A program made the position numbers and the translations under genes. The notes under the pieces were generated by a model. The model was not told the DNA's origin, did no database searches, and saw only the letters and a list, made by a program, of their open reading frames with translations. A stretch of DNA of 32,000 nt from Rhodobacter capsulatus SB 1003 (GTDB lineage Bacteria > Pseudomonadota > Alphaproteobacteria > Rhodobacterales > Rhodobacteraceae), in NCBI RefSeq assembly GCF_000021865.1, contig NC_014034.1, positions 3,120,001 through 3,152,000 of the forward strand. The letters are read 5' to 3'. Shown piece after piece: positions 1-32,000 of the stretch (position 1 is the first letter of the stretch; every line of letters starts with the position of its first letter).

Positions 1-393
1 TCTGTGCGGCGTCATTAAGGTAAGATCAGGCGATCTATATTTGGTTATCCAGCTTGACCACTCCGCAAGATATACGAATGCGCCCACACTTCACAGCGCA
101 AGACGGGACAGCACGTTGTCGCAAGTGAGGCGGTATTGCCATTTATTGAATGCACGTGACGAACTCCGATGAGGGAGAGCACAACGGCAATGTTGCCGCT
201 TGCAGAAATGAACCGCAACAAGTTGGCTACGACGAAGTGCGTGCCCAAGCTAGGAGATCTAGTTCGAACCGAAAACGAGCGAGTAGAACCGCTAAAGGAC
301 TAAGGCGGCATCAATCCGGAACAACCTCCACTACTGGCATCAGGCAGACAAGTCGCTCTACGGTATGTCATAACATCGAATTTATTTTCGAAA

Positions 394-2241
394 CTAGCGA
401 GATTGCGCATCAAAGAAGGTTACGATCATTTTCATGGCAACGTCACATGCATTGAGCGCTGCGACATCTTGCCAATTATCTGTTTTTCCCATGCCCCAGT
501 CGCATATCCCCTTTATCATCACCCACTCTTTACCATTAAATTGACCAGACGCCGAAACTGCATTGCCCTCCATTTCCCCACCTATTGCGCCAGGAAACTC
601 TGTCCTCAAATTTTCAACAAATTCCTTGCTGTCGACCAACTTCTGCCCAGAGATAATTTGACCGAAGTATATTTTAAAATCAGCCTCAGCAAAATTTGGC
701 CTAACCAGACGCGCGGCCTGAAGTAGGCCAGTTCCCGCAGGAAGCTTTTCGCCTCTATTAATTGTTTTCTCTGTCCCAATGCGGGCTGTCTCATAGTCCT
801 GGATCTCCGTTGAGACAAGTACATCTCCGCATTTTTGATAAGGCTCGCCGTTCTTCTCCGGCAAGAGCCCAAAGCAGATCCCAACGCTTATTAGATGTGT
901 AGCCCCAAGTTCCTTAAGTGCTGCAGGAAGGATCAAACCAGCGCTGTTAACTCCCAGTGATCCTGCACTAGTTCTCAGATGATATACGTGCTGACTTGTT
1001 CCTCGTGTGTACTCCGTTGCGAACCCATTGCCCACTCGCACAGGTCGACTGGAAGTAAATCCACTTTCTTTTAATTTTTGGATTAGAGCATCATCCTCAC
1101 TGTCGGTTGCCGTTGTAACTGCAATTACGTCGTTATTTTGGTGACTCACCTGACTACTCCATGTTGAGTTAAAGATCGGGTCCAATTGAGAAATTCTCGC
1201 AGCGCACTGAATTAATCGCTCGATTCCAAATCTATAGAATTCTTCAGGGTTTCCAAATTTTTTCACATAATCAATATCAAGATACTGAATAAAAACCCTA
1301 TCAATGTGCAATCGAATTGAACTCATGTCGCTGCTGTCGTTAACCTTATTTCGAGCAGAGATCGCCAAGGCATCAAGAAAAATCTGAAGATGATAGGAGA
1401 AATGCCTGTGGGGCAAACTCCCATAATGTTCGATAATATCATCAATTGACCACAAAGAAACCTGCCGCAATGCGCCTAGCGCTTGGAGCGCACGTTTCAA
1501 AAGGGGAAAGTCAAATGCAGGAAAATTTTCAACGACATCCCGGTACGAGAATTGAGGTATGCCTGTGCAAGTGGCAAGCGAACGGCGATCAGCGTAGTTC
1601 TTCATATATAAAGCAGAAATTGCCCGAGTCGCCGCCTCAATTTGCCTGGCGCTCATCTCGCCACCAGCTATGTTGGAGACCAGGAGATCTCTAGTGATTG
1701 CAAGGTCTTCTCTTTTGAAAACTTTGGACTGAATGACATTCAATCCGGATTCGAACACCGCCCTATCTGACGGACTTAGACGAACAAGATCAAAATCGAA
1801 TTTGCTCTGATCGTAAGCTAAAATTAGCCTGGATAGATCGCCAGTCATACTGAATGGGTTTCTGGTACCCAGCTGTAAATCCACTAGCCCTCCTTGGTCT
1901 GAAAAGTAAAATGGGTACCTCTCAGGCACATGGGAATATCTTGCTCGGCGGTCCTCAATAAATTCCGAAAGCGTTGCATTCGAACTGGTTGCATCTATTA
2001 CGCCTCGCTGCATAAGCTTTATTACCTGCGAGAATAATTTTGGTCGAGAATTGCAATACTCAGCCACCTGAGAAATATTAGCCGAGAACCCATGAGCAAG
2101 AGATACCACCAAAATTCTGATGATGGCAATGTCGTCATCCTCAGGTCGATCGCAATTCGCCGCCCGTCCAGCTTCACGGTTTAGAAAATCAAGAAATACC
2201 GGCTTCGAAATAATTGTCACGCAAGCCTCGCGAGAAGCCAA
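394..2241 (-). CDS. Multidomain protein with an N-terminal winged-HTH-like segment, about 300 aa of unassigned helical sequence and a C-terminal PNP/UDP-family (nucleoside phosphorylase/nucleosidase-like) domain; candidate immune effector
   Basis: 615-codon ORF in the AT-rich segment. The last ~220 aa carry three motifs typical of the PNP_UDP_1 fold: HLISVGICFGL, ISGQKLVDSKEF and GGEMEGNAVSAS (E-M-E signature). The track start at 2241 is TTG. An in-frame GTG at 2220 has GAGG 5 nt upstream, so the start is uncertain. Confidence 0.8.
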   Translation of the reverse strand: MASREACVTIISKPVFLDFLNREAGRAANCDRPEDDDIAIIRILVVSLAHGFSANISQVAEYCNSRPKLFSQVIKLMQRGVIDATSSNATLSEFIEDRRARYSHVPERYPFYFSDQGGLVDLQLGTRNPFSMTGDLSRLILAYDQSKFDFDLVRLSPSDRAVFESGLNVIQSKVFKREDLAITRDLLVSNIAGGEMSARQIEAATRAISALYMKNYADRRSLATCTGIPQFSYRDVVENFPAFDFPLLKRALQALGALRQVSLWSIDDIIEHYGSLPHRHFSYHLQIFLDALAISARNKVNDSSDMSSIRLHIDRVFIQYLDIDYVKKFGNPEEFYRFGIERLIQCAARISQLDPIFNSTWSSQVSHQNNDVIAVTTATDSEDDALIQKLKESGFTSSRPVRVGNGFATEYTRGTSQHVYHLRTSAGSLGVNSAGLILPAALKELGATHLISVGICFGLLPEKNGEPYQKCGDVLVSTEIQDYETARIGTEKTINRGEKLPAGTGLLQAARLVRPNFAEADFKIYFGQIISGQKLVDSKEFVENLRTEFPGAIGGEMEGNAVSASGQFNGKEWVMIKGICDWGMGKTDNWQDVAALNACDVAMKMIVTFFDAQSR

Positions 2242-2349
2242 GATCTATATTTTTCCGTATCATCATCAAAATTTCGCAAGCCATCAAAACAAAATTCCGA
2301 CCACTCCGGGCCATTTATCTCCAGCCGCCTCTTCGAATTTGGCCTAAAA

Positions 2350-3156
2350 TCAAGAATATTTACTAATATCAAGCAGACTCACCATAACAAATGCGTCCGT
2401 CTCAGCGGAGTAAAATGCAAACCTATTTGAAAGCAAGTCAGCAACTTGATAGAAGTAAATCTTTTCTTCAGGCATTAATTTCCCATGCTCCAATCTGTGA
2501 CGGCGCCCATTAAGCAGAACCGGCAATACCGCACGCGCGGTGCTCGAAGTTGCCCCGCTTCCATCAACTTCGAACAAATCCAGATCATATTCATCCAGGA
2601 ACTTTCTCAATAGCGCAGTCCGCTTGGAAATTATTGGATTGAAGTGTGTATGAGCGCCAACCGAGAACGAAAAGAATAATTCATTCCATTTTAGCATCGG
2701 CGCCGTGACTACCGGGACTGATCCCTCCGGTATTTCACTTTGATAGCTATAACTGGCCTCTGCGAACAACGCAGAAGCGGAAGCCCAATCAACAATTGCA
2801 TCGACCTTGGATGCGAGACTTCTGGGAATAATTAAAATTCGATAAGGATGCTCCGGCTTTGCCCTCCGGCCCAGATAATTAAAATTTCGCTCACGAATCC
2901 ATGGATGACTCTGCCGGTGCAGATTTCTTAGAAAATATTTACCAACTCCAGTTCGTATAAAGCGCGAATGTCCGCGATTGGATAGGATTTCCTCTGCTAT
3001 TCTAGCCTGCAGCGTTTTAACAATTGTCTCGTAATTCTCATATGGAAGTGCGTTATAGTTTTCGGCAAACGATATAATTTCAGCTCCGGTAAGCGGGATG
3101 CCGCGAGCGTCGATGATTTTTTCTGCCAAGTTGAGATATTGGCTTCCTGCTGACAT
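2350..3156 (-). CDS. HARE-HTH domain protein with an unassigned ~190-aa C-terminal domain
   Basis: The first in-frame ATG is at 3156; the track ORF begins at a TTG at 3186. The N-terminus (YLNLAEKIIDARGIPLTGAEIISFAE ... RIAEEI ... FIRTGVGKYFL) matches the HARE-HTH pattern. It is co-directional with, and upstream of, the PNP-domain gene and has the same AT-rich composition. Confidence 0.7.
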   Translation of the reverse strand: MSAGSQYLNLAEKIIDARGIPLTGAEIISFAENYNALPYENYETIVKTLQARIAEEILSNRGHSRFIRTGVGKYFLRNLHRQSHPWIRERNFNYLGRRAKPEHPYRILIIPRSLASKVDAIVDWASASALFAEASYSYQSEIPEGSVPVVTAPMLKWNELFFSFSVGAHTHFNPIISKRTALLRKFLDEYDLDLFEVDGSGATSSTARAVLPVLLNGRRHRLEHGKLMPEEKIYFYQVADLLSNRFAFYSAETDAFVMVSLLDISKYS

Positions 3157-3526
3157 AGTCGCTGATATCTCCTCGCAGGCACTCAAGCGTTTTGATGCGT
3201 CACCGAAGCTGACGCAACTCAGTCATCATCTTATTACATCATTAAGCTCCGGCAACAGCTTTGAAGGACCAATAGCTGCGTCAAGTGTCAACGCCGGGCA
3301 CTGGCTGCATCTGAGGGAGTGCTTACGTTGACTGACAGTTGCAGGCAGACAGGCGCGTCTCTTTCGACGTTTGCGCAACGGCAACGCTGCTTCATCACCC
3401 CAAACCTCATCCGCTCAACCTGGAGGGTAGCTTTAGGCATCTCCACAAACCGCCCCAGGAGCGGGCTTGAACCTACTCCCAGGGCGTCTGGATTGCGATT
3501 TCGGGGCTGCCTCCCCTCCCTCAGCC

Positions 3527-3787
3527 TCACCCCCTCCTGTCAGCCCCTCCCTGGCCCTTAGCGATGCGCTTCAGAAGCTCATGGTTCTCCAGGGCCAGGG
3601 CCATGTTCCCGGCAAAGACGATGCTGCAGAACAGCCCTCCAAGGGCCATCATCAGCCCCGTCTCTCGGGCCTTGGGCGTGTCCCCTGCGATGAAGAAGCC
3701 AAGCCCCACGATCAGGGCCACGGCCAGGAACAAGCCGCACCAGGCGAAGAAGACGATGCGGTAAAGGGTGATGAGTTTGCGAAGCAT
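3527..3787 (-). CDS. Small membrane protein (two predicted TM helices), probably co-transcribed downstream of the resolvase
   Basis: 86 aa with ATG at 3787 and AGGAGA 5 nt upstream. Two hydrophobic stretches: IVFFAWCGLFLAVALIVGLGFFI and GLMMALGGLFCSIVFAGNMALAL. It starts 37 nt after the resolvase stop. Confidence 0.6.
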   Translation of the reverse strand: MLRKLITLYRIVFFAWCGLFLAVALIVGLGFFIAGDTPKARETGLMMALGGLFCSIVFAGNMALALENHELLKRIAKGQGGADRRG

Positions 3788-3823
3788 GATGCTCTCCTGT
3801 GTCGTGATGTTTGGGGGGGATGC

Positions 3824-4375
3824 TCAGGCCGCAGCCGAGATGACGCGGTAGACCGAACGCTCAGAGATGCCGAGCTTGCGGGCGATCTCCCGCTTCGGCG
3901 TCCCTGCCGCCAGCAAGGCCAGAGCTTCGGCCTGCTTGAACTGAGCCGTGGGCTTGCGGCCCTTGTACTTCCCATCGGCCTTGGCCTTGGCGATGCCTTC
4001 CCGTTGCCGCTCCAGCATCATCTCCCGCTCGAACTGAGCCACGGCCCCAAGCACATTCAGCATCAGCTTGCCGGTGGCATTGGCCGTATCCAGCCCCAGG
4101 TCGAGCACCCTCAGCCCCACCTTCTTGCGCTCCAGGGCCTCCACGATCTCGCCCAGGTGACGCACGGAGCGGGCCAGACGGTCGAGCTTGGTCACCACCA
4201 GAGTGTCGCCTTCCCGAACGAACTCCAGCGCCGCAGAGAGGGCGTCTCGCTGCCCCACCGAACTCACCTGCTCCTCAAACAGCTTCTCGCACCCGAGGGC
4301 CTGCAGGGCCTTCCTCTGGGCCACAAAGCCCGCGATCTGGTCCAGGGTCGAGGTGCGGGCATAACCGATCAGCAT
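3824..4375 (-). CDS. Serine recombinase (resolvase/invertase family)
   Basis: The N-terminus MLIGYARTSTLDQ carries the catalytic-Ser motif, followed by VVTKLDRLARS and a C-terminal HTH (TPKREIARKLGISERSVYRVI). ATG at 4375 is preceded by AAGGAGG at 5 nt spacing. The track ORF extending to 4672 adds a 99-aa low-complexity extension that I reject. Confidence 0.92.
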   Translation of the reverse strand: MLIGYARTSTLDQIAGFVAQRKALQALGCEKLFEEQVSSVGQRDALSAALEFVREGDTLVVTKLDRLARSVRHLGEIVEALERKKVGLRVLDLGLDTANATGKLMLNVLGAVAQFEREMMLERQREGIAKAKADGKYKGRKPTAQFKQAEALALLAAGTPKREIARKLGISERSVYRVISAAA

Positions 4376-4785
4376 GTGATCCTCCTTTGCTGCCAATAGG
4401 GTCAAAGAGGTGGGGGAGAGGCGTCTGCCAAAACTCCGAACCCACTTCCATGACGGGGCTATTCCGCCACAGATGACCCTGCCTCTGGGGCAAGCTTCAG
4501 TGGCAGAGGGGATTGGCTGGGGCCTGAACCTGGGATGGCCCTGGGAGACTCGGAGAGGGCCGTAGAATGGCCTTCCTGGGCTTTCCCGCGGGTGAGACTC
4601 GGGACGGCAAGAGGCGACTCCACGGCCCTCCCAGGGACTCTGGCGAGGCGCTGGGCTTTGGGACTTTTTCAACCCGTCAGAGGGGGGTGGGGGGTTTGGG
4701 ACGTGACTTCAAAAAGAGGGGTTATATTATTACTATTATTGTTCTTCTTGACGCTGAGCCCCCACCTCTGACCGAAAGGGGTGAC

Positions 4786-4980
4786 CTTGGGGAACACTTA
4801 CGTTTCCAAGTAATTAGCTGCTCTTACGTTTCCAAGTAATGCCCTGGTCGTCCTGAGAGAACCTTAGCTTCCAAGGTATACCAAGTATCTGATGATAGGG
4901 GTATATTACCTTAGATACCTACCCTGGATCATCCAAGGCTACCCCCAAGTTCTCCCAAGAATCGACCTTGGAGGGCCAAG
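4786..4980. repeat. Cluster of ten CCAAG/CTTGG pentamers in non-coding DNA (candidate res site or iterons)
   Basis: CTTGG at 4786 and 4967. CCAAG at 4806, 4832, 4871, 4881, 4933, 4945, 4955 and 4976. A pentamer is expected about 0.4 times in 200 bp on both strands. Confidence 0.8.
4797..4840. repeat. Exact 18-bp direct repeat CTTACGTTTCCAAGTAAT x2 (4797-4814 and 4823-4840)
   Basis: Read directly from the sequence. The copies are in 26-bp register and each has TTAC-N8-GTAA dyad ends. Confidence 0.95.
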
Positions 4981-4999
4981 GGGCAGCCGAGGGGAGGAC

Positions 5000-6358
5000 T
5001 TATTTGCATCTGACCTCAGGTAAGCAACCAAAGCGGTTCCCGTAAGCTTCCACCAGACAGGTGAGAGCCACGTCCCGATGCTGTTTGGCGACGATCAAGC
5101 TGTCAAAGACGGGCAAGGCAGCGACACCGTGATCATGCCCAAGACGGGTCAGGCACTCCATGAAGCACTCGGATTCCTCATATTGCAGCCGAGCCCAATC
5201 CATCGAGCCCTTCTTTAGCTTGTTCAGGATCGGATGCTTGGCGATCAGGGCGTCAAGAACCTTTCCGAGCTTGTAGACGGTGCTTATTTTCCGGCCTGTG
5301 GGCTTCATGTAGTCCTCGCTTAGCTTCTTCGGGAAGCGGGTCAGGCGCGATCCTTTCCCCGTCATCGCCGCAAAGAGCCCCTTCACCACCTCCCGCTCGA
5401 CACCAGGCAGGAAATAGGGATCGTCGTCGGTGTCCAATTCCAGATCGTGCAGGGCGTAGAGGATGAAGAGATGACTTGACCCAACGTCAAGCTCGACTGT
5501 GGGCTCACCCCGGCAGGTGATCAGGGCGCGGTCTTCTTTCGGCCTCTGCTGCCAATCATCCTCGGAACAGCAATAGAGCCTTCCGCCCATGTTGAAGTCG
5601 AAGTTGTGGAAGTTGCCTCTGCTGAACAGCCGATAGACCCGAGGTGTTTCCGCCAGGTCGAAGCCTCCTTGGCCCAGGATTGCGTTGATCTCCTTGACCC
5701 TTTGGACCTCAGCCTCATACTTTGGCCCGGCAAAGCGCATATTGGCCGAGGTAACGCCTGTGCCATGCCGATTGGCAACTTCAGAGCGCACCGTGACCGG
5801 AGACAGGCGTCCCGTTTCCTTCTGGAAGTGATCCTTGAGCGTGTCCGGGGTGATGCCGAAGCCCTCGGCCAAGCTCAGCAACTCCGCTGTTGCCCGAAAG
5901 CGTCTGGCCCTGCCAAAGCCCGTCCCCGTGTCTTCCCCCTCCCAAGTCTCCCTGACCCGAAAGAAGCGGGTGACCTCCATCAGCCCCATCTCTGCCCAGA
6001 ACTGCAGCAATTGCTCGAAGCATCGCACCGAGACAAAGGTTTGCCCCAGGGCCTCCTTGTCGTAGGAGCGATAGAAGAATCCTTCGGCCTCCTGAAACCG
6101 GGCATGGTGGATCAAATCGGCGGCGAAAGCAGACACGGCCCCTGTAAAGCTCCTCTGAGCCTCTGCCTGCCTTTTGCGATTCCTGGGCTTCACCTTGGCT
6201 TCATGGTCAAGCGTGATGGCCGTCAGATGCGCCACCAGAGCCCTTGCCGCATCGGTCTTCGGGACAAAGACGAATTCCGCCATGCGGGCCGCTTCAAGGT
6301 GATCCCGGGAATGCCCCAGCGCCGTGACGCGGAGAGTGTCAGTGTTCATGTCGTTCAT
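5000..6358 (-). CDS. Hypothetical 452-aa island protein; possible replication/polymerase-like function (speculative)
   Basis: Long ORF with balanced composition, immediately downstream of the island-1 integrase on the same strand. The segments ELDVGSSHLFILYAL, REVVKGLFAAMTGKG and LPVFDSLIV occur in the order of polymerase motifs A/B/C. This is eye-level matching only. Confidence 0.75.
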   Translation of the reverse strand: MNDMNTDTLRVTALGHSRDHLEAARMAEFVFVPKTDAARALVAHLTAITLDHEAKVKPRNRKRQAEAQRSFTGAVSAFAADLIHHARFQEAEGFFYRSYDKEALGQTFVSVRCFEQLLQFWAEMGLMEVTRFFRVRETWEGEDTGTGFGRARRFRATAELLSLAEGFGITPDTLKDHFQKETGRLSPVTVRSEVANRHGTGVTSANMRFAGPKYEAEVQRVKEINAILGQGGFDLAETPRVYRLFSRGNFHNFDFNMGGRLYCCSEDDWQQRPKEDRALITCRGEPTVELDVGSSHLFILYALHDLELDTDDDPYFLPGVEREVVKGLFAAMTGKGSRLTRFPKKLSEDYMKPTGRKISTVYKLGKVLDALIAKHPILNKLKKGSMDWARLQYEESECFMECLTRLGHDHGVAALPVFDSLIVAKQHRDVALTCLVEAYGNRFGCLPEVRCK

Positions 6359-6439
6359 GTTGAGTGACCACGAAAGGCGAGGCGAGCTGACCCCGCCTCA
6401 GCGTTGCGTTATGACCTTTAGACGAGATTCAAAGGAGAT

Positions 6440-7795
6440 TCAGGCAGCAGAGGCTTGCTCAGCGGGGCCTTCTCCCGGCAACGGCAGCACCGTCTTCAGC
6501 ATGTAGCGCTGCATCAACTCCAGGCTGTGGCCCTTGCCGTAAGTCTCCCCGACACCCTTCCCGGCCCATCCACCGATCCGGTCGATCAGATCGGGCGGGG
6601 CTTCCACGTTGCGAAGGCGATCCCGCATCGTGTGCCGGAAGCTGTGGAGCGTCTGGCCTGTTCGCGCCAACTTGTTTTCCTTGAGCCACTTGTTCAGGGC
6701 AGCGGAAGCCGCCCCGGAATGAAACTCATCTTTCGGAACATCCTTGGCGATGCTTGGGAAGAGGAACTTTCCTTCGGTAGTCATGGCGCGCTGGGCAGCC
6801 CAGAGAGCGGCACCAACGAGGGGAACCGACCTCGCAGAGCTTCCCGTCTTCAGGTTGCGAACATCGGTCACGCGAAGCCTGACATGGGGGACCGGATCGT
6901 GCAGCCGAACGTCCTCTTTCATGATCTGCTGCAATTCTGCCAAGCGGGTCATGGTGTCTGAGAGCATCGCAATCAGCCACCGCCGTTCGTCGTCCTTTTC
7001 GCGGCAAGCAGCCTGAATCGCCATCAACTCTTCGATTGTGAAGGTGTCTCGGGGTTTGCGTGGCCCCTCGTCACGGTTGGGAATCGCCAGCTTCTCGAAG
7101 GGATTGACCTTGCTCATCTCGAATTCAAGCAGACCTGTCTGGATCACAGGGCGCACCTGAGCCAAGTAGCGTCTCACCGTTTCAGCGCTGAGCCCCCTTT
7201 TGATCAACTTCTGCACGAATTCATTGGCATGGTCGCGGCTGAGATGGTCGAGGGGAATGTCTCCGGTGATCTCAAGAAGATGGCCCCAAGCCCGCTCGAA
7301 CTGGTCCACGGCCACTTTTGCCTTTGGCCCCTTGCCCAGATCGAAATGCTTCTCCCTGGCATCGCTGAGGAGCTTCGGCACAGATGGGCTGTAGAGGTAA
7401 TCCAAAGAAAGCTGCTCGGTCGGAGACAAGAGTGCAATAGCCTCTTCTTCCCTGCCCGGGCCAACAAGGTTGTCGATGTAGGCCTCAATGGCGGGGTGAC
7501 CACGATGTCTGAGGGCATCGCCTGGCTTCAGGTGGCGGGCTTCAAGCATTGCCAAGGCAGCATGAGGGTCGGCCCCGGCCTTGCTCCCCTCCCGATGCGC
7601 CTTCCAGAGGGCATCCAGGCGACGGGTTTGGGCATCAGCCAGGCGACACGCTTCGGCCTTGTCGGCGGTCTTCAGGCTGAACATCAACTGCTCACGTGCC
7701 CGCTTGCCCGGCACCTTGTAGAGCGATCTCACATCCTCAGGGATGCGGCGGCGGTAATAGTAGGTATTTCCTTTGAGTAGGAGGTGCATGCACAT
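6440..7795 (-). CDS. int: Tyrosine recombinase/integrase of island 1
   Basis: The C-terminal catalytic region HSFRHTMRDRL ... GGWAGKGVGETYGKG contains the H-x-x-R-H and Tyr signatures. The N-terminus is LLKGNTYYYRRRIPEDV. The track start at 7864 is TTG; ATG candidates are at 7795 and 7789, so the start is uncertain. Confidence 0.9.
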   Translation of the reverse strand: MCMHLLLKGNTYYYRRRIPEDVRSLYKVPGKRAREQLMFSLKTADKAEACRLADAQTRRLDALWKAHREGSKAGADPHAALAMLEARHLKPGDALRHRGHPAIEAYIDNLVGPGREEEAIALLSPTEQLSLDYLYSPSVPKLLSDAREKHFDLGKGPKAKVAVDQFERAWGHLLEITGDIPLDHLSRDHANEFVQKLIKRGLSAETVRRYLAQVRPVIQTGLLEFEMSKVNPFEKLAIPNRDEGPRKPRDTFTIEELMAIQAACREKDDERRWLIAMLSDTMTRLAELQQIMKEDVRLHDPVPHVRLRVTDVRNLKTGSSARSVPLVGAALWAAQRAMTTEGKFLFPSIAKDVPKDEFHSGAASAALNKWLKENKLARTGQTLHSFRHTMRDRLRNVEAPPDLIDRIGGWAGKGVGETYGKGHSLELMQRYMLKTVLPLPGEGPAEQASAA

Positions 7796-7914
7796 GACCC
7801 TTAAGGCACCTGCGGCGAACATCACTATCATGGTTTGTGTAACCTCGTGTGTTACCTCAGGCAACTCACGAGAGCCACTTAAGTCTCTGATATTAAAGGA
7901 TAATACAGAGATTT

Positions 7915-7932
7915 GGTGGCGGACGGGATGGG
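7915..7932. repeat. att direct repeat (copy of the tRNA-Ser 3' end)
   Basis: GGTGGCGGACGGGATGGG is identical to 22046-22063. That is the last 16 nt of the tRNA, including CCA, plus 2 flanking nt. Confidence 0.9.
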
Positions 7933-7991
7933 CTCAATACCATGTCCGCAAAGCATTGATTTTTATATGTAATATAAAAGCCGCGCAATGC

Positions 7992-8095
7992 TTCCCTAGC
8001 AAATTCCCTAGCGCGCCGAAATCCGAACATTCGAGGGCGGCGTGTTGCCGCATCCGCCACACTATCCGCTAGGGACGAGACGGCAATCCCTATCG
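7992..8095. promoter_or_regulatory. Cluster of (A/T)TCCCTA(G/T)C motifs at the distal end of island 2 (candidate integrase/excisionase arm-type sites)
   Basis: TTCCCTAGC at 7992-8000 and 8004-8012. An inverted copy (GCTAGGGA) at 8068-8075. ATCCCTATC at 8086-8094. The same motif recurs at the integrase-proximal end (21872-21924). Confidence 0.45.
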
Positions 8096-8260
8096 TGCCT
8101 TCCGGCAGATCGAAGCACCCGCCCTATCTGCCCGATCCTGATCGCGGCCCTTGCGGCCTTCCCCTGCCCGATCACCGAGCCCGCCGCGGATCCGGGCGCG
8201 ACAAGCGCCCCGCCCTCGGGCATCCTGCGCCGGACGCAGCGACGGCAGGGAGGCGGGGGC

Positions 8261-8893
8261 ATGTGCGGGCGGATTGTCGATCCGAACCTTCGGAACACCG
8301 AGGTGGACATGTCGCAGATCAGGATCGACCCGTTCGGGGGCCGGTTCAACGTCAAGCCGACCGAGACGGTGGTGATCCTGGCGAAGACGCCTCTGATCGC
8401 GATGGAGGCGCGCTGGGGCCTTATCCCGTCATGGTTCGATGGCGGCAGCAGCCCGAAGGCGTGGAAAGCCGCGACGTTCAACGCCCGCATCGAGGATGCG
8501 CGCGAAAAGCCCGCCTTTCGGCAGGTGTGGCGGCACGGCCGCTGCCTTGTGCCGGTAGGCGGTTTTTACGAGTGGAGCGGTCCCAAGGGCGCTCGCCAAC
8601 CGCATTTCTTCCGGCCCGGGGGCAACGAGGCGAACCTGTATCTGGCCGGGCTGGCGAGCCGGTGGCGCGATCTGCTGACCTGCACGATCATGACGCGGGC
8701 GGCGACGGGGGCGATGGGCGGGCTGCATGACCGGATGCCGGTCGTCCTGAACGCGGACGAGCGCGAGGCCTGGCTGGGCAGCACCGACGATGTGTCGGCC
8801 CTCGGGGCCGGGGCGATGCTGGCGCATCATCCGGTTGCGCCGTTCGGGCTGCAAGACGATGGCCCGGAGTTGATCGAGGCGCTTGAGGGGTGA
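8261..8893 (+). CDS. SOS-response-associated peptidase (SRAP/YedK family)
   Basis: Starts MCGR (catalytic Cys2) and contains WGLIPSW, GGFYEW and HDRMPVVL. ATG at 8261 is preceded by GGGAGG. The track ORF from 8042 adds a low-complexity extension. Confidence 0.88.
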   Translation: MCGRIVDPNLRNTEVDMSQIRIDPFGGRFNVKPTETVVILAKTPLIAMEARWGLIPSWFDGGSSPKAWKAATFNARIEDAREKPAFRQVWRHGRCLVPVGGFYEWSGPKGARQPHFFRPGGNEANLYLAGLASRWRDLLTCTIMTRAATGAMGGLHDRMPVVLNADEREAWLGSTDDVSALGAGAMLAHHPVAPFGLQDDGPELIEALEG

Positions 8894-9117
8894 TCAAGCG
8901 GGCGGTGCAGATCTTGCCAATCCGCGCCGTTTGCCCCACCGGCGGGCTCGGATCCTCCTTCAAAGCAGCGTTTTTTTCGGTCAGCGACACCGGAAACGAC
9001 AAATTAACAATGCCGAGATCATCATTGGCTGCGACGCTTTTACTGTTGGATTATTTCCAACTTCGAGCGACATTGAGAAGATGATAGTGATCCGCCGAAG
9101 CAACGGCAACGTGGCGC

Positions 9118-10374
9118 ATGGAACCCGAAGAAATGATCAATCCGGCGGTCCTGAAGTGGGCGCGCGAGACCGCGGGGCTATCCATTGAGGAGGCCGCGAG
9201 CAAGATTGGTTTGACGTCTGGCCCTCGCGGTTCTGCCGCAGAAAAACTTGCGGCTATCGAAGTGGGAGCTCGCGTGCCTTCTGAAGCGCAGCTTCTTAAG
9301 ATGGCCGTCGCCTATCATCGCCCCCTTGTTGCACTATACATGGCAGAGCCGCCTCGGCCAGCAGAGCGCGTTGAAGACTTTAGAACGATTGGCGCACCAG
9401 TTGCCACCCGCGAGGCAGTTCATCTTGACGCGCTGGTTCGGGATGTGCGGATGCGGCAAAGTATCCTGCGCGAAATGATGGAGGATGATGAGGATTCCGA
9501 AGCTATCGAATTCGTGGGAACCTTGACGGTTGCAACCCCGATCACCCAAGCAGCGAGCCGGATCAAGGCGGCTCTCGGGATAGAGGACGACCGCAGTCTT
9601 CGTCGGGGAATGCACGAGCCACAAGATCTCTTTAACGAGTTGCGCCGCAGGACCGAAGCGCTTCGCATTTTCGTCATTCTTCTGGGCGACCTCGGCAGCC
9701 ATCACACGGCAATATCTCCGAATGTGTTTCGAGGTTTCGCCGTTGCTGACAACCTTGCTCCGATGATAGTCATCAACGACCAAGATGCGAAGGCCGCTTG
9801 GTCTTTCACCCTCGTTCACGAATTGACGCACATTTTCGTCGGCAATAGCGGCGTAAGCGGTCTTCCGGTCACTACAGAGCCACGCACACCGAACGCCCGC
9901 ATCGAGCGCTTTTGCAATGACGTTGCCGGGGAGGTATTGCTTCCTTCCCAGGCGTTGGCGCATGTGCCGAAATTGGCTAGCGTTGAGGCAACAATGCGGG
10001 AGGCCGAAGCGCTCTGCCGGGACTGGCATGTGAGCAAGGCCATGGCGGCCTATCGGCTTTGGCGCGAGCGAAAAACAGATAGCGACACCTATGGTGAAGT
10101 TGTCCGCATCTTTGGTGCGCAATGGCAAGGCCAGCGGGAGCGCGAAAAGGAAAAGAGCCGGGATATTGATGGCGGGCCGAATTATTATATCGTGCGGCGG
10201 CATCGGTTGGGGGATGCCTTGTTGCGATTTGTGGGGCGCGGGCTTCGAGCCGATGCAGTAACTCACACCACCGCAGCAAAAGTCTTCGGAGTTCGTCCCG
10301 GAGCCGTTGAGCCCTTACTTGCGAGCATTGCGGGGCTCGGCAATGGCGCTCCAAGGAGGAAGGCGGCGCAGTGA
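9118..10374 (+). CDS. XRE-type HTH fused to an ImmA/IrrE-family zinc metallopeptidase
   Basis: N-terminal HTH (LKWARETAGLSIEEAASKIGL) and the HEXXH motif HELTHIF. It is translationally coupled to the next gene by a GTGA overlap. Confidence 0.85.
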   Translation: MEPEEMINPAVLKWARETAGLSIEEAASKIGLTSGPRGSAAEKLAAIEVGARVPSEAQLLKMAVAYHRPLVALYMAEPPRPAERVEDFRTIGAPVATREAVHLDALVRDVRMRQSILREMMEDDEDSEAIEFVGTLTVATPITQAASRIKAALGIEDDRSLRRGMHEPQDLFNELRRRTEALRIFVILLGDLGSHHTAISPNVFRGFAVADNLAPMIVINDQDAKAAWSFTLVHELTHIFVGNSGVSGLPVTTEPRTPNARIERFCNDVAGEVLLPSQALAHVPKLASVEATMREAEALCRDWHVSKAMAAYRLWRERKTDSDTYGEVVRIFGAQWQGQREREKEKSRDIDGGPNYYIVRRHRLGDALLRFVGRGLRADAVTHTTAAKVFGVRPGAVEPLLASIAGLGNGAPRRKAAQ

Positions 10375-10856
10375 TTTACCTCCTTGATGCCAATACATTG
10401 ATCAGGGCTAACGCCGACTATTATCCGATTGAGCGAATTCCGCAGTTTTGGGATTGGCTGATAGGATGCGGCCAAACAGGTTTGGTGAAAATACCAAACG
10501 AGATCGCAGACGAGGTGACCGCAGGTCGGGATGACGTTGCGGATTGGCTGAAGGAGGCAGAGGCTAAAAATGCACTTCGGCTCAGCGAGAGAGTAGATAT
10601 CACAGCCCTCCGGCATGTCGTTGCCACAGGTTACGCGCCAGACCTCGACTCGACGGAGATGCAGAAGATCGGCAAAGACCCCTTCCTCATTGCTTATGCA
10701 CTCGGAAAGCCCGACCGCAGGGTAGTTACCAAAGAACAGTCAAAGCCCTCCAAAATCCGTTCCAATCGGAAGGTGCCCGATGTGTGCGATGCTTGCGGAG
10801 TAACTTGGTTGAACGATTTCGGCTTCTATCGAGAGGCGGATTTCAGGATCTGCTGA
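10371..10856 (+). CDS. PIN-like DUF4411-family protein (putative toxin/nuclease partner of the ImmA-XRE protein)
   Basis: The N-terminus MIYLLDANTLIRANADYYPIERIPQFWDWL matches the DUF4411 pattern. GTG start at 10371 has AAGGAGGAAGG 7 nt upstream and overlaps the preceding stop by 4 nt. Confidence 0.75.
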   Translation: MIYLLDANTLIRANADYYPIERIPQFWDWLIGCGQTGLVKIPNEIADEVTAGRDDVADWLKEAEAKNALRLSERVDITALRHVVATGYAPDLDSTEMQKIGKDPFLIAYALGKPDRRVVTKEQSKPSKIRSNRKVPDVCDACGVTWLNDFGFYREADFRIC

Positions 10857-10900
10857 CCTTTTGTCAAGTATTCGTTTAGGCTTATGGTCAACTGAATTCC

Positions 10901-11476
10901 CTAATCAGACTTTGGAAGCATTTCGCCGTCCTTATCTAACCCTTGGGAAATGATCGACAGGGCCTTGTCGCGCATCTGGATTGCGGCGCCCCGGCTGATC
11001 GTGCCCCGGGCCTTGATCGCCGCATCGAAGGGCTTTTTCGTCACCTTGCAGCGCAGCCAAAGGGCCAGGATCTTGGCGCTGCCTTCGTGGTCCTTGAGAT
11101 AAATGCGGGGCCAATCGAGCGCGGCTTCATGGCGGCTGATCTGTTCGGGCGACGGCATGACGCGCAGGCGCCGGGGATCGGGGTCTTCGTCACCGGCCAC
11201 CTCGGGCAGGCCCCAGCCCTCGGCCAGATGCTCGTCAAGGCTCGCGATGAAGGGCAGCGCCACCGTCTTGATGCCGCCCGGCCCGGTCCTGCCTGCCGAC
11301 CATTGCGCCCACCGCAGCGCCTCAAGCATCGCCTCGCCCACCGCCTTCGGGGTCCATTGCTCGGCCGGGGCATAGCGCGCCGCCAGCACGGCGTTTTCCC
11401 GTTCGCGGAACCGCTCGGAATACTCGGCCAGCAGGGAGGCCATCTGGGGATTGCGCACGGTTACTCGGGCGTTCAT
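10901..11476 (-). CDS. Hypothetical protein with a possible C-terminal HTH-like segment
   Basis: 191 aa from ATG 11476, with AGGAGG 9 nt upstream. Composition is balanced. The C-terminal segment ISRGAAIQMRDKALSIISQGL resembles an HTH recognition region. Confidence 0.65.
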   Translation of the reverse strand: MNARVTVRNPQMASLLAEYSERFRERENAVLAARYAPAEQWTPKAVGEAMLEALRWAQWSAGRTGPGGIKTVALPFIASLDEHLAEGWGLPEVAGDEDPDPRRLRVMPSPEQISRHEAALDWPRIYLKDHEGSAKILALWLRCKVTKKPFDAAIKARGTISRGAAIQMRDKALSIISQGLDKDGEMLPKSD

Positions 11477-11688
11477 AGGCGGCTGCCTCCTGCTTGTGGG
11501 GATGCGACAAGATAGCACTGGCCCACGGGCAGGGAAAGCCCGCAGCGCCCACGCGCTGGCGCGTGGCGCGCATCTTGGGGCTTCCGCTACCTCACAGCCG
11601 CCAGCGCAAAGTGCGCATCAGCGGGCCGGAAATCGGCCCCTCCGTCGATCCGCCCGCTGCGAGAGTGCTTGCCAGCGCTCTGACACGC

Positions 11689-12756
11689 TCAGAGGTAGCT
11701 TTTGACGGTTGCCTCGATCTGCTCCGCGAATTTGTAGATGTCGGACAAATCTTCGATCTGAACCTTCGTTTCCGACTTGTCGGGCTGCGGCGCAAAGATG
11801 CCCACCGACTTGCTGCTCTTGGCGTTGAAATAGAGGCGGCAGATCGGCTTGCGGTTGTTGTCGTCCACGAAGATGCTGCAATAGGACAGCGCGTCACGCA
11901 TCGTGATCCGGTTCACATTCGCAACTCTCGAAGCGATGGCCCGAACGATCATGAAGGCCTGCATTTCGTCATCAGTCGTCACGGGCTCACTGCCCACAGG
12001 GGCATCGGCTGGCTTCTTGTCGGGGCTGTCGATCTGCGGGGCGTCTTTTCCGAAGGTGATGTTCAGCCGCTCCTGAATGCGGTTGCGCACGATGTCATCC
12101 AGTGCGGCCTGAATGGCCGGGCGCAGCAATTCAATCGCCCCTTTGGTGAGGCTGCCCTCGTAGATGTGCTTGCCGAAGAAGCGCACGAAATCATCGTCCG
12201 GGTTCGCAAGCTGGCGCGAAATCTCGGCCGAGGCGGCTTTGACGTATTTAAGGTTCGACGCCGCCTCAAGGATTGCCTCGATGTCGAAGCCTTCCTTCTG
12301 GAACCGGGCGAGTTCGGCCACCTGCCTGTCATCGTAGTTCTGCAGATCGAAGACGAAGAAGGGCTTTTTGTCCATCTTGTTCGTCTCGTCAATGTCCGAG
12401 AAGAACCAGACCTCGCGGCCATTGGTCAGGATCGCAAGCCGCGCCTCAACCGTCGAGAAATAGCGGAACAACTGACTGTATTGCGCCGACCCCAAGGCCA
12501 TTGAGATGGGTTTCGCTTCCACGAGGATGGCGGGCTTGCCCGCGATCTTGAGGGCAAAGTCGATCTTTTCGCCCTTCTTGATGCCGACATCGGCAATGAA
12601 CTCGGGCACCACCTCTTCGAGATTGAAGGGGTCAAACCCCAGCGCCTTGATCAGCGGCAGGATCACCGAAGTCTTCGTCGCTTCCTCGGTCAGCGCGTGC
12701 TGGCTGGCGTGCCGCGACCGAGCCCCGAGGTCATCCACGCGCTGTTTGAAATCCAT
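11689..12756 (-). CDS. HsdR_N-type PD-(D/E)xK nuclease domain protein with an unassigned C-terminal half
   Basis: EATKTSVILPLIKALGFD ... KIDFAL ... ILVEAK ... LAILTNGREVWFF gives the D...E-x-K core typical of type I restriction enzyme HsdR N-terminal-like domains. ATG at 12756 has GGAGGA 8 nt upstream. Confidence 0.8.
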   Translation of the reverse strand: MDFKQRVDDLGARSRHASQHALTEEATKTSVILPLIKALGFDPFNLEEVVPEFIADVGIKKGEKIDFALKIAGKPAILVEAKPISMALGSAQYSQLFRYFSTVEARLAILTNGREVWFFSDIDETNKMDKKPFFVFDLQNYDDRQVAELARFQKEGFDIEAILEAASNLKYVKAASAEISRQLANPDDDFVRFFGKHIYEGSLTKGAIELLRPAIQAALDDIVRNRIQERLNITFGKDAPQIDSPDKKPADAPVGSEPVTTDDEMQAFMIVRAIASRVANVNRITMRDALSYCSIFVDDNNRKPICRLYFNAKSSKSVGIFAPQPDKSETKVQIEDLSDIYKFAEQIEATVKSYL

Positions 12757-12877
12757 TTCGCCGTTCCTCCATAAACCCAATGGTTGCACGGTGGGACACT
12801 TCTTGACGATTCTCAAGGTCTTGAATGTGACCTGCCGCCAGACCACAGCGCCAGTTTGACAGATCAATGACGCGCCT

Positions 12878-13327
12878 TCAGTCTGGAAGCTGGGCAAGAT
12901 CTGCGGCGATGGCCCCTTGCGCACGGCGCAGCGCATCTTCGATGGCCCGCCGCTCACGCATGTCGCGGGTGACGCGGGCAGGCAAGCCGCCGATCTGATC
13001 CGCGATCACGCCGCAGAGGAAATCGGTCGCGGTTTCCGCCTCGGCATAGGGGATCACGTCACGGCGGGCGACGGCAAGAGCAAGTTCGCTGGCCTCGGCC
13101 CGGGCGTCCCGGGCGCGGGCCATCGCCGCCGAGGCGCTGGCGGTGCGGTTATTGTCGCGCAGGTGGGCGAGATAGGATTGAACCGCCGAAATCATCGGCA
13201 GCTTGTCGCCGTCGAGCGGCGGAAGCGTGCCTGCCGCGATCAGGTTTTCGATCTCCCCCGGTTCGGCGCAGGTCAGGCGGCGCAGGCCGCTCAAGGTGAT
13301 CGTTGCAGTCGGGCGGGCAGTCGTCAT
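12878..13327 (-). CDS. Nu1/COG4220-like small-terminase-like DNA-binding protein (paralogue 2)
   Basis: 149 aa. The pattern ASAAMARARDARAEASELALAVARRDVIPYAEAE...GGLPARV resembles phage Nu1-type TerS. The start overlaps an upstream open frame (ATGA). Confidence 0.5.
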   Translation of the reverse strand: MTTARPTATITLSGLRRLTCAEPGEIENLIAAGTLPPLDGDKLPMISAVQSYLAHLRDNNRTASASAAMARARDARAEASELALAVARRDVIPYAEAETATDFLCGVIADQIGGLPARVTRDMRERRAIEDALRRAQGAIAADLAQLPD

Positions 13328-13498
13328 GCTTTCACCTCTTTCGGCCCAAGGCCGCGCGCGGCCCGGGCGTTTCGCTTGGCAAGGGCCGCGGCCAGCTGGT
13401 CCAACTCCACAGCCAGCCGGGCAATCCGGCGGGCCTCGTCAGGCTGATCAGGGGCCTGTGCGTGGGAGAGAGCGACGAGGCGGGCCAGCGCTTGTCGA

Positions 13499-13813
13499 TC
13501 ACGTCAACGAGATCTGCGCGGCGCGGGCTGCGTCACGGCGCAGGCGGCGAAGATACAATGGCGTGCCGCGAAGGCCCGGCGGTGGCCCCCGGCGGGTCGG
13601 GCGCAGGGCCGCGTCAATTGCAGCATCACCTCCAGCGATCCGGCCCTTGTAATAGGTAATGGCCTCGTTGACGGCATCCGAGAAGACAATGCGCCCATCG
13701 GCGCCCGCGGCCTGACGGATCACAGAGGCGGGCGCGCGCAACTCGCGCGCCGCCACCTCGAAAGGCAACTCCTGCGCCATGAGGCGGGCGACGGCGCGGG
13801 GAAGATCAGTCAT
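13499..13813 (-). CDS. Hypothetical protein (C-terminal third looks out of frame or low-complexity)
   Basis: ATG at 13813 overlaps the stop of the upstream gene (ATGACTGA). The first ~65 aa look sensible and the tail is Arg/Pro/Gly-rich. Confidence 0.45.
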   Translation of the reverse strand: MTDLPRAVARLMAQELPFEVAARELRAPASVIRQAAGADGRIVFSDAVNEAITYYKGRIAGGDAAIDAALRPTRRGPPPGLRGTPLYLRRLRRDAARAAQISLT

Positions 13814-14306
13814 CGCCGCCCCCAAGGTCGCGAAGGTCGCCCGTCGAGAGTGCCGCCAAGGCTCGGACCTTGGCCGCTTCAATGGCACGGCAAGCTGCGC
13901 TGATTTCCGTGGACAACACCTTGCGGGTCGCGGGCGTGAGCCCCTTGTCAACGGGGGCTTTGCGCAGGCGCGAAACCGCGGTGCGCGCGATGCGCTCGAT
14001 GACGGCCTCAGCCTCGGCCAGGTCGATAAGTTCGGCCCGGCGGCGCTCGGTCGAAGCGGCGATCAGAGCCGCCTTCGCCTCATGAGACCGGCTGGCCGCG
14101 GTGCTGGCGGGGGTCTTTCTGGCCTCGGCTTTCAGAAATCTGACGTATCCCTGCACCGCCGAAGTCGCGGTCGTGTGGCCCCGGGCAACCTTGGCGACGT
14201 ATCCCATCTTCGCCAGTTGTCGAAGCCGCTCAGGCCCGATGCCCAGGAGGCGTGCCGCCGCCTCCATCGGCAGGGCGTCCGGGGGCAGATCGGCGGGCGT
14301 GGTCAT
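13806..14306 (-). CDS. Nu1/COG4220-like small-terminase-like DNA-binding protein (paralogue 1)
   Basis: 166 aa from ATG 14306. The HTH (MEAAARLLGIGPERLRQLAKMGYV) is followed by FLKAEARKTPAS...AKAALIAASTERRRAELIDLAEAEAV. It starts 2 nt after the upstream stop. Confidence 0.5.
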   Translation of the reverse strand: MTTPADLPPDALPMEAAARLLGIGPERLRQLAKMGYVAKVARGHTTATSAVQGYVRFLKAEARKTPASTAASRSHEAKAALIAASTERRRAELIDLAEAEAVIERIARTAVSRLRKAPVDKGLTPATRKVLSTEISAACRAIEAAKVRALAALSTGDLRDLGGGDD

Positions 14307-14308
14307 AG

Positions 14309-15019
14309 TCAGCCCCGCGTCAGATCGGCCATCGCCCCACCGGCCAGCCCAGCGGCGCCGATGGACGCATTCGCATCCTTGACGGCTTTCGCCCACATGC
14401 TGTCGATACGCTCGCCCTTCGACATGCCGCCGCCGTTGTCAAACGAGGGGCCGAACGAACCCGCCTCGCGCTGACGCTGCTCGAAAGTTGGATATTTCCG
14501 CGCTTCCGCTTTGGGCGCAGCCAGCAGCGCGGAAACCGCCTGCGCGAGCGTGAGGTCAGTTTCAAGCGCAAGAGCCGAGGCGGTCGCGAAACGGTCGGCG
14601 GCTTCGGGATGGCCGAGGATCGAAGCGACCCGGCGCCGTTCGTTCACCGCCGCCTGGGTGCCGAATGTGCCGATGGCCTCGGGGATCGCCAGCGCCTCGG
14701 CGGTGGCGGAAGCGTCAGGCGGCAGGGTGGCCAGAACCGCCCGTGCGCCCGTGGCATCGAGAGGTGTCGAGATGGCCAAACGTGCCGCTTGCATGGCCTT
14801 GCCCGCGTCGGCACCGGTCTTGATCACGCCCGCAATGCGCTGGCGCTCGGCTTGCGCCTCGGCGGCGATGGCGGCAGCGGCCTTGGCCTGCTCGGCGGCC
14901 TTGGCCTCTGCGGTCAGTTCGGCCTCGATCCGGGCAGCTTCCGCTTCGCGCTCGGCAGGCGAAAGCCCGGTTGCGAACGCACGGCGGGCGGCAACGGATT
15001 TGATTTCAGCGGGTGTCAT
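14309..15019 (-). CDS. Ala-rich protein with an internal duplication; phage scaffold / prohead-protease C-terminal-like (tentative)
   Basis: 236 aa. It has two copies of an ER(Q/R)R(I/V)A.I...A..LA(I/L).T.L....A...L...P module. ATG 15019 overlaps the upstream stop (ATGA). Confidence 0.6.
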   Translation of the reverse strand: MTPAEIKSVAARRAFATGLSPAEREAEAARIEAELTAEAKAAEQAKAAAAIAAEAQAERQRIAGVIKTGADAGKAMQAARLAISTPLDATGARAVLATLPPDASATAEALAIPEAIGTFGTQAAVNERRRVASILGHPEAADRFATASALALETDLTLAQAVSALLAAPKAEARKYPTFEQRQREAGSFGPSFDNGGGMSKGERIDSMWAKAVKDANASIGAAGLAGGAMADLTRG

Positions 15020-15261
15020 CGTTTACTCTCCTTGGATTTTCGCGCGGCGAAGACGGCTTCGATTGCCTCGGTCCGCGCGCTGGCGATGGCGCGGAAGGCC
15101 TTCGCCCTTTCGACCGAGCGAAACTTTGGCCACGCGGCCACGAACCGGCCAAGCAATTCGGAATTGGAAATTGTCAGCCACACCGTCGCCGAGAGTTTCA
15201 GCGCCTCGCGCGGATGGCCGAACCCGACGAACTGCCGAGCTGCTTCTCGCAGATCAGGCAT
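15016..15261 (-). CDS. Hypothetical protein
   Basis: 81 aa with ATG at 15261, balanced composition and coupling to the downstream gene. Confidence 0.55.
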   Translation of the reverse strand: MPDLREAARQFVGFGHPREALKLSATVWLTISNSELLGRFVAAWPKFRSVERAKAFRAIASARTEAIEAVFAARKSKESKR

Positions 15262-15418
15262 CTATATTTTCCACTTCCATTCCGGCGGGTCGGATTTGCT
15301 CGGCGGCGCGGCTCATGAGGAACGCCAGGCCGGGACGCGGCTGCGCTTGCCGATCTTGAAGTTCAGCGCGCGCTGCCCGAGGGTCTTTTACGGCGGAGAT
15401 GTGTGTCTTTTCGGTCAC
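15254..15418 (-). CDS. Possible small ORF (54 codons, GTG start)
   Basis: My own translation is VTEKTHISAVKDPRAARAELQDRQAQPRPGLAFLMSRAAEQIRPAGMEVENIDA. Its TGA overlaps the next ATG, and AAGGA lies upstream of the GTG. It falls below the ORF-track length cutoff. Confidence 0.3.
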   Translation of the reverse strand: MTEKTHISAVKDPRAARAELQDRQAQPRPGLAFLMSRAAEQIRPAGMEVENIDA

Positions 15419-15784
15419 TTACTGTCCTTCCGGTGTTGCAGAAATACAACCAAAATGCGTTTTTCACGGGTCGGAAAACGACGAAAAGCCGGGCCGTCGA
15501 AGCGCCGCTCCTGGGAGGGGGCCGGGTAAGGTCCCTAGACCGGGGGGGCCCCGCAGCGTCCCGGAGCGGCCCACCCACAACCCTCTCGCTCTGGCCGCTG
15601 GGGTAGTGGGACTGCACGCGGGATGCGCGCCCATGGCCTTGCTGCGCGGTCCGGCGAAGGGGATGGCCCGGGCGCAGGGGCACCCGGGCCGCGCCGTGGC
15701 ATCTTGCCGAAGGATGCCCGACGACTTCGATGCGCGAACGGGCCAGCCGGAAATCGGAAGCCTGCCCATCCGTGCATCGCATCT

Positions 15785-16348
15785 TCACGGGATCAGCGCG
15801 GCGTCAGCGGCCAGCGCGACAAGCGGCGACAGGTCAGACCGGCGGGCGATGCTGACGCCCTGCGCTTCGAGCCGCCGGATCGCGCTTTCCTCGGCCAGTT
15901 CGGCGCGCAGGATCTCGGCATCCAGTTCGGCCAGCCGGGCAACCCGGTCGGCGTCGGTCATGCCCGGCCGGGCGCTTTCGAGGTCTTCGAGTTGTCCGAC
16001 GATCAGATCGCGGATCGCGGCACGGTTCGTCGCGACGAACAGGCCGAACAAGGTCTGAACGGCGACGTCCGCACGCCCGCTTTCGGACAGCTTCAAGCCC
16101 GACATGCCGCGCCGATCTCTCAACTGGTGAAGCGAAAGCGCATCGACCGCCTCGGTGGCGATGGCGTCGAGGTGGGCGTCGAGATCGGTCATCACGTCGG
16201 CCAGCACCCGCGGCGCTGCTTCGATCTGGGCGCGATCAGCGCGCAGGCTGGCGATCTGGTCGCGATGCGCGTCAATGGCGGTCAGCAAGGCGTTGATGCC
16301 ATTGGGCACGGCGGGGGCACTCGCTTTGGATTTCGGGGTTTTCAGCAT
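15785..16348 (-). CDS. Hypothetical coiled-coil protein
   Basis: 187 aa from ATG 16348, 1 nt after the upstream stop. The track N-terminal extension is Arg/Pro-rich and is rejected. Confidence 0.6.
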   Translation of the reverse strand: MLKTPKSKASAPAVPNGINALLTAIDAHRDQIASLRADRAQIEAAPRVLADVMTDLDAHLDAIATEAVDALSLHQLRDRRGMSGLKLSESGRADVAVQTLFGLFVATNRAAIRDLIVGQLEDLESARPGMTDADRVARLAELDAEILRAELAEESAIRRLEAQGVSIARRSDLSPLVALAADAALIP

Positions 16349-16349
16349 T

Positions 16350-16850
16350 TCAGCGCACTTCCCCGGCAAGCGTGATCGGCACGGTGGCGCCATGGTCGAG
16401 GGCGAAGCGAAGGGCCGAACGCAGCAGCCGGTCGGCTTGCGCCGCGGCATCCGAGGCGGTTTCGGCTTCCGCGACTGCGGCCTCACGGGCGGCCATCAGT
16501 TGATCGATTTCGGCATTGATCTGCGAAATCTCGCCTTCCGCGCGAAAATCGCCCGCAATGTCGATGCGCTCCGAAATGAGACGCACGCGCACGCGCCGCT
16601 CCTCAATTTTCTCACGCAGCGCGTGCATCTGATCCGATGCGAACCGGGCCGTGGAGCGATGCCGGTCGCGGATCTTGGCCAGGGCTGCCAGTCGCTCGGC
16701 CGGGCGGATTTCGATGCCATCGACGGTCAACGCCGCGGTCGGGTGGGCGGGCTTCGGCGTCGGCGGGGGCGGCAACGGTGCGGTGCGGCGGGGCTGGCCG
16801 CCGTTCACGAATGCGCCGAGGTCGCGAAAGCGGTCTCGATAGTCGGACAT
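16350..16850 (-). CDS. Hypothetical coiled-coil protein
   Basis: 166 aa from ATG 16850 (MSDYRDRFRDL...), with GAAAGG upstream. Confidence 0.6.
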   Translation of the reverse strand: MSDYRDRFRDLGAFVNGGQPRRTAPLPPPPTPKPAHPTAALTVDGIEIRPAERLAALAKIRDRHRSTARFASDQMHALREKIEERRVRVRLISERIDIAGDFRAEGEISQINAEIDQLMAAREAAVAEAETASDAAAQADRLLRSALRFALDHGATVPITLAGEVR

Positions 16851-16925
16851 GTTATGGCCTTTCGGTTTCTTGTCCCAACCATGCCACTGTCGCCACCGTC
16901 CGAGGATACCCCCCCTGAAATGCGA

Positions 16926-16946
16926 CGCCCGCCGGATCGGCGGGCG
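16926..16946 (-). terminator. Hairpin CGCCCGCCG-GAT-CGGCGGGCG, a possible intrinsic terminator
   Basis: Perfect 9-bp GC stem 22 nt downstream of the 16969 stop. On the minus strand it is followed by TCGCATTTC, a weak U-tract. Confidence 0.4.
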
Positions 16947-16968
16947 CTTCGGGTCATGCGAGAGACGA

Positions 16969-17613
16969 TCAGAAGGAAAAGCTGGCCTGCGGCTCGGCCT
17001 CGGCCCGGTCCAACCTGATCCGCGCGGCCAGAAGGTCCACCGCGGGCATCGCGTGGTGGAGGTCAAGTTTCATCACCTGAAACCACGTCTCCGCCTCACC
17101 TTGAGGTCTGGCCGTCCGTTCCTCCCGGTCGCGCAACCATTGCCCGGAAGCATACCTGGCGCACGATGCGCGCAACGCCTTGGCGGCGGCGGTGGCCGTC
17201 ATGCTCGCATATGGCGCCTCGCGCGACAGAGCGAGAACGAGGGCGTTCCGCTCGGCGATTTTTGCCGTGAATGCCAGCGGCCTGCGGCCATCCCGAGGCC
17301 GCAAGCCGAGGTGAAAGTCCAAGAAATCGTGCTGGCCGAGATCGCTTTCGAGCCAATCGCGGATCAAAGCCGACAGTTCTCTGACCGACCGATCAAGGCT
17401 CATTTCGCCCATCTCCACCAATCGCGCCAGTGCCGATCCGATAGCAACTGGCCCGGCCGCAAGAAGGGCCATCGGGTCATCTGCACCCCATTCGGCCGAG
17501 GTCGCCCACGCAGGCAAATCGGGGCGCTGGATCCACGCGCAGTCCATCCGTTCAGGCACGTCTTCGTGGTCTATCTCGAAGCCTCGGAGGGCCTCTGGGG
17601 CCGAGCTGCTCAT
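16969..17613 (-). CDS. Hypothetical protein
   Basis: 214 aa from ATG 17613, overlapping the upstream stop (ATGA). Composition is balanced. Confidence 0.6.
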   Translation of the reverse strand: MSSSAPEALRGFEIDHEDVPERMDCAWIQRPDLPAWATSAEWGADDPMALLAAGPVAIGSALARLVEMGEMSLDRSVRELSALIRDWLESDLGQHDFLDFHLGLRPRDGRRPLAFTAKIAERNALVLALSREAPYASMTATAAAKALRASCARYASGQWLRDREERTARPQGEAETWFQVMKLDLHHAMPAVDLLAARIRLDRAEAEPQASFSF

Positions 17614-17978
17614 GCTGCCCCCCGCGCACGACGGCACGCGGTCAGATCAAAAACGGTCGCGCTCGGTTTCTGGGGCGCGGTCGGGAGGGGCTTGACCGGG
17701 ACAGGGCCAAGGGCGGCACTTCCCCGGATCGCGATCAGTTCCAGCCGCACCGCAGTCGAGAGGTCTTCGATGCAGTGTTGCCGCATCAGGTCAGGTAGAC
17801 GTTTCCGTTCCAGAACGCGCACGGCTCGCTCGCGCCAGTTGCGCCAAAGCGCCGTCGCCCCCGCCCGGTCGCCACGATCCAACAAAGGCACGAGCGACCG
17901 GGCGAAGGCACGCTCGTCGAAGCCGGGCAGCAGTTTCTCGCGCGTGCCCCAGATGACAAAAAGCTTGTCGTCGTCCAT
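17610..17978 (-). CDS. Hypothetical protein
   Basis: ATG at 17978 (the track start at 17981 is TTG), with a TGATG overlap with the upstream gene. Confidence 0.6.
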   Translation of the reverse strand: MDDDKLFVIWGTREKLLPGFDERAFARSLVPLLDRGDRAGATALWRNWRERAVRVLERKRLPDLMRQHCIEDLSTAVRLELIAIRGSAALGPVPVKPLPTAPQKPSATVFDLTACRRARGAA

Positions 17979-18625
17979 CAAAAGCCCTCCCGGCCGTCAT
18001 CCTTGATCGGATAGCCTGCCGCCTCCAGCATGTCTTCGAGCGCCAAAATCGCCTCGGACGTCCTCTCAACTATCCTCACCGCGCGACGGAAATCGCGCGC
18101 TGCCTTTTCAGTGTGCGTGATGATTTCCGCGAGTTCGGGCATGTAGGACGAGGCGCGGATGGCACGGTGAAGCCCGGCGGCAACGACGCAGGCAGGCCAG
18201 CGGTTTTCGTCTGCTTCGATGGTCAGGGCCAACGTGAGCGAGGCCAGATAACCGCCGTGTGCCTCCTTGAGGTTCGGCTTCAGCGTAAGCAACGCGGCGA
18301 TGCTTTCGGCGACATCAGGGGCTGCAGCCTTCTTCGCCAGCGTCGATTCGATCCGTTTGCCGGTGCTGACGAGCCATTCGACATCCGGCAACCGGGCGTA
18401 TAACTCAGCAGCCTCAGCGGGATCGGACGGAATGCAAAGCCGTAACCCTGATGTGCTTTCCGCCCAAAGCCCGGTCAGTTCAGGGGCCAAAATTTCTCGG
18501 ACAGCCCTAGCCGGGGCAAGGATGCGGCCGAGCGCATCTTGCGACGGCGCACGCTGCGCAGGGCTTTGCTCGATCTCGTTGCGCCCCGTTTCCAGATTTG
18601 TGGGGAGATTCTTGGTCGGTTCCAT
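17978..18625 (-). CDS. Hypothetical protein
   Basis: ATG at 18625 is preceded by GAGG at about 8 nt. The alternative ATG at 18640 lacks an SD and overlaps the rep stop. Confidence 0.6.
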   Translation of the reverse strand: MEPTKNLPTNLETGRNEIEQSPAQRAPSQDALGRILAPARAVREILAPELTGLWAESTSGLRLCIPSDPAEAAELYARLPDVEWLVSTGKRIESTLAKKAAAPDVAESIAALLTLKPNLKEAHGGYLASLTLALTIEADENRWPACVVAAGLHRAIRASSYMPELAEIITHTEKAARDFRRAVRIVERTSEAILALEDMLEAAGYPIKDDGREGF

Positions 18626-18633
18626 CGTTCGCC

Positions 18634-19527
18634 TCACCATTTATGCGATAGTTGCGCTGCGGCGTATTCAGCCAGCGCGGCAGCGTCAGGAACTGCGCCA
18701 CCCCGGGGACTTGCAGAACGCGGGCGCGGCGGCGCCGGAATATCTGTCCAGCGTTTTTCCGCGAGCCAGTTCTTCGCCACTTTCGTAAAATGTAGCACGT
18801 CTCGGGGATCCTCGCCTGCATCGATTTTTGCGCGCAGCGACATGGCGTAAATTTCTGCGCCGCGGATGATCTGAGCCGGATCTTCGCCTGACGCGATGGC
18901 CGCCGCCCAAGCCGACTGCGCCGCAGATTTTGAGATGCGCTTGGGGTAGGTGCGCCAGAACACTTCAAAGCCGGTCGCGTCGATAATCTCTCCCGCCGCG
19001 GGTTCCATTACCGCGACGACTGCGGCAGCATCATCAGCTTGGGGGATATAGGGGGAACTCTCCCTAATATCTTCCAGTTGTTGAGGTCTAGTAGTTGGGG
19101 TTCGATTTTGTGGACTTTTATCCACCTGTTCGTGGACTTTATTCGAGATTAAGTCCACGTTCGTAGACTTTATTGCCTCATCGAATTGGTTCGATTTCGT
19201 GGACTTTATTGCGGGGATGATCGCCTGATAGGTTGCGGCGTCGCGGCCACGGCGCCGGTCTTCATCCGAACGTGACGACAGTTTCTGCGATGCCAGCGCC
19301 AGTAGTCCGGCGGCCTTGAGGCGCGCGATGACCCCAGCGGCGGCGGCGCGTCCCACGCCGAGGTCGGATTGCAAATCAGTGTAGGATCGGAAAAAGCGAC
19401 CATCGTCGCCGACCCAGCGCAAAAGCAGAACGGCGGCGGTTACATCGAGGTCGCGCAGATCGTGGTGTCGTGTCGCGACCATTGAAGCGACCGCCTTGAC
19501 CCACGCAACCCCGTTGAAATCACTCAT
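18634..19527 (-). CDS. Replication initiator-like protein (N-terminal wHTH) with an origin-like iteron array inside the gene
   Basis: 297 aa. The wHTH-like segment is SYTDLQSDLGVGRAAAAGVIARLKAAGLL. The central low-complexity linker is encoded by the iteron DNA. Its position after the excisionase-like gene is typical of island Rep/Pri genes. Confidence 0.65.
   Translation of the reverse strand: MSDFNGVAWVKAVASMVATRHHDLRDLDVTAAVLLLRWVGDDGRFFRSYTDLQSDLGVGRAAAAGVIARLKAAGLLALASQKLSSRSDEDRRRGRDAATYQAIIPAIKSTKSNQFDEAIKSTNVDLISNKVHEQVDKSPQNRTPTTRPQQLEDIRESSPYIPQADDAAAVVAVMEPAAGEIIDATGFEVFWRTYPKRISKSAAQSAWAAAIASGEDPAQIIRGAEIYAMSLRAKIDAGEDPRDVLHFTKVAKNWLAEKRWTDIPAPPRPRSASPRGGAVPDAAALAEYAAAQLSHKW
19110..19210. 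repeat. Iteron array (T)TCGTGGACTTTATT (four direct copies plus one inverted core)
   Basis: GTGGACTTTTAT at 19110-19121. GTGGACTTTATT at 19132-19143 and 19199-19210. GTAGACTTTATT at 19163-19174. Inverted AAGTCCAC at 19151-19158. The stretch is locally AT-rich inside a GC-rich gene. Confidence 0.85.
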
Positions 19528-19536
19528 GCTGCACCT

Positions 19537-19725
19537 TCACGCGGCAGTGTCGGTCGGAAGCAGGGTCGCCACGTAGCGGTCAAGCTCGATCTTCGCGACG
19601 AGGGATTTCCCGTGGATTTTCGAAAGGCGGATCTCGCCCGCGCTGACGAGTTCGTAAAACTTCGACCGCCCAAGGCGCAGCACTTCGCGGGCCTCGTTCA
19701 CGGTCAGGAAGATGGGGGTGGTCAT
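19537..19725 (-). CDS. AlpA/excisionase-family HTH DNA-binding protein
   Basis: 62 aa: MTTPIFLTVNEAREVLRLGRSKFYELVSAGEIRLSKIHGKSLV. AGGAG lies 8 nt upstream of ATG 19725. Confidence 0.8.
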   Translation of the reverse strand: MTTPIFLTVNEAREVLRLGRSKFYELVSAGEIRLSKIHGKSLVAKIELDRYVATLLPTDTAA

Positions 19726-19811
19726 CGGTTGGGCTCCTGTTATCCGCGCCAATCCGCGTTGGCGCATTAATGTTTTTGCGCCCGAACCCCCTCACATGGC
19801 AAAGAAGGAAC

Positions 19812-20558
19812 CTAAGATTTTTCCCCGAGGTTTTTTCGCGCGGCGGCTATCGTCTCGGGACGATCAAGCCGGATGGCATCGACCGCGGCCATTGCCGCGT
19901 CGATGATGCGCGCCACCAAATCGGCGTCGAAATTGTCAAGGGCAGAGCGCAGGCGCCAGTCCAGATCCTCGCGCCAGGCTTTGCGCGGCGCACCGTTCTT
20001 CCCGTTCGTTGCGTGGTCAATCGCCGCCAAATCGCGCGCAAGGGCTTCGGCGGCGACGGCGGCGGTCATGGCGTGCCCCGTCGCGGAAGCGGTCAGCGCC
20101 GCACCAAGCGCCTCACCCTGCGCCTGCACACGCGCGCTCAGTTCTTGCGCTTTGCGGGCAAAGTTCGCCACCTGTTCGTTCAGCGACTTGAATTCCGGTC
20201 GAGAAAAACCGCCAGACCGGGCGCGCAGCGCCCTGATCACCGCCGTCTCAACCTCGGGCGGAAGGCCACCTGATCTAGCAATCAAGACAATCTCGCGATC
20301 ATGCAGCGCGGCGTTGATCGCGCACACTACAGCCGACAAGGCCGCCGCCTCGAATTGTGTTCGCGCCGCTGGTTCGATCAGGAACGGAAGATCGTCGTCA
20401 CCATCCGTAGGCGCGCGGGGCGGGTATGCCTCGGGCATCCGCTCGGTGCGAACGGTTGCATCGGGCGAGGCGGTGATTTCCAGCACCCGCAGGTTTCCCA
20501 CCGCATCATGCAGCAGGCCAGATAGGTCGATCCGCTCGGCATCAAGGCGAATGCGCAT
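19812..20558 (-). CDS. Hypothetical protein immediately downstream of the integrase
   Basis: 248 aa. ATG 20558 directly abuts the integrase stop at 20559. Confidence 0.6.
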   Translation of the reverse strand: MRIRLDAERIDLSGLLHDAVGNLRVLEITASPDATVRTERMPEAYPPRAPTDGDDDLPFLIEPAARTQFEAAALSAVVCAINAALHDREIVLIARSGGLPPEVETAVIRALRARSGGFSRPEFKSLNEQVANFARKAQELSARVQAQGEALGAALTASATGHAMTAAVAAEALARDLAAIDHATNGKNGAPRKAWREDLDWRLRSALDNFDADLVARIIDAAMAAVDAIRLDRPETIAAARKNLGEKS

Positions 20559-21851
20559 TCAGCCCTCCCCGCCCGCGGCCCGCAGCGGCACGACGTTTTC
20601 CGCGTCCGGCGGGGCAGCGACGAAAGCCGCCCATTGCTCCATAAGCACGCGGCGCCGGTCGAAAAGATCAGACCGAAGATAGGCCCTCACGGTCGCATCA
20701 CCGATCTGGTGCGCCAGGGCTTGCTCGATCACGTCGAAGGGCGCGCTCGAACATTCGGCAGCCCAATCCCGAAATGCAGATCGGAACCCGTGAACCGTGG
20801 CATCGACGCCCATGCGCTTGAGAACCGCCCCGAGCGTCATGTCTGAAAGCTGGGCATGGCGCAGGCCGGGGAACACCAGCGCCCCCGGCCGATCTTCCGG
20901 GCGGCGCGGGCGCAGCGGCAGCATCGTTTCGATGACCTCCACCGCCCTATCCGTCAACGGGACGCGATGTTCCCGGCCTGCCTTCATCCTCTCACTCGGG
21001 ATAGTCCAGACCCGAGCGTCTAGGTCGAATTCGCCCCATCGTGCGCCGCGTACCTCGCCCGAGCGCGACGCGCATAGGATCAGAAATTCTAGCGCGCGGG
21101 CGGCCACGCCCTCGCGGTCGGCCAGCGCGGTCATGAACGCGGGCAAGTCACGCCATGGAAGGGCCGTGAAATGACCTTTGCTCAGCACTCCATGCGCGGG
21201 TAGAAGCAGTGCAAGGTGGCCCTGCCAGCGCGCGGGGTTCAGCCCCATCGGGCGCAGCCCTTCGACCATCGCGGCATCGAGAACCTTTTCGATCCGCTGT
21301 CTGATCCGGCTGGCCGTTTCTCGTTTCGTGTTCCAGATCGGCCGGATGACGGTCAGCACGTCGTCCACTCCGACCTCGGCCACCGGGCGCTTGCGAAGGT
21401 CCGCGCAATAATCGGGGCCGGGCTTGGCCCGCCCGCCCTCTTTGACCTCGGGGCCGAGCAACGTGCTGCGCCACTGCGCACGGTGCTTGGCATTTTTCCA
21501 ATCGCCCTCGCGCGCCTCGATGAACTGGCTGGCGTATTCCCCGAAAGTCGTCAGACCGGCTGCGGCGGCCTTGGCCTCGGCCTTGGCGGCCTTCTTGGCG
21601 TCGAGCGGGTCTTGCCCGGCGGCCAGCAGGCGGCGGGCCTCGGCGGCCTTCTCCCGGGCGTCGGCTAGGGACACGGTAGGGAAAGGCCCCAACCCCATTT
21701 CTCGTTGCTTGCCGTTGAGCCGATAGAAGAACACCCAGGAGCGGGCGCCACTCTTCGTGATGTTGAAATAGAGGTTCCCGCCGTCACTGTGCCGCCCGGG
21801 TTCGGTCAATGCAGCGATTCCGCGCGCGGTAAGTCGATTGATGCCAGCCAT
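20559..21851 (-). CDS. int: Tyrosine integrase, P4-type, with a DUF4102-like arm-binding N-terminus
   Basis: N-terminus LTARGIAALTEPGRHSDGGNLYFNITKSGARSWVFFYRLNGKQREMGLG. Catalytic region GEVRGARWGEF ... HGFRSAFRDWAAE ... VRAYLRSD. It is adjacent to the tRNA-Ser 3' end. Confidence 0.93.
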   Translation of the reverse strand: MAGINRLTARGIAALTEPGRHSDGGNLYFNITKSGARSWVFFYRLNGKQREMGLGPFPTVSLADAREKAAEARRLLAAGQDPLDAKKAAKAEAKAAAAGLTTFGEYASQFIEAREGDWKNAKHRAQWRSTLLGPEVKEGGRAKPGPDYCADLRKRPVAEVGVDDVLTVIRPIWNTKRETASRIRQRIEKVLDAAMVEGLRPMGLNPARWQGHLALLLPAHGVLSKGHFTALPWRDLPAFMTALADREGVAARALEFLILCASRSGEVRGARWGEFDLDARVWTIPSERMKAGREHRVPLTDRAVEVIETMLPLRPRRPEDRPGALVFPGLRHAQLSDMTLGAVLKRMGVDATVHGFRSAFRDWAAECSSAPFDVIEQALAHQIGDATVRAYLRSDLFDRRRVLMEQWAAFVAAPPDAENVVPLRAAGGEG

Positions 21852-21871
21852 CCCCGCCCTCGCAATGTGCC

Positions 21872-21924
21872 GTCCCTAGCGTCCCTGATGGGAGGGGTCA
21901 GCAATCCCTAGCGCAATCCCTAAC
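21872..21924. promoter_or_regulatory. Cluster of (A/G)TCCCTA(G/A)C motifs at the integrase-proximal end of island 2 (candidate arm-type sites)
   Basis: GTCCCTAGC at 21872-21880, GTCCCTG at 21881-21887, ATCCCTAGC at 21904-21912 and ATCCCTAAC at 21916-21924. The same motif occurs at the distal end (7992-8095). Confidence 0.45.
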
Positions 21925-22047
21925 ACAAAACGCGGATTCTGGCAAACCTGAGCGGACAAACGCAAACGCAGGAAGACGAAAAGCGGGGAATTTCCGTTGA
22001 AAAACCGGATATTAGCGGATCGCTTCGGATTTCTGCGGAAGAGGGGG

Positions 22048-22137
22048 TGGCGGACGGGATGGGATTCGAACCCACGAGACGGTTCCCCGCCTACACACTT
22101 TCCAGGCGTGCGCCTTCGACCACTCGGCCACCCGTCC
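22048..22137 (-). tRNA. tRNA-Ser (anticodon GGA), 90 nt with encoded CCA
   Basis: Manual fold: acceptor GGACGGG/CCCGTCC, D-arm GCC-GAGTGGTCGAA-GGC, anticodon stem CACGC/GTGTG with loop CTGGAAA, an 18-nt variable arm, and T-arm GTGGG-TTCGAAT-CCCAT. The discriminator is G, followed by CCA. Confidence 0.9.
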
Positions 22138-22157
22138 GCGGCCGGGTTTAGCGGCAA

Positions 22158-22183
22158 ATCTCCCCCCTCGCAAGAGGGGAGAT
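22158..22183 (-). terminator. Hairpin ATCTCCCC...GGGGAGAT downstream of the channel gene
   Basis: 8-bp stem (22158-22165 / 22176-22183), possibly extended around a GCAA tetraloop. On the minus strand it is followed by TTTGCC. It lies between the stop at 22200 and the tRNA 5' end. Confidence 0.5.
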
Positions 22184-22199
22184 CGCCCTTCAGCCCGTC

Positions 22200-24683
22200 T
22201 CAGCGGTCGTCGCCTTCCTCGGCGCCGTCGTTGTCCGACAGAACCGCAATCCCCTCGCCCGGCTCGGGACGCGCGGGCGCGGGCGCCGCCGCGATCGTGC
22301 CGTGGCCCACCACCATCTTTTCCGCCGGAGGCACGTAATCGGACCGCAGCATCTCGGGGTTGCGGATCCAGACATCGCGCTGCGGGAAGGGAATCTCGAT
22401 CCCCTCGCGGGCGAACCGTTCCGCGATCTGGTGGTTCATCTCCGAATGCACCCGCAGCTTGAAGTTCACATCCGACAGGATCGCGCGGATCTCGAAGTTC
22501 AGACTGTCCGCCCCGAAGCCGGTGAAGACGGCAAAGGGCGGCGGATTCATCATCACCAGCGGATGCGCCTGGGCGATCTCGGCCAGCATCGCCTCGATCC
22601 GGCGGGTGTCATTGCCGTAAGCCACCCCCACCGGCACGATCAGCCGACCGGTCTTGTTGCCGCGCGTCCAGTTCGTCACCGCCCCCGAAATCAGATCGGC
22701 ATTCGGCACGATCACATCGGTGCGGTCGAAGGTCTCGATGATCGTCGCGCGCACCGAGATGTTCTTGACGATGCCCTGACGGCCGCCGACCTCGATCCAG
22801 TCGCCTTCGGAAATCGGCCGTTCGACCAGCAGGATGATGCCCGAGACGAAGTTCTGCACGATCGTCTGCAGACCGAAACCGATGCCGACCGAGAGCGCCC
22901 CGGCGACGATCGCCAGCGACGACAGGTTGATCCCGGCGGTCGATATCGCGATCAGCGCCGCCAGCAGGATGCCGACATAGCCCAGCCCGGAAACGATGGC
23001 GTTCTGGCCGCCTTTGTCGATCGTCGTGCGCGGCAGGATCGACGCCTTGAGCGCGCCCTGAAAGATCCGCGTCAGCGTGTAGCCGATGGTGAAGACGACG
23101 GCGAAGGTGATGAAGGAGGTGGGCGAAATCCGCACCCCGCCCACCGAGATCCCGGCCTGGAACGAGGTCCAGAGCTCGATCAGATCCTCGACCCGCGCCC
23201 CCCAGATCAGCGCCAGAACCGGCATCGAAGCCAGCGACAGCAGGAAGCCCCCCAGCACCGGCAACAGCGCGTCACGGCGGGCTTCGGGGCCGGAGACGGT
23301 GACGTAAAGCTCGGCCAGGAAGCTTTGCAGCGTGATCACCAGCGCCAGCAGCCCCAGCGTCTGCACGGCGGGCCAGATCAGCGCATTGGCGGCGCTGACA
23401 TAGCCGATCACCCCCAGCACCGGCCCGGCCACGGCGATCAGCAACAGCGCATTGCCAAGCCAGCGCAGCAGACCCAGCCGGAAGGCGCCGTCGGCCTCTT
23501 CGGCGAGGATCGCGCCATTGCCCTGACGGCGCAAAAGCTGCCCCATGCGGAACAGCGCCAGCGCCGCGAAGACCTGCAGCGGCACCTGCAGCACCGACAG
23601 CGCCGCATCGGCCTTGGCCGCGACATCCGCCGCGCGTTCCGAACCAAGCTCGCCCGCGCCGCCCAGAAAATCCTCGGCCCGGGGCGCGATCCACATTTCG
23701 ATCAGCCGATAGGCCATGAAGGCCAGACCCAGCATCAGCGCATAGACCCGCCCCTCGGCGCCGGGGGTGATCACCCCCTCGCCCGCTTGCGGCGGAAACA
23801 CCCGCGTGCCCAGCCAGCGCGCCGCCAGCACGACAAACAGCATCCCCGGCGCCAGCAGGTAAAGCGAGGACAGGATCGGCCCGAAGAGCGCCGTCTTCTC
23901 CAGCGCCGTCGTCGCCATCACCGCCCCCGCGGTGGGCAAAAGCACCTGCCCGAAGCTGACGATGCCGGAAATCAGATTGCGCCCGCGCATCGCGGTTTTC
24001 GTCAAAAGCCAGCGCGTCAGCCGCGCCATCCAGGCCCCGCCCCGCGCCAGAAGCAACAGCGCGCCCAGGATCAGGCCGATGATCAGGGGGGCATTGTCAC
24101 GCGCGGTCTCGTAATTCACCGGCTGCGTGAAGCGCCAATGCGTCTCCTCATAGATCCATTCGCCCATCCAGCGCAAAAGCGAGGCCCCCGCGGGCCAGTT
24201 CACCGGATTGGCCACCGAGGGCGAAAGCCGCAACAGCTTGTCCGCCTGCCGTTCGCGGATCAGCTTGTCGATGGCACGGATGATCGCATCCGAGCGGCTT
24301 GCAGCCTCGGTCGCCGAGATCCCCGGCGCCTGAAGCTTTGAAAGCTGGGTGTTCAGATCGTCGCGGCGTTTGGCGATCAGCGGATCTTCGGGCGTGCCCT
24401 CGGCGGGGGGCGGGCCCAGCGCCGCGATCTGGCTTTTCAGCGTGTCGATCTGGCTGGCGTTCGTGCCCTGCGCCTCGGTGAAGGTGGTGCGCCATTTCAC
24501 CATCTCGGCGCGCATGTCGGACAGCCGCGCATCCGAGATCTCGCCCTTGGCGACGGCCTCCTCGACCTGCGAGGAGGCCTTGGTGAAGGCCTTGTAATTC
24601 GGTTCGCCGTCGCTTTGCGCCGCGACGGGCAGCGCAAGGACCAGCGTCAGCAGAAGGACGCGCAGAAACAGGCGGGCGATCAT
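22200..24683 (-). CDS. MscK/KefA-like mechanosensitive ion channel (MscS superfamily)
   Basis: 827 aa. It has a signal peptide (MIARLFLRVLLLTLVLALPVAAQ), a long helical periplasmic region, multiple TM segments and an MscS-type C-terminal domain (GDWIEVGGRQGIVKNISVRATIIETFDRTDVIVPNADLISGAVTNWT). Confidence 0.9.
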   Translation of the reverse strand: MIARLFLRVLLLTLVLALPVAAQSDGEPNYKAFTKASSQVEEAVAKGEISDARLSDMRAEMVKWRTTFTEAQGTNASQIDTLKSQIAALGPPPAEGTPEDPLIAKRRDDLNTQLSKLQAPGISATEAASRSDAIIRAIDKLIRERQADKLLRLSPSVANPVNWPAGASLLRWMGEWIYEETHWRFTQPVNYETARDNAPLIIGLILGALLLLARGGAWMARLTRWLLTKTAMRGRNLISGIVSFGQVLLPTAGAVMATTALEKTALFGPILSSLYLLAPGMLFVVLAARWLGTRVFPPQAGEGVITPGAEGRVYALMLGLAFMAYRLIEMWIAPRAEDFLGGAGELGSERAADVAAKADAALSVLQVPLQVFAALALFRMGQLLRRQGNGAILAEEADGAFRLGLLRWLGNALLLIAVAGPVLGVIGYVSAANALIWPAVQTLGLLALVITLQSFLAELYVTVSGPEARRDALLPVLGGFLLSLASMPVLALIWGARVEDLIELWTSFQAGISVGGVRISPTSFITFAVVFTIGYTLTRIFQGALKASILPRTTIDKGGQNAIVSGLGYVGILLAALIAISTAGINLSSLAIVAGALSVGIGFGLQTIVQNFVSGIILLVERPISEGDWIEVGGRQGIVKNISVRATIIETFDRTDVIVPNADLISGAVTNWTRGNKTGRLIVPVGVAYGNDTRRIEAMLAEIAQAHPLVMMNPPPFAVFTGFGADSLNFEIRAILSDVNFKLRVHSEMNHQIAERFAREGIEIPFPQRDVWIRNPEMLRSDYVPPAEKMVVGHGTIAAAPAPARPEPGEGIAVLSDNDGAEEGDDR

Positions 24684-25708
24684 CCTTCGAACACCTCCGG
24701 CACGGTCGCGCCGCGGCCATCAAGCCAGACCGGCACCGGCAGGCCCTTGGCATGCAGGAAGTCCGGGTTGAACAATTTCGACATGTAGCGGGTGCCGTAG
24801 TCGCACAGGATGGTGACGATGGTGTGCCCCGGGCCCATCGCGCGGGCCATGCGGATCGCCCCCGCGACGTTGACGCCAGAGGAGCCGCCGACGCAGATTC
24901 CCTCTTCCGAGAGCAGGTCAAAGACCACCGGCAGCGCCTCGGCATCGGGGATGTTGAAGCTCATGTCGGGGGTGAAACCGTCCAGGTTCGCGGTGATCCG
25001 GCCCTGCCCGATGCCTTCGGTGATCGAGCTGCCTTCGGATTTCAGCACGCCCGTCGTGTAGAAGCTGTGCAGCGCCGCCCCGTCCGGGTCGGCCAGCGCG
25101 ATCTTCACGCCCTTGGGCTGCAGCGCCAGACCGACGCCCGCAAGCGTCCCGCCCGAGCCCACGGCGCAGACGAAGCCGTCAACCTTGCCGCCGGTCTGGT
25201 CCCAGATCTCCGGGCCGGTGGTTTCCAGATGCGCCTGCCGGTTGGCGGTGTTGTCGAACTGATTGGCCCAGACGACGCCATTCGGCTCGGTCTCGGCCAG
25301 GGCCGCGGCCAGACGGCCCGAGTAGCGGACATAGTTGTTCGGGTTGGAATAGGGCGCCGCGGGCACCTGCACCAGTTCGGCGCCGGCCAGCCGCAGCATG
25401 TCCTTTTTCTCCTGGCTCTGCGTTTCCGGGATCACGATCACCGTGCGAAAGCCCATGGCCGAGCCGACCAGCGCCAGACCGATGCCGGTATTGCCCGCCG
25501 TGCCCTCGACGATGGTGCCGCCGGGTTTCAGCGCACCGCGCGCGATCGCGTCGCGGATGATGTAAAGCGCCGCCCGGTCCTTGACCGACTGGCCCGGGTT
25601 CATGAATTCGGCCTTGGCGAGGATCTCGCAGCCGGTCAGTTCGGACGCCTTCTTCAGGCGGAGCAGCGGCGTGTTGCCGATGGCGGCGGCCAGGTCCTTG
25701 CAGATCAT
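24680..25708 (-). CDS. cysK: Cysteine synthase / O-acetylserine sulfhydrylase family PLP enzyme
   Basis: GNTPLLRL, NPGQSVKDR (PLP lysine) and TAGNTGIGLA motifs. It overlaps the downstream channel gene (ATGA). Confidence 0.88.
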   Translation of the reverse strand: MICKDLAAAIGNTPLLRLKKASELTGCEILAKAEFMNPGQSVKDRAALYIIRDAIARGALKPGGTIVEGTAGNTGIGLALVGSAMGFRTVIVIPETQSQEKKDMLRLAGAELVQVPAAPYSNPNNYVRYSGRLAAALAETEPNGVVWANQFDNTANRQAHLETTGPEIWDQTGGKVDGFVCAVGSGGTLAGVGLALQPKGVKIALADPDGAALHSFYTTGVLKSEGSSITEGIGQGRITANLDGFTPDMSFNIPDAEALPVVFDLLSEEGICVGGSSGVNVAGAIRMARAMGPGHTIVTILCDYGTRYMSKLFNPDFLHAKGLPVPVWLDGRGATVPEVFEG

Positions 25709-25772
25709 GTCTCTCCCTCGTCCCGGGGCATTGGGCCCGGTCGGGCAAGAGTAAAGGGCAAGCGGGGGCGCC

Positions 25773-26915
25773 TCAAGCCCCGAGGGCGGTTTTGCGCAGC
25801 TCCTCGCGCAGTCGTGCCAACCAGAGCGCGATCACGATCAGGGGTCCGGTCTCGATCTCGCCGCTGTCGATGAGATCCATCATCCGCGCGAAGGGCAGCC
25901 GGTGGCTGCGGATATCCTCGCCCTCCTCCTCCAGCCCGCCAAGGCCGGGGCCGGTCTCGGGCAGGTCGCACAGGCCGATGAAGCAATGGATATATTCGCT
26001 TTTCGCCCCGGGAGAGGGGTAATGCGACGGCGCCGGGATCAGACGGTCCAGCCGCACGCCCGCCTCCTCCTGTGCCTCGCGGCGGGCGGCCTCTTCGGGG
26101 GTTTCGCCCGCATCGACGCGGCCCGCGACGGTTTCCAGCGCCCAGGGGTTGGCATCGCCGCGGGCCAAGGGGCCGGTGCGGAACTGCTCGACCAGAAGCA
26201 CGGTGTCGCGCAGGGGATCATAGGGCAGCACCACCGTCGCATCGCCCGAAACAAAGGCGGCACGCTCCAGCGCGGCACTCATCCCCCCGTCGAAGCGGCG
26301 ATGGCGCAGCCGGTAATCCTCGATGGCGAAGAATTTCGCATAGGGCGTGGTCAGGCTCTCGATCACCACATCGCCCGCGGCCGGGGTCCGGCGCAGGCTG
26401 GCCGGGCGCGGCTGCGCGGCCCGCAGCCGCGAGGCGGCGCGGACCCGGATCATCGGATAGCGGGCGATCGCCGCTTCCGCAGAGACCTGCCCGCGCAGCG
26501 CCATCACCTCGGCCACGGCCAGCGTCGCCAGATCGCCCTTTTGCGCCGCCCAGTCGTCCAGCCGCCACAGCCGCCCCGGCGTCCAGCGCCGATCCTCGGG
26601 CAGATAGGCCAGCGCCGCGACCGGCTGCCCGGCGGCGTCGGTCACCGTCAGCACCTCCTTGCGGTAGCCGATTTCATACCAGTCGAGCACCTCTTCCTCG
26701 GCCGGGGTGACATCGGCCAGCACGCCCTCGACCCCCGCGGGGCCGGGCACCAGCAGCGGATAGCCCAGTTCGGTTCCCGCCGCGTCGCAGGCGTGCCGCA
26801 CCTCGTAGCCCGGGGCCCGGGCCGGATGCAGCGCGGGCAGACGCCCGAGCACGGCCGAAAGCAGCGGCGGATGACCCAGAGTGCCGTAAAAGAAATAGAG
26901 TTTGCTCAATGACAT
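25773..26915 (-). CDS. trgB: Fusion of a gamma-glutamylcyclotransferase-like (AIG2/GGCT) N-domain and a NUDIX hydrolase (ADP-ribose pyrophosphatase-like) C-domain; TrgB-like
   Basis: N-terminus LYFFYGTLGHPPLL. Canonical NUDIX box GRVDAGETPEEAARREAQEEAGV. ATG at 26915 leaves a 26-nt gap after the trgA stop, whereas the track start at 26999 would overlap trgA. Confidence 0.75.
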   Translation of the reverse strand: MSLSKLYFFYGTLGHPPLLSAVLGRLPALHPARAPGYEVRHACDAAGTELGYPLLVPGPAGVEGVLADVTPAEEEVLDWYEIGYRKEVLTVTDAAGQPVAALAYLPEDRRWTPGRLWRLDDWAAQKGDLATLAVAEVMALRGQVSAEAAIARYPMIRVRAASRLRAAQPRPASLRRTPAAGDVVIESLTTPYAKFFAIEDYRLRHRRFDGGMSAALERAAFVSGDATVVLPYDPLRDTVLLVEQFRTGPLARGDANPWALETVAGRVDAGETPEEAARREAQEEAGVRLDRLIPAPSHYPSPGAKSEYIHCFIGLCDLPETGPGLGGLEEEGEDIRSHRLPFARMMDLIDSGEIETGPLIVIALWLARLREELRKTALGA

Positions 26916-26941
26916 GCGCCCATCCGCGGTTGGGGCGCGGC

Positions 26942-27418
26942 CTATCGCCAGCGTTTCCACGCCCATTCGGCCAGCATAGCGGAAAGCACGGCGCCGCAAA
27001 AGAGCGTGCCCAGCACCTCCAGCTTCAGCGCCTCGCTGCCCAGCCGCATCCCCTGTGCCAACACGTCGATCAGCGCCTCGCTCGGGCCGTCATAGCGGCC
27101 GCGGGACATTTCGCGCATCATCTGCAAGGCGCCCAGAAACACCATCGTCCAGACCAGAAGATAGATCGCCGCATGCACCCCGCGTTCGATCACCTTGACC
27201 CGGCCCCGGCCCGGGTTGCGCCCGATCACCCGCCAGCCCAGCAGCAGCCCGAACGAGGCCGCCACCAGCGCCAGCCCCTGCACCGCCGTCCCCGGCGGCA
27301 GCTTGCCACAGATCAGCTCTGCCGTGATGAAGCCCGTGGCCGCAAGACCAAGCGCCCCGAACAGCTTCGCCATCGTGGGCAGGCTCATCTGGGTGTCGCG
27401 AACGACGACTTTTTGCAT
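26942..27418 (-). CDS. trgA: TrgA-family small membrane protein (tellurite-resistance locus)
   Basis: 158 aa with about four hydrophobic helices. Its position upstream of the NUDIX gene and cysK matches the trgAB-cysK arrangement described for Rhodobacter sphaeroides. The assignment is by context. Confidence 0.6.
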   Translation of the reverse strand: MQKVVVRDTQMSLPTMAKLFGALGLAATGFITAELICGKLPPGTAVQGLALVAASFGLLLGWRVIGRNPGRGRVKVIERGVHAAIYLLVWTMVFLGALQMMREMSRGRYDGPSEALIDVLAQGMRLGSEALKLEVLGTLFCGAVLSAMLAEWAWKRWR

Positions 27419-27483
27419 CTCGACCTCCGACCGACAGGCTTAACCATGGCAATGGACTGGTATCGCAAAGGAATATGGCCAAA

Positions 27484-28935
27484 TCAGGATGCAATCGTGG
27501 CAGCGCCGGTGCCGGTCTGGCCCGTCTTCGGCCGCGCCGCATAGGCGGCCAGCGCCCGGTCCCGCCCCGCGGCCAGATCGATCAGCGGCGCCGAGAGGGC
27601 CGCCCCCGGCACAAGCCCCCAGGACCGCGGCACGGCGGCAAAGAAATCCTGCGCGGTCTGCGGCGCATGGCGGTTGCCCTCGGCCAGCCAGGCGCGGCGG
27701 TAGCGGCCCTCGGGGTCGAATTTCTCGGCCTGGCTGGCCGGGTTGAAGATGCGGAAATAGGGCGCCGCATCCGGCCCGCAGCCCGCCACCCATTGCCAGC
27801 CCATCGCATTCGCCGCCGGGTCGTGATCGATCAGGCAGTCCTCGAACCACGCGAGCCCGATGCGCCAATCGGTCAGCAGATGCTTGGTCAGATACGAGGC
27901 GACGATCATCCGCGCCCGGTTGTGCATCCGCCCGGTCACATACATTTCCCGCATCGCGGCATCGACGATCGGCTCGCCGGTCTGGCCGCGCCGCCAGCGC
28001 TCGGCCGCGGCACTCTCGCCCGCCCAGGGGAAGCTGTCCCAGTCCGGCCGCCAGTTCTCCGTGGCAAGCCGCGGGTAGTAGAACATCAGATGCCAGGCAA
28101 ATTCGCGCCAGACCAGTTCCTTGAGGAAGGTCTCGGCCCCCGCCCGGCCCTCCGCCATCGCCTGCGCCCCGGCGTGCCAGATCACCCGCGGCGAAATCTC
28201 GCCCCAGGCCAGGTGTTCCGACAGTTCGGACGTGGCGTTCTCGGCCAGAAAATCCCGCCGTGCCTGATAGGTCTCGATGCCCTCGCGCAGGAACCGCTCC
28301 AGCCGGGCCTGTGCCGCCGCTTCGCCCACCCGGGCGTATTTCGCCACGACCGCGCCGCCGCGCCGCATCGCCCGGCCAAGTCCCAGCGCGTCCAGGCTTT
28401 CGCCGCGCAGGACCGGCCCGGGGCGCAGCGCGGTGACGGGGGCCAGCGGCGGCGCCACCGTCAGGCCCCGCACCGCGCGCCAGTAGGGCGTGTAGACGCG
28501 ATAGGGACCGCCCTGCCCGGTCTGCACCGCCCAGGGCGCAAACAGCAGCTGCCCGTCGAAGGACCGCGCCTCAAGCCCCTCGGCGCGCAGCGCGGTCTTC
28601 ACCTCGGTGTCGCGCGCAATCGCCGCCGGGTCCAGATCGCGGCTCCACCAGACCGCCCCCGCGCCGCTTTCGGCCAGAACCTGCCGCAGCACCGCAAGCG
28701 CCGGGCCGCGGCGCAGCACAAGCGGCACGCCGCAGGCCGCCAGCGCCGGGGCAAAGGCCGCAAGCGCCTGTTCCAGCCGCCATTTCGGCGCCGCGCCATA
28801 GGCCTCGGCCAGCGGGTCAAGGATGAAAAGCGCCAGCACCGGCCGCCCCGAGGCAGCGGCGGCAGAGAGCATCGGATGGTCGCTCAGCCGGAAATCGCGG
28901 CGCAACCAGAGCAGGATCGGGGTTTCATCACGCAT
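27484..28935 (-). CDS. Deoxyribodipyrimidine photolyase (cryptochrome/photolyase family)
   Basis: LLWLRRDFRLSDHP, WREFAWHL, TGEPIVDAAMREMYVTGRMHNRARMIVASYL and DHDPAANAMGWQWVAGCGPDAAPYFRIFNP. ATG at 28935 is preceded by GGGGGA. Confidence 0.92.
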   Translation of the reverse strand: MRDETPILLWLRRDFRLSDHPMLSAAAASGRPVLALFILDPLAEAYGAAPKWRLEQALAAFAPALAACGVPLVLRRGPALAVLRQVLAESGAGAVWWSRDLDPAAIARDTEVKTALRAEGLEARSFDGQLLFAPWAVQTGQGGPYRVYTPYWRAVRGLTVAPPLAPVTALRPGPVLRGESLDALGLGRAMRRGGAVVAKYARVGEAAAQARLERFLREGIETYQARRDFLAENATSELSEHLAWGEISPRVIWHAGAQAMAEGRAGAETFLKELVWREFAWHLMFYYPRLATENWRPDWDSFPWAGESAAAERWRRGQTGEPIVDAAMREMYVTGRMHNRARMIVASYLTKHLLTDWRIGLAWFEDCLIDHDPAANAMGWQWVAGCGPDAAPYFRIFNPASQAEKFDPEGRYRRAWLAEGNRHAPQTAQDFFAAVPRSWGLVPGAALSAPLIDLAAGRDRALAAYAARPKTGQTGTGAATIAS

Positions 28936-29069
28936 TCCCCCCAACTGGGGCCGCCAGAGCGGTTCGGCAAGGGGACACCGGGCCGCAAGGGTGGCGAAAG
29001 TTTCACTTGTTCGCACGCGACACGCGGACTAGCGTTTCGGCAAATTCAATCTCAACGGGGAACGCCACC

Positions 29070-30122
29070 ATGAAGAAATCATCGCTTCTGCTTGTTTCGG
29101 CCGCCGCTGCGCTTGCGCTTTCGCTGCCCGCGAAGGCGGGCGAGTCCAGCCTGCTGGTCTTTGACTGGGCGGGTTTCGAGGTCGAGGGCCTGTATCAGGC
29201 CTACAAGGACAAATACGGCGACGCGCCGACCTATTCCTTTTATGGCGATGACGACGAGGCCTATCAGAAGATCGCCTCGGGCTTCAAAGCCGATGTCGCC
29301 CACCCCTGTTCGCAGATGGTGTCGAAATACCGCGATGCCGGGCTGATCGAACCCTGGGACCCGGCGAAGATCCCGGCTCTGGCCGATATCGACCCGAAAT
29401 ACCTCGATTCGCCGATCTTCAAGGATGACAAGGGCGTCTGGTTCATCCCGACCGACTGGGGCGCCGCCGCCATCGCCTACAACCCCGAGGAAGTCCCGGC
29501 CGAGGATGTGGCCAGCCTGCAGGTCTTCGTGAACCCGAAATATCAGGGCCGGATCTCGCTGCCGAATTCGTCCGATGACGTGTGGTCGCTGGCCTATCTG
29601 GCCACCGGCGTCACCGACTGGACCAAGGTCACGGACGAACAATTCGCCGCCGCCGCCGCCTGGCTGCGCGAGGCGCACAAGAACGTGCTCAGCTACTGGG
29701 CCGACCCGGCCGAACAGGCGCAGACCATGGCCTCGGGCGAGGTGCTGATTTCCTGGTCCTGGAACGACGGCGTCACCGCTTTGCGCAACGAAAACTACCC
29801 CGTCGCCTTCCAGCGCGAGGCCAAGGAAGGCTCTGCCACCTTCTTTTGCGGCTATGTGAACCTCAAGGACGGCCCCGGCGACGAGGCCCGCGCCTATGAT
29901 TTCATGAATTCCTGGCTGCGCCCCGAAGCCGCCCGCGCGCTTCTGGACAATATCGGCTACGGCCATTCCAGCCTGAAGGCGATGGAGACGATCCCGCTGG
30001 AAGAACAGGTGACCGCGGGCATCGGCCCGGTCAAGGCGCCGATCCTGCCGCAGGTGCCGAACGATCCGCAGCAGCGCGAAAAACAGCTGGCCGAATTCGA
30101 AAAGATCAAGGCCGGGTTCTGA
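29070..30122 (+). CDS. Periplasmic ABC-transporter substrate-binding protein, polyamine (PotD/PotF)-like; no adjacent permease or ATPase
   Basis: Signal peptide MKKSSLLLVSAAAALALSLPAKA. Family-2 SBP-like sequence (LLVFDWAGFE..., PTDWGAAAIAYNPE). Confidence 0.8.
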   Translation: MKKSSLLLVSAAAALALSLPAKAGESSLLVFDWAGFEVEGLYQAYKDKYGDAPTYSFYGDDDEAYQKIASGFKADVAHPCSQMVSKYRDAGLIEPWDPAKIPALADIDPKYLDSPIFKDDKGVWFIPTDWGAAAIAYNPEEVPAEDVASLQVFVNPKYQGRISLPNSSDDVWSLAYLATGVTDWTKVTDEQFAAAAAWLREAHKNVLSYWADPAEQAQTMASGEVLISWSWNDGVTALRNENYPVAFQREAKEGSATFFCGYVNLKDGPGDEARAYDFMNSWLRPEAARALLDNIGYGHSSLKAMETIPLEEQVTAGIGPVKAPILPQVPNDPQQREKQLAEFEKIKAGF

Positions 30123-30131
30123 GATCACGGC

Positions 30132-30153
30132 AAGGGCGCCTTCGGGCGCCCTT
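30132..30153 (+). terminator. Hairpin AAGGGCGCC-TTCG-GGCGCCCTT
   Basis: Perfect 9-bp stem with a TTCG loop, 10 nt after the stop at 30122. The T-tract is weak. Confidence 0.5.
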
Positions 30154-30230
30154 CGCCTTGGCCCCGCGGCTTGACGGTTGCGGCCCGGGGTTCTATCGCC
30201 TTCGGGCGAAACCAGCGAAGGGGACAGGCC

Positions 30231-31259
30231 ATGCAGATCGGAACGCGCAAGATCGGACCGGAGCATCCGCCGCTGGTGATCGCGGAAATCGGCATCAACC
30301 ATGGCGGCTCGCTGGCCGTGGCGAAGGAAATGGTGCGTCTGGCCGCGGCCTCGGGCTGCGAATGCGTCAAGCATCAGACCCATATCCTCGAAGACGAGAT
30401 GACCGACGAGGCGAAGCAGATCTTTCCGCCCAATGCCGATGTCTCGATCTGGGAGGTGATGGCGCGCTGTGCCCTGTCGCAAGACGACGAGATCGAGCTG
30501 AAGCGCTACACCGAAAGCCTGGGGATGATTTATCTTTCCACGCCGTTTTCGCGCGCGGCGGCGGAGTTTCTCGAAAGCATCGGCGTTTTGGCCTACAAGA
30601 TCGGCTCGGGCGAGGCGGATAACCTGCCGCTCATTCGCCACATCGCGCGGCTGGGCAAGCCGGTGATCCTGTCGACGGGGATGCAGACGATCGAGACGAT
30701 CCGGGCGAGTGTCGAGATTTTGCAGGCCGCGGGCGTGGACTTCGCGCTTCTGGAATGCACCAACCTTTACCCCAGCCCGCCCGAAATCGTGTCGCTGCGC
30801 GGGGTGAAAGACCTGCAAGACGCCTTCCCCGGCGTGCCGGTCGGCTTTTCCGATCACTCGATCGGGCCGGAAATGGCGCTGGCCTCGGTCGCCTTGGGCG
30901 CCTGCATTCTGGAACGGCACTACACCGACACGCGCTATCGCGTGGGGCCCGACATCATCAATTCAATGGACCCGTCAGAGCTGCGCCATCTGATTGATCG
31001 GTCAAAGGAAATCTGGATCGCCTCGCGCAACCCCAAGGAACGCACCGCCGCCGAAGAGCCGGTTTACCGCTTCGCCCGGGCCTCGGTCGTGGCGGATCGC
31101 GACCTGCCCGCGGGCCATCTGATCACCGAGGCCGACATCTGGGCCCGCCGCCCGGGCTCGGGCGAGATCGCGGGCTATGACTTCGACAAGGTGGTGGGCA
31201 AGCGCACCACCCGCGCCCTGCCCCGCAACACCCAGCTGAAATGGAGCGATCTGGCGTGA
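30231..31259 (+). CDS. neuB: NeuB-family nonulosonic acid (N-acetylneuraminate/legionaminate/pseudaminate) synthase
   Basis: PLVIAEIGINHGGSLAVAKEMV, CVKHQTH and SDHS motifs, plus a C-terminal SAF-like domain (ASVVADRDLPAGHLITEADIWARRPG). ATG at 30231 has GAAGGGGA upstream. Confidence 0.85.
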   Translation: MQIGTRKIGPEHPPLVIAEIGINHGGSLAVAKEMVRLAAASGCECVKHQTHILEDEMTDEAKQIFPPNADVSIWEVMARCALSQDDEIELKRYTESLGMIYLSTPFSRAAAEFLESIGVLAYKIGSGEADNLPLIRHIARLGKPVILSTGMQTIETIRASVEILQAAGVDFALLECTNLYPSPPEIVSLRGVKDLQDAFPGVPVGFSDHSIGPEMALASVALGACILERHYTDTRYRVGPDIINSMDPSELRHLIDRSKEIWIASRNPKERTAAEEPVYRFARASVVADRDLPAGHLITEADIWARRPGSGEIAGYDFDKVVGKRTTRALPRNTQLKWSDLA

Positions 31260-32000
31260 CCGCCCCGCTGCCCGATCTGCCGGTTCAGGTGATCTCGCTC
31301 GCCCGCGCCACGGCGCGGCAGGCGCAGGTGGCGCAGGAATTCGCCCGGATCGGGATGGGATACACGATCTTCGAGGGGATCGACGGCGCCGCGCATCAGG
31401 CGGAATTGCTCGGCCGCACCGATCTGGCCGCCTGGCATCGCAACATGGGGGCGCCGATTTCGGCCGGGCATATGGGCTGCTATGCCTCGCATGTCGAACT
31501 GTGGCGCCAGATCGGCGCCGAGGGCCCCGAGATCGTCTTGATCTGCGAAGATGACGTCACCTTCACCGCGGACTTCCCGCAGGCGCTGGCGGCGGGGCTG
31601 GCGATGGCCGAGCGCTGGGACATCTTGCGGTTTTCCTGCATCCGCGCCAAGGGGCGGCTGCCGCAGGCGCGCCTTGGCCCCTTCACGCTGATGGCCTATT
31701 GGGGGCCCTTCACCGGCAATGGCTGCTATCTGATCAAGCGCGCGGTGGCGGCGCGGCTGACCGAACGCTTCTATCCGATCCGCCGCGCCCATGACCACGA
31801 GCTGAACCGCTTCTTCGACCATGACATCAGGCTGATGGGGCTTGAGCCCTTTACCGCGCCGCCGCGCGACCGGGGCGAAAGCTTCATCACCGGCACTGCC
31901 ATGGCCGGGGCGAAGAAATTCCCGAAATACAAGCGCCTGCCGCATTACCGGCAGAAGCTGGCGAATTACGCCCGGCGGCTGATCTGGCTGGCGCGGCACG
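31256..32000 (+). CDS. Glycosyltransferase family 25 (LPS/LOS biosynthesis), partial; runs off the window end
   Basis: My own translation from GTG 31256 (GTGA overlap with the neuB stop) is VTAPLPDLPVQVISLARATARQAQV ... ISAGHMGCYASHVELWRQI ... VLICEDDVTF, which carries the GT25 signatures. There is no stop before 32000. It is absent from the ORF track because it is open-ended. Confidence 0.8.
   Translation, partial: MTAPLPDLPVQVISLARATARQAQVAQEFARIGMGYTIFEGIDGAAHQAELLGRTDLAAWHRNMGAPISAGHMGCYASHVELWRQIGAEGPEIVLICEDDVTFTADFPQALAAGLAMAERWDILRFSCIRAKGRLPQARLGPFTLMAYWGPFTGNGCYLIKRAVAARLTERFYPIRRAHDHELNRFFDHDIRLMGLEPFTAPPRDRGESFITGTAMAGAKKFPKYKRLPHYRQKLANYARRLIWLARH

What the first reader, a model, noticed from the sequence alone, without database searches (positions are those of the whole stretch)
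394..3186. AT-rich two-gene cassette (HARE-HTH protein plus a PNP-nucleosidase-like protein): candidate undescribed abortive-infection system
Seen in the sequence:
- Two co-directional minus-strand genes (2350-3156 and 394-2241) lie about 110-130 nt apart.
- Sampled 60-nt lines in this segment are about 42-43% GC, against about 65-68% in the rest of the window.
- The segment lies inside an integrase-bounded island, next to a serine recombinase.
- Gene 1 has a HARE-HTH-like N-terminus (YLNLAEKIIDARGIPLTGAEIISFAE ... FIRTGVGKYFL) and about 190 aa that I cannot assign.
- Gene 2 ends in a PNP/UDP-fold domain with the E-M-E signature (GGEMEGNAVSAS), preceded by HLISVGICFGL and ISGQKLVDSKEF.
- That domain sits behind a wHTH-like segment and about 300 aa of unassigned helical sequence.

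Established knowledge:
- PNP-like domains act as ATP-nucleosidase effectors in Detocs (DtcC) and in some CBASS operons (Cap17).
- HARE-HTH domains recur in restriction and DNA-modification-sensing contexts.

Inference:
- This is a DNA-sensing or regulatory partner paired with a nucleotide-depleting effector.
- It lacks the kinase and receiver of Detocs and the cyclase of CBASS, so it fits no named system that I know.
Basis: partly seen in the sequence, partly recalled or inferred. Interest (0 to 1): 0.85.

Follow-up and report, generated by a model that had tools for sequence, protein, structure and literature searches.

The report
Unnamed two-gene ATP-nucleosidase defence candidate
A mobile two-gene cassette pairs a DNA-binding, Nudix-like "sensor" protein with an enzyme from the family of immune effectors that destroy ATP; it looks like an unnamed anti-phage system, and this copy carries a frameshift in the sensor gene.

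Summary
Two co-directional minus-strand genes (45% GC against 65% elsewhere) sit in an ~8-kb island integrated at tRNA-Ser in Rhodobacter capsulatus SB 1003.

- The 108-nt "spacer" is an artefact. One extra base at window 2354 frameshifts gene A. Three other R. capsulatus assemblies encode an intact 312-aa protein whose TGA overlaps the GTG start of gene B (608 aa).
- Gene A's "unassigned" ~200 aa is a divergent Nudix-fold domain behind the HARE-HTH.
- Gene B is a ~365-aa helical domain with no detectable relatives, followed by an MTAN-like PNP domain with its catalytic residues conserved. Rousset et al. 2023 appear to list this family in the defensive Cap17 (ATP-nucleosidase) clade with no system assigned.

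Family evidence:
- Every alphaproteobacterial locus with a full-length gene B has gene A abutting it.
- The pair travels on integrase islands and a Tn7-like element, and also stands alone among housekeeping genes.
- Distant gene A relatives pair with HEAT-repeat proteins ending in CHAT, PNP or hydrophobic-tail domains.
- Bacteroidota gene B relatives pair with an FAD/DUF7768 protein instead.
- No PADLOC model and no paper in the library names the system.

Best reading: an unnamed sensor-plus-suicide-effector defence module, untested experimentally and probably impaired in this strain.

The parts
394..2220 (-). Gene B, 608 aa from the GTG at 2220-2218 (the ORF extends to a TTG at 2241). Predicted effector: N-terminal helical domain plus C-terminal PNP nucleosidase domain.
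   Evidence: ORF. 608-aa orthologues P0001 and P0079. AF2 model with mean pLDDT 84.9.
448..1125 (-). PNP_UDP_1 / MTAN-like nucleosidase domain (residues 373-598 in 615-aa numbering). E382, E556-M557-E558 and D581 (ICDWG) are invariant in the family.
   Evidence: Pfam E 4e-9. Foldseek against MTANs, E 1.8e-12, target TM about 0.8. Invariant columns. Alignment to MTAN EME and SD motifs. The same Asp motif was mutated in Cap17 (D472A) and DtcC (D353A). BLASTP 66 bits to the sponge DDAN ATP nucleosidase.
1147..2220 (-). N-terminal ~365-aa mostly helical domain of gene B (motif FLDFLNRE; invariant R15, E16, Y95, Y102, Y209). No detectable relatives outside this family. Presumed partner-binding or regulatory module.
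   Evidence: AF2 secondary structure. Alignment A6. Full-length hits of the A6 profile search carry PF01048; a few short fragments and two full-length hits have no Pfam annotation. Nothing significant in a PDB profile search. No profile similarity to the HEAT partners.
2350..3156 (-). Gene A as it reads in this window: truncated to 268 aa from the ATG at 3156. N-terminal HARE-HTH (about residues 5-80) plus most of a divergent Nudix-fold domain.
   Evidence: ORF. HARE-HTH in 32 of 36 family representatives. Nudix fold by Foldseek (3e57 E 1.3e-4, target TM 0.68). Sub-threshold Pfam NUDIX in relatives P0128 and P0117.
2354..2354 (-). Single extra base (C on the coding strand, G on the + strand) that frameshifts gene A in SB 1003.
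   Evidence: DNA alignment with three other R. capsulatus assemblies: identical except for this column. Removing one base in this run restores a 312-aa protein 311/312 identical to P0076.
2217..2353 (-). Out-of-frame remnant of gene A's conserved C-terminal tail (..DFRPNSKRRLEINGPEW..). Its TGA (2219-2217) overlaps the GTG start of gene B (2220-2218).
   Evidence: Frame translation. Alignments A1 and A3 show near-invariant P, RRLE, N and W in homologues. A 4-nt overlap is seen in intact strains.
3527..3787 (-). 86-aa hydrophobic small ORF between the resolvase and gene A. Belongs to the island backbone (64% GC), not to the AT-rich pair.
   Evidence: ORF. Called and conserved in L116-L118. Absent from other hosts' loci.
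3824..4375 (-). Serine recombinase (Resolvase + HTH_7) of the island.
   Evidence: Pfam E 1.4e-38. The 183-aa gene is called in L116-L118.
5000..6358 (-). 452-aa island backbone protein with no Pfam or PADLOC match.
   Evidence: Homologues occur in the islands of L014 and L006.
6440..7864 (-). Tyrosine integrase (DUF6538 + Phage_integrase) of the ~8-kb island.
   Evidence: Pfam. Same gene in L116-L118.
7915..7932 (+). 18-nt att repeat GGTGGCGGACGGGATGGG at the integrase end of the island. An identical copy at 22046-22063 overlaps the 3' end of tRNA-Ser (22048-22137, minus strand). The distal copy (2 mismatches) lies about 490 nt beyond the gene B stop in other strains, just outside the window's left end.

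Best explanation
The pair is a self-contained, horizontally mobile two-gene conflict module, most likely anti-phage.

- Gene B is the effector. Its C-terminal PNP domain belongs to the immune Cap17/DtcC-type nucleosidase clade. When switched on, it would cleave the N-glycosidic bond of ATP/dATP into adenine plus ribose-5'-triphosphate, starving an infected cell and aborting infection.
- Gene A (HARE-HTH plus a divergent, probably non-hydrolytic Nudix-fold domain) is the dedicated partner. It is made in fixed proportion to gene B through a 4-nt overlapping stop/start.
- Gene A would keep the effector off, or sense the trigger, and pass the signal to gene B through gene B's private ~365-aa helical N-terminal domain. 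The trigger would be invader DNA read by the HARE-HTH and/or a nucleotide-type ligand bound in the Nudix-like pocket.

Shown:
- Domain identities, conserved catalytic residues, strict gene pairing, mobility, effector swapping in relatives, and the absence of any named-system match.

Inferred:
- Defence function, ATP as substrate, direction of signalling, and a physical A-B complex.

In SB 1003 itself a 1-nt insertion truncates gene A and breaks the overlap. This copy is probably impaired, unless the extra base is an assembly error.
For: 1. Effector
- PNP_UDP_1 above the Pfam cut-off and an MTAN-like fold.
- E382, E558 and D581 are invariant and align with the MTAN EME and SD motifs.
- D581 sits in the same I-x-D-x-G motif as the Asp mutated to kill Cap17 (D472A) and DtcC (D353A).
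- Gene B is closer to the experimentally verified sponge ATP nucleosidase DDAN (BLASTP 66 bits; phmmer 41 bits) than to any solved MTAN (28 bits).
- Rousset et al. Table S4 lists a cluster in the Cap17 clade with no defensive context. It holds R. capsulatus DE442, Y262 and R121, Bacteroidetes GWF2_33_16 (the organism of L010), Devosia, Rhizobium and Mesorhizobium.
- That clade is enriched near defence systems (18% against 2.6% expected).

2. Pairing
- All alphaproteobacterial loci with a full-length gene B have gene A directly upstream on the same strand, abutting or overlapping, down to 22-35% identity.
- The gene A C-terminal domain is rare: 42 representative clusters among 1.84 billion proteins. 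Full-length hits carry about 95 N-terminal residues ahead of it.

3. Mobility as a unit
- tRNA-Ser island in R. capsulatus.
- Integrase islands with an Arm-DNA-bind_3 (P4-type) integrase in L001, Phaeobacter and Roseovarius; HTH_17/AlpA in the latter two and Prim-Pol in Roseovarius.
- Tn7-like cargo in Rhodovulum.
- Lone two-gene islet among housekeeping genes in Mesorhizobium and L002.
- The pair is at least 5 GC points below its flanks in 25 of 30 loci.

4. Modularity typical of immune systems
- Distant gene A relatives are followed, overlapping, by HEAT-repeat proteins ending in CHAT, PNP or a hydrophobic tail.
- Bacteroidota gene B relatives have an FAD-Rossmann/DUF7768 protein as the upstream partner instead.

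5. Partner domains
- HARE-HTH in 32 of 36 family representatives.
- Nudix fold by Foldseek, plus a sub-threshold Pfam NUDIX match in the right register in P0128, which keeps a canonical RREISEEL helix.

6. Neighbourhood
- The adjacent island carries an ImmA/IrrE-DUF4411 pair and an HSDR_N-domain protein.
Against: - There are no experimental data for any member of either family.
- No statistical defence-island enrichment was computed for this family specifically. Several loci (L002, L119) have only housekeeping neighbours.
- The Nudix assignment rests on a moderate Foldseek score (E 1e-4, query TM 0.42) and two sub-threshold Pfam hits. The canonical Nudix box is absent from the window protein.
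- The window protein itself gets no Pfam HARE-HTH hit.
- DtcC and the available part of Cap17 gave no significant pairwise match to gene B. ATP specificity is therefore extrapolated from clade membership.
- That the Table S4 gene IDs are gene B orthologues is inferred from matching taxa, not from sequences.
- SB 1003 lives with an intact gene B and a truncated gene A. This argues against gene A being an indispensable brake, or else means the system is silent there.
- No A-B complex was modelled.
Confidence: 0.55

Rival explanations
1. Regulator-only model. Gene A is an operon-specific transcription factor: a HARE-HTH DNA-binding domain plus a Nudix-like ligand-sensing domain, analogous to NrtR, BrxR or CapW. 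It represses the operon until a signal appears. Gene B is a self-sufficient sensor-effector whose N-terminal domain detects infection.
For: - Gene A has an HTH plus a ligand-type domain and lies first in the operon.
- Nudix-like domains that have lost their catalytic residues act as ligand sensors in NrtR regulators (established knowledge).
- The window protein lacks the REUXEE glutamates.
- SB 1003 tolerates a truncated gene A.
- In Bacteroidota, gene B works with a completely different upstream partner.
Against: - The 4-nt stop/start overlap and strict one-to-one pairing suggest stoichiometric partners rather than a regulator and its target.
- The gene A family is seen with only two kinds of downstream partner rather than with many systems, unlike BrxR or CapW.
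- The Bacteroidota partner has no HTH, yet occupies the same overlapping position.
- No operator-like repeats or promoter were identified upstream.
Confidence: 0.22
2. Addiction (toxin-antitoxin-like) module. Gene B is a constitutively toxic nucleosidase and gene A is its antitoxin and autorepressor. The pair mainly stabilises the mobile elements that carry it, rather than defending against phage.
For: - The architecture is two genes, overlapping, with the HTH protein first.
- The pair is always cargo of mobile elements or an islet.
- PNP domains of this clade are toxic when expressed alone.
Against: - SB 1003 keeps an intact gene B with a truncated gene A lacking invariant residues.
- Gene B carries a 365-aa regulatory-looking domain, which a plain toxin does not need.
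- Effector swapping (CHAT, hydrophobic tail, PNP) behind a conserved adaptor is typical of immune sensors.
- Many TA systems are also defence systems, so this reading overlaps with the best explanation.
Confidence: 0.12
3. Housekeeping or accessory metabolism. Gene B is an MTA/SAH-type or other nucleoside-salvage nucleosidase (as RefSeq names it), and gene A is its metabolite-responsive regulator.
For: - RefSeq names gene B a '5'-methylthioadenosine/S-adenosylhomocysteine nucleosidase family protein'.
- The best solved-structure matches are MTANs.
- HTH-plus-Nudix regulators of nucleotide metabolism exist (NrtR; established knowledge).
Against: - Scores are far below every NCBIfam equivalog cut-off (34 bits against 169 for MtnN).
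- The protein is 608 aa with an extra domain, against about 230 aa for MtnN.
- The distribution is patchy and rare, on mobile elements, with aberrant GC.
- Table S4 places the matching cluster outside the housekeeping clades.
- Relatives swap the PNP domain for a CHAT protease or a hydrophobic tail.
Confidence: 0.04
4. For this window specifically: the cassette is a decaying, non-functional copy, because gene A is frameshifted and gene B has lost translational coupling. This holds whatever the intact system does.
For: - One extra base at 2354 relative to three other assemblies, which are otherwise identical over the 211 shared bases.
- The lost tail contains invariant R277 and W285 and near-invariant P272, R276, L278, E279 and N281.
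- Other decayed copies exist: a gene B split by a stop in L086, and a 169-aa PNP fragment in R. capsulatus SP36.
Against: - The extra base could be an error in the SB 1003 assembly.
- Gene B is intact and 100% identical to the copy in strains with an intact gene A.
- The truncated gene A keeps the HARE-HTH and most of the second domain.
Confidence: 0.5

Closest known systems
Detocs (DtcA/DtcB/DtcC; Rousset et al. 2023)
   Same: The effector carries a C-terminal PNP domain of the Cap17 clade behind an N-terminal regulatory domain. It sits in a small operon on mobile DNA. The expected output is ATP/dATP cleavage and abortive infection.
   Different: Neither protein has a histidine kinase, a buffer protein or a receiver domain. 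Here the regulatory input would come from a HARE-HTH/Nudix-like protein and a helical domain with no known relatives. The system has two genes, not three.
Cap17 effector of type III CBASS
   Same: Same clade of PNP nucleosidase domain. The catalytic Asp lies in the same I-x-D-x-G motif.
   Different: There is no CD-NTase, and no TPALS/SAVED-type cyclic-nucleotide sensor domain (PF18178) was matched. PADLOC's CBASS 'Effector PN-superfamily' model matches only about 80 residues of the PNP domain at E 2e-6.
PNP-fused Avs/NLR-like, short pAgo and DRT8 systems (Rousset et al. 2023, Fig. 2B)
   Same: The PNP domain is used as an interchangeable suicide effector attached to a sensor module. Many PNP-only hits from the genome scan show large multi-domain fusions.
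   Different: Gene B has no STAND NTPase, Argonaute or reverse-transcriptase module. Sensing appears to be delegated to a separate small protein.
NrtR-type Nudix-related transcriptional regulators
   Same: They combine a DNA-binding winged-helix-type domain with a Nudix-fold domain that has lost canonical catalytic residues and acts as a nucleotide (ADP-ribose) sensor.
   Different: The domain order is reversed (Nudix N-terminal, wHTH C-terminal in NrtR). There is no sequence similarity, the HTH is HARE-type, and the partner gene is a toxic-type effector on mobile elements, not an NAD metabolism gene.
HARE-HTH-fused restriction endonucleases (Aravind & Iyer 2012; Dnd- and BREX-linked REases)
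   Same: An N-terminal HARE-HTH is proposed to discriminate modified from unmodified DNA in counter-invader systems.
   Different: Here the HARE-HTH is fused to a Nudix-like domain, not a nuclease. The killing activity lies in a separate nucleosidase protein.
MtnN (MTA/SAH nucleosidase)
   Same: Closest solved fold (target TM about 0.8). The EME motif and catalytic Asp are shared.
   Different: Identity is 17-22%. Scores are far below equivalog cut-offs. Gene B has an extra 365-aa domain, a mobile context, and a different clade in the published tree.

Membership tests
Cap17-clade 'defensive' PNP / ATP nucleosidase effectors | PNP_UDP_1 domain that falls in the Cap17 clade rather than the housekeeping clades (DeoD, XapA, Udp, MtnN). 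| tested here: met
   Rousset et al. [quoted passage not shown] These are the taxa where full-length gene B homologues were found. phmmer gives 41 bits to the verified sponge DDAN against 28 bits to the best MTAN.
Cap17-clade 'defensive' PNP / ATP nucleosidase effectors | Conserved catalytic Asp (Cap17 D472, DtcC D353) and the ribose-binding E-M-E motif. | tested here: met
   D581 in ICDWG and E556-M557-E558 are invariant in 22 homologues. The motif matches ISDFGD (Cap17) and VVDMGD (DtcC), deduced from the mutagenesis primers and sequences.
Cap17-clade 'defensive' PNP / ATP nucleosidase effectors | Cleaves ATP/dATP to adenine plus (deoxy)ribose-5'-triphosphate, and is toxic when freed from its regulatory domain. 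| not testable with these tools
   Requires enzyme assays and toxicity assays.
Detocs | Sensor histidine kinase DtcA, buffer DtcB, and a response-regulator receiver domain on the PNP protein DtcC. | tested here: not met
   No HisKA, HATPase or Response_reg hits on either protein or in the island. No Detocs models were hit in PADLOC.
CBASS (type III with Cap17) | CD-NTase cyclase plus an effector with a cyclic-oligonucleotide sensor domain (PF18178/TPALS or SAVED). | tested here: not met
   No such Pfam or PADLOC hits. Only a partial PNP-domain match to PDLC00759 at E 2e-6.
PADLOC candidate PDC-M60 | Components A, B and C all present. | tested here: not met
   Only the last ~100 residues of PDC-M60C (the PNP part) match gene B, at E 1.3e-6. 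Gene A matches nothing.
MtnN / MTA-SAH nucleosidase (housekeeping) | Reaches the NCBIfam equivalog cut-off and is a single-domain ~230-aa protein. | tested here: not met
   34.3 bits against a cut-off of 169 (NF004079) and 20.8 against 73.8 (TIGR01704). The protein is 608 aa with an extra N-terminal domain.
HARE-HTH (PF05066) | Pfam model match above the gathering score at the N-terminus. | tested here: inconclusive
   The window protein and its intact allele P0076 have no hit at E<=1. 32 of 36 family representatives match at the aligned position (best 4.4e-14), several above the 25.9-bit cut-off. Membership follows by homology, not by a direct hit.
Nudix superfamily | Nudix alpha/beta/alpha fold. 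| tested here: met
   The top 50 Foldseek PDB hits to the AF2 model (pLDDT 79) are nearly all Nudix proteins. The best is 3e57 (E 1.3e-4, probability 1.0, target TM 0.68). This is moderate strength.
Nudix superfamily | Nudix box GX5EX7REUXEEXGU with catalytic glutamates, and a Pfam NUDIX match. | tested here: not met
   The window protein reads ..RKFLDEYDLDLFEVDGSGATSSTARAVLPVL.. with no REUXEE. Pfam NUDIX is only sub-threshold in 2 of 36 relatives (P0128 16.1 bits against 21.1). P0128 keeps RREISEEL. The domain is a divergent derivative and probably not a hydrolase in this clade.
NrtR regulators | N-terminal Nudix-like domain followed by a C-terminal wHTH, linked to NAD metabolism genes. | tested here: not met
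   The domain order is reversed. The neighbour is a PNP effector on mobile elements.

The most novel reading that the evidence does not exclude
The HARE-HTH/Nudix-like protein is a new kind of immune sensor. It would read a small nucleotide directly in its degenerate Nudix pocket, possibly combined with reading DNA modification through the HARE-HTH. Candidate ligands are a phage-specific modified dNTP, ADP-ribose, or the effector's own product ribose-5'-triphosphate. It would then license interchangeable suicide effectors (PNP, CHAT, membrane tail) through dedicated helical adaptor domains. That would define a previously unrecognised family of two-gene systems. The Bacteroidota FAD/DUF7768 partner would be an alternative metabolite sensor for the same effector.
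Probability: 0.2. Interest if true: 0.8.

Novelty: new variant of a known kind. Interest (0 to 1): 0.6.

Why it matters
ATP-nucleosidase (PNP) effectors are a recently recognised immune strategy shared by bacteria and eukaryotes. Only a few of the systems that control them are understood: CBASS, Detocs, Avs and pAgo.

This cassette would add a compact two-gene control logic built from a HARE-HTH, a degenerate Nudix-fold domain and a private helical adaptor. It would give a function to a cluster left unlabelled in the published catalogue of the Cap17 clade.

Relatives of the same partner protein drive CHAT-protease and membrane-type effectors. Understanding the partner could therefore explain a small family of systems, not just one.

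Practically, SB 1003 is the reference strain of R. capsulatus, and its copy carries a frameshift in gene A. Anyone testing the system should use the intact allele from other strains.

Tried and rejected
- **Direct family scans of gene A** (Pfam, NCBIfam, PHROGs, PADLOC): no hits. Identity came only from the family and the fold.
- **Sequence and profile searches of gene A against PDB**: only chance hits such as KCTD5.
- **Fold search for gene B's N-terminal domain**: both the PDB and BFVD lists are filled by PNP hits, with nothing credible for residues 1-365. The model could not be split.
- **hhalign of gene B against the HEAT-type partners of distant gene A relatives**: no similarity. The idea that the two adaptor domains are homologous was dropped.
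- **Profile search for the gene B N-terminal domain fused to other effectors**: the full-length hits carry PF01048, apart from two with no Pfam annotation; the rest are short fragments. This search is limited by its word index.
- **Named-system check**: considered Detocs, CBASS and PDC-M60 and rejected all three (see membership tests).
- **Promoter and terminator scan of 1-3900**: nothing above shuffles.
- **Rfam on the whole window**: only the tRNA.
- **Phage and plasmid collections**: no phage hit, and one HARE-HTH-only fragment on a Polymorphobacter plasmid.
- **Exact look-ups of P0001, P0002 and P0092**: no contigs returned.
- **Literature searches** combining HARE-HTH, Nudix, PNP, nucleosidase, anti-phage and DUF7768: no description of this pair. 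The original HARE-HTH paper is not held.
- **My first guess for the extra base** (a T) was corrected to a C by the strain alignment.

Full report
**Origin and observation**

The window comes from Rhodobacter capsulatus SB 1003: the 278-aa product is 100% identical to ADE86657.1. These are 394..2241 (615 aa from TTG) and 2350..3186 (278 aa from TTG; 268 aa from the ATG at 3156). GC is 43-47% across 501-3000 and 45.3% for the pair, against 65.2% for the rest of the window. Both are real genes. Gene B has 33 and gene A 42 homologous clusters, mostly at 45-55% identity.

**The 'spacer' is a frameshift**

All aligned homologues of gene A run about 45 residues past the window's stop. That extension carries near-invariant residues (P..RRLE.N..W). 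The supposed 108-nt intergenic stretch encodes exactly this tail in another frame.

Three other R. capsulatus assemblies are identical to the window over the 211 shared bases of the alignment, except that they lack one base. That base is window 2354 (C on the coding strand). The assemblies are CP198954, CP198940 and AYPR01000034.

- They encode a 312-aa protein (P0076, WP_131618323.1, seen on 69 contigs).
- Its TGA (2219-2217) overlaps the GTG start of gene B (2220-2218), which gives a 608-aa gene B.

So SB 1003 carries a truncated gene A that has also lost its translational coupling to gene B. The alternative is that the reference assembly has an error at this base.

**Gene B**

- Pfam PNP_UDP_1 matches residues 373-598 (E 4e-9, above the cut-off).
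- NCBIfam MTA/SAH nucleosidase models match far below their cut-offs (34 bits against 169).
- The AF2 model (pLDDT 84.9) superposes on MTANs and futalosine hydrolase over the C-terminal 245 residues (E 1.8e-12, target TM about 0.8).
- E382, E556-M557-E558 and D581 (ICDWG) are invariant. They align with the MTAN EME and SD motifs.
- D581 occupies the same I-x-D-x-G motif as the Asp whose mutation inactivates Cap17 (D472A) and DtcC (D353A).
- Gene B is closer to the experimentally verified sponge ATP nucleosidase DDAN than to any solved MTAN. The scores are BLASTP 66 bits over residues 368-604 and phmmer 41 bits, against 28 bits for the best MTAN.

Table S4 of Rousset et al. [quoted passage not shown] It lists a cluster holding R. 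capsulatus DE442, Y262 and R121, Bacteroidetes bacterium GWF2_33_16, Devosia, Rhizobium and Mesorhizobium. Its 'Defensive context' column is empty. These are the taxa in which I find full-length gene B homologues, and GWF2_33_16 is the organism of L010. The match is by taxon, not by sequence.

The first ~365 residues are mostly helical. They have no significant relative in PDB by sequence profile. No credible fold match appears in the listed PDB or BFVD hits. In a profile search of 5.8 billion proteins, the full-length hits carry PF01048 (two have no Pfam annotation) and the remainder are short fragments.

**Gene A**

The window protein has no direct family hit. However, 32 of 36 representatives of its family carry Pfam HARE-HTH at the aligned N-terminus (best 4.4e-14).

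The AF2 model of the repaired protein (pLDDT 79) has a C-terminal domain whose top 50 PDB matches are nearly all Nudix proteins. The best is 3e57 (E 1.3e-4, probability 1.0, target TM 0.68).

- Sequence support is weak but in register. P0128 matches Pfam NUDIX at 16.1 bits (cut-off 21.1) from the Nudix-box helix onward, and it keeps a canonical RREISEEL helix.
- The Rhodobacter clade reads TARAVLPVL at that helix. It conserves an acidic cluster, RKFLDE(F/Y)DLDLFExDG, instead.
- I therefore call this a divergent Nudix-fold domain that is probably not a canonical hydrolase.
- The domain is rare: 42 representative clusters among 1.84 billion proteins. Full-length hits (about 280-330 aa) carry about 95 N-terminal residues ahead of it.

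**Pairing and mobility**

Every alphaproteobacterial locus with a full-length gene B has gene A directly upstream on the same strand, abutting or overlapping. This holds down to 22-35% identity.

In R. capsulatus the pair is the AT-rich cargo of an ~8-kb island.

- Gene order is integrase (DUF6538 type), a 449-aa protein, resolvase, an 86-aa ORF, gene A, gene B.
- The island is bounded by an 18-nt repeat of the tRNA-Ser 3' end.
- The proximal copy is at window 7915-7932. The distal copy lies about 490 nt past the gene B stop, just beyond the window's left edge.

In SB 1003 a second, 14-kb island with its own P4-type integrase sits between this island and tRNA-Ser. Strain CP198940 lacks it.

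Elsewhere the pair travels in other vehicles:

- integrase islands with an Arm-DNA-bind_3 (P4-type) integrase in L001, Phaeobacter and Roseovarius, with HTH_17/AlpA in the latter two and Prim-Pol in Roseovarius
- a Tn7-like element (rve-TniB-TniQ) in Rhodovulum
- alone among housekeeping genes in Mesorhizobium and L002

The pair is at least 5 GC points below its flanks in 25 of 30 loci.

**Modularity**

Distant gene A relatives (315-350 aa, with HARE-HTH above the Pfam cut-off) are followed by overlapping genes for HEAT-repeat proteins. These share a ~370-aa N-terminus, and their C-termini differ: a CHAT protease, a PNP domain, or a short Gly-rich segment ending in a hydrophobic helix. The HEAT module shows no profile similarity to gene B's N-terminus.

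Conversely, the seven Bacteroidota loci with a full-length gene B homologue have a different upstream overlapping partner: a ~580-aa protein. The four that were scanned have an FAD/NAD Rossmann N-terminus and DUF7768. Swapping suicide-type effectors behind a conserved adaptor, and swapping partners in front of a conserved effector, are both typical of immune or conflict systems.

**Comparison with known systems**

PADLOC matches only the PNP half of gene B, weakly (PDC-M60C at 1.3e-6; CBASS 'Effector PN-superfamily' at 2e-6). It matches nothing on gene A. Neither protein has a kinase, receiver, CD-NTase, SAVED/TPALS, STAND, Argonaute or reverse-transcriptase module. Literature searches found no description of a HARE-HTH/Nudix partner for a PNP effector. 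The effector kind is known. The control module and the pairing are not.

**Mechanism**

Most likely (0.55), this is a two-gene defence module in which gene A restrains or triggers gene B.

- The signal would pass through gene B's N-terminal domain.
- Gene A would respond to invader DNA through the HARE-HTH, which Aravind and co-workers propose discriminates modified DNA.
- Alternatively or in addition, it would respond to a nucleotide bound in the Nudix-like pocket.
- The activated PNP domain would then cleave ATP/dATP and abort infection.

Shown: domains, conserved catalytic residues, pairing, mobility and modularity. Inferred: defence function, substrate, direction of control and a physical complex.

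Rivals:

- Gene A acts only as a ligand-responsive repressor (0.22).
- The pair is an addiction module (0.12).
- The pair is a salvage enzyme with its regulator (0.04).

Independently of these, the SB 1003 copy is probably impaired (about 0.5).

**Verdict**

Three corrections apply: the frameshift, the Nudix-fold domain, and the prior cataloguing of the effector family. This is a new variant of a known kind. It is of moderate to high interest for phage-defence research and is readily testable.

Noticed in passing
window 7933-22045: A second ~14-kb island lies in tandem between the studied island and tRNA-Ser (22048-22137). It is bounded by the same 18-nt repeat and has its own P4-type integrase (20559-21851). 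It also carries SRAP (8042-8893), an HSDR_N-domain protein (11689-12957) and several ORFs with no Pfam match. Strain CP198940 (L117) lacks it, and there the studied island abuts the mechanosensitive-channel gene and tRNA-Ser directly.
   Followed up: partly
window 9118-10856: An overlapping gene pair: an HTH + ImmA/IrrE (Peptidase_M78) protein of 418 aa, followed by a DUF4411 protein of 161 aa. The first matches PADLOC RmrA and capP models (E 2.5e-10 and 6.6e-9). It looks like a regulator-plus-toxin or defence-associated pair.
   Followed up: partly
window 4797-4848: A tandem 26-nt direct repeat (CTTACGTTTCCAAGTAAT...) lies in the AT-richer gap between the 452-aa gene and the resolvase gene. 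It could be a recombinase or replication-protein binding site.
   Followed up: no
window 3527-3787: An 86-aa hydrophobic ORF (apparently two transmembrane helices, judged by eye) lies between the resolvase and gene A. It is conserved in all R. capsulatus copies of the island but absent from other hosts' loci. Its function is unknown.
   Followed up: partly
L020 9950-10456 (R. capsulatus SP36, CP198955): An isolated 169-aa ORF is 50% identical to the last ~150 residues of gene B's PNP domain, with no N-terminal part and no gene A. It looks like the remnant of a second, related cassette in a strain where the scan found no full-length gene B.
   Followed up: partly
L086 2389-4203: A metagenomic homologue of gene B is split by a stop after about 69 residues, while its gene A is intact. 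This is another apparently decayed copy of the system.
   Followed up: no
L116-L118 13811-20939 (beyond the window's left end): In other R. capsulatus strains, the DNA just past the island's distal att site encodes an HTH/Peptidase_S24 repressor and Mu-like phage structural genes (Phage_tail_S, Mu-like protease, Gp36, tail terminator). The cassette therefore sits next to a prophage-like region.
   Followed up: no
L120 (Rhodovulum kholense QAYC01000026): Two Tn7-like elements lie in tandem, each with HTH_35, rve, TniB, TniQ and AAA_28 genes. The first carries the gene A/gene B pair as cargo. The second carries different cargo.
   Followed up: no
L010-L013, L017, L018, L023 (Bacteroidota): A ~580-aa protein is always encoded just upstream of, and overlapping, the gene B homologue. 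In the four copies scanned (L012, L017, L018, L023) it has an FAD/NAD Rossmann N-terminus, an FAD-dependent-protein C-terminal-like region and DUF7768. This is an alternative partner of unknown role.
   Followed up: partly
window 25773-26999: A GGACT (gamma-glutamyl cyclotransferase-like) + canonical NUDIX fusion protein of 408 aa lies in the chromosomal flank. It is unrelated to gene A's Nudix-like domain.
   Followed up: no

Follow-up and report, generated by a model that had tools for sequence, protein, structure and literature searches.

Paired TerS-like genes and a stand-alone scaffold-domain gene in a Rhodobacter capsulatus island, a probable helper-dependent phage satellite

Boundaries and integration site

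Island 2 of R. capsulatus occupies 14,113 bp (positions 7933-22045, minus strand) of the window, the whole 32-kb stretch of DNA that was analysed. It is a discrete mobile element that a tyrosine integrase has inserted at its target, the 3' end of tRNA-Ser(GGA). An 18-bp direct repeat flanks the island on both sides: one copy of this att core (GGTGGCGGACGGGATGGG, 22046-22063) overlaps the 3' end of the tRNA gene (22048-22137), and the other (7915-7932) lies at the junction with the tandem island 1. The site is empty in R. capsulatus CP198940.1 and VIBE01000018.1, where island 2 is precisely missing and a single repeat copy is left. A preliminary description of this DNA had proposed a phage-satellite (PICI-like) element of ~14 kb in a Rhodobacteraceae-like host, and both size and host agree with what was found. 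Every element in its gene order is present at or near the position given. The coordinates 12878-21851 hold for the part from the integrase to the second TerS gene (TerS-B) but not for the whole element, to which a cargo region (7933-12877) also belongs.

Six copies of the repeat TCCCTAGC were found in the 32 kb, a number reached in 0/100 shuffles, and all lie near the island ends (three at 21664-21912, three at 7993-8075). These are probably integrase arm-type sites, given their clustering at the ends and the Arm-DNA-bind_3 domain of the integrase. LexA-like and CtrA-like boxes showed no excess over chance and no induction signal was found. No close relative of island 2 occurs among IMG/VR viral contigs, which therefore offer no evidence of encapsidation.

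Backbone and cargo genes

All genes lie on the minus strand unless marked otherwise. The 430-aa tyrosine integrase (20559-21851; PF13356, Arm-DNA-bind_3; PF22022, Phage_int_M; PF00589, Phage_integrase; phrog_1, 6.5e-44) is followed by a 248-aa protein (19812-20558) with no match in Pfam, PHROG or PADLOC, and by an HTH_17 excisionase/AlpA-like protein (19537-19767, or 19537-19725 with 62 aa by the gene call of the sister strain; PF12728, 3e-8; phrog_66), at whose homologous position relatives carry Phage_AlpA. Next comes the 297-aa replication initiator Rep (18634-19527; phrog_270, 1.5e-20; phrog_9327, phrog_9474). Three 17-nt iterons (TTCGTrGACTTTATTGC, 19129-19212) lie within rep, where none of 100 shuffles reached three matches, and they are the probable origin of island 2. 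No primase domain was detected. Three coupled genes of 215, 122 and 214 aa (16969-18625, sister-strain gene calls) have no family match and are partly kept in relatives. The AlpA-like gene and the Rep with internal iterons had both been recognised beforehand, as had the coupling of five small genes, which we read from the gene calls of a 99.97%-identical strain: overlaps of 1 nt and 4 nt among three of them and a 1-nt spacing in another pair.

Beyond TerS-B, the cargo begins with a 356-aa HsdR_N-type endonuclease-like protein (11689-12759; PF04313, PF13588; phrog_4225, 1e-103) and a DUF6362 protein (10901-11518; PF19889, under the Pfam cut-off; phrog_6836, 2e-20), the latter common to all family members and to a Paracoccus element. 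On the plus strand, an RmrA-like ImmA/IrrE-HTH protein precedes a DUF4411 protein (9118-10856) in profile scans; the two are a candidate Rosmer-like defence or toxin-antitoxin pair, which the Pseudorhodobacter island carries as well. The distal end holds an SRAP (SOS-response-associated peptidase) gene (8261-8893, plus strand; PF02586, 2e-44) with a 90% identical counterpart at the end of the R. capsulatus DSM 1710 islands.

Defence-looking cargo (the RmrA-like ImmA protein with DUF4411, the HsdR_N nuclease) and the island's own Rep and iterons would also suit a phage-independent integrative element, that is, a plasmid-like replicative or defence island that is not packaged. Its TerS and scaffold genes would then have been domesticated, for example as wHTH regulators, as anti-phage decoys aborting assembly or packaging, or in partition-like functions. 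We regard this as unlikely: the island has neither a relaxase nor a conjugation gene (Pfam and PHROG scans of the window) as another route of transfer, and known satellites combine interference with satellite transfer (PMC6739421), so that the two are compatible.

A conserved block upstream of the head genes

A block of fixed order follows: g166, g188, a 366-bp gap, s54, s81, the scaffold-like gene, TerS-A, a middle gene and TerS-B. The first gene, g166 (16350-16850; dN/dS 0.35-0.55), is present in all family members and the Paracoccus element, and g188 (187 aa, 15785-16348; dN/dS 0.29-0.49) is kept family-wide. The 366-bp non-coding region (15419-15784, minus strand), noted as a gap in the preliminary description, lies upstream of the packaging operon and contains conserved elements. 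One is a hairpin, GGCCCGGG..CCCGGGCC, in which R. viridis shows a compensatory change; the other two are AGGGACC, which is invariant, and GCATTTTGGTTG. Conservation of all three reaches Gemmobacter, and the fold z-score of the region is -2.3. It is a candidate promoter, terminator or packaging site.

Two small ORFs, one of them listed earlier only as possible, are conserved in relatives and are thus both real genes. The product of s54 (15254-15418, GTG start) shares 77% identity over 35 aa with R. capsulatus DSM 1710 and 63% over 49 aa with R. viridis, with conservation at the codon level out to Gemmobacter; s81 (15016-15261) is 65% identical to its counterpart in the DSM 1710 island, with a dN/dS of 0.26.

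A scaffold-domain protein and two TerS homologues

The next gene encodes a stand-alone, Ala-rich, Nu3-like scaffold-domain protein of 236 aa (14309-15019; phrog_17040, phrog_53). Its internal duplication, reported from first inspection, is borne out as a repeat of 56 aa at 38% identity (E 0.001), and PHROG profiles cover the protein in two stretches. In tblastn it matched the 3' end of protease genes, and in 10/10 long hits tested by profile search the match lay C-terminal to Peptidase_S49. Its counterpart is the part of prohead proteases that follows the S49 domain, i.e. the Nu3 scaffold position, for which some phage records give a nested scaffold or Nu3. A relative matches the PHROG 'head scaffolding protein'. 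The AF2 model (pLDDT 84) has S49 or prohead proteases as its best three BFVD matches; no fold search with the scaffold or TerS-like proteins was statistically significant.

TerS-A (166 aa, 13806-14306; phrog_57, 8e-7) and TerS-B (149 aa, 12878-13327; phrog_57, 6e-12) aligned to phage TerS in hhalign with probabilities of 99.7% (E 3e-26) and 99.8% (E 1e-27), respectively. The TerS kinship previously ascribed to both genes is thereby supported by profile search, as is the scaffold assignment of the 236-aa protein. The more specific Nu1/COG4220 label derives from gene context and from the source name 'terminase Nu1 subunit' carried by family members, and not from Pfam, since Phage_Nu1, NCBIfam and PDB sequence searches matched neither protein. 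Region-by-region identities indicate that the two conserve complementary regions: TerS-A retains a phage-like N-terminal HTH and the C-terminal tail, while in TerS-B the GLPARVTRD core is retained, the HTH has diverged and the C-terminal tail is short. The AF2 model of TerS-B comprises a wHTH and long helices. Comparison of folds gives lambda TerS 1-98 as a suggestive match at best (probability 0.54, E 2) and places the N-terminal domain of TerS with generic wHTH domains of the MerR/excisionase-like type, as a domesticated regulator in a phage-independent element would have; the full TerS architecture of TerS-A, C-terminal tail included, speaks against that reading.

Between them lies a middle gene (13322-13813; dN/dS 0.30-0.42) unrelated to TerS (hhalign probability <2%). 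The 104-codon ORF described here earlier (13499-13813) exists, but rather than an intact separate gene it is the 5' portion of a gene that is conserved at 163 codons and truncated here by two 1-bp deletions (at 13510 and 13487). Because of this frameshift between both TerS genes, the island copy in the window may be impaired. No cos or pac site was found.

Origin of the head genes and conservation of the family

Phage homologues of both TerS proteins lie directly upstream of GpA-type TerL in ~45 lambda-like head modules, where TerL, portal, protease C, D and E follow, an order also seen in Microcystis phage Mae-JY30. Homologues of TerS and of the scaffold tail occur together at the phage loci L016/L032, L045 and L049. 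Judged from these homologues, the scaffold and TerS genes both trace to one kind of head module (TerS, GpA-type TerL, portal, S49 protease C with scaffold tail, decoration protein D and major capsid protein E). The island module recurs in Rhodobacter, Gemmobacter, Cereibacter and Pseudorhodobacter. In the island, the head and packaging set consists of three genes only, a scaffold piece and two diverged TerS genes in one operon. The reported lack of large terminase, portal, capsid and tail genes extends to the 32-kb window: tblastn with three phage structural protein sets found no TerL, portal, protease domain, capsid, decoration or tail gene, and PHROG and Pfam scans agree that no further phage structural gene is present.

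Homology to phage head-module genes, together with the one frameshifted gene in the window copy, could suggest a decayed prophage remnant in which the TerS and scaffold genes are leftovers of a lambda-like head module. A clearly decayed copy does exist in R. capsulatus DSM 1710 (IS21 fragment, split TerS-B). We nevertheless judge a remnant, a refuting outcome named in the preliminary description, to be very improbable. The reduced gene set recurs in the same order in four genera, with ORFs intact in all. The dN/dS values of 0.2-0.5 (dS 0.5-1.7), computed among three Rhodobacter islands, indicate purifying selection on the module genes. The 32-kb window shows no pseudogene remains of TerL, portal or capsid, the integration is precise, sister strains have an empty site with one att core, and the scaffold occurs as a stand-alone gene free of a protease domain in >50 clusters at 50% identity. 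Across the family the TerS A/B pair persists through exchanges of integrase, att site, Rep and cargo. This pairing, already remarked on as unusual, is a fixed trait of the whole family and was seen in no prophage of the set.

Despite cargo turnover, six islands measure 13.7-15.1 kb, which fits a packaging-size limit. A phage-independent element offers no obvious non-packaging reason for so narrow a range, although the searches, which returned no helper, packaging site or virion evidence, are in keeping with it.

A third reading makes the island a parasite or accessory of RcGTA, with TerS-like proteins redirecting GTA packaging and the scaffold enlarging GTA heads. RcGTA packages only ~4 kb, using a TerL of the headful type together with a protease and capsid of the HK97 type. 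A 14-kb unit would not fit such a particle, the island TerS and scaffold homologues come instead from modules with GpA-type TerL, S49 protease and D/E, no CtrA-type box stands out above chance, and the family also occurs in genera with no evident GTA link. In its favour, R. capsulatus serves as the model organism for GTA, a helper phage is not known, and GTA possesses a TerS of its own whose DNA specificity is low (PMC6854486); even so, this is the least probable of the readings considered.

Proposed mechanism

We conclude, with a probability of roughly 70%, that island 2 represents an undescribed Rhodobacterales family of integrative phage satellites that depend on a helper. Its layout matches the published PICI core of integrase, AlpA, replication, capsid morphogenesis and TerS genes without tail, holin or portal (PMC10085698), which counts for the satellite reading and bears out the layout first proposed. 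The helper is predicted from the head-module homologues to be lambda-like (GpA TerL, D, E); none of the sequenced R. capsulatus phages carries a TerS or scaffold tail of this family. Helper dependence, induction and capsid resizing are what we infer.

In the proposed scheme, an infecting or induced lambda-like helper would trigger excision of the island and its replication by Rep, and the conserved 366-bp upstream region would control the packaging operon. TerS-A would bind a packaging site on the island and recruit the large terminase of the helper, a role suggested by its phage-like wHTH and its full C-terminal tail, the TerL-binding end in lambda Nu1. TerS-B, which combines the conserved oligomerisation core GLPARVTRD with a different HTH and a short tail, may co-assemble with TerS-A to give island specificity, or may poison the TerS ring of the helper, in parallel with SaPI TerS plus Ppi or with PICI Rpp. 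PMC6739421 describes the domain logic of lambda TerS and sets out the precedents from SaPI and Rpp. The scaffold protein would join helper procapsid assembly, most plausibly giving capsids sized for ~14 kb, and all remaining virion parts would come from the helper.

Comparison with known systems

The SaPI-type PICIs of S. aureus (TerS_S, Ppi, CpmA/CpmB) share with island 2 the order of integrase, regulator, Rep/ori and packaging operon, a size of ~14-15 kb without other structural genes, and a TerS homologue of their own, which in SaPI redirects the helper TerL. SaPIs redirect capsid size with a scaffold-related protein, CpmB being scaffold-like, and island 2 likewise has a scaffold-type gene. 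In SaPI a second protein interferes with the helper TerS in a 'two-shot' strategy (PMC6739421), whereas the second protein of island 2 is a TerS paralogue. Island 2 further differs in that no relationship to any SaPI protein family was detected in PHROGs, its scaffold is the Nu3-type tail of an S49 protease, and it is known from sequence alone, with an alphaproteobacterial host and a predicted lambda-like helper.

Gram-negative cos PICIs such as EcCICFT073 (Rpp, Ccm) use lambda-like helpers with Nu1/GpA terminase and share with island 2 an integrase, AlpA, replication genes and a morphogenesis block (PMC10085698). Their Rpp, a small wHTH protein, imitates the DNA-binding domain of TerS and alters packaging specificity (PMC6739421); it falls short of a full TerS and relies on that of the helper, whereas island 2 has two full-length TerS-family proteins. 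Island 2 also has a scaffold domain in place of a Ccm-type capsid homologue, and an initiator with iterons as Rep. The counterpart of lambda gpNu1 is the island TerS family, which by homology occupies the same Nu1 position before GpA-type TerL without matching Pfam Phage_Nu1. That of gpC/Nu3 is the part behind the protease domain in S49 protease genes; unlike it, the 236-aa protein has a gene to itself, carries an internal duplication and lacks the protease.

P4 resembles island 2 in being integrative and replicative, ~11-14 kb in size, without capsid genes, and tRNA-adjacent with the integrase alongside. P4 resizes the helper capsid, as island 2 may do, but it uses an external scaffold (Sid), carries the helper's cos and has no TerS; PHROG scans of the island found no homologue of Sid, Psu, Delta, epsilon or alpha. 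The marine VEIMEs are likewise integrative elements of Alphaproteobacteria with a tyrosine integrase, AlpA and replication genes, and TerS homologues in their module 6 are closest to the TerS of co-occurring phages (10.1101/2022.07.26.501625). VEIMEs are defined by concatemers recovered from virions, whereas the island 2 family was not found among IMG/VR contigs; most VEIMEs lack capsid-remodelling genes, whereas the island 2 family has a scaffold gene and paired TerS.

Island 2 is a discrete insertion at a tRNA-Ser gene

Island 2 (window 7933-22045) is flanked on one side by tRNA-Ser(GGA) (22048-22137, minus strand) and on the other by an unrelated island with its own integrase (6440-7864). 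The chromosome CP198954.1 of R. capsulatus is 99.97% identical to the window across 20.7 kb; it and CP198942.1 are among the complete genomes with the island, and the 236-aa scaffold-like protein of the island is identical to an R. capsulatus protein present on 81 contigs. An 18-base att core, GGTGGCGGACGGGATGGG, lies at 22046-22063, made up of the last 16 bases of tRNA-Ser(GGA) and two beyond, and recurs in the window only at 7915-7932. Two R. capsulatus assemblies (CP198940.1 and VIBE01000018.1) join window 1-7932 to 22046-32000 with one 18-base copy left. This precise empty site defines island 2 as a discrete insertion of 14,113 bp, the product of site-specific recombination. Its integrase carries PF13356, PF22022 and PF00589. 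The 32 kb contain the motif TCCCTAGC six times (at 7993-8075 and 21664-21912), every copy within about 400 bp of an island 2 end, and six copies were reached in 0 of 100 shuffles. Because of this clustering and the Arm-DNA-bind_3 domain of the integrase, these candidate sites are probably arm-type integrase binding sites.

Island 1 occupies window 1-7914 in tandem at the same tRNA-Ser target, and some strains carry it without island 2. Its integrase is a DUF6538-type tyrosine integrase, and it also encodes a 452-aa protein and a resolvase (about 3824-4672). The low-GC cargo at 1-3200 (GC 0.45) consists of a 615-aa PNP_UDP_1-domain protein, with weak PADLOC matches to PDC-M60C and a PN effector, and a 278-aa partner; it may be a defence system.

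Gene content of island 2

The backbone genes are all on the minus strand. Next to the integrase, they encode a 248-aa protein with no family match, an HTH_17 excisionase/AlpA-like protein (HTH_17 match at 3e-8, together with phrog_66 'excisionase and transcriptional regulator'; Phage_AlpA was matched only at the homologous position in relatives) and a replication initiator (phrog_270, 1.5e-20) whose gene contains three 17-nt iterons. No primase or helicase domain was detected by Pfam and PHROG scans, and the five tightly spaced small genes after rep had no match in Pfam, PHROG or NCBIfam. Past a 366-bp non-coding gap (15419-15784) an operon follows that consists of s54 (15254-15418), s81 (15016-15261), the gene for the 236-aa protein (14309-15019), TerS-A (13806-14306, 166 aa), a middle gene (13322-13813) and TerS-B (12878-13327, 149 aa). 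The cargo beyond this packaging operon comprises an HsdR_N-type nuclease-like protein, a DUF6362 protein, an ImmA/HTH protein with DUF4411 and, at the far end, an SRAP peptidase. The ImmA/IrrE-HTH protein (window 9118-10856) resembles Rosmer RmrA (2.5e-10) and its gene overlaps the DUF4411 (PIN-like) gene; the same ImmA/DUF4411 pair is among the cargo of a Pseudorhodobacter island (locus L070, 11473-13206). In each of the two R. capsulatus islands (window 8261-8893; locus L013, 13865-14494) the SRAP gene adjoins att at the distal end; the two copies are 90% identical, the cargo in between differs, and the gene may belong to the conserved backbone.

A tblastn search of the whole window with head and tail proteins of three phage types matched only the two TerS genes, bearing out the earlier observation that no large terminase, portal, capsid or tail gene is present. 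Pfam, PHROG and tblastn likewise found no tail, holin, portal, capsid, TerL or head-tail connector gene in island 2. Island 2 is a mobile, replicative island, and of virion-related functions it encodes only a scaffold domain and the two TerS homologues. That these few genes are what is left of a prophage seems to us very improbable.

Two predicted small-terminase paralogues

Both island TerS proteins matched phrog_57 'terminase small subunit' (6e-12 for TerS-B, 8e-7 for TerS-A), and their identity to each other is only 29% over 82 residues. Profile-profile comparison with phage TerS gave probabilities of 99.7% (E 3e-26) for TerS-A and 99.8% (E 1e-27) for TerS-B, and 96.6% (E 5e-10) between the two. 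In the phage collection both matched a single protein, from Microcystis phage Mae-JY30. Its gene sits immediately before TerL, after which come the portal gene, one small gene and the genes for protease C, decoration protein D and major capsid protein E. When genomes and IMG/VR were scanned with a TerS-B alignment, about 45 loci in phages or prophages were retrieved, from Bradyrhizobium, Rhodoplanes, Brucella, Hyphomicrobiaceae and metagenomes. There, too, a single TerS homologue stands immediately ahead of a GpA-type TerL, and portal, S49 protease, D and E usually come next. TerL adjacency is a trait of these phage homologues; no TerL lies beside the island copies. Pfam Phage_Nu1 (PF07471) matched neither protein at E up to 0.1, and sequence and profile searches of NCBIfam and PDB gave no match and no solved TerS relative. 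The AlphaFold model of TerS-B (pLDDT 75) has a winged HTH (residues 8-43) followed by three long helices, and lambda TerS 1-98 (6hn7_B) was its highest-probability PDB match, at a TM of 0.60 and a non-significant E of 2. Since phrog_57, the TerL-adjacent phage homologues and the profile comparison agree but Phage_Nu1 is not matched, we regard both proteins as small-terminase homologues of a lambda-type module and do not claim membership of the strict Nu1 family. The preliminary description had called both proteins Nu1-like TerS; the small-terminase part of that label is borne out by profile and gene context, the Nu1 part is not. Sources name relatives 'terminase Nu1 subunit', and the family's genes otherwise carry the label 'hypothetical protein'.

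In a joint alignment of TerS-A, TerS-B and phage TerS, the N-terminal HTH block is 42% identical to phage TerS in TerS-A and 19% in TerS-B, and the GLPARVTRD block is 13% identical in TerS-A and 41% in TerS-B. The C-terminal tail measures 29-32 residues in TerS-A, 12-14 in TerS-B (Rhodobacter and Gemmobacter copies) and 26-53 in phage TerS. Judged by this alignment, the paralogues are complementary in the phage-like regions that they keep. In lambda TerS, cosB is bound by the N-terminal domain and the large terminase by the C-terminal part (PMC6739421). Neighbour-joining recovered the TerS-A and TerS-B clades in 200 of 200 bootstraps each and their sisterhood in only 38 of 200; an old duplication and two separate captures are therefore both possible origins of the pair.

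The middle gene, initially described as a 104-codon hypothetical gene, is a conserved 163-codon gene truncated by two single-base deletions (window 13487 and 13510, each the loss of a C from a CC pair) that no other R. capsulatus copy has. The deletions shorten it to 104 codons and uncouple it from TerS-B; they are either an assembly or sequencing error or a genuine defect in the island copy of this strain. A programmed frameshift was rejected, as the R. viridis copy is intact in one frame and the frameshift is confined to the window copy. The product was also considered as a third TerS paralogue on a weak BLASTP match to TerS-A (E 0.023), which profile comparison refuted (probability below 2%).

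A free-standing protein resembling the tail of prohead proteases

The 236-aa protein matched PHROG 'head maturation protease' families via their C-terminal parts only, one of its relatives matched a 'head scaffolding protein' PHROG, and in tblastn the similarity falls within the last third of protease genes. A HMMER search of 1.84 billion representatives returned 789 relatives, and the best ~55 clusters consist of stand-alone proteins 200-270 aa long. Peptidase_S49 is present in all ten tested hits of 340-540 aa, always with the scaffold match C-terminal to the S49 domain, and in one 'capsid assembly protease' residues 307-514 align with nearly all of the island protein. At two retrieved loci, L045 and L016, both of which also carry a TerS homologue, the scaffold profile matched the C-terminal 90-105 residues of protease C (E 1.6e-18 and 1.1e-14, respectively). 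In some phage records a nested scaffold or Nu3 is annotated within that region of the protease gene. AlphaFold predicts an all-helical structure with confidence (pLDDT 84); the three best BFVD fold matches of this model are S49 or prohead proteases, with non-significant E-values. By its sequence matches the protein is homologous to the stretch of prohead proteases that follows their S49 domain, the Nu3-type scaffold part, as its earlier scaffold-like label implied. The internal duplication first noted in the sequence is genuine but modest, at 38% identity across 56 residues (E 0.001). About 25 Pro/Thr-rich residues before the last helix (window 14309-14400), present in 255-264-aa relatives, are missing from the island protein. 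The TerS and scaffold genes both trace to one lambda-like head-module type.

A conserved block in related islands

A recurring block of g166 (16350-16850), g188 (15785-16348), the gap, (s54, s81), scaffold, TerS-A, (middle gene) and TerS-B, with DUF6362 further on, was also found in a second island in R. capsulatus DSM 1710, in R. viridis, Gemmobacter lutimaris, a Gemmobacter MAG, Cereibacter sphaeroides, Pseudorhodobacter and metagenome contigs. The integrases of this family are 40-66% identical to that of the window; the islands target different tRNA genes (Ser, Arg, His), and their replication genes and cargo differ. Pairwise comparison of the window, the DSM 1710 island and R. viridis gave dN/dS of 0.2-0.55 for every module gene at dS 0.5-1.7. 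The six islands with mappable ends are 14.1, 14.0, 13.7, 14.3, 15.1 and 14.7 kb long, and because this narrow range persists through module exchange we read it as the best indirect sign of a packaging constraint.

Elements of the gap are kept as far as Gemmobacter, namely an invariant AGGGACC, a hairpin (GGCCCGGG-N10-CCCGGGCC) in which R. viridis shows a compensatory change, and GCATTTTGGTTG immediately upstream of s54. No sigma-70-like promoter was found in the search for one, Rfam gave no match in the gap (only the tRNA was found), and LexA and CtrA motifs showed no excess over chance.

Several relatives depart from this arrangement. In Cereibacter sphaeroides (L068, 11215-14341) and at locus L066 (2325-4940) a tail assembly chaperone (Phage_TAC_7) and an 870-aa tape measure (PhageMin_Tail) directly follow TerS-B; a tape measure of its own would be unusual for a satellite. 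An 11,861-bp IMG/VR contig from Paracoccus sanguinis (L042) carries integrase, Xis/AlpA, g166, g188 and DUF6362 homologues and a single phage-like TerS. Of the S49 protease gene it keeps the part for the protease domain and lacks the scaffold tail, which is the half that the R. capsulatus island has kept. This element and true phages were all that IMG/VR returned, with no close relative of island 2. In a decayed copy of this island type on scaffold 3 of DSM 1710 (L011/L003) the integrase is missing, an IS21 fragment is present and a fragment of a split TerS-B is fused into a 234-aa ORF, while TerS-B, HsdR_N nuclease, DUF6362 and SRAP genes are retained; this genome therefore holds both intact and degraded members.

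Helper search and proposed mode of action

No helper was found among sequenced R. capsulatus phages: their TerL is of the GpA type, but their TerS is unrelated and their protease and capsid genes are fused. RcKemmy-type phages were rejected as candidates: their TerL is GpA-like, but their TerS and protease-capsid fusion have no significant similarity to the island proteins, the best profile result being E 0.021 for TerS. Searches by k-mer, by motif and in IMG/VR found no packaging site, induction signal or virion trace, and k-mers shared between the island and regions upstream of phage TerS genes, taken as a route to a cos site, gave GC-rich noise only. These nulls would sit with a phage-independent island that has domesticated its phage genes or uses them as decoys; set beside the full TerS architecture of TerS-A and the narrow size range, we consider this unlikely. 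A GTA-linked element, for an island whose TerS and scaffold genes resemble those of lambda-like heads, is the least probable reading of all.

We favour island 2 as a helper-dependent phage satellite (probability about 0.7). Infection by, or induction of, a helper would lead to excision and replication of the island. TerS-A would bind a site on the island and dock the helper TerL via its C-terminal tail, TerS-B would either co-assemble with TerS-A or poison the helper TerS ring, and the scaffold protein would redirect procapsid assembly. If functional, the island would add a satellite type for genetically tractable alphaproteobacteria with two new hijack solutions, a conserved complementary TerS paralogue pair and a free-standing Nu3-type scaffold. 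It would also mean that defence-like cargo in these bacteria travels on phage-dependent elements, and would predict an unsampled lambda-like R. capsulatus helper with a phrog_57 TerS, GpA-type TerL, S49 protease with scaffold tail, D and E.

A bolder and tentative reading, which could well prove wrong, is that island 2 is the founding example of a separate Rhodobacterales satellite family hijacking lambda-like heads by an undescribed route. This route would combine a scaffold with a two-subunit small terminase of sub-functionalised paralogues, one for DNA recognition and TerL docking and the other as ring core. The scaffold, a copy of the tail that the S49 protease gene of the helper encodes, would resize capsids to about 14 kb. 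Cereibacter lineages would have added their own tape measure and tail chaperone, and the Paracoccus lineage would have taken the protease half instead. If true, it is directly testable in genetic model organisms, since the family is present in R. capsulatus and Cereibacter sphaeroides.

Comparison with known satellites

In the literature searched, satellites are described and studied experimentally mainly in enterobacteria, Firmicutes and Vibrio, together with environmental VEIMEs, TerS-bearing integrative elements of marine Alphaproteobacteria (10.1101/2022.07.26.501625). Full-text searches returned no satellite described in Rhodobacter or Rhodobacteraceae, and the SatelliteFinder authors expect further satellite families (PMC10085698). 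P4-like satellites have Psu, Delta, Sid, epsilon and an alpha primase, none of which was matched in PHROG or Pfam among island 2 proteins. Unlike cfPICIs, island 2 has no capsid, portal, TerL or connector genes of its own. With the PICI core (PMC10085698) it shares an integrase, TerS and the lack of 'forbidden' genes; the AlpA slot holds an HTH_17 protein and the replicase slot an initiator without primase, which are ambiguous matches. It differs in having no enterobacterial-PICI-type capsid-morphogenesis gene (Pfam, PHROG, tblastn), a functional slot that the scaffold-domain gene may fill. Given this mixed fit, the PICI-like layout proposed at the outset holds for the organisation only, and island 2 is therefore filed as PICI-like and not as a PICI. 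The CpmB protein of SaPIs is scaffold-like. The proposed mode of island 2 resembles both the SaPI logic (TerS, Ppi and CpmB) and that of Rpp in enterobacterial PICIs (PMC6739421), although the proteins differ.
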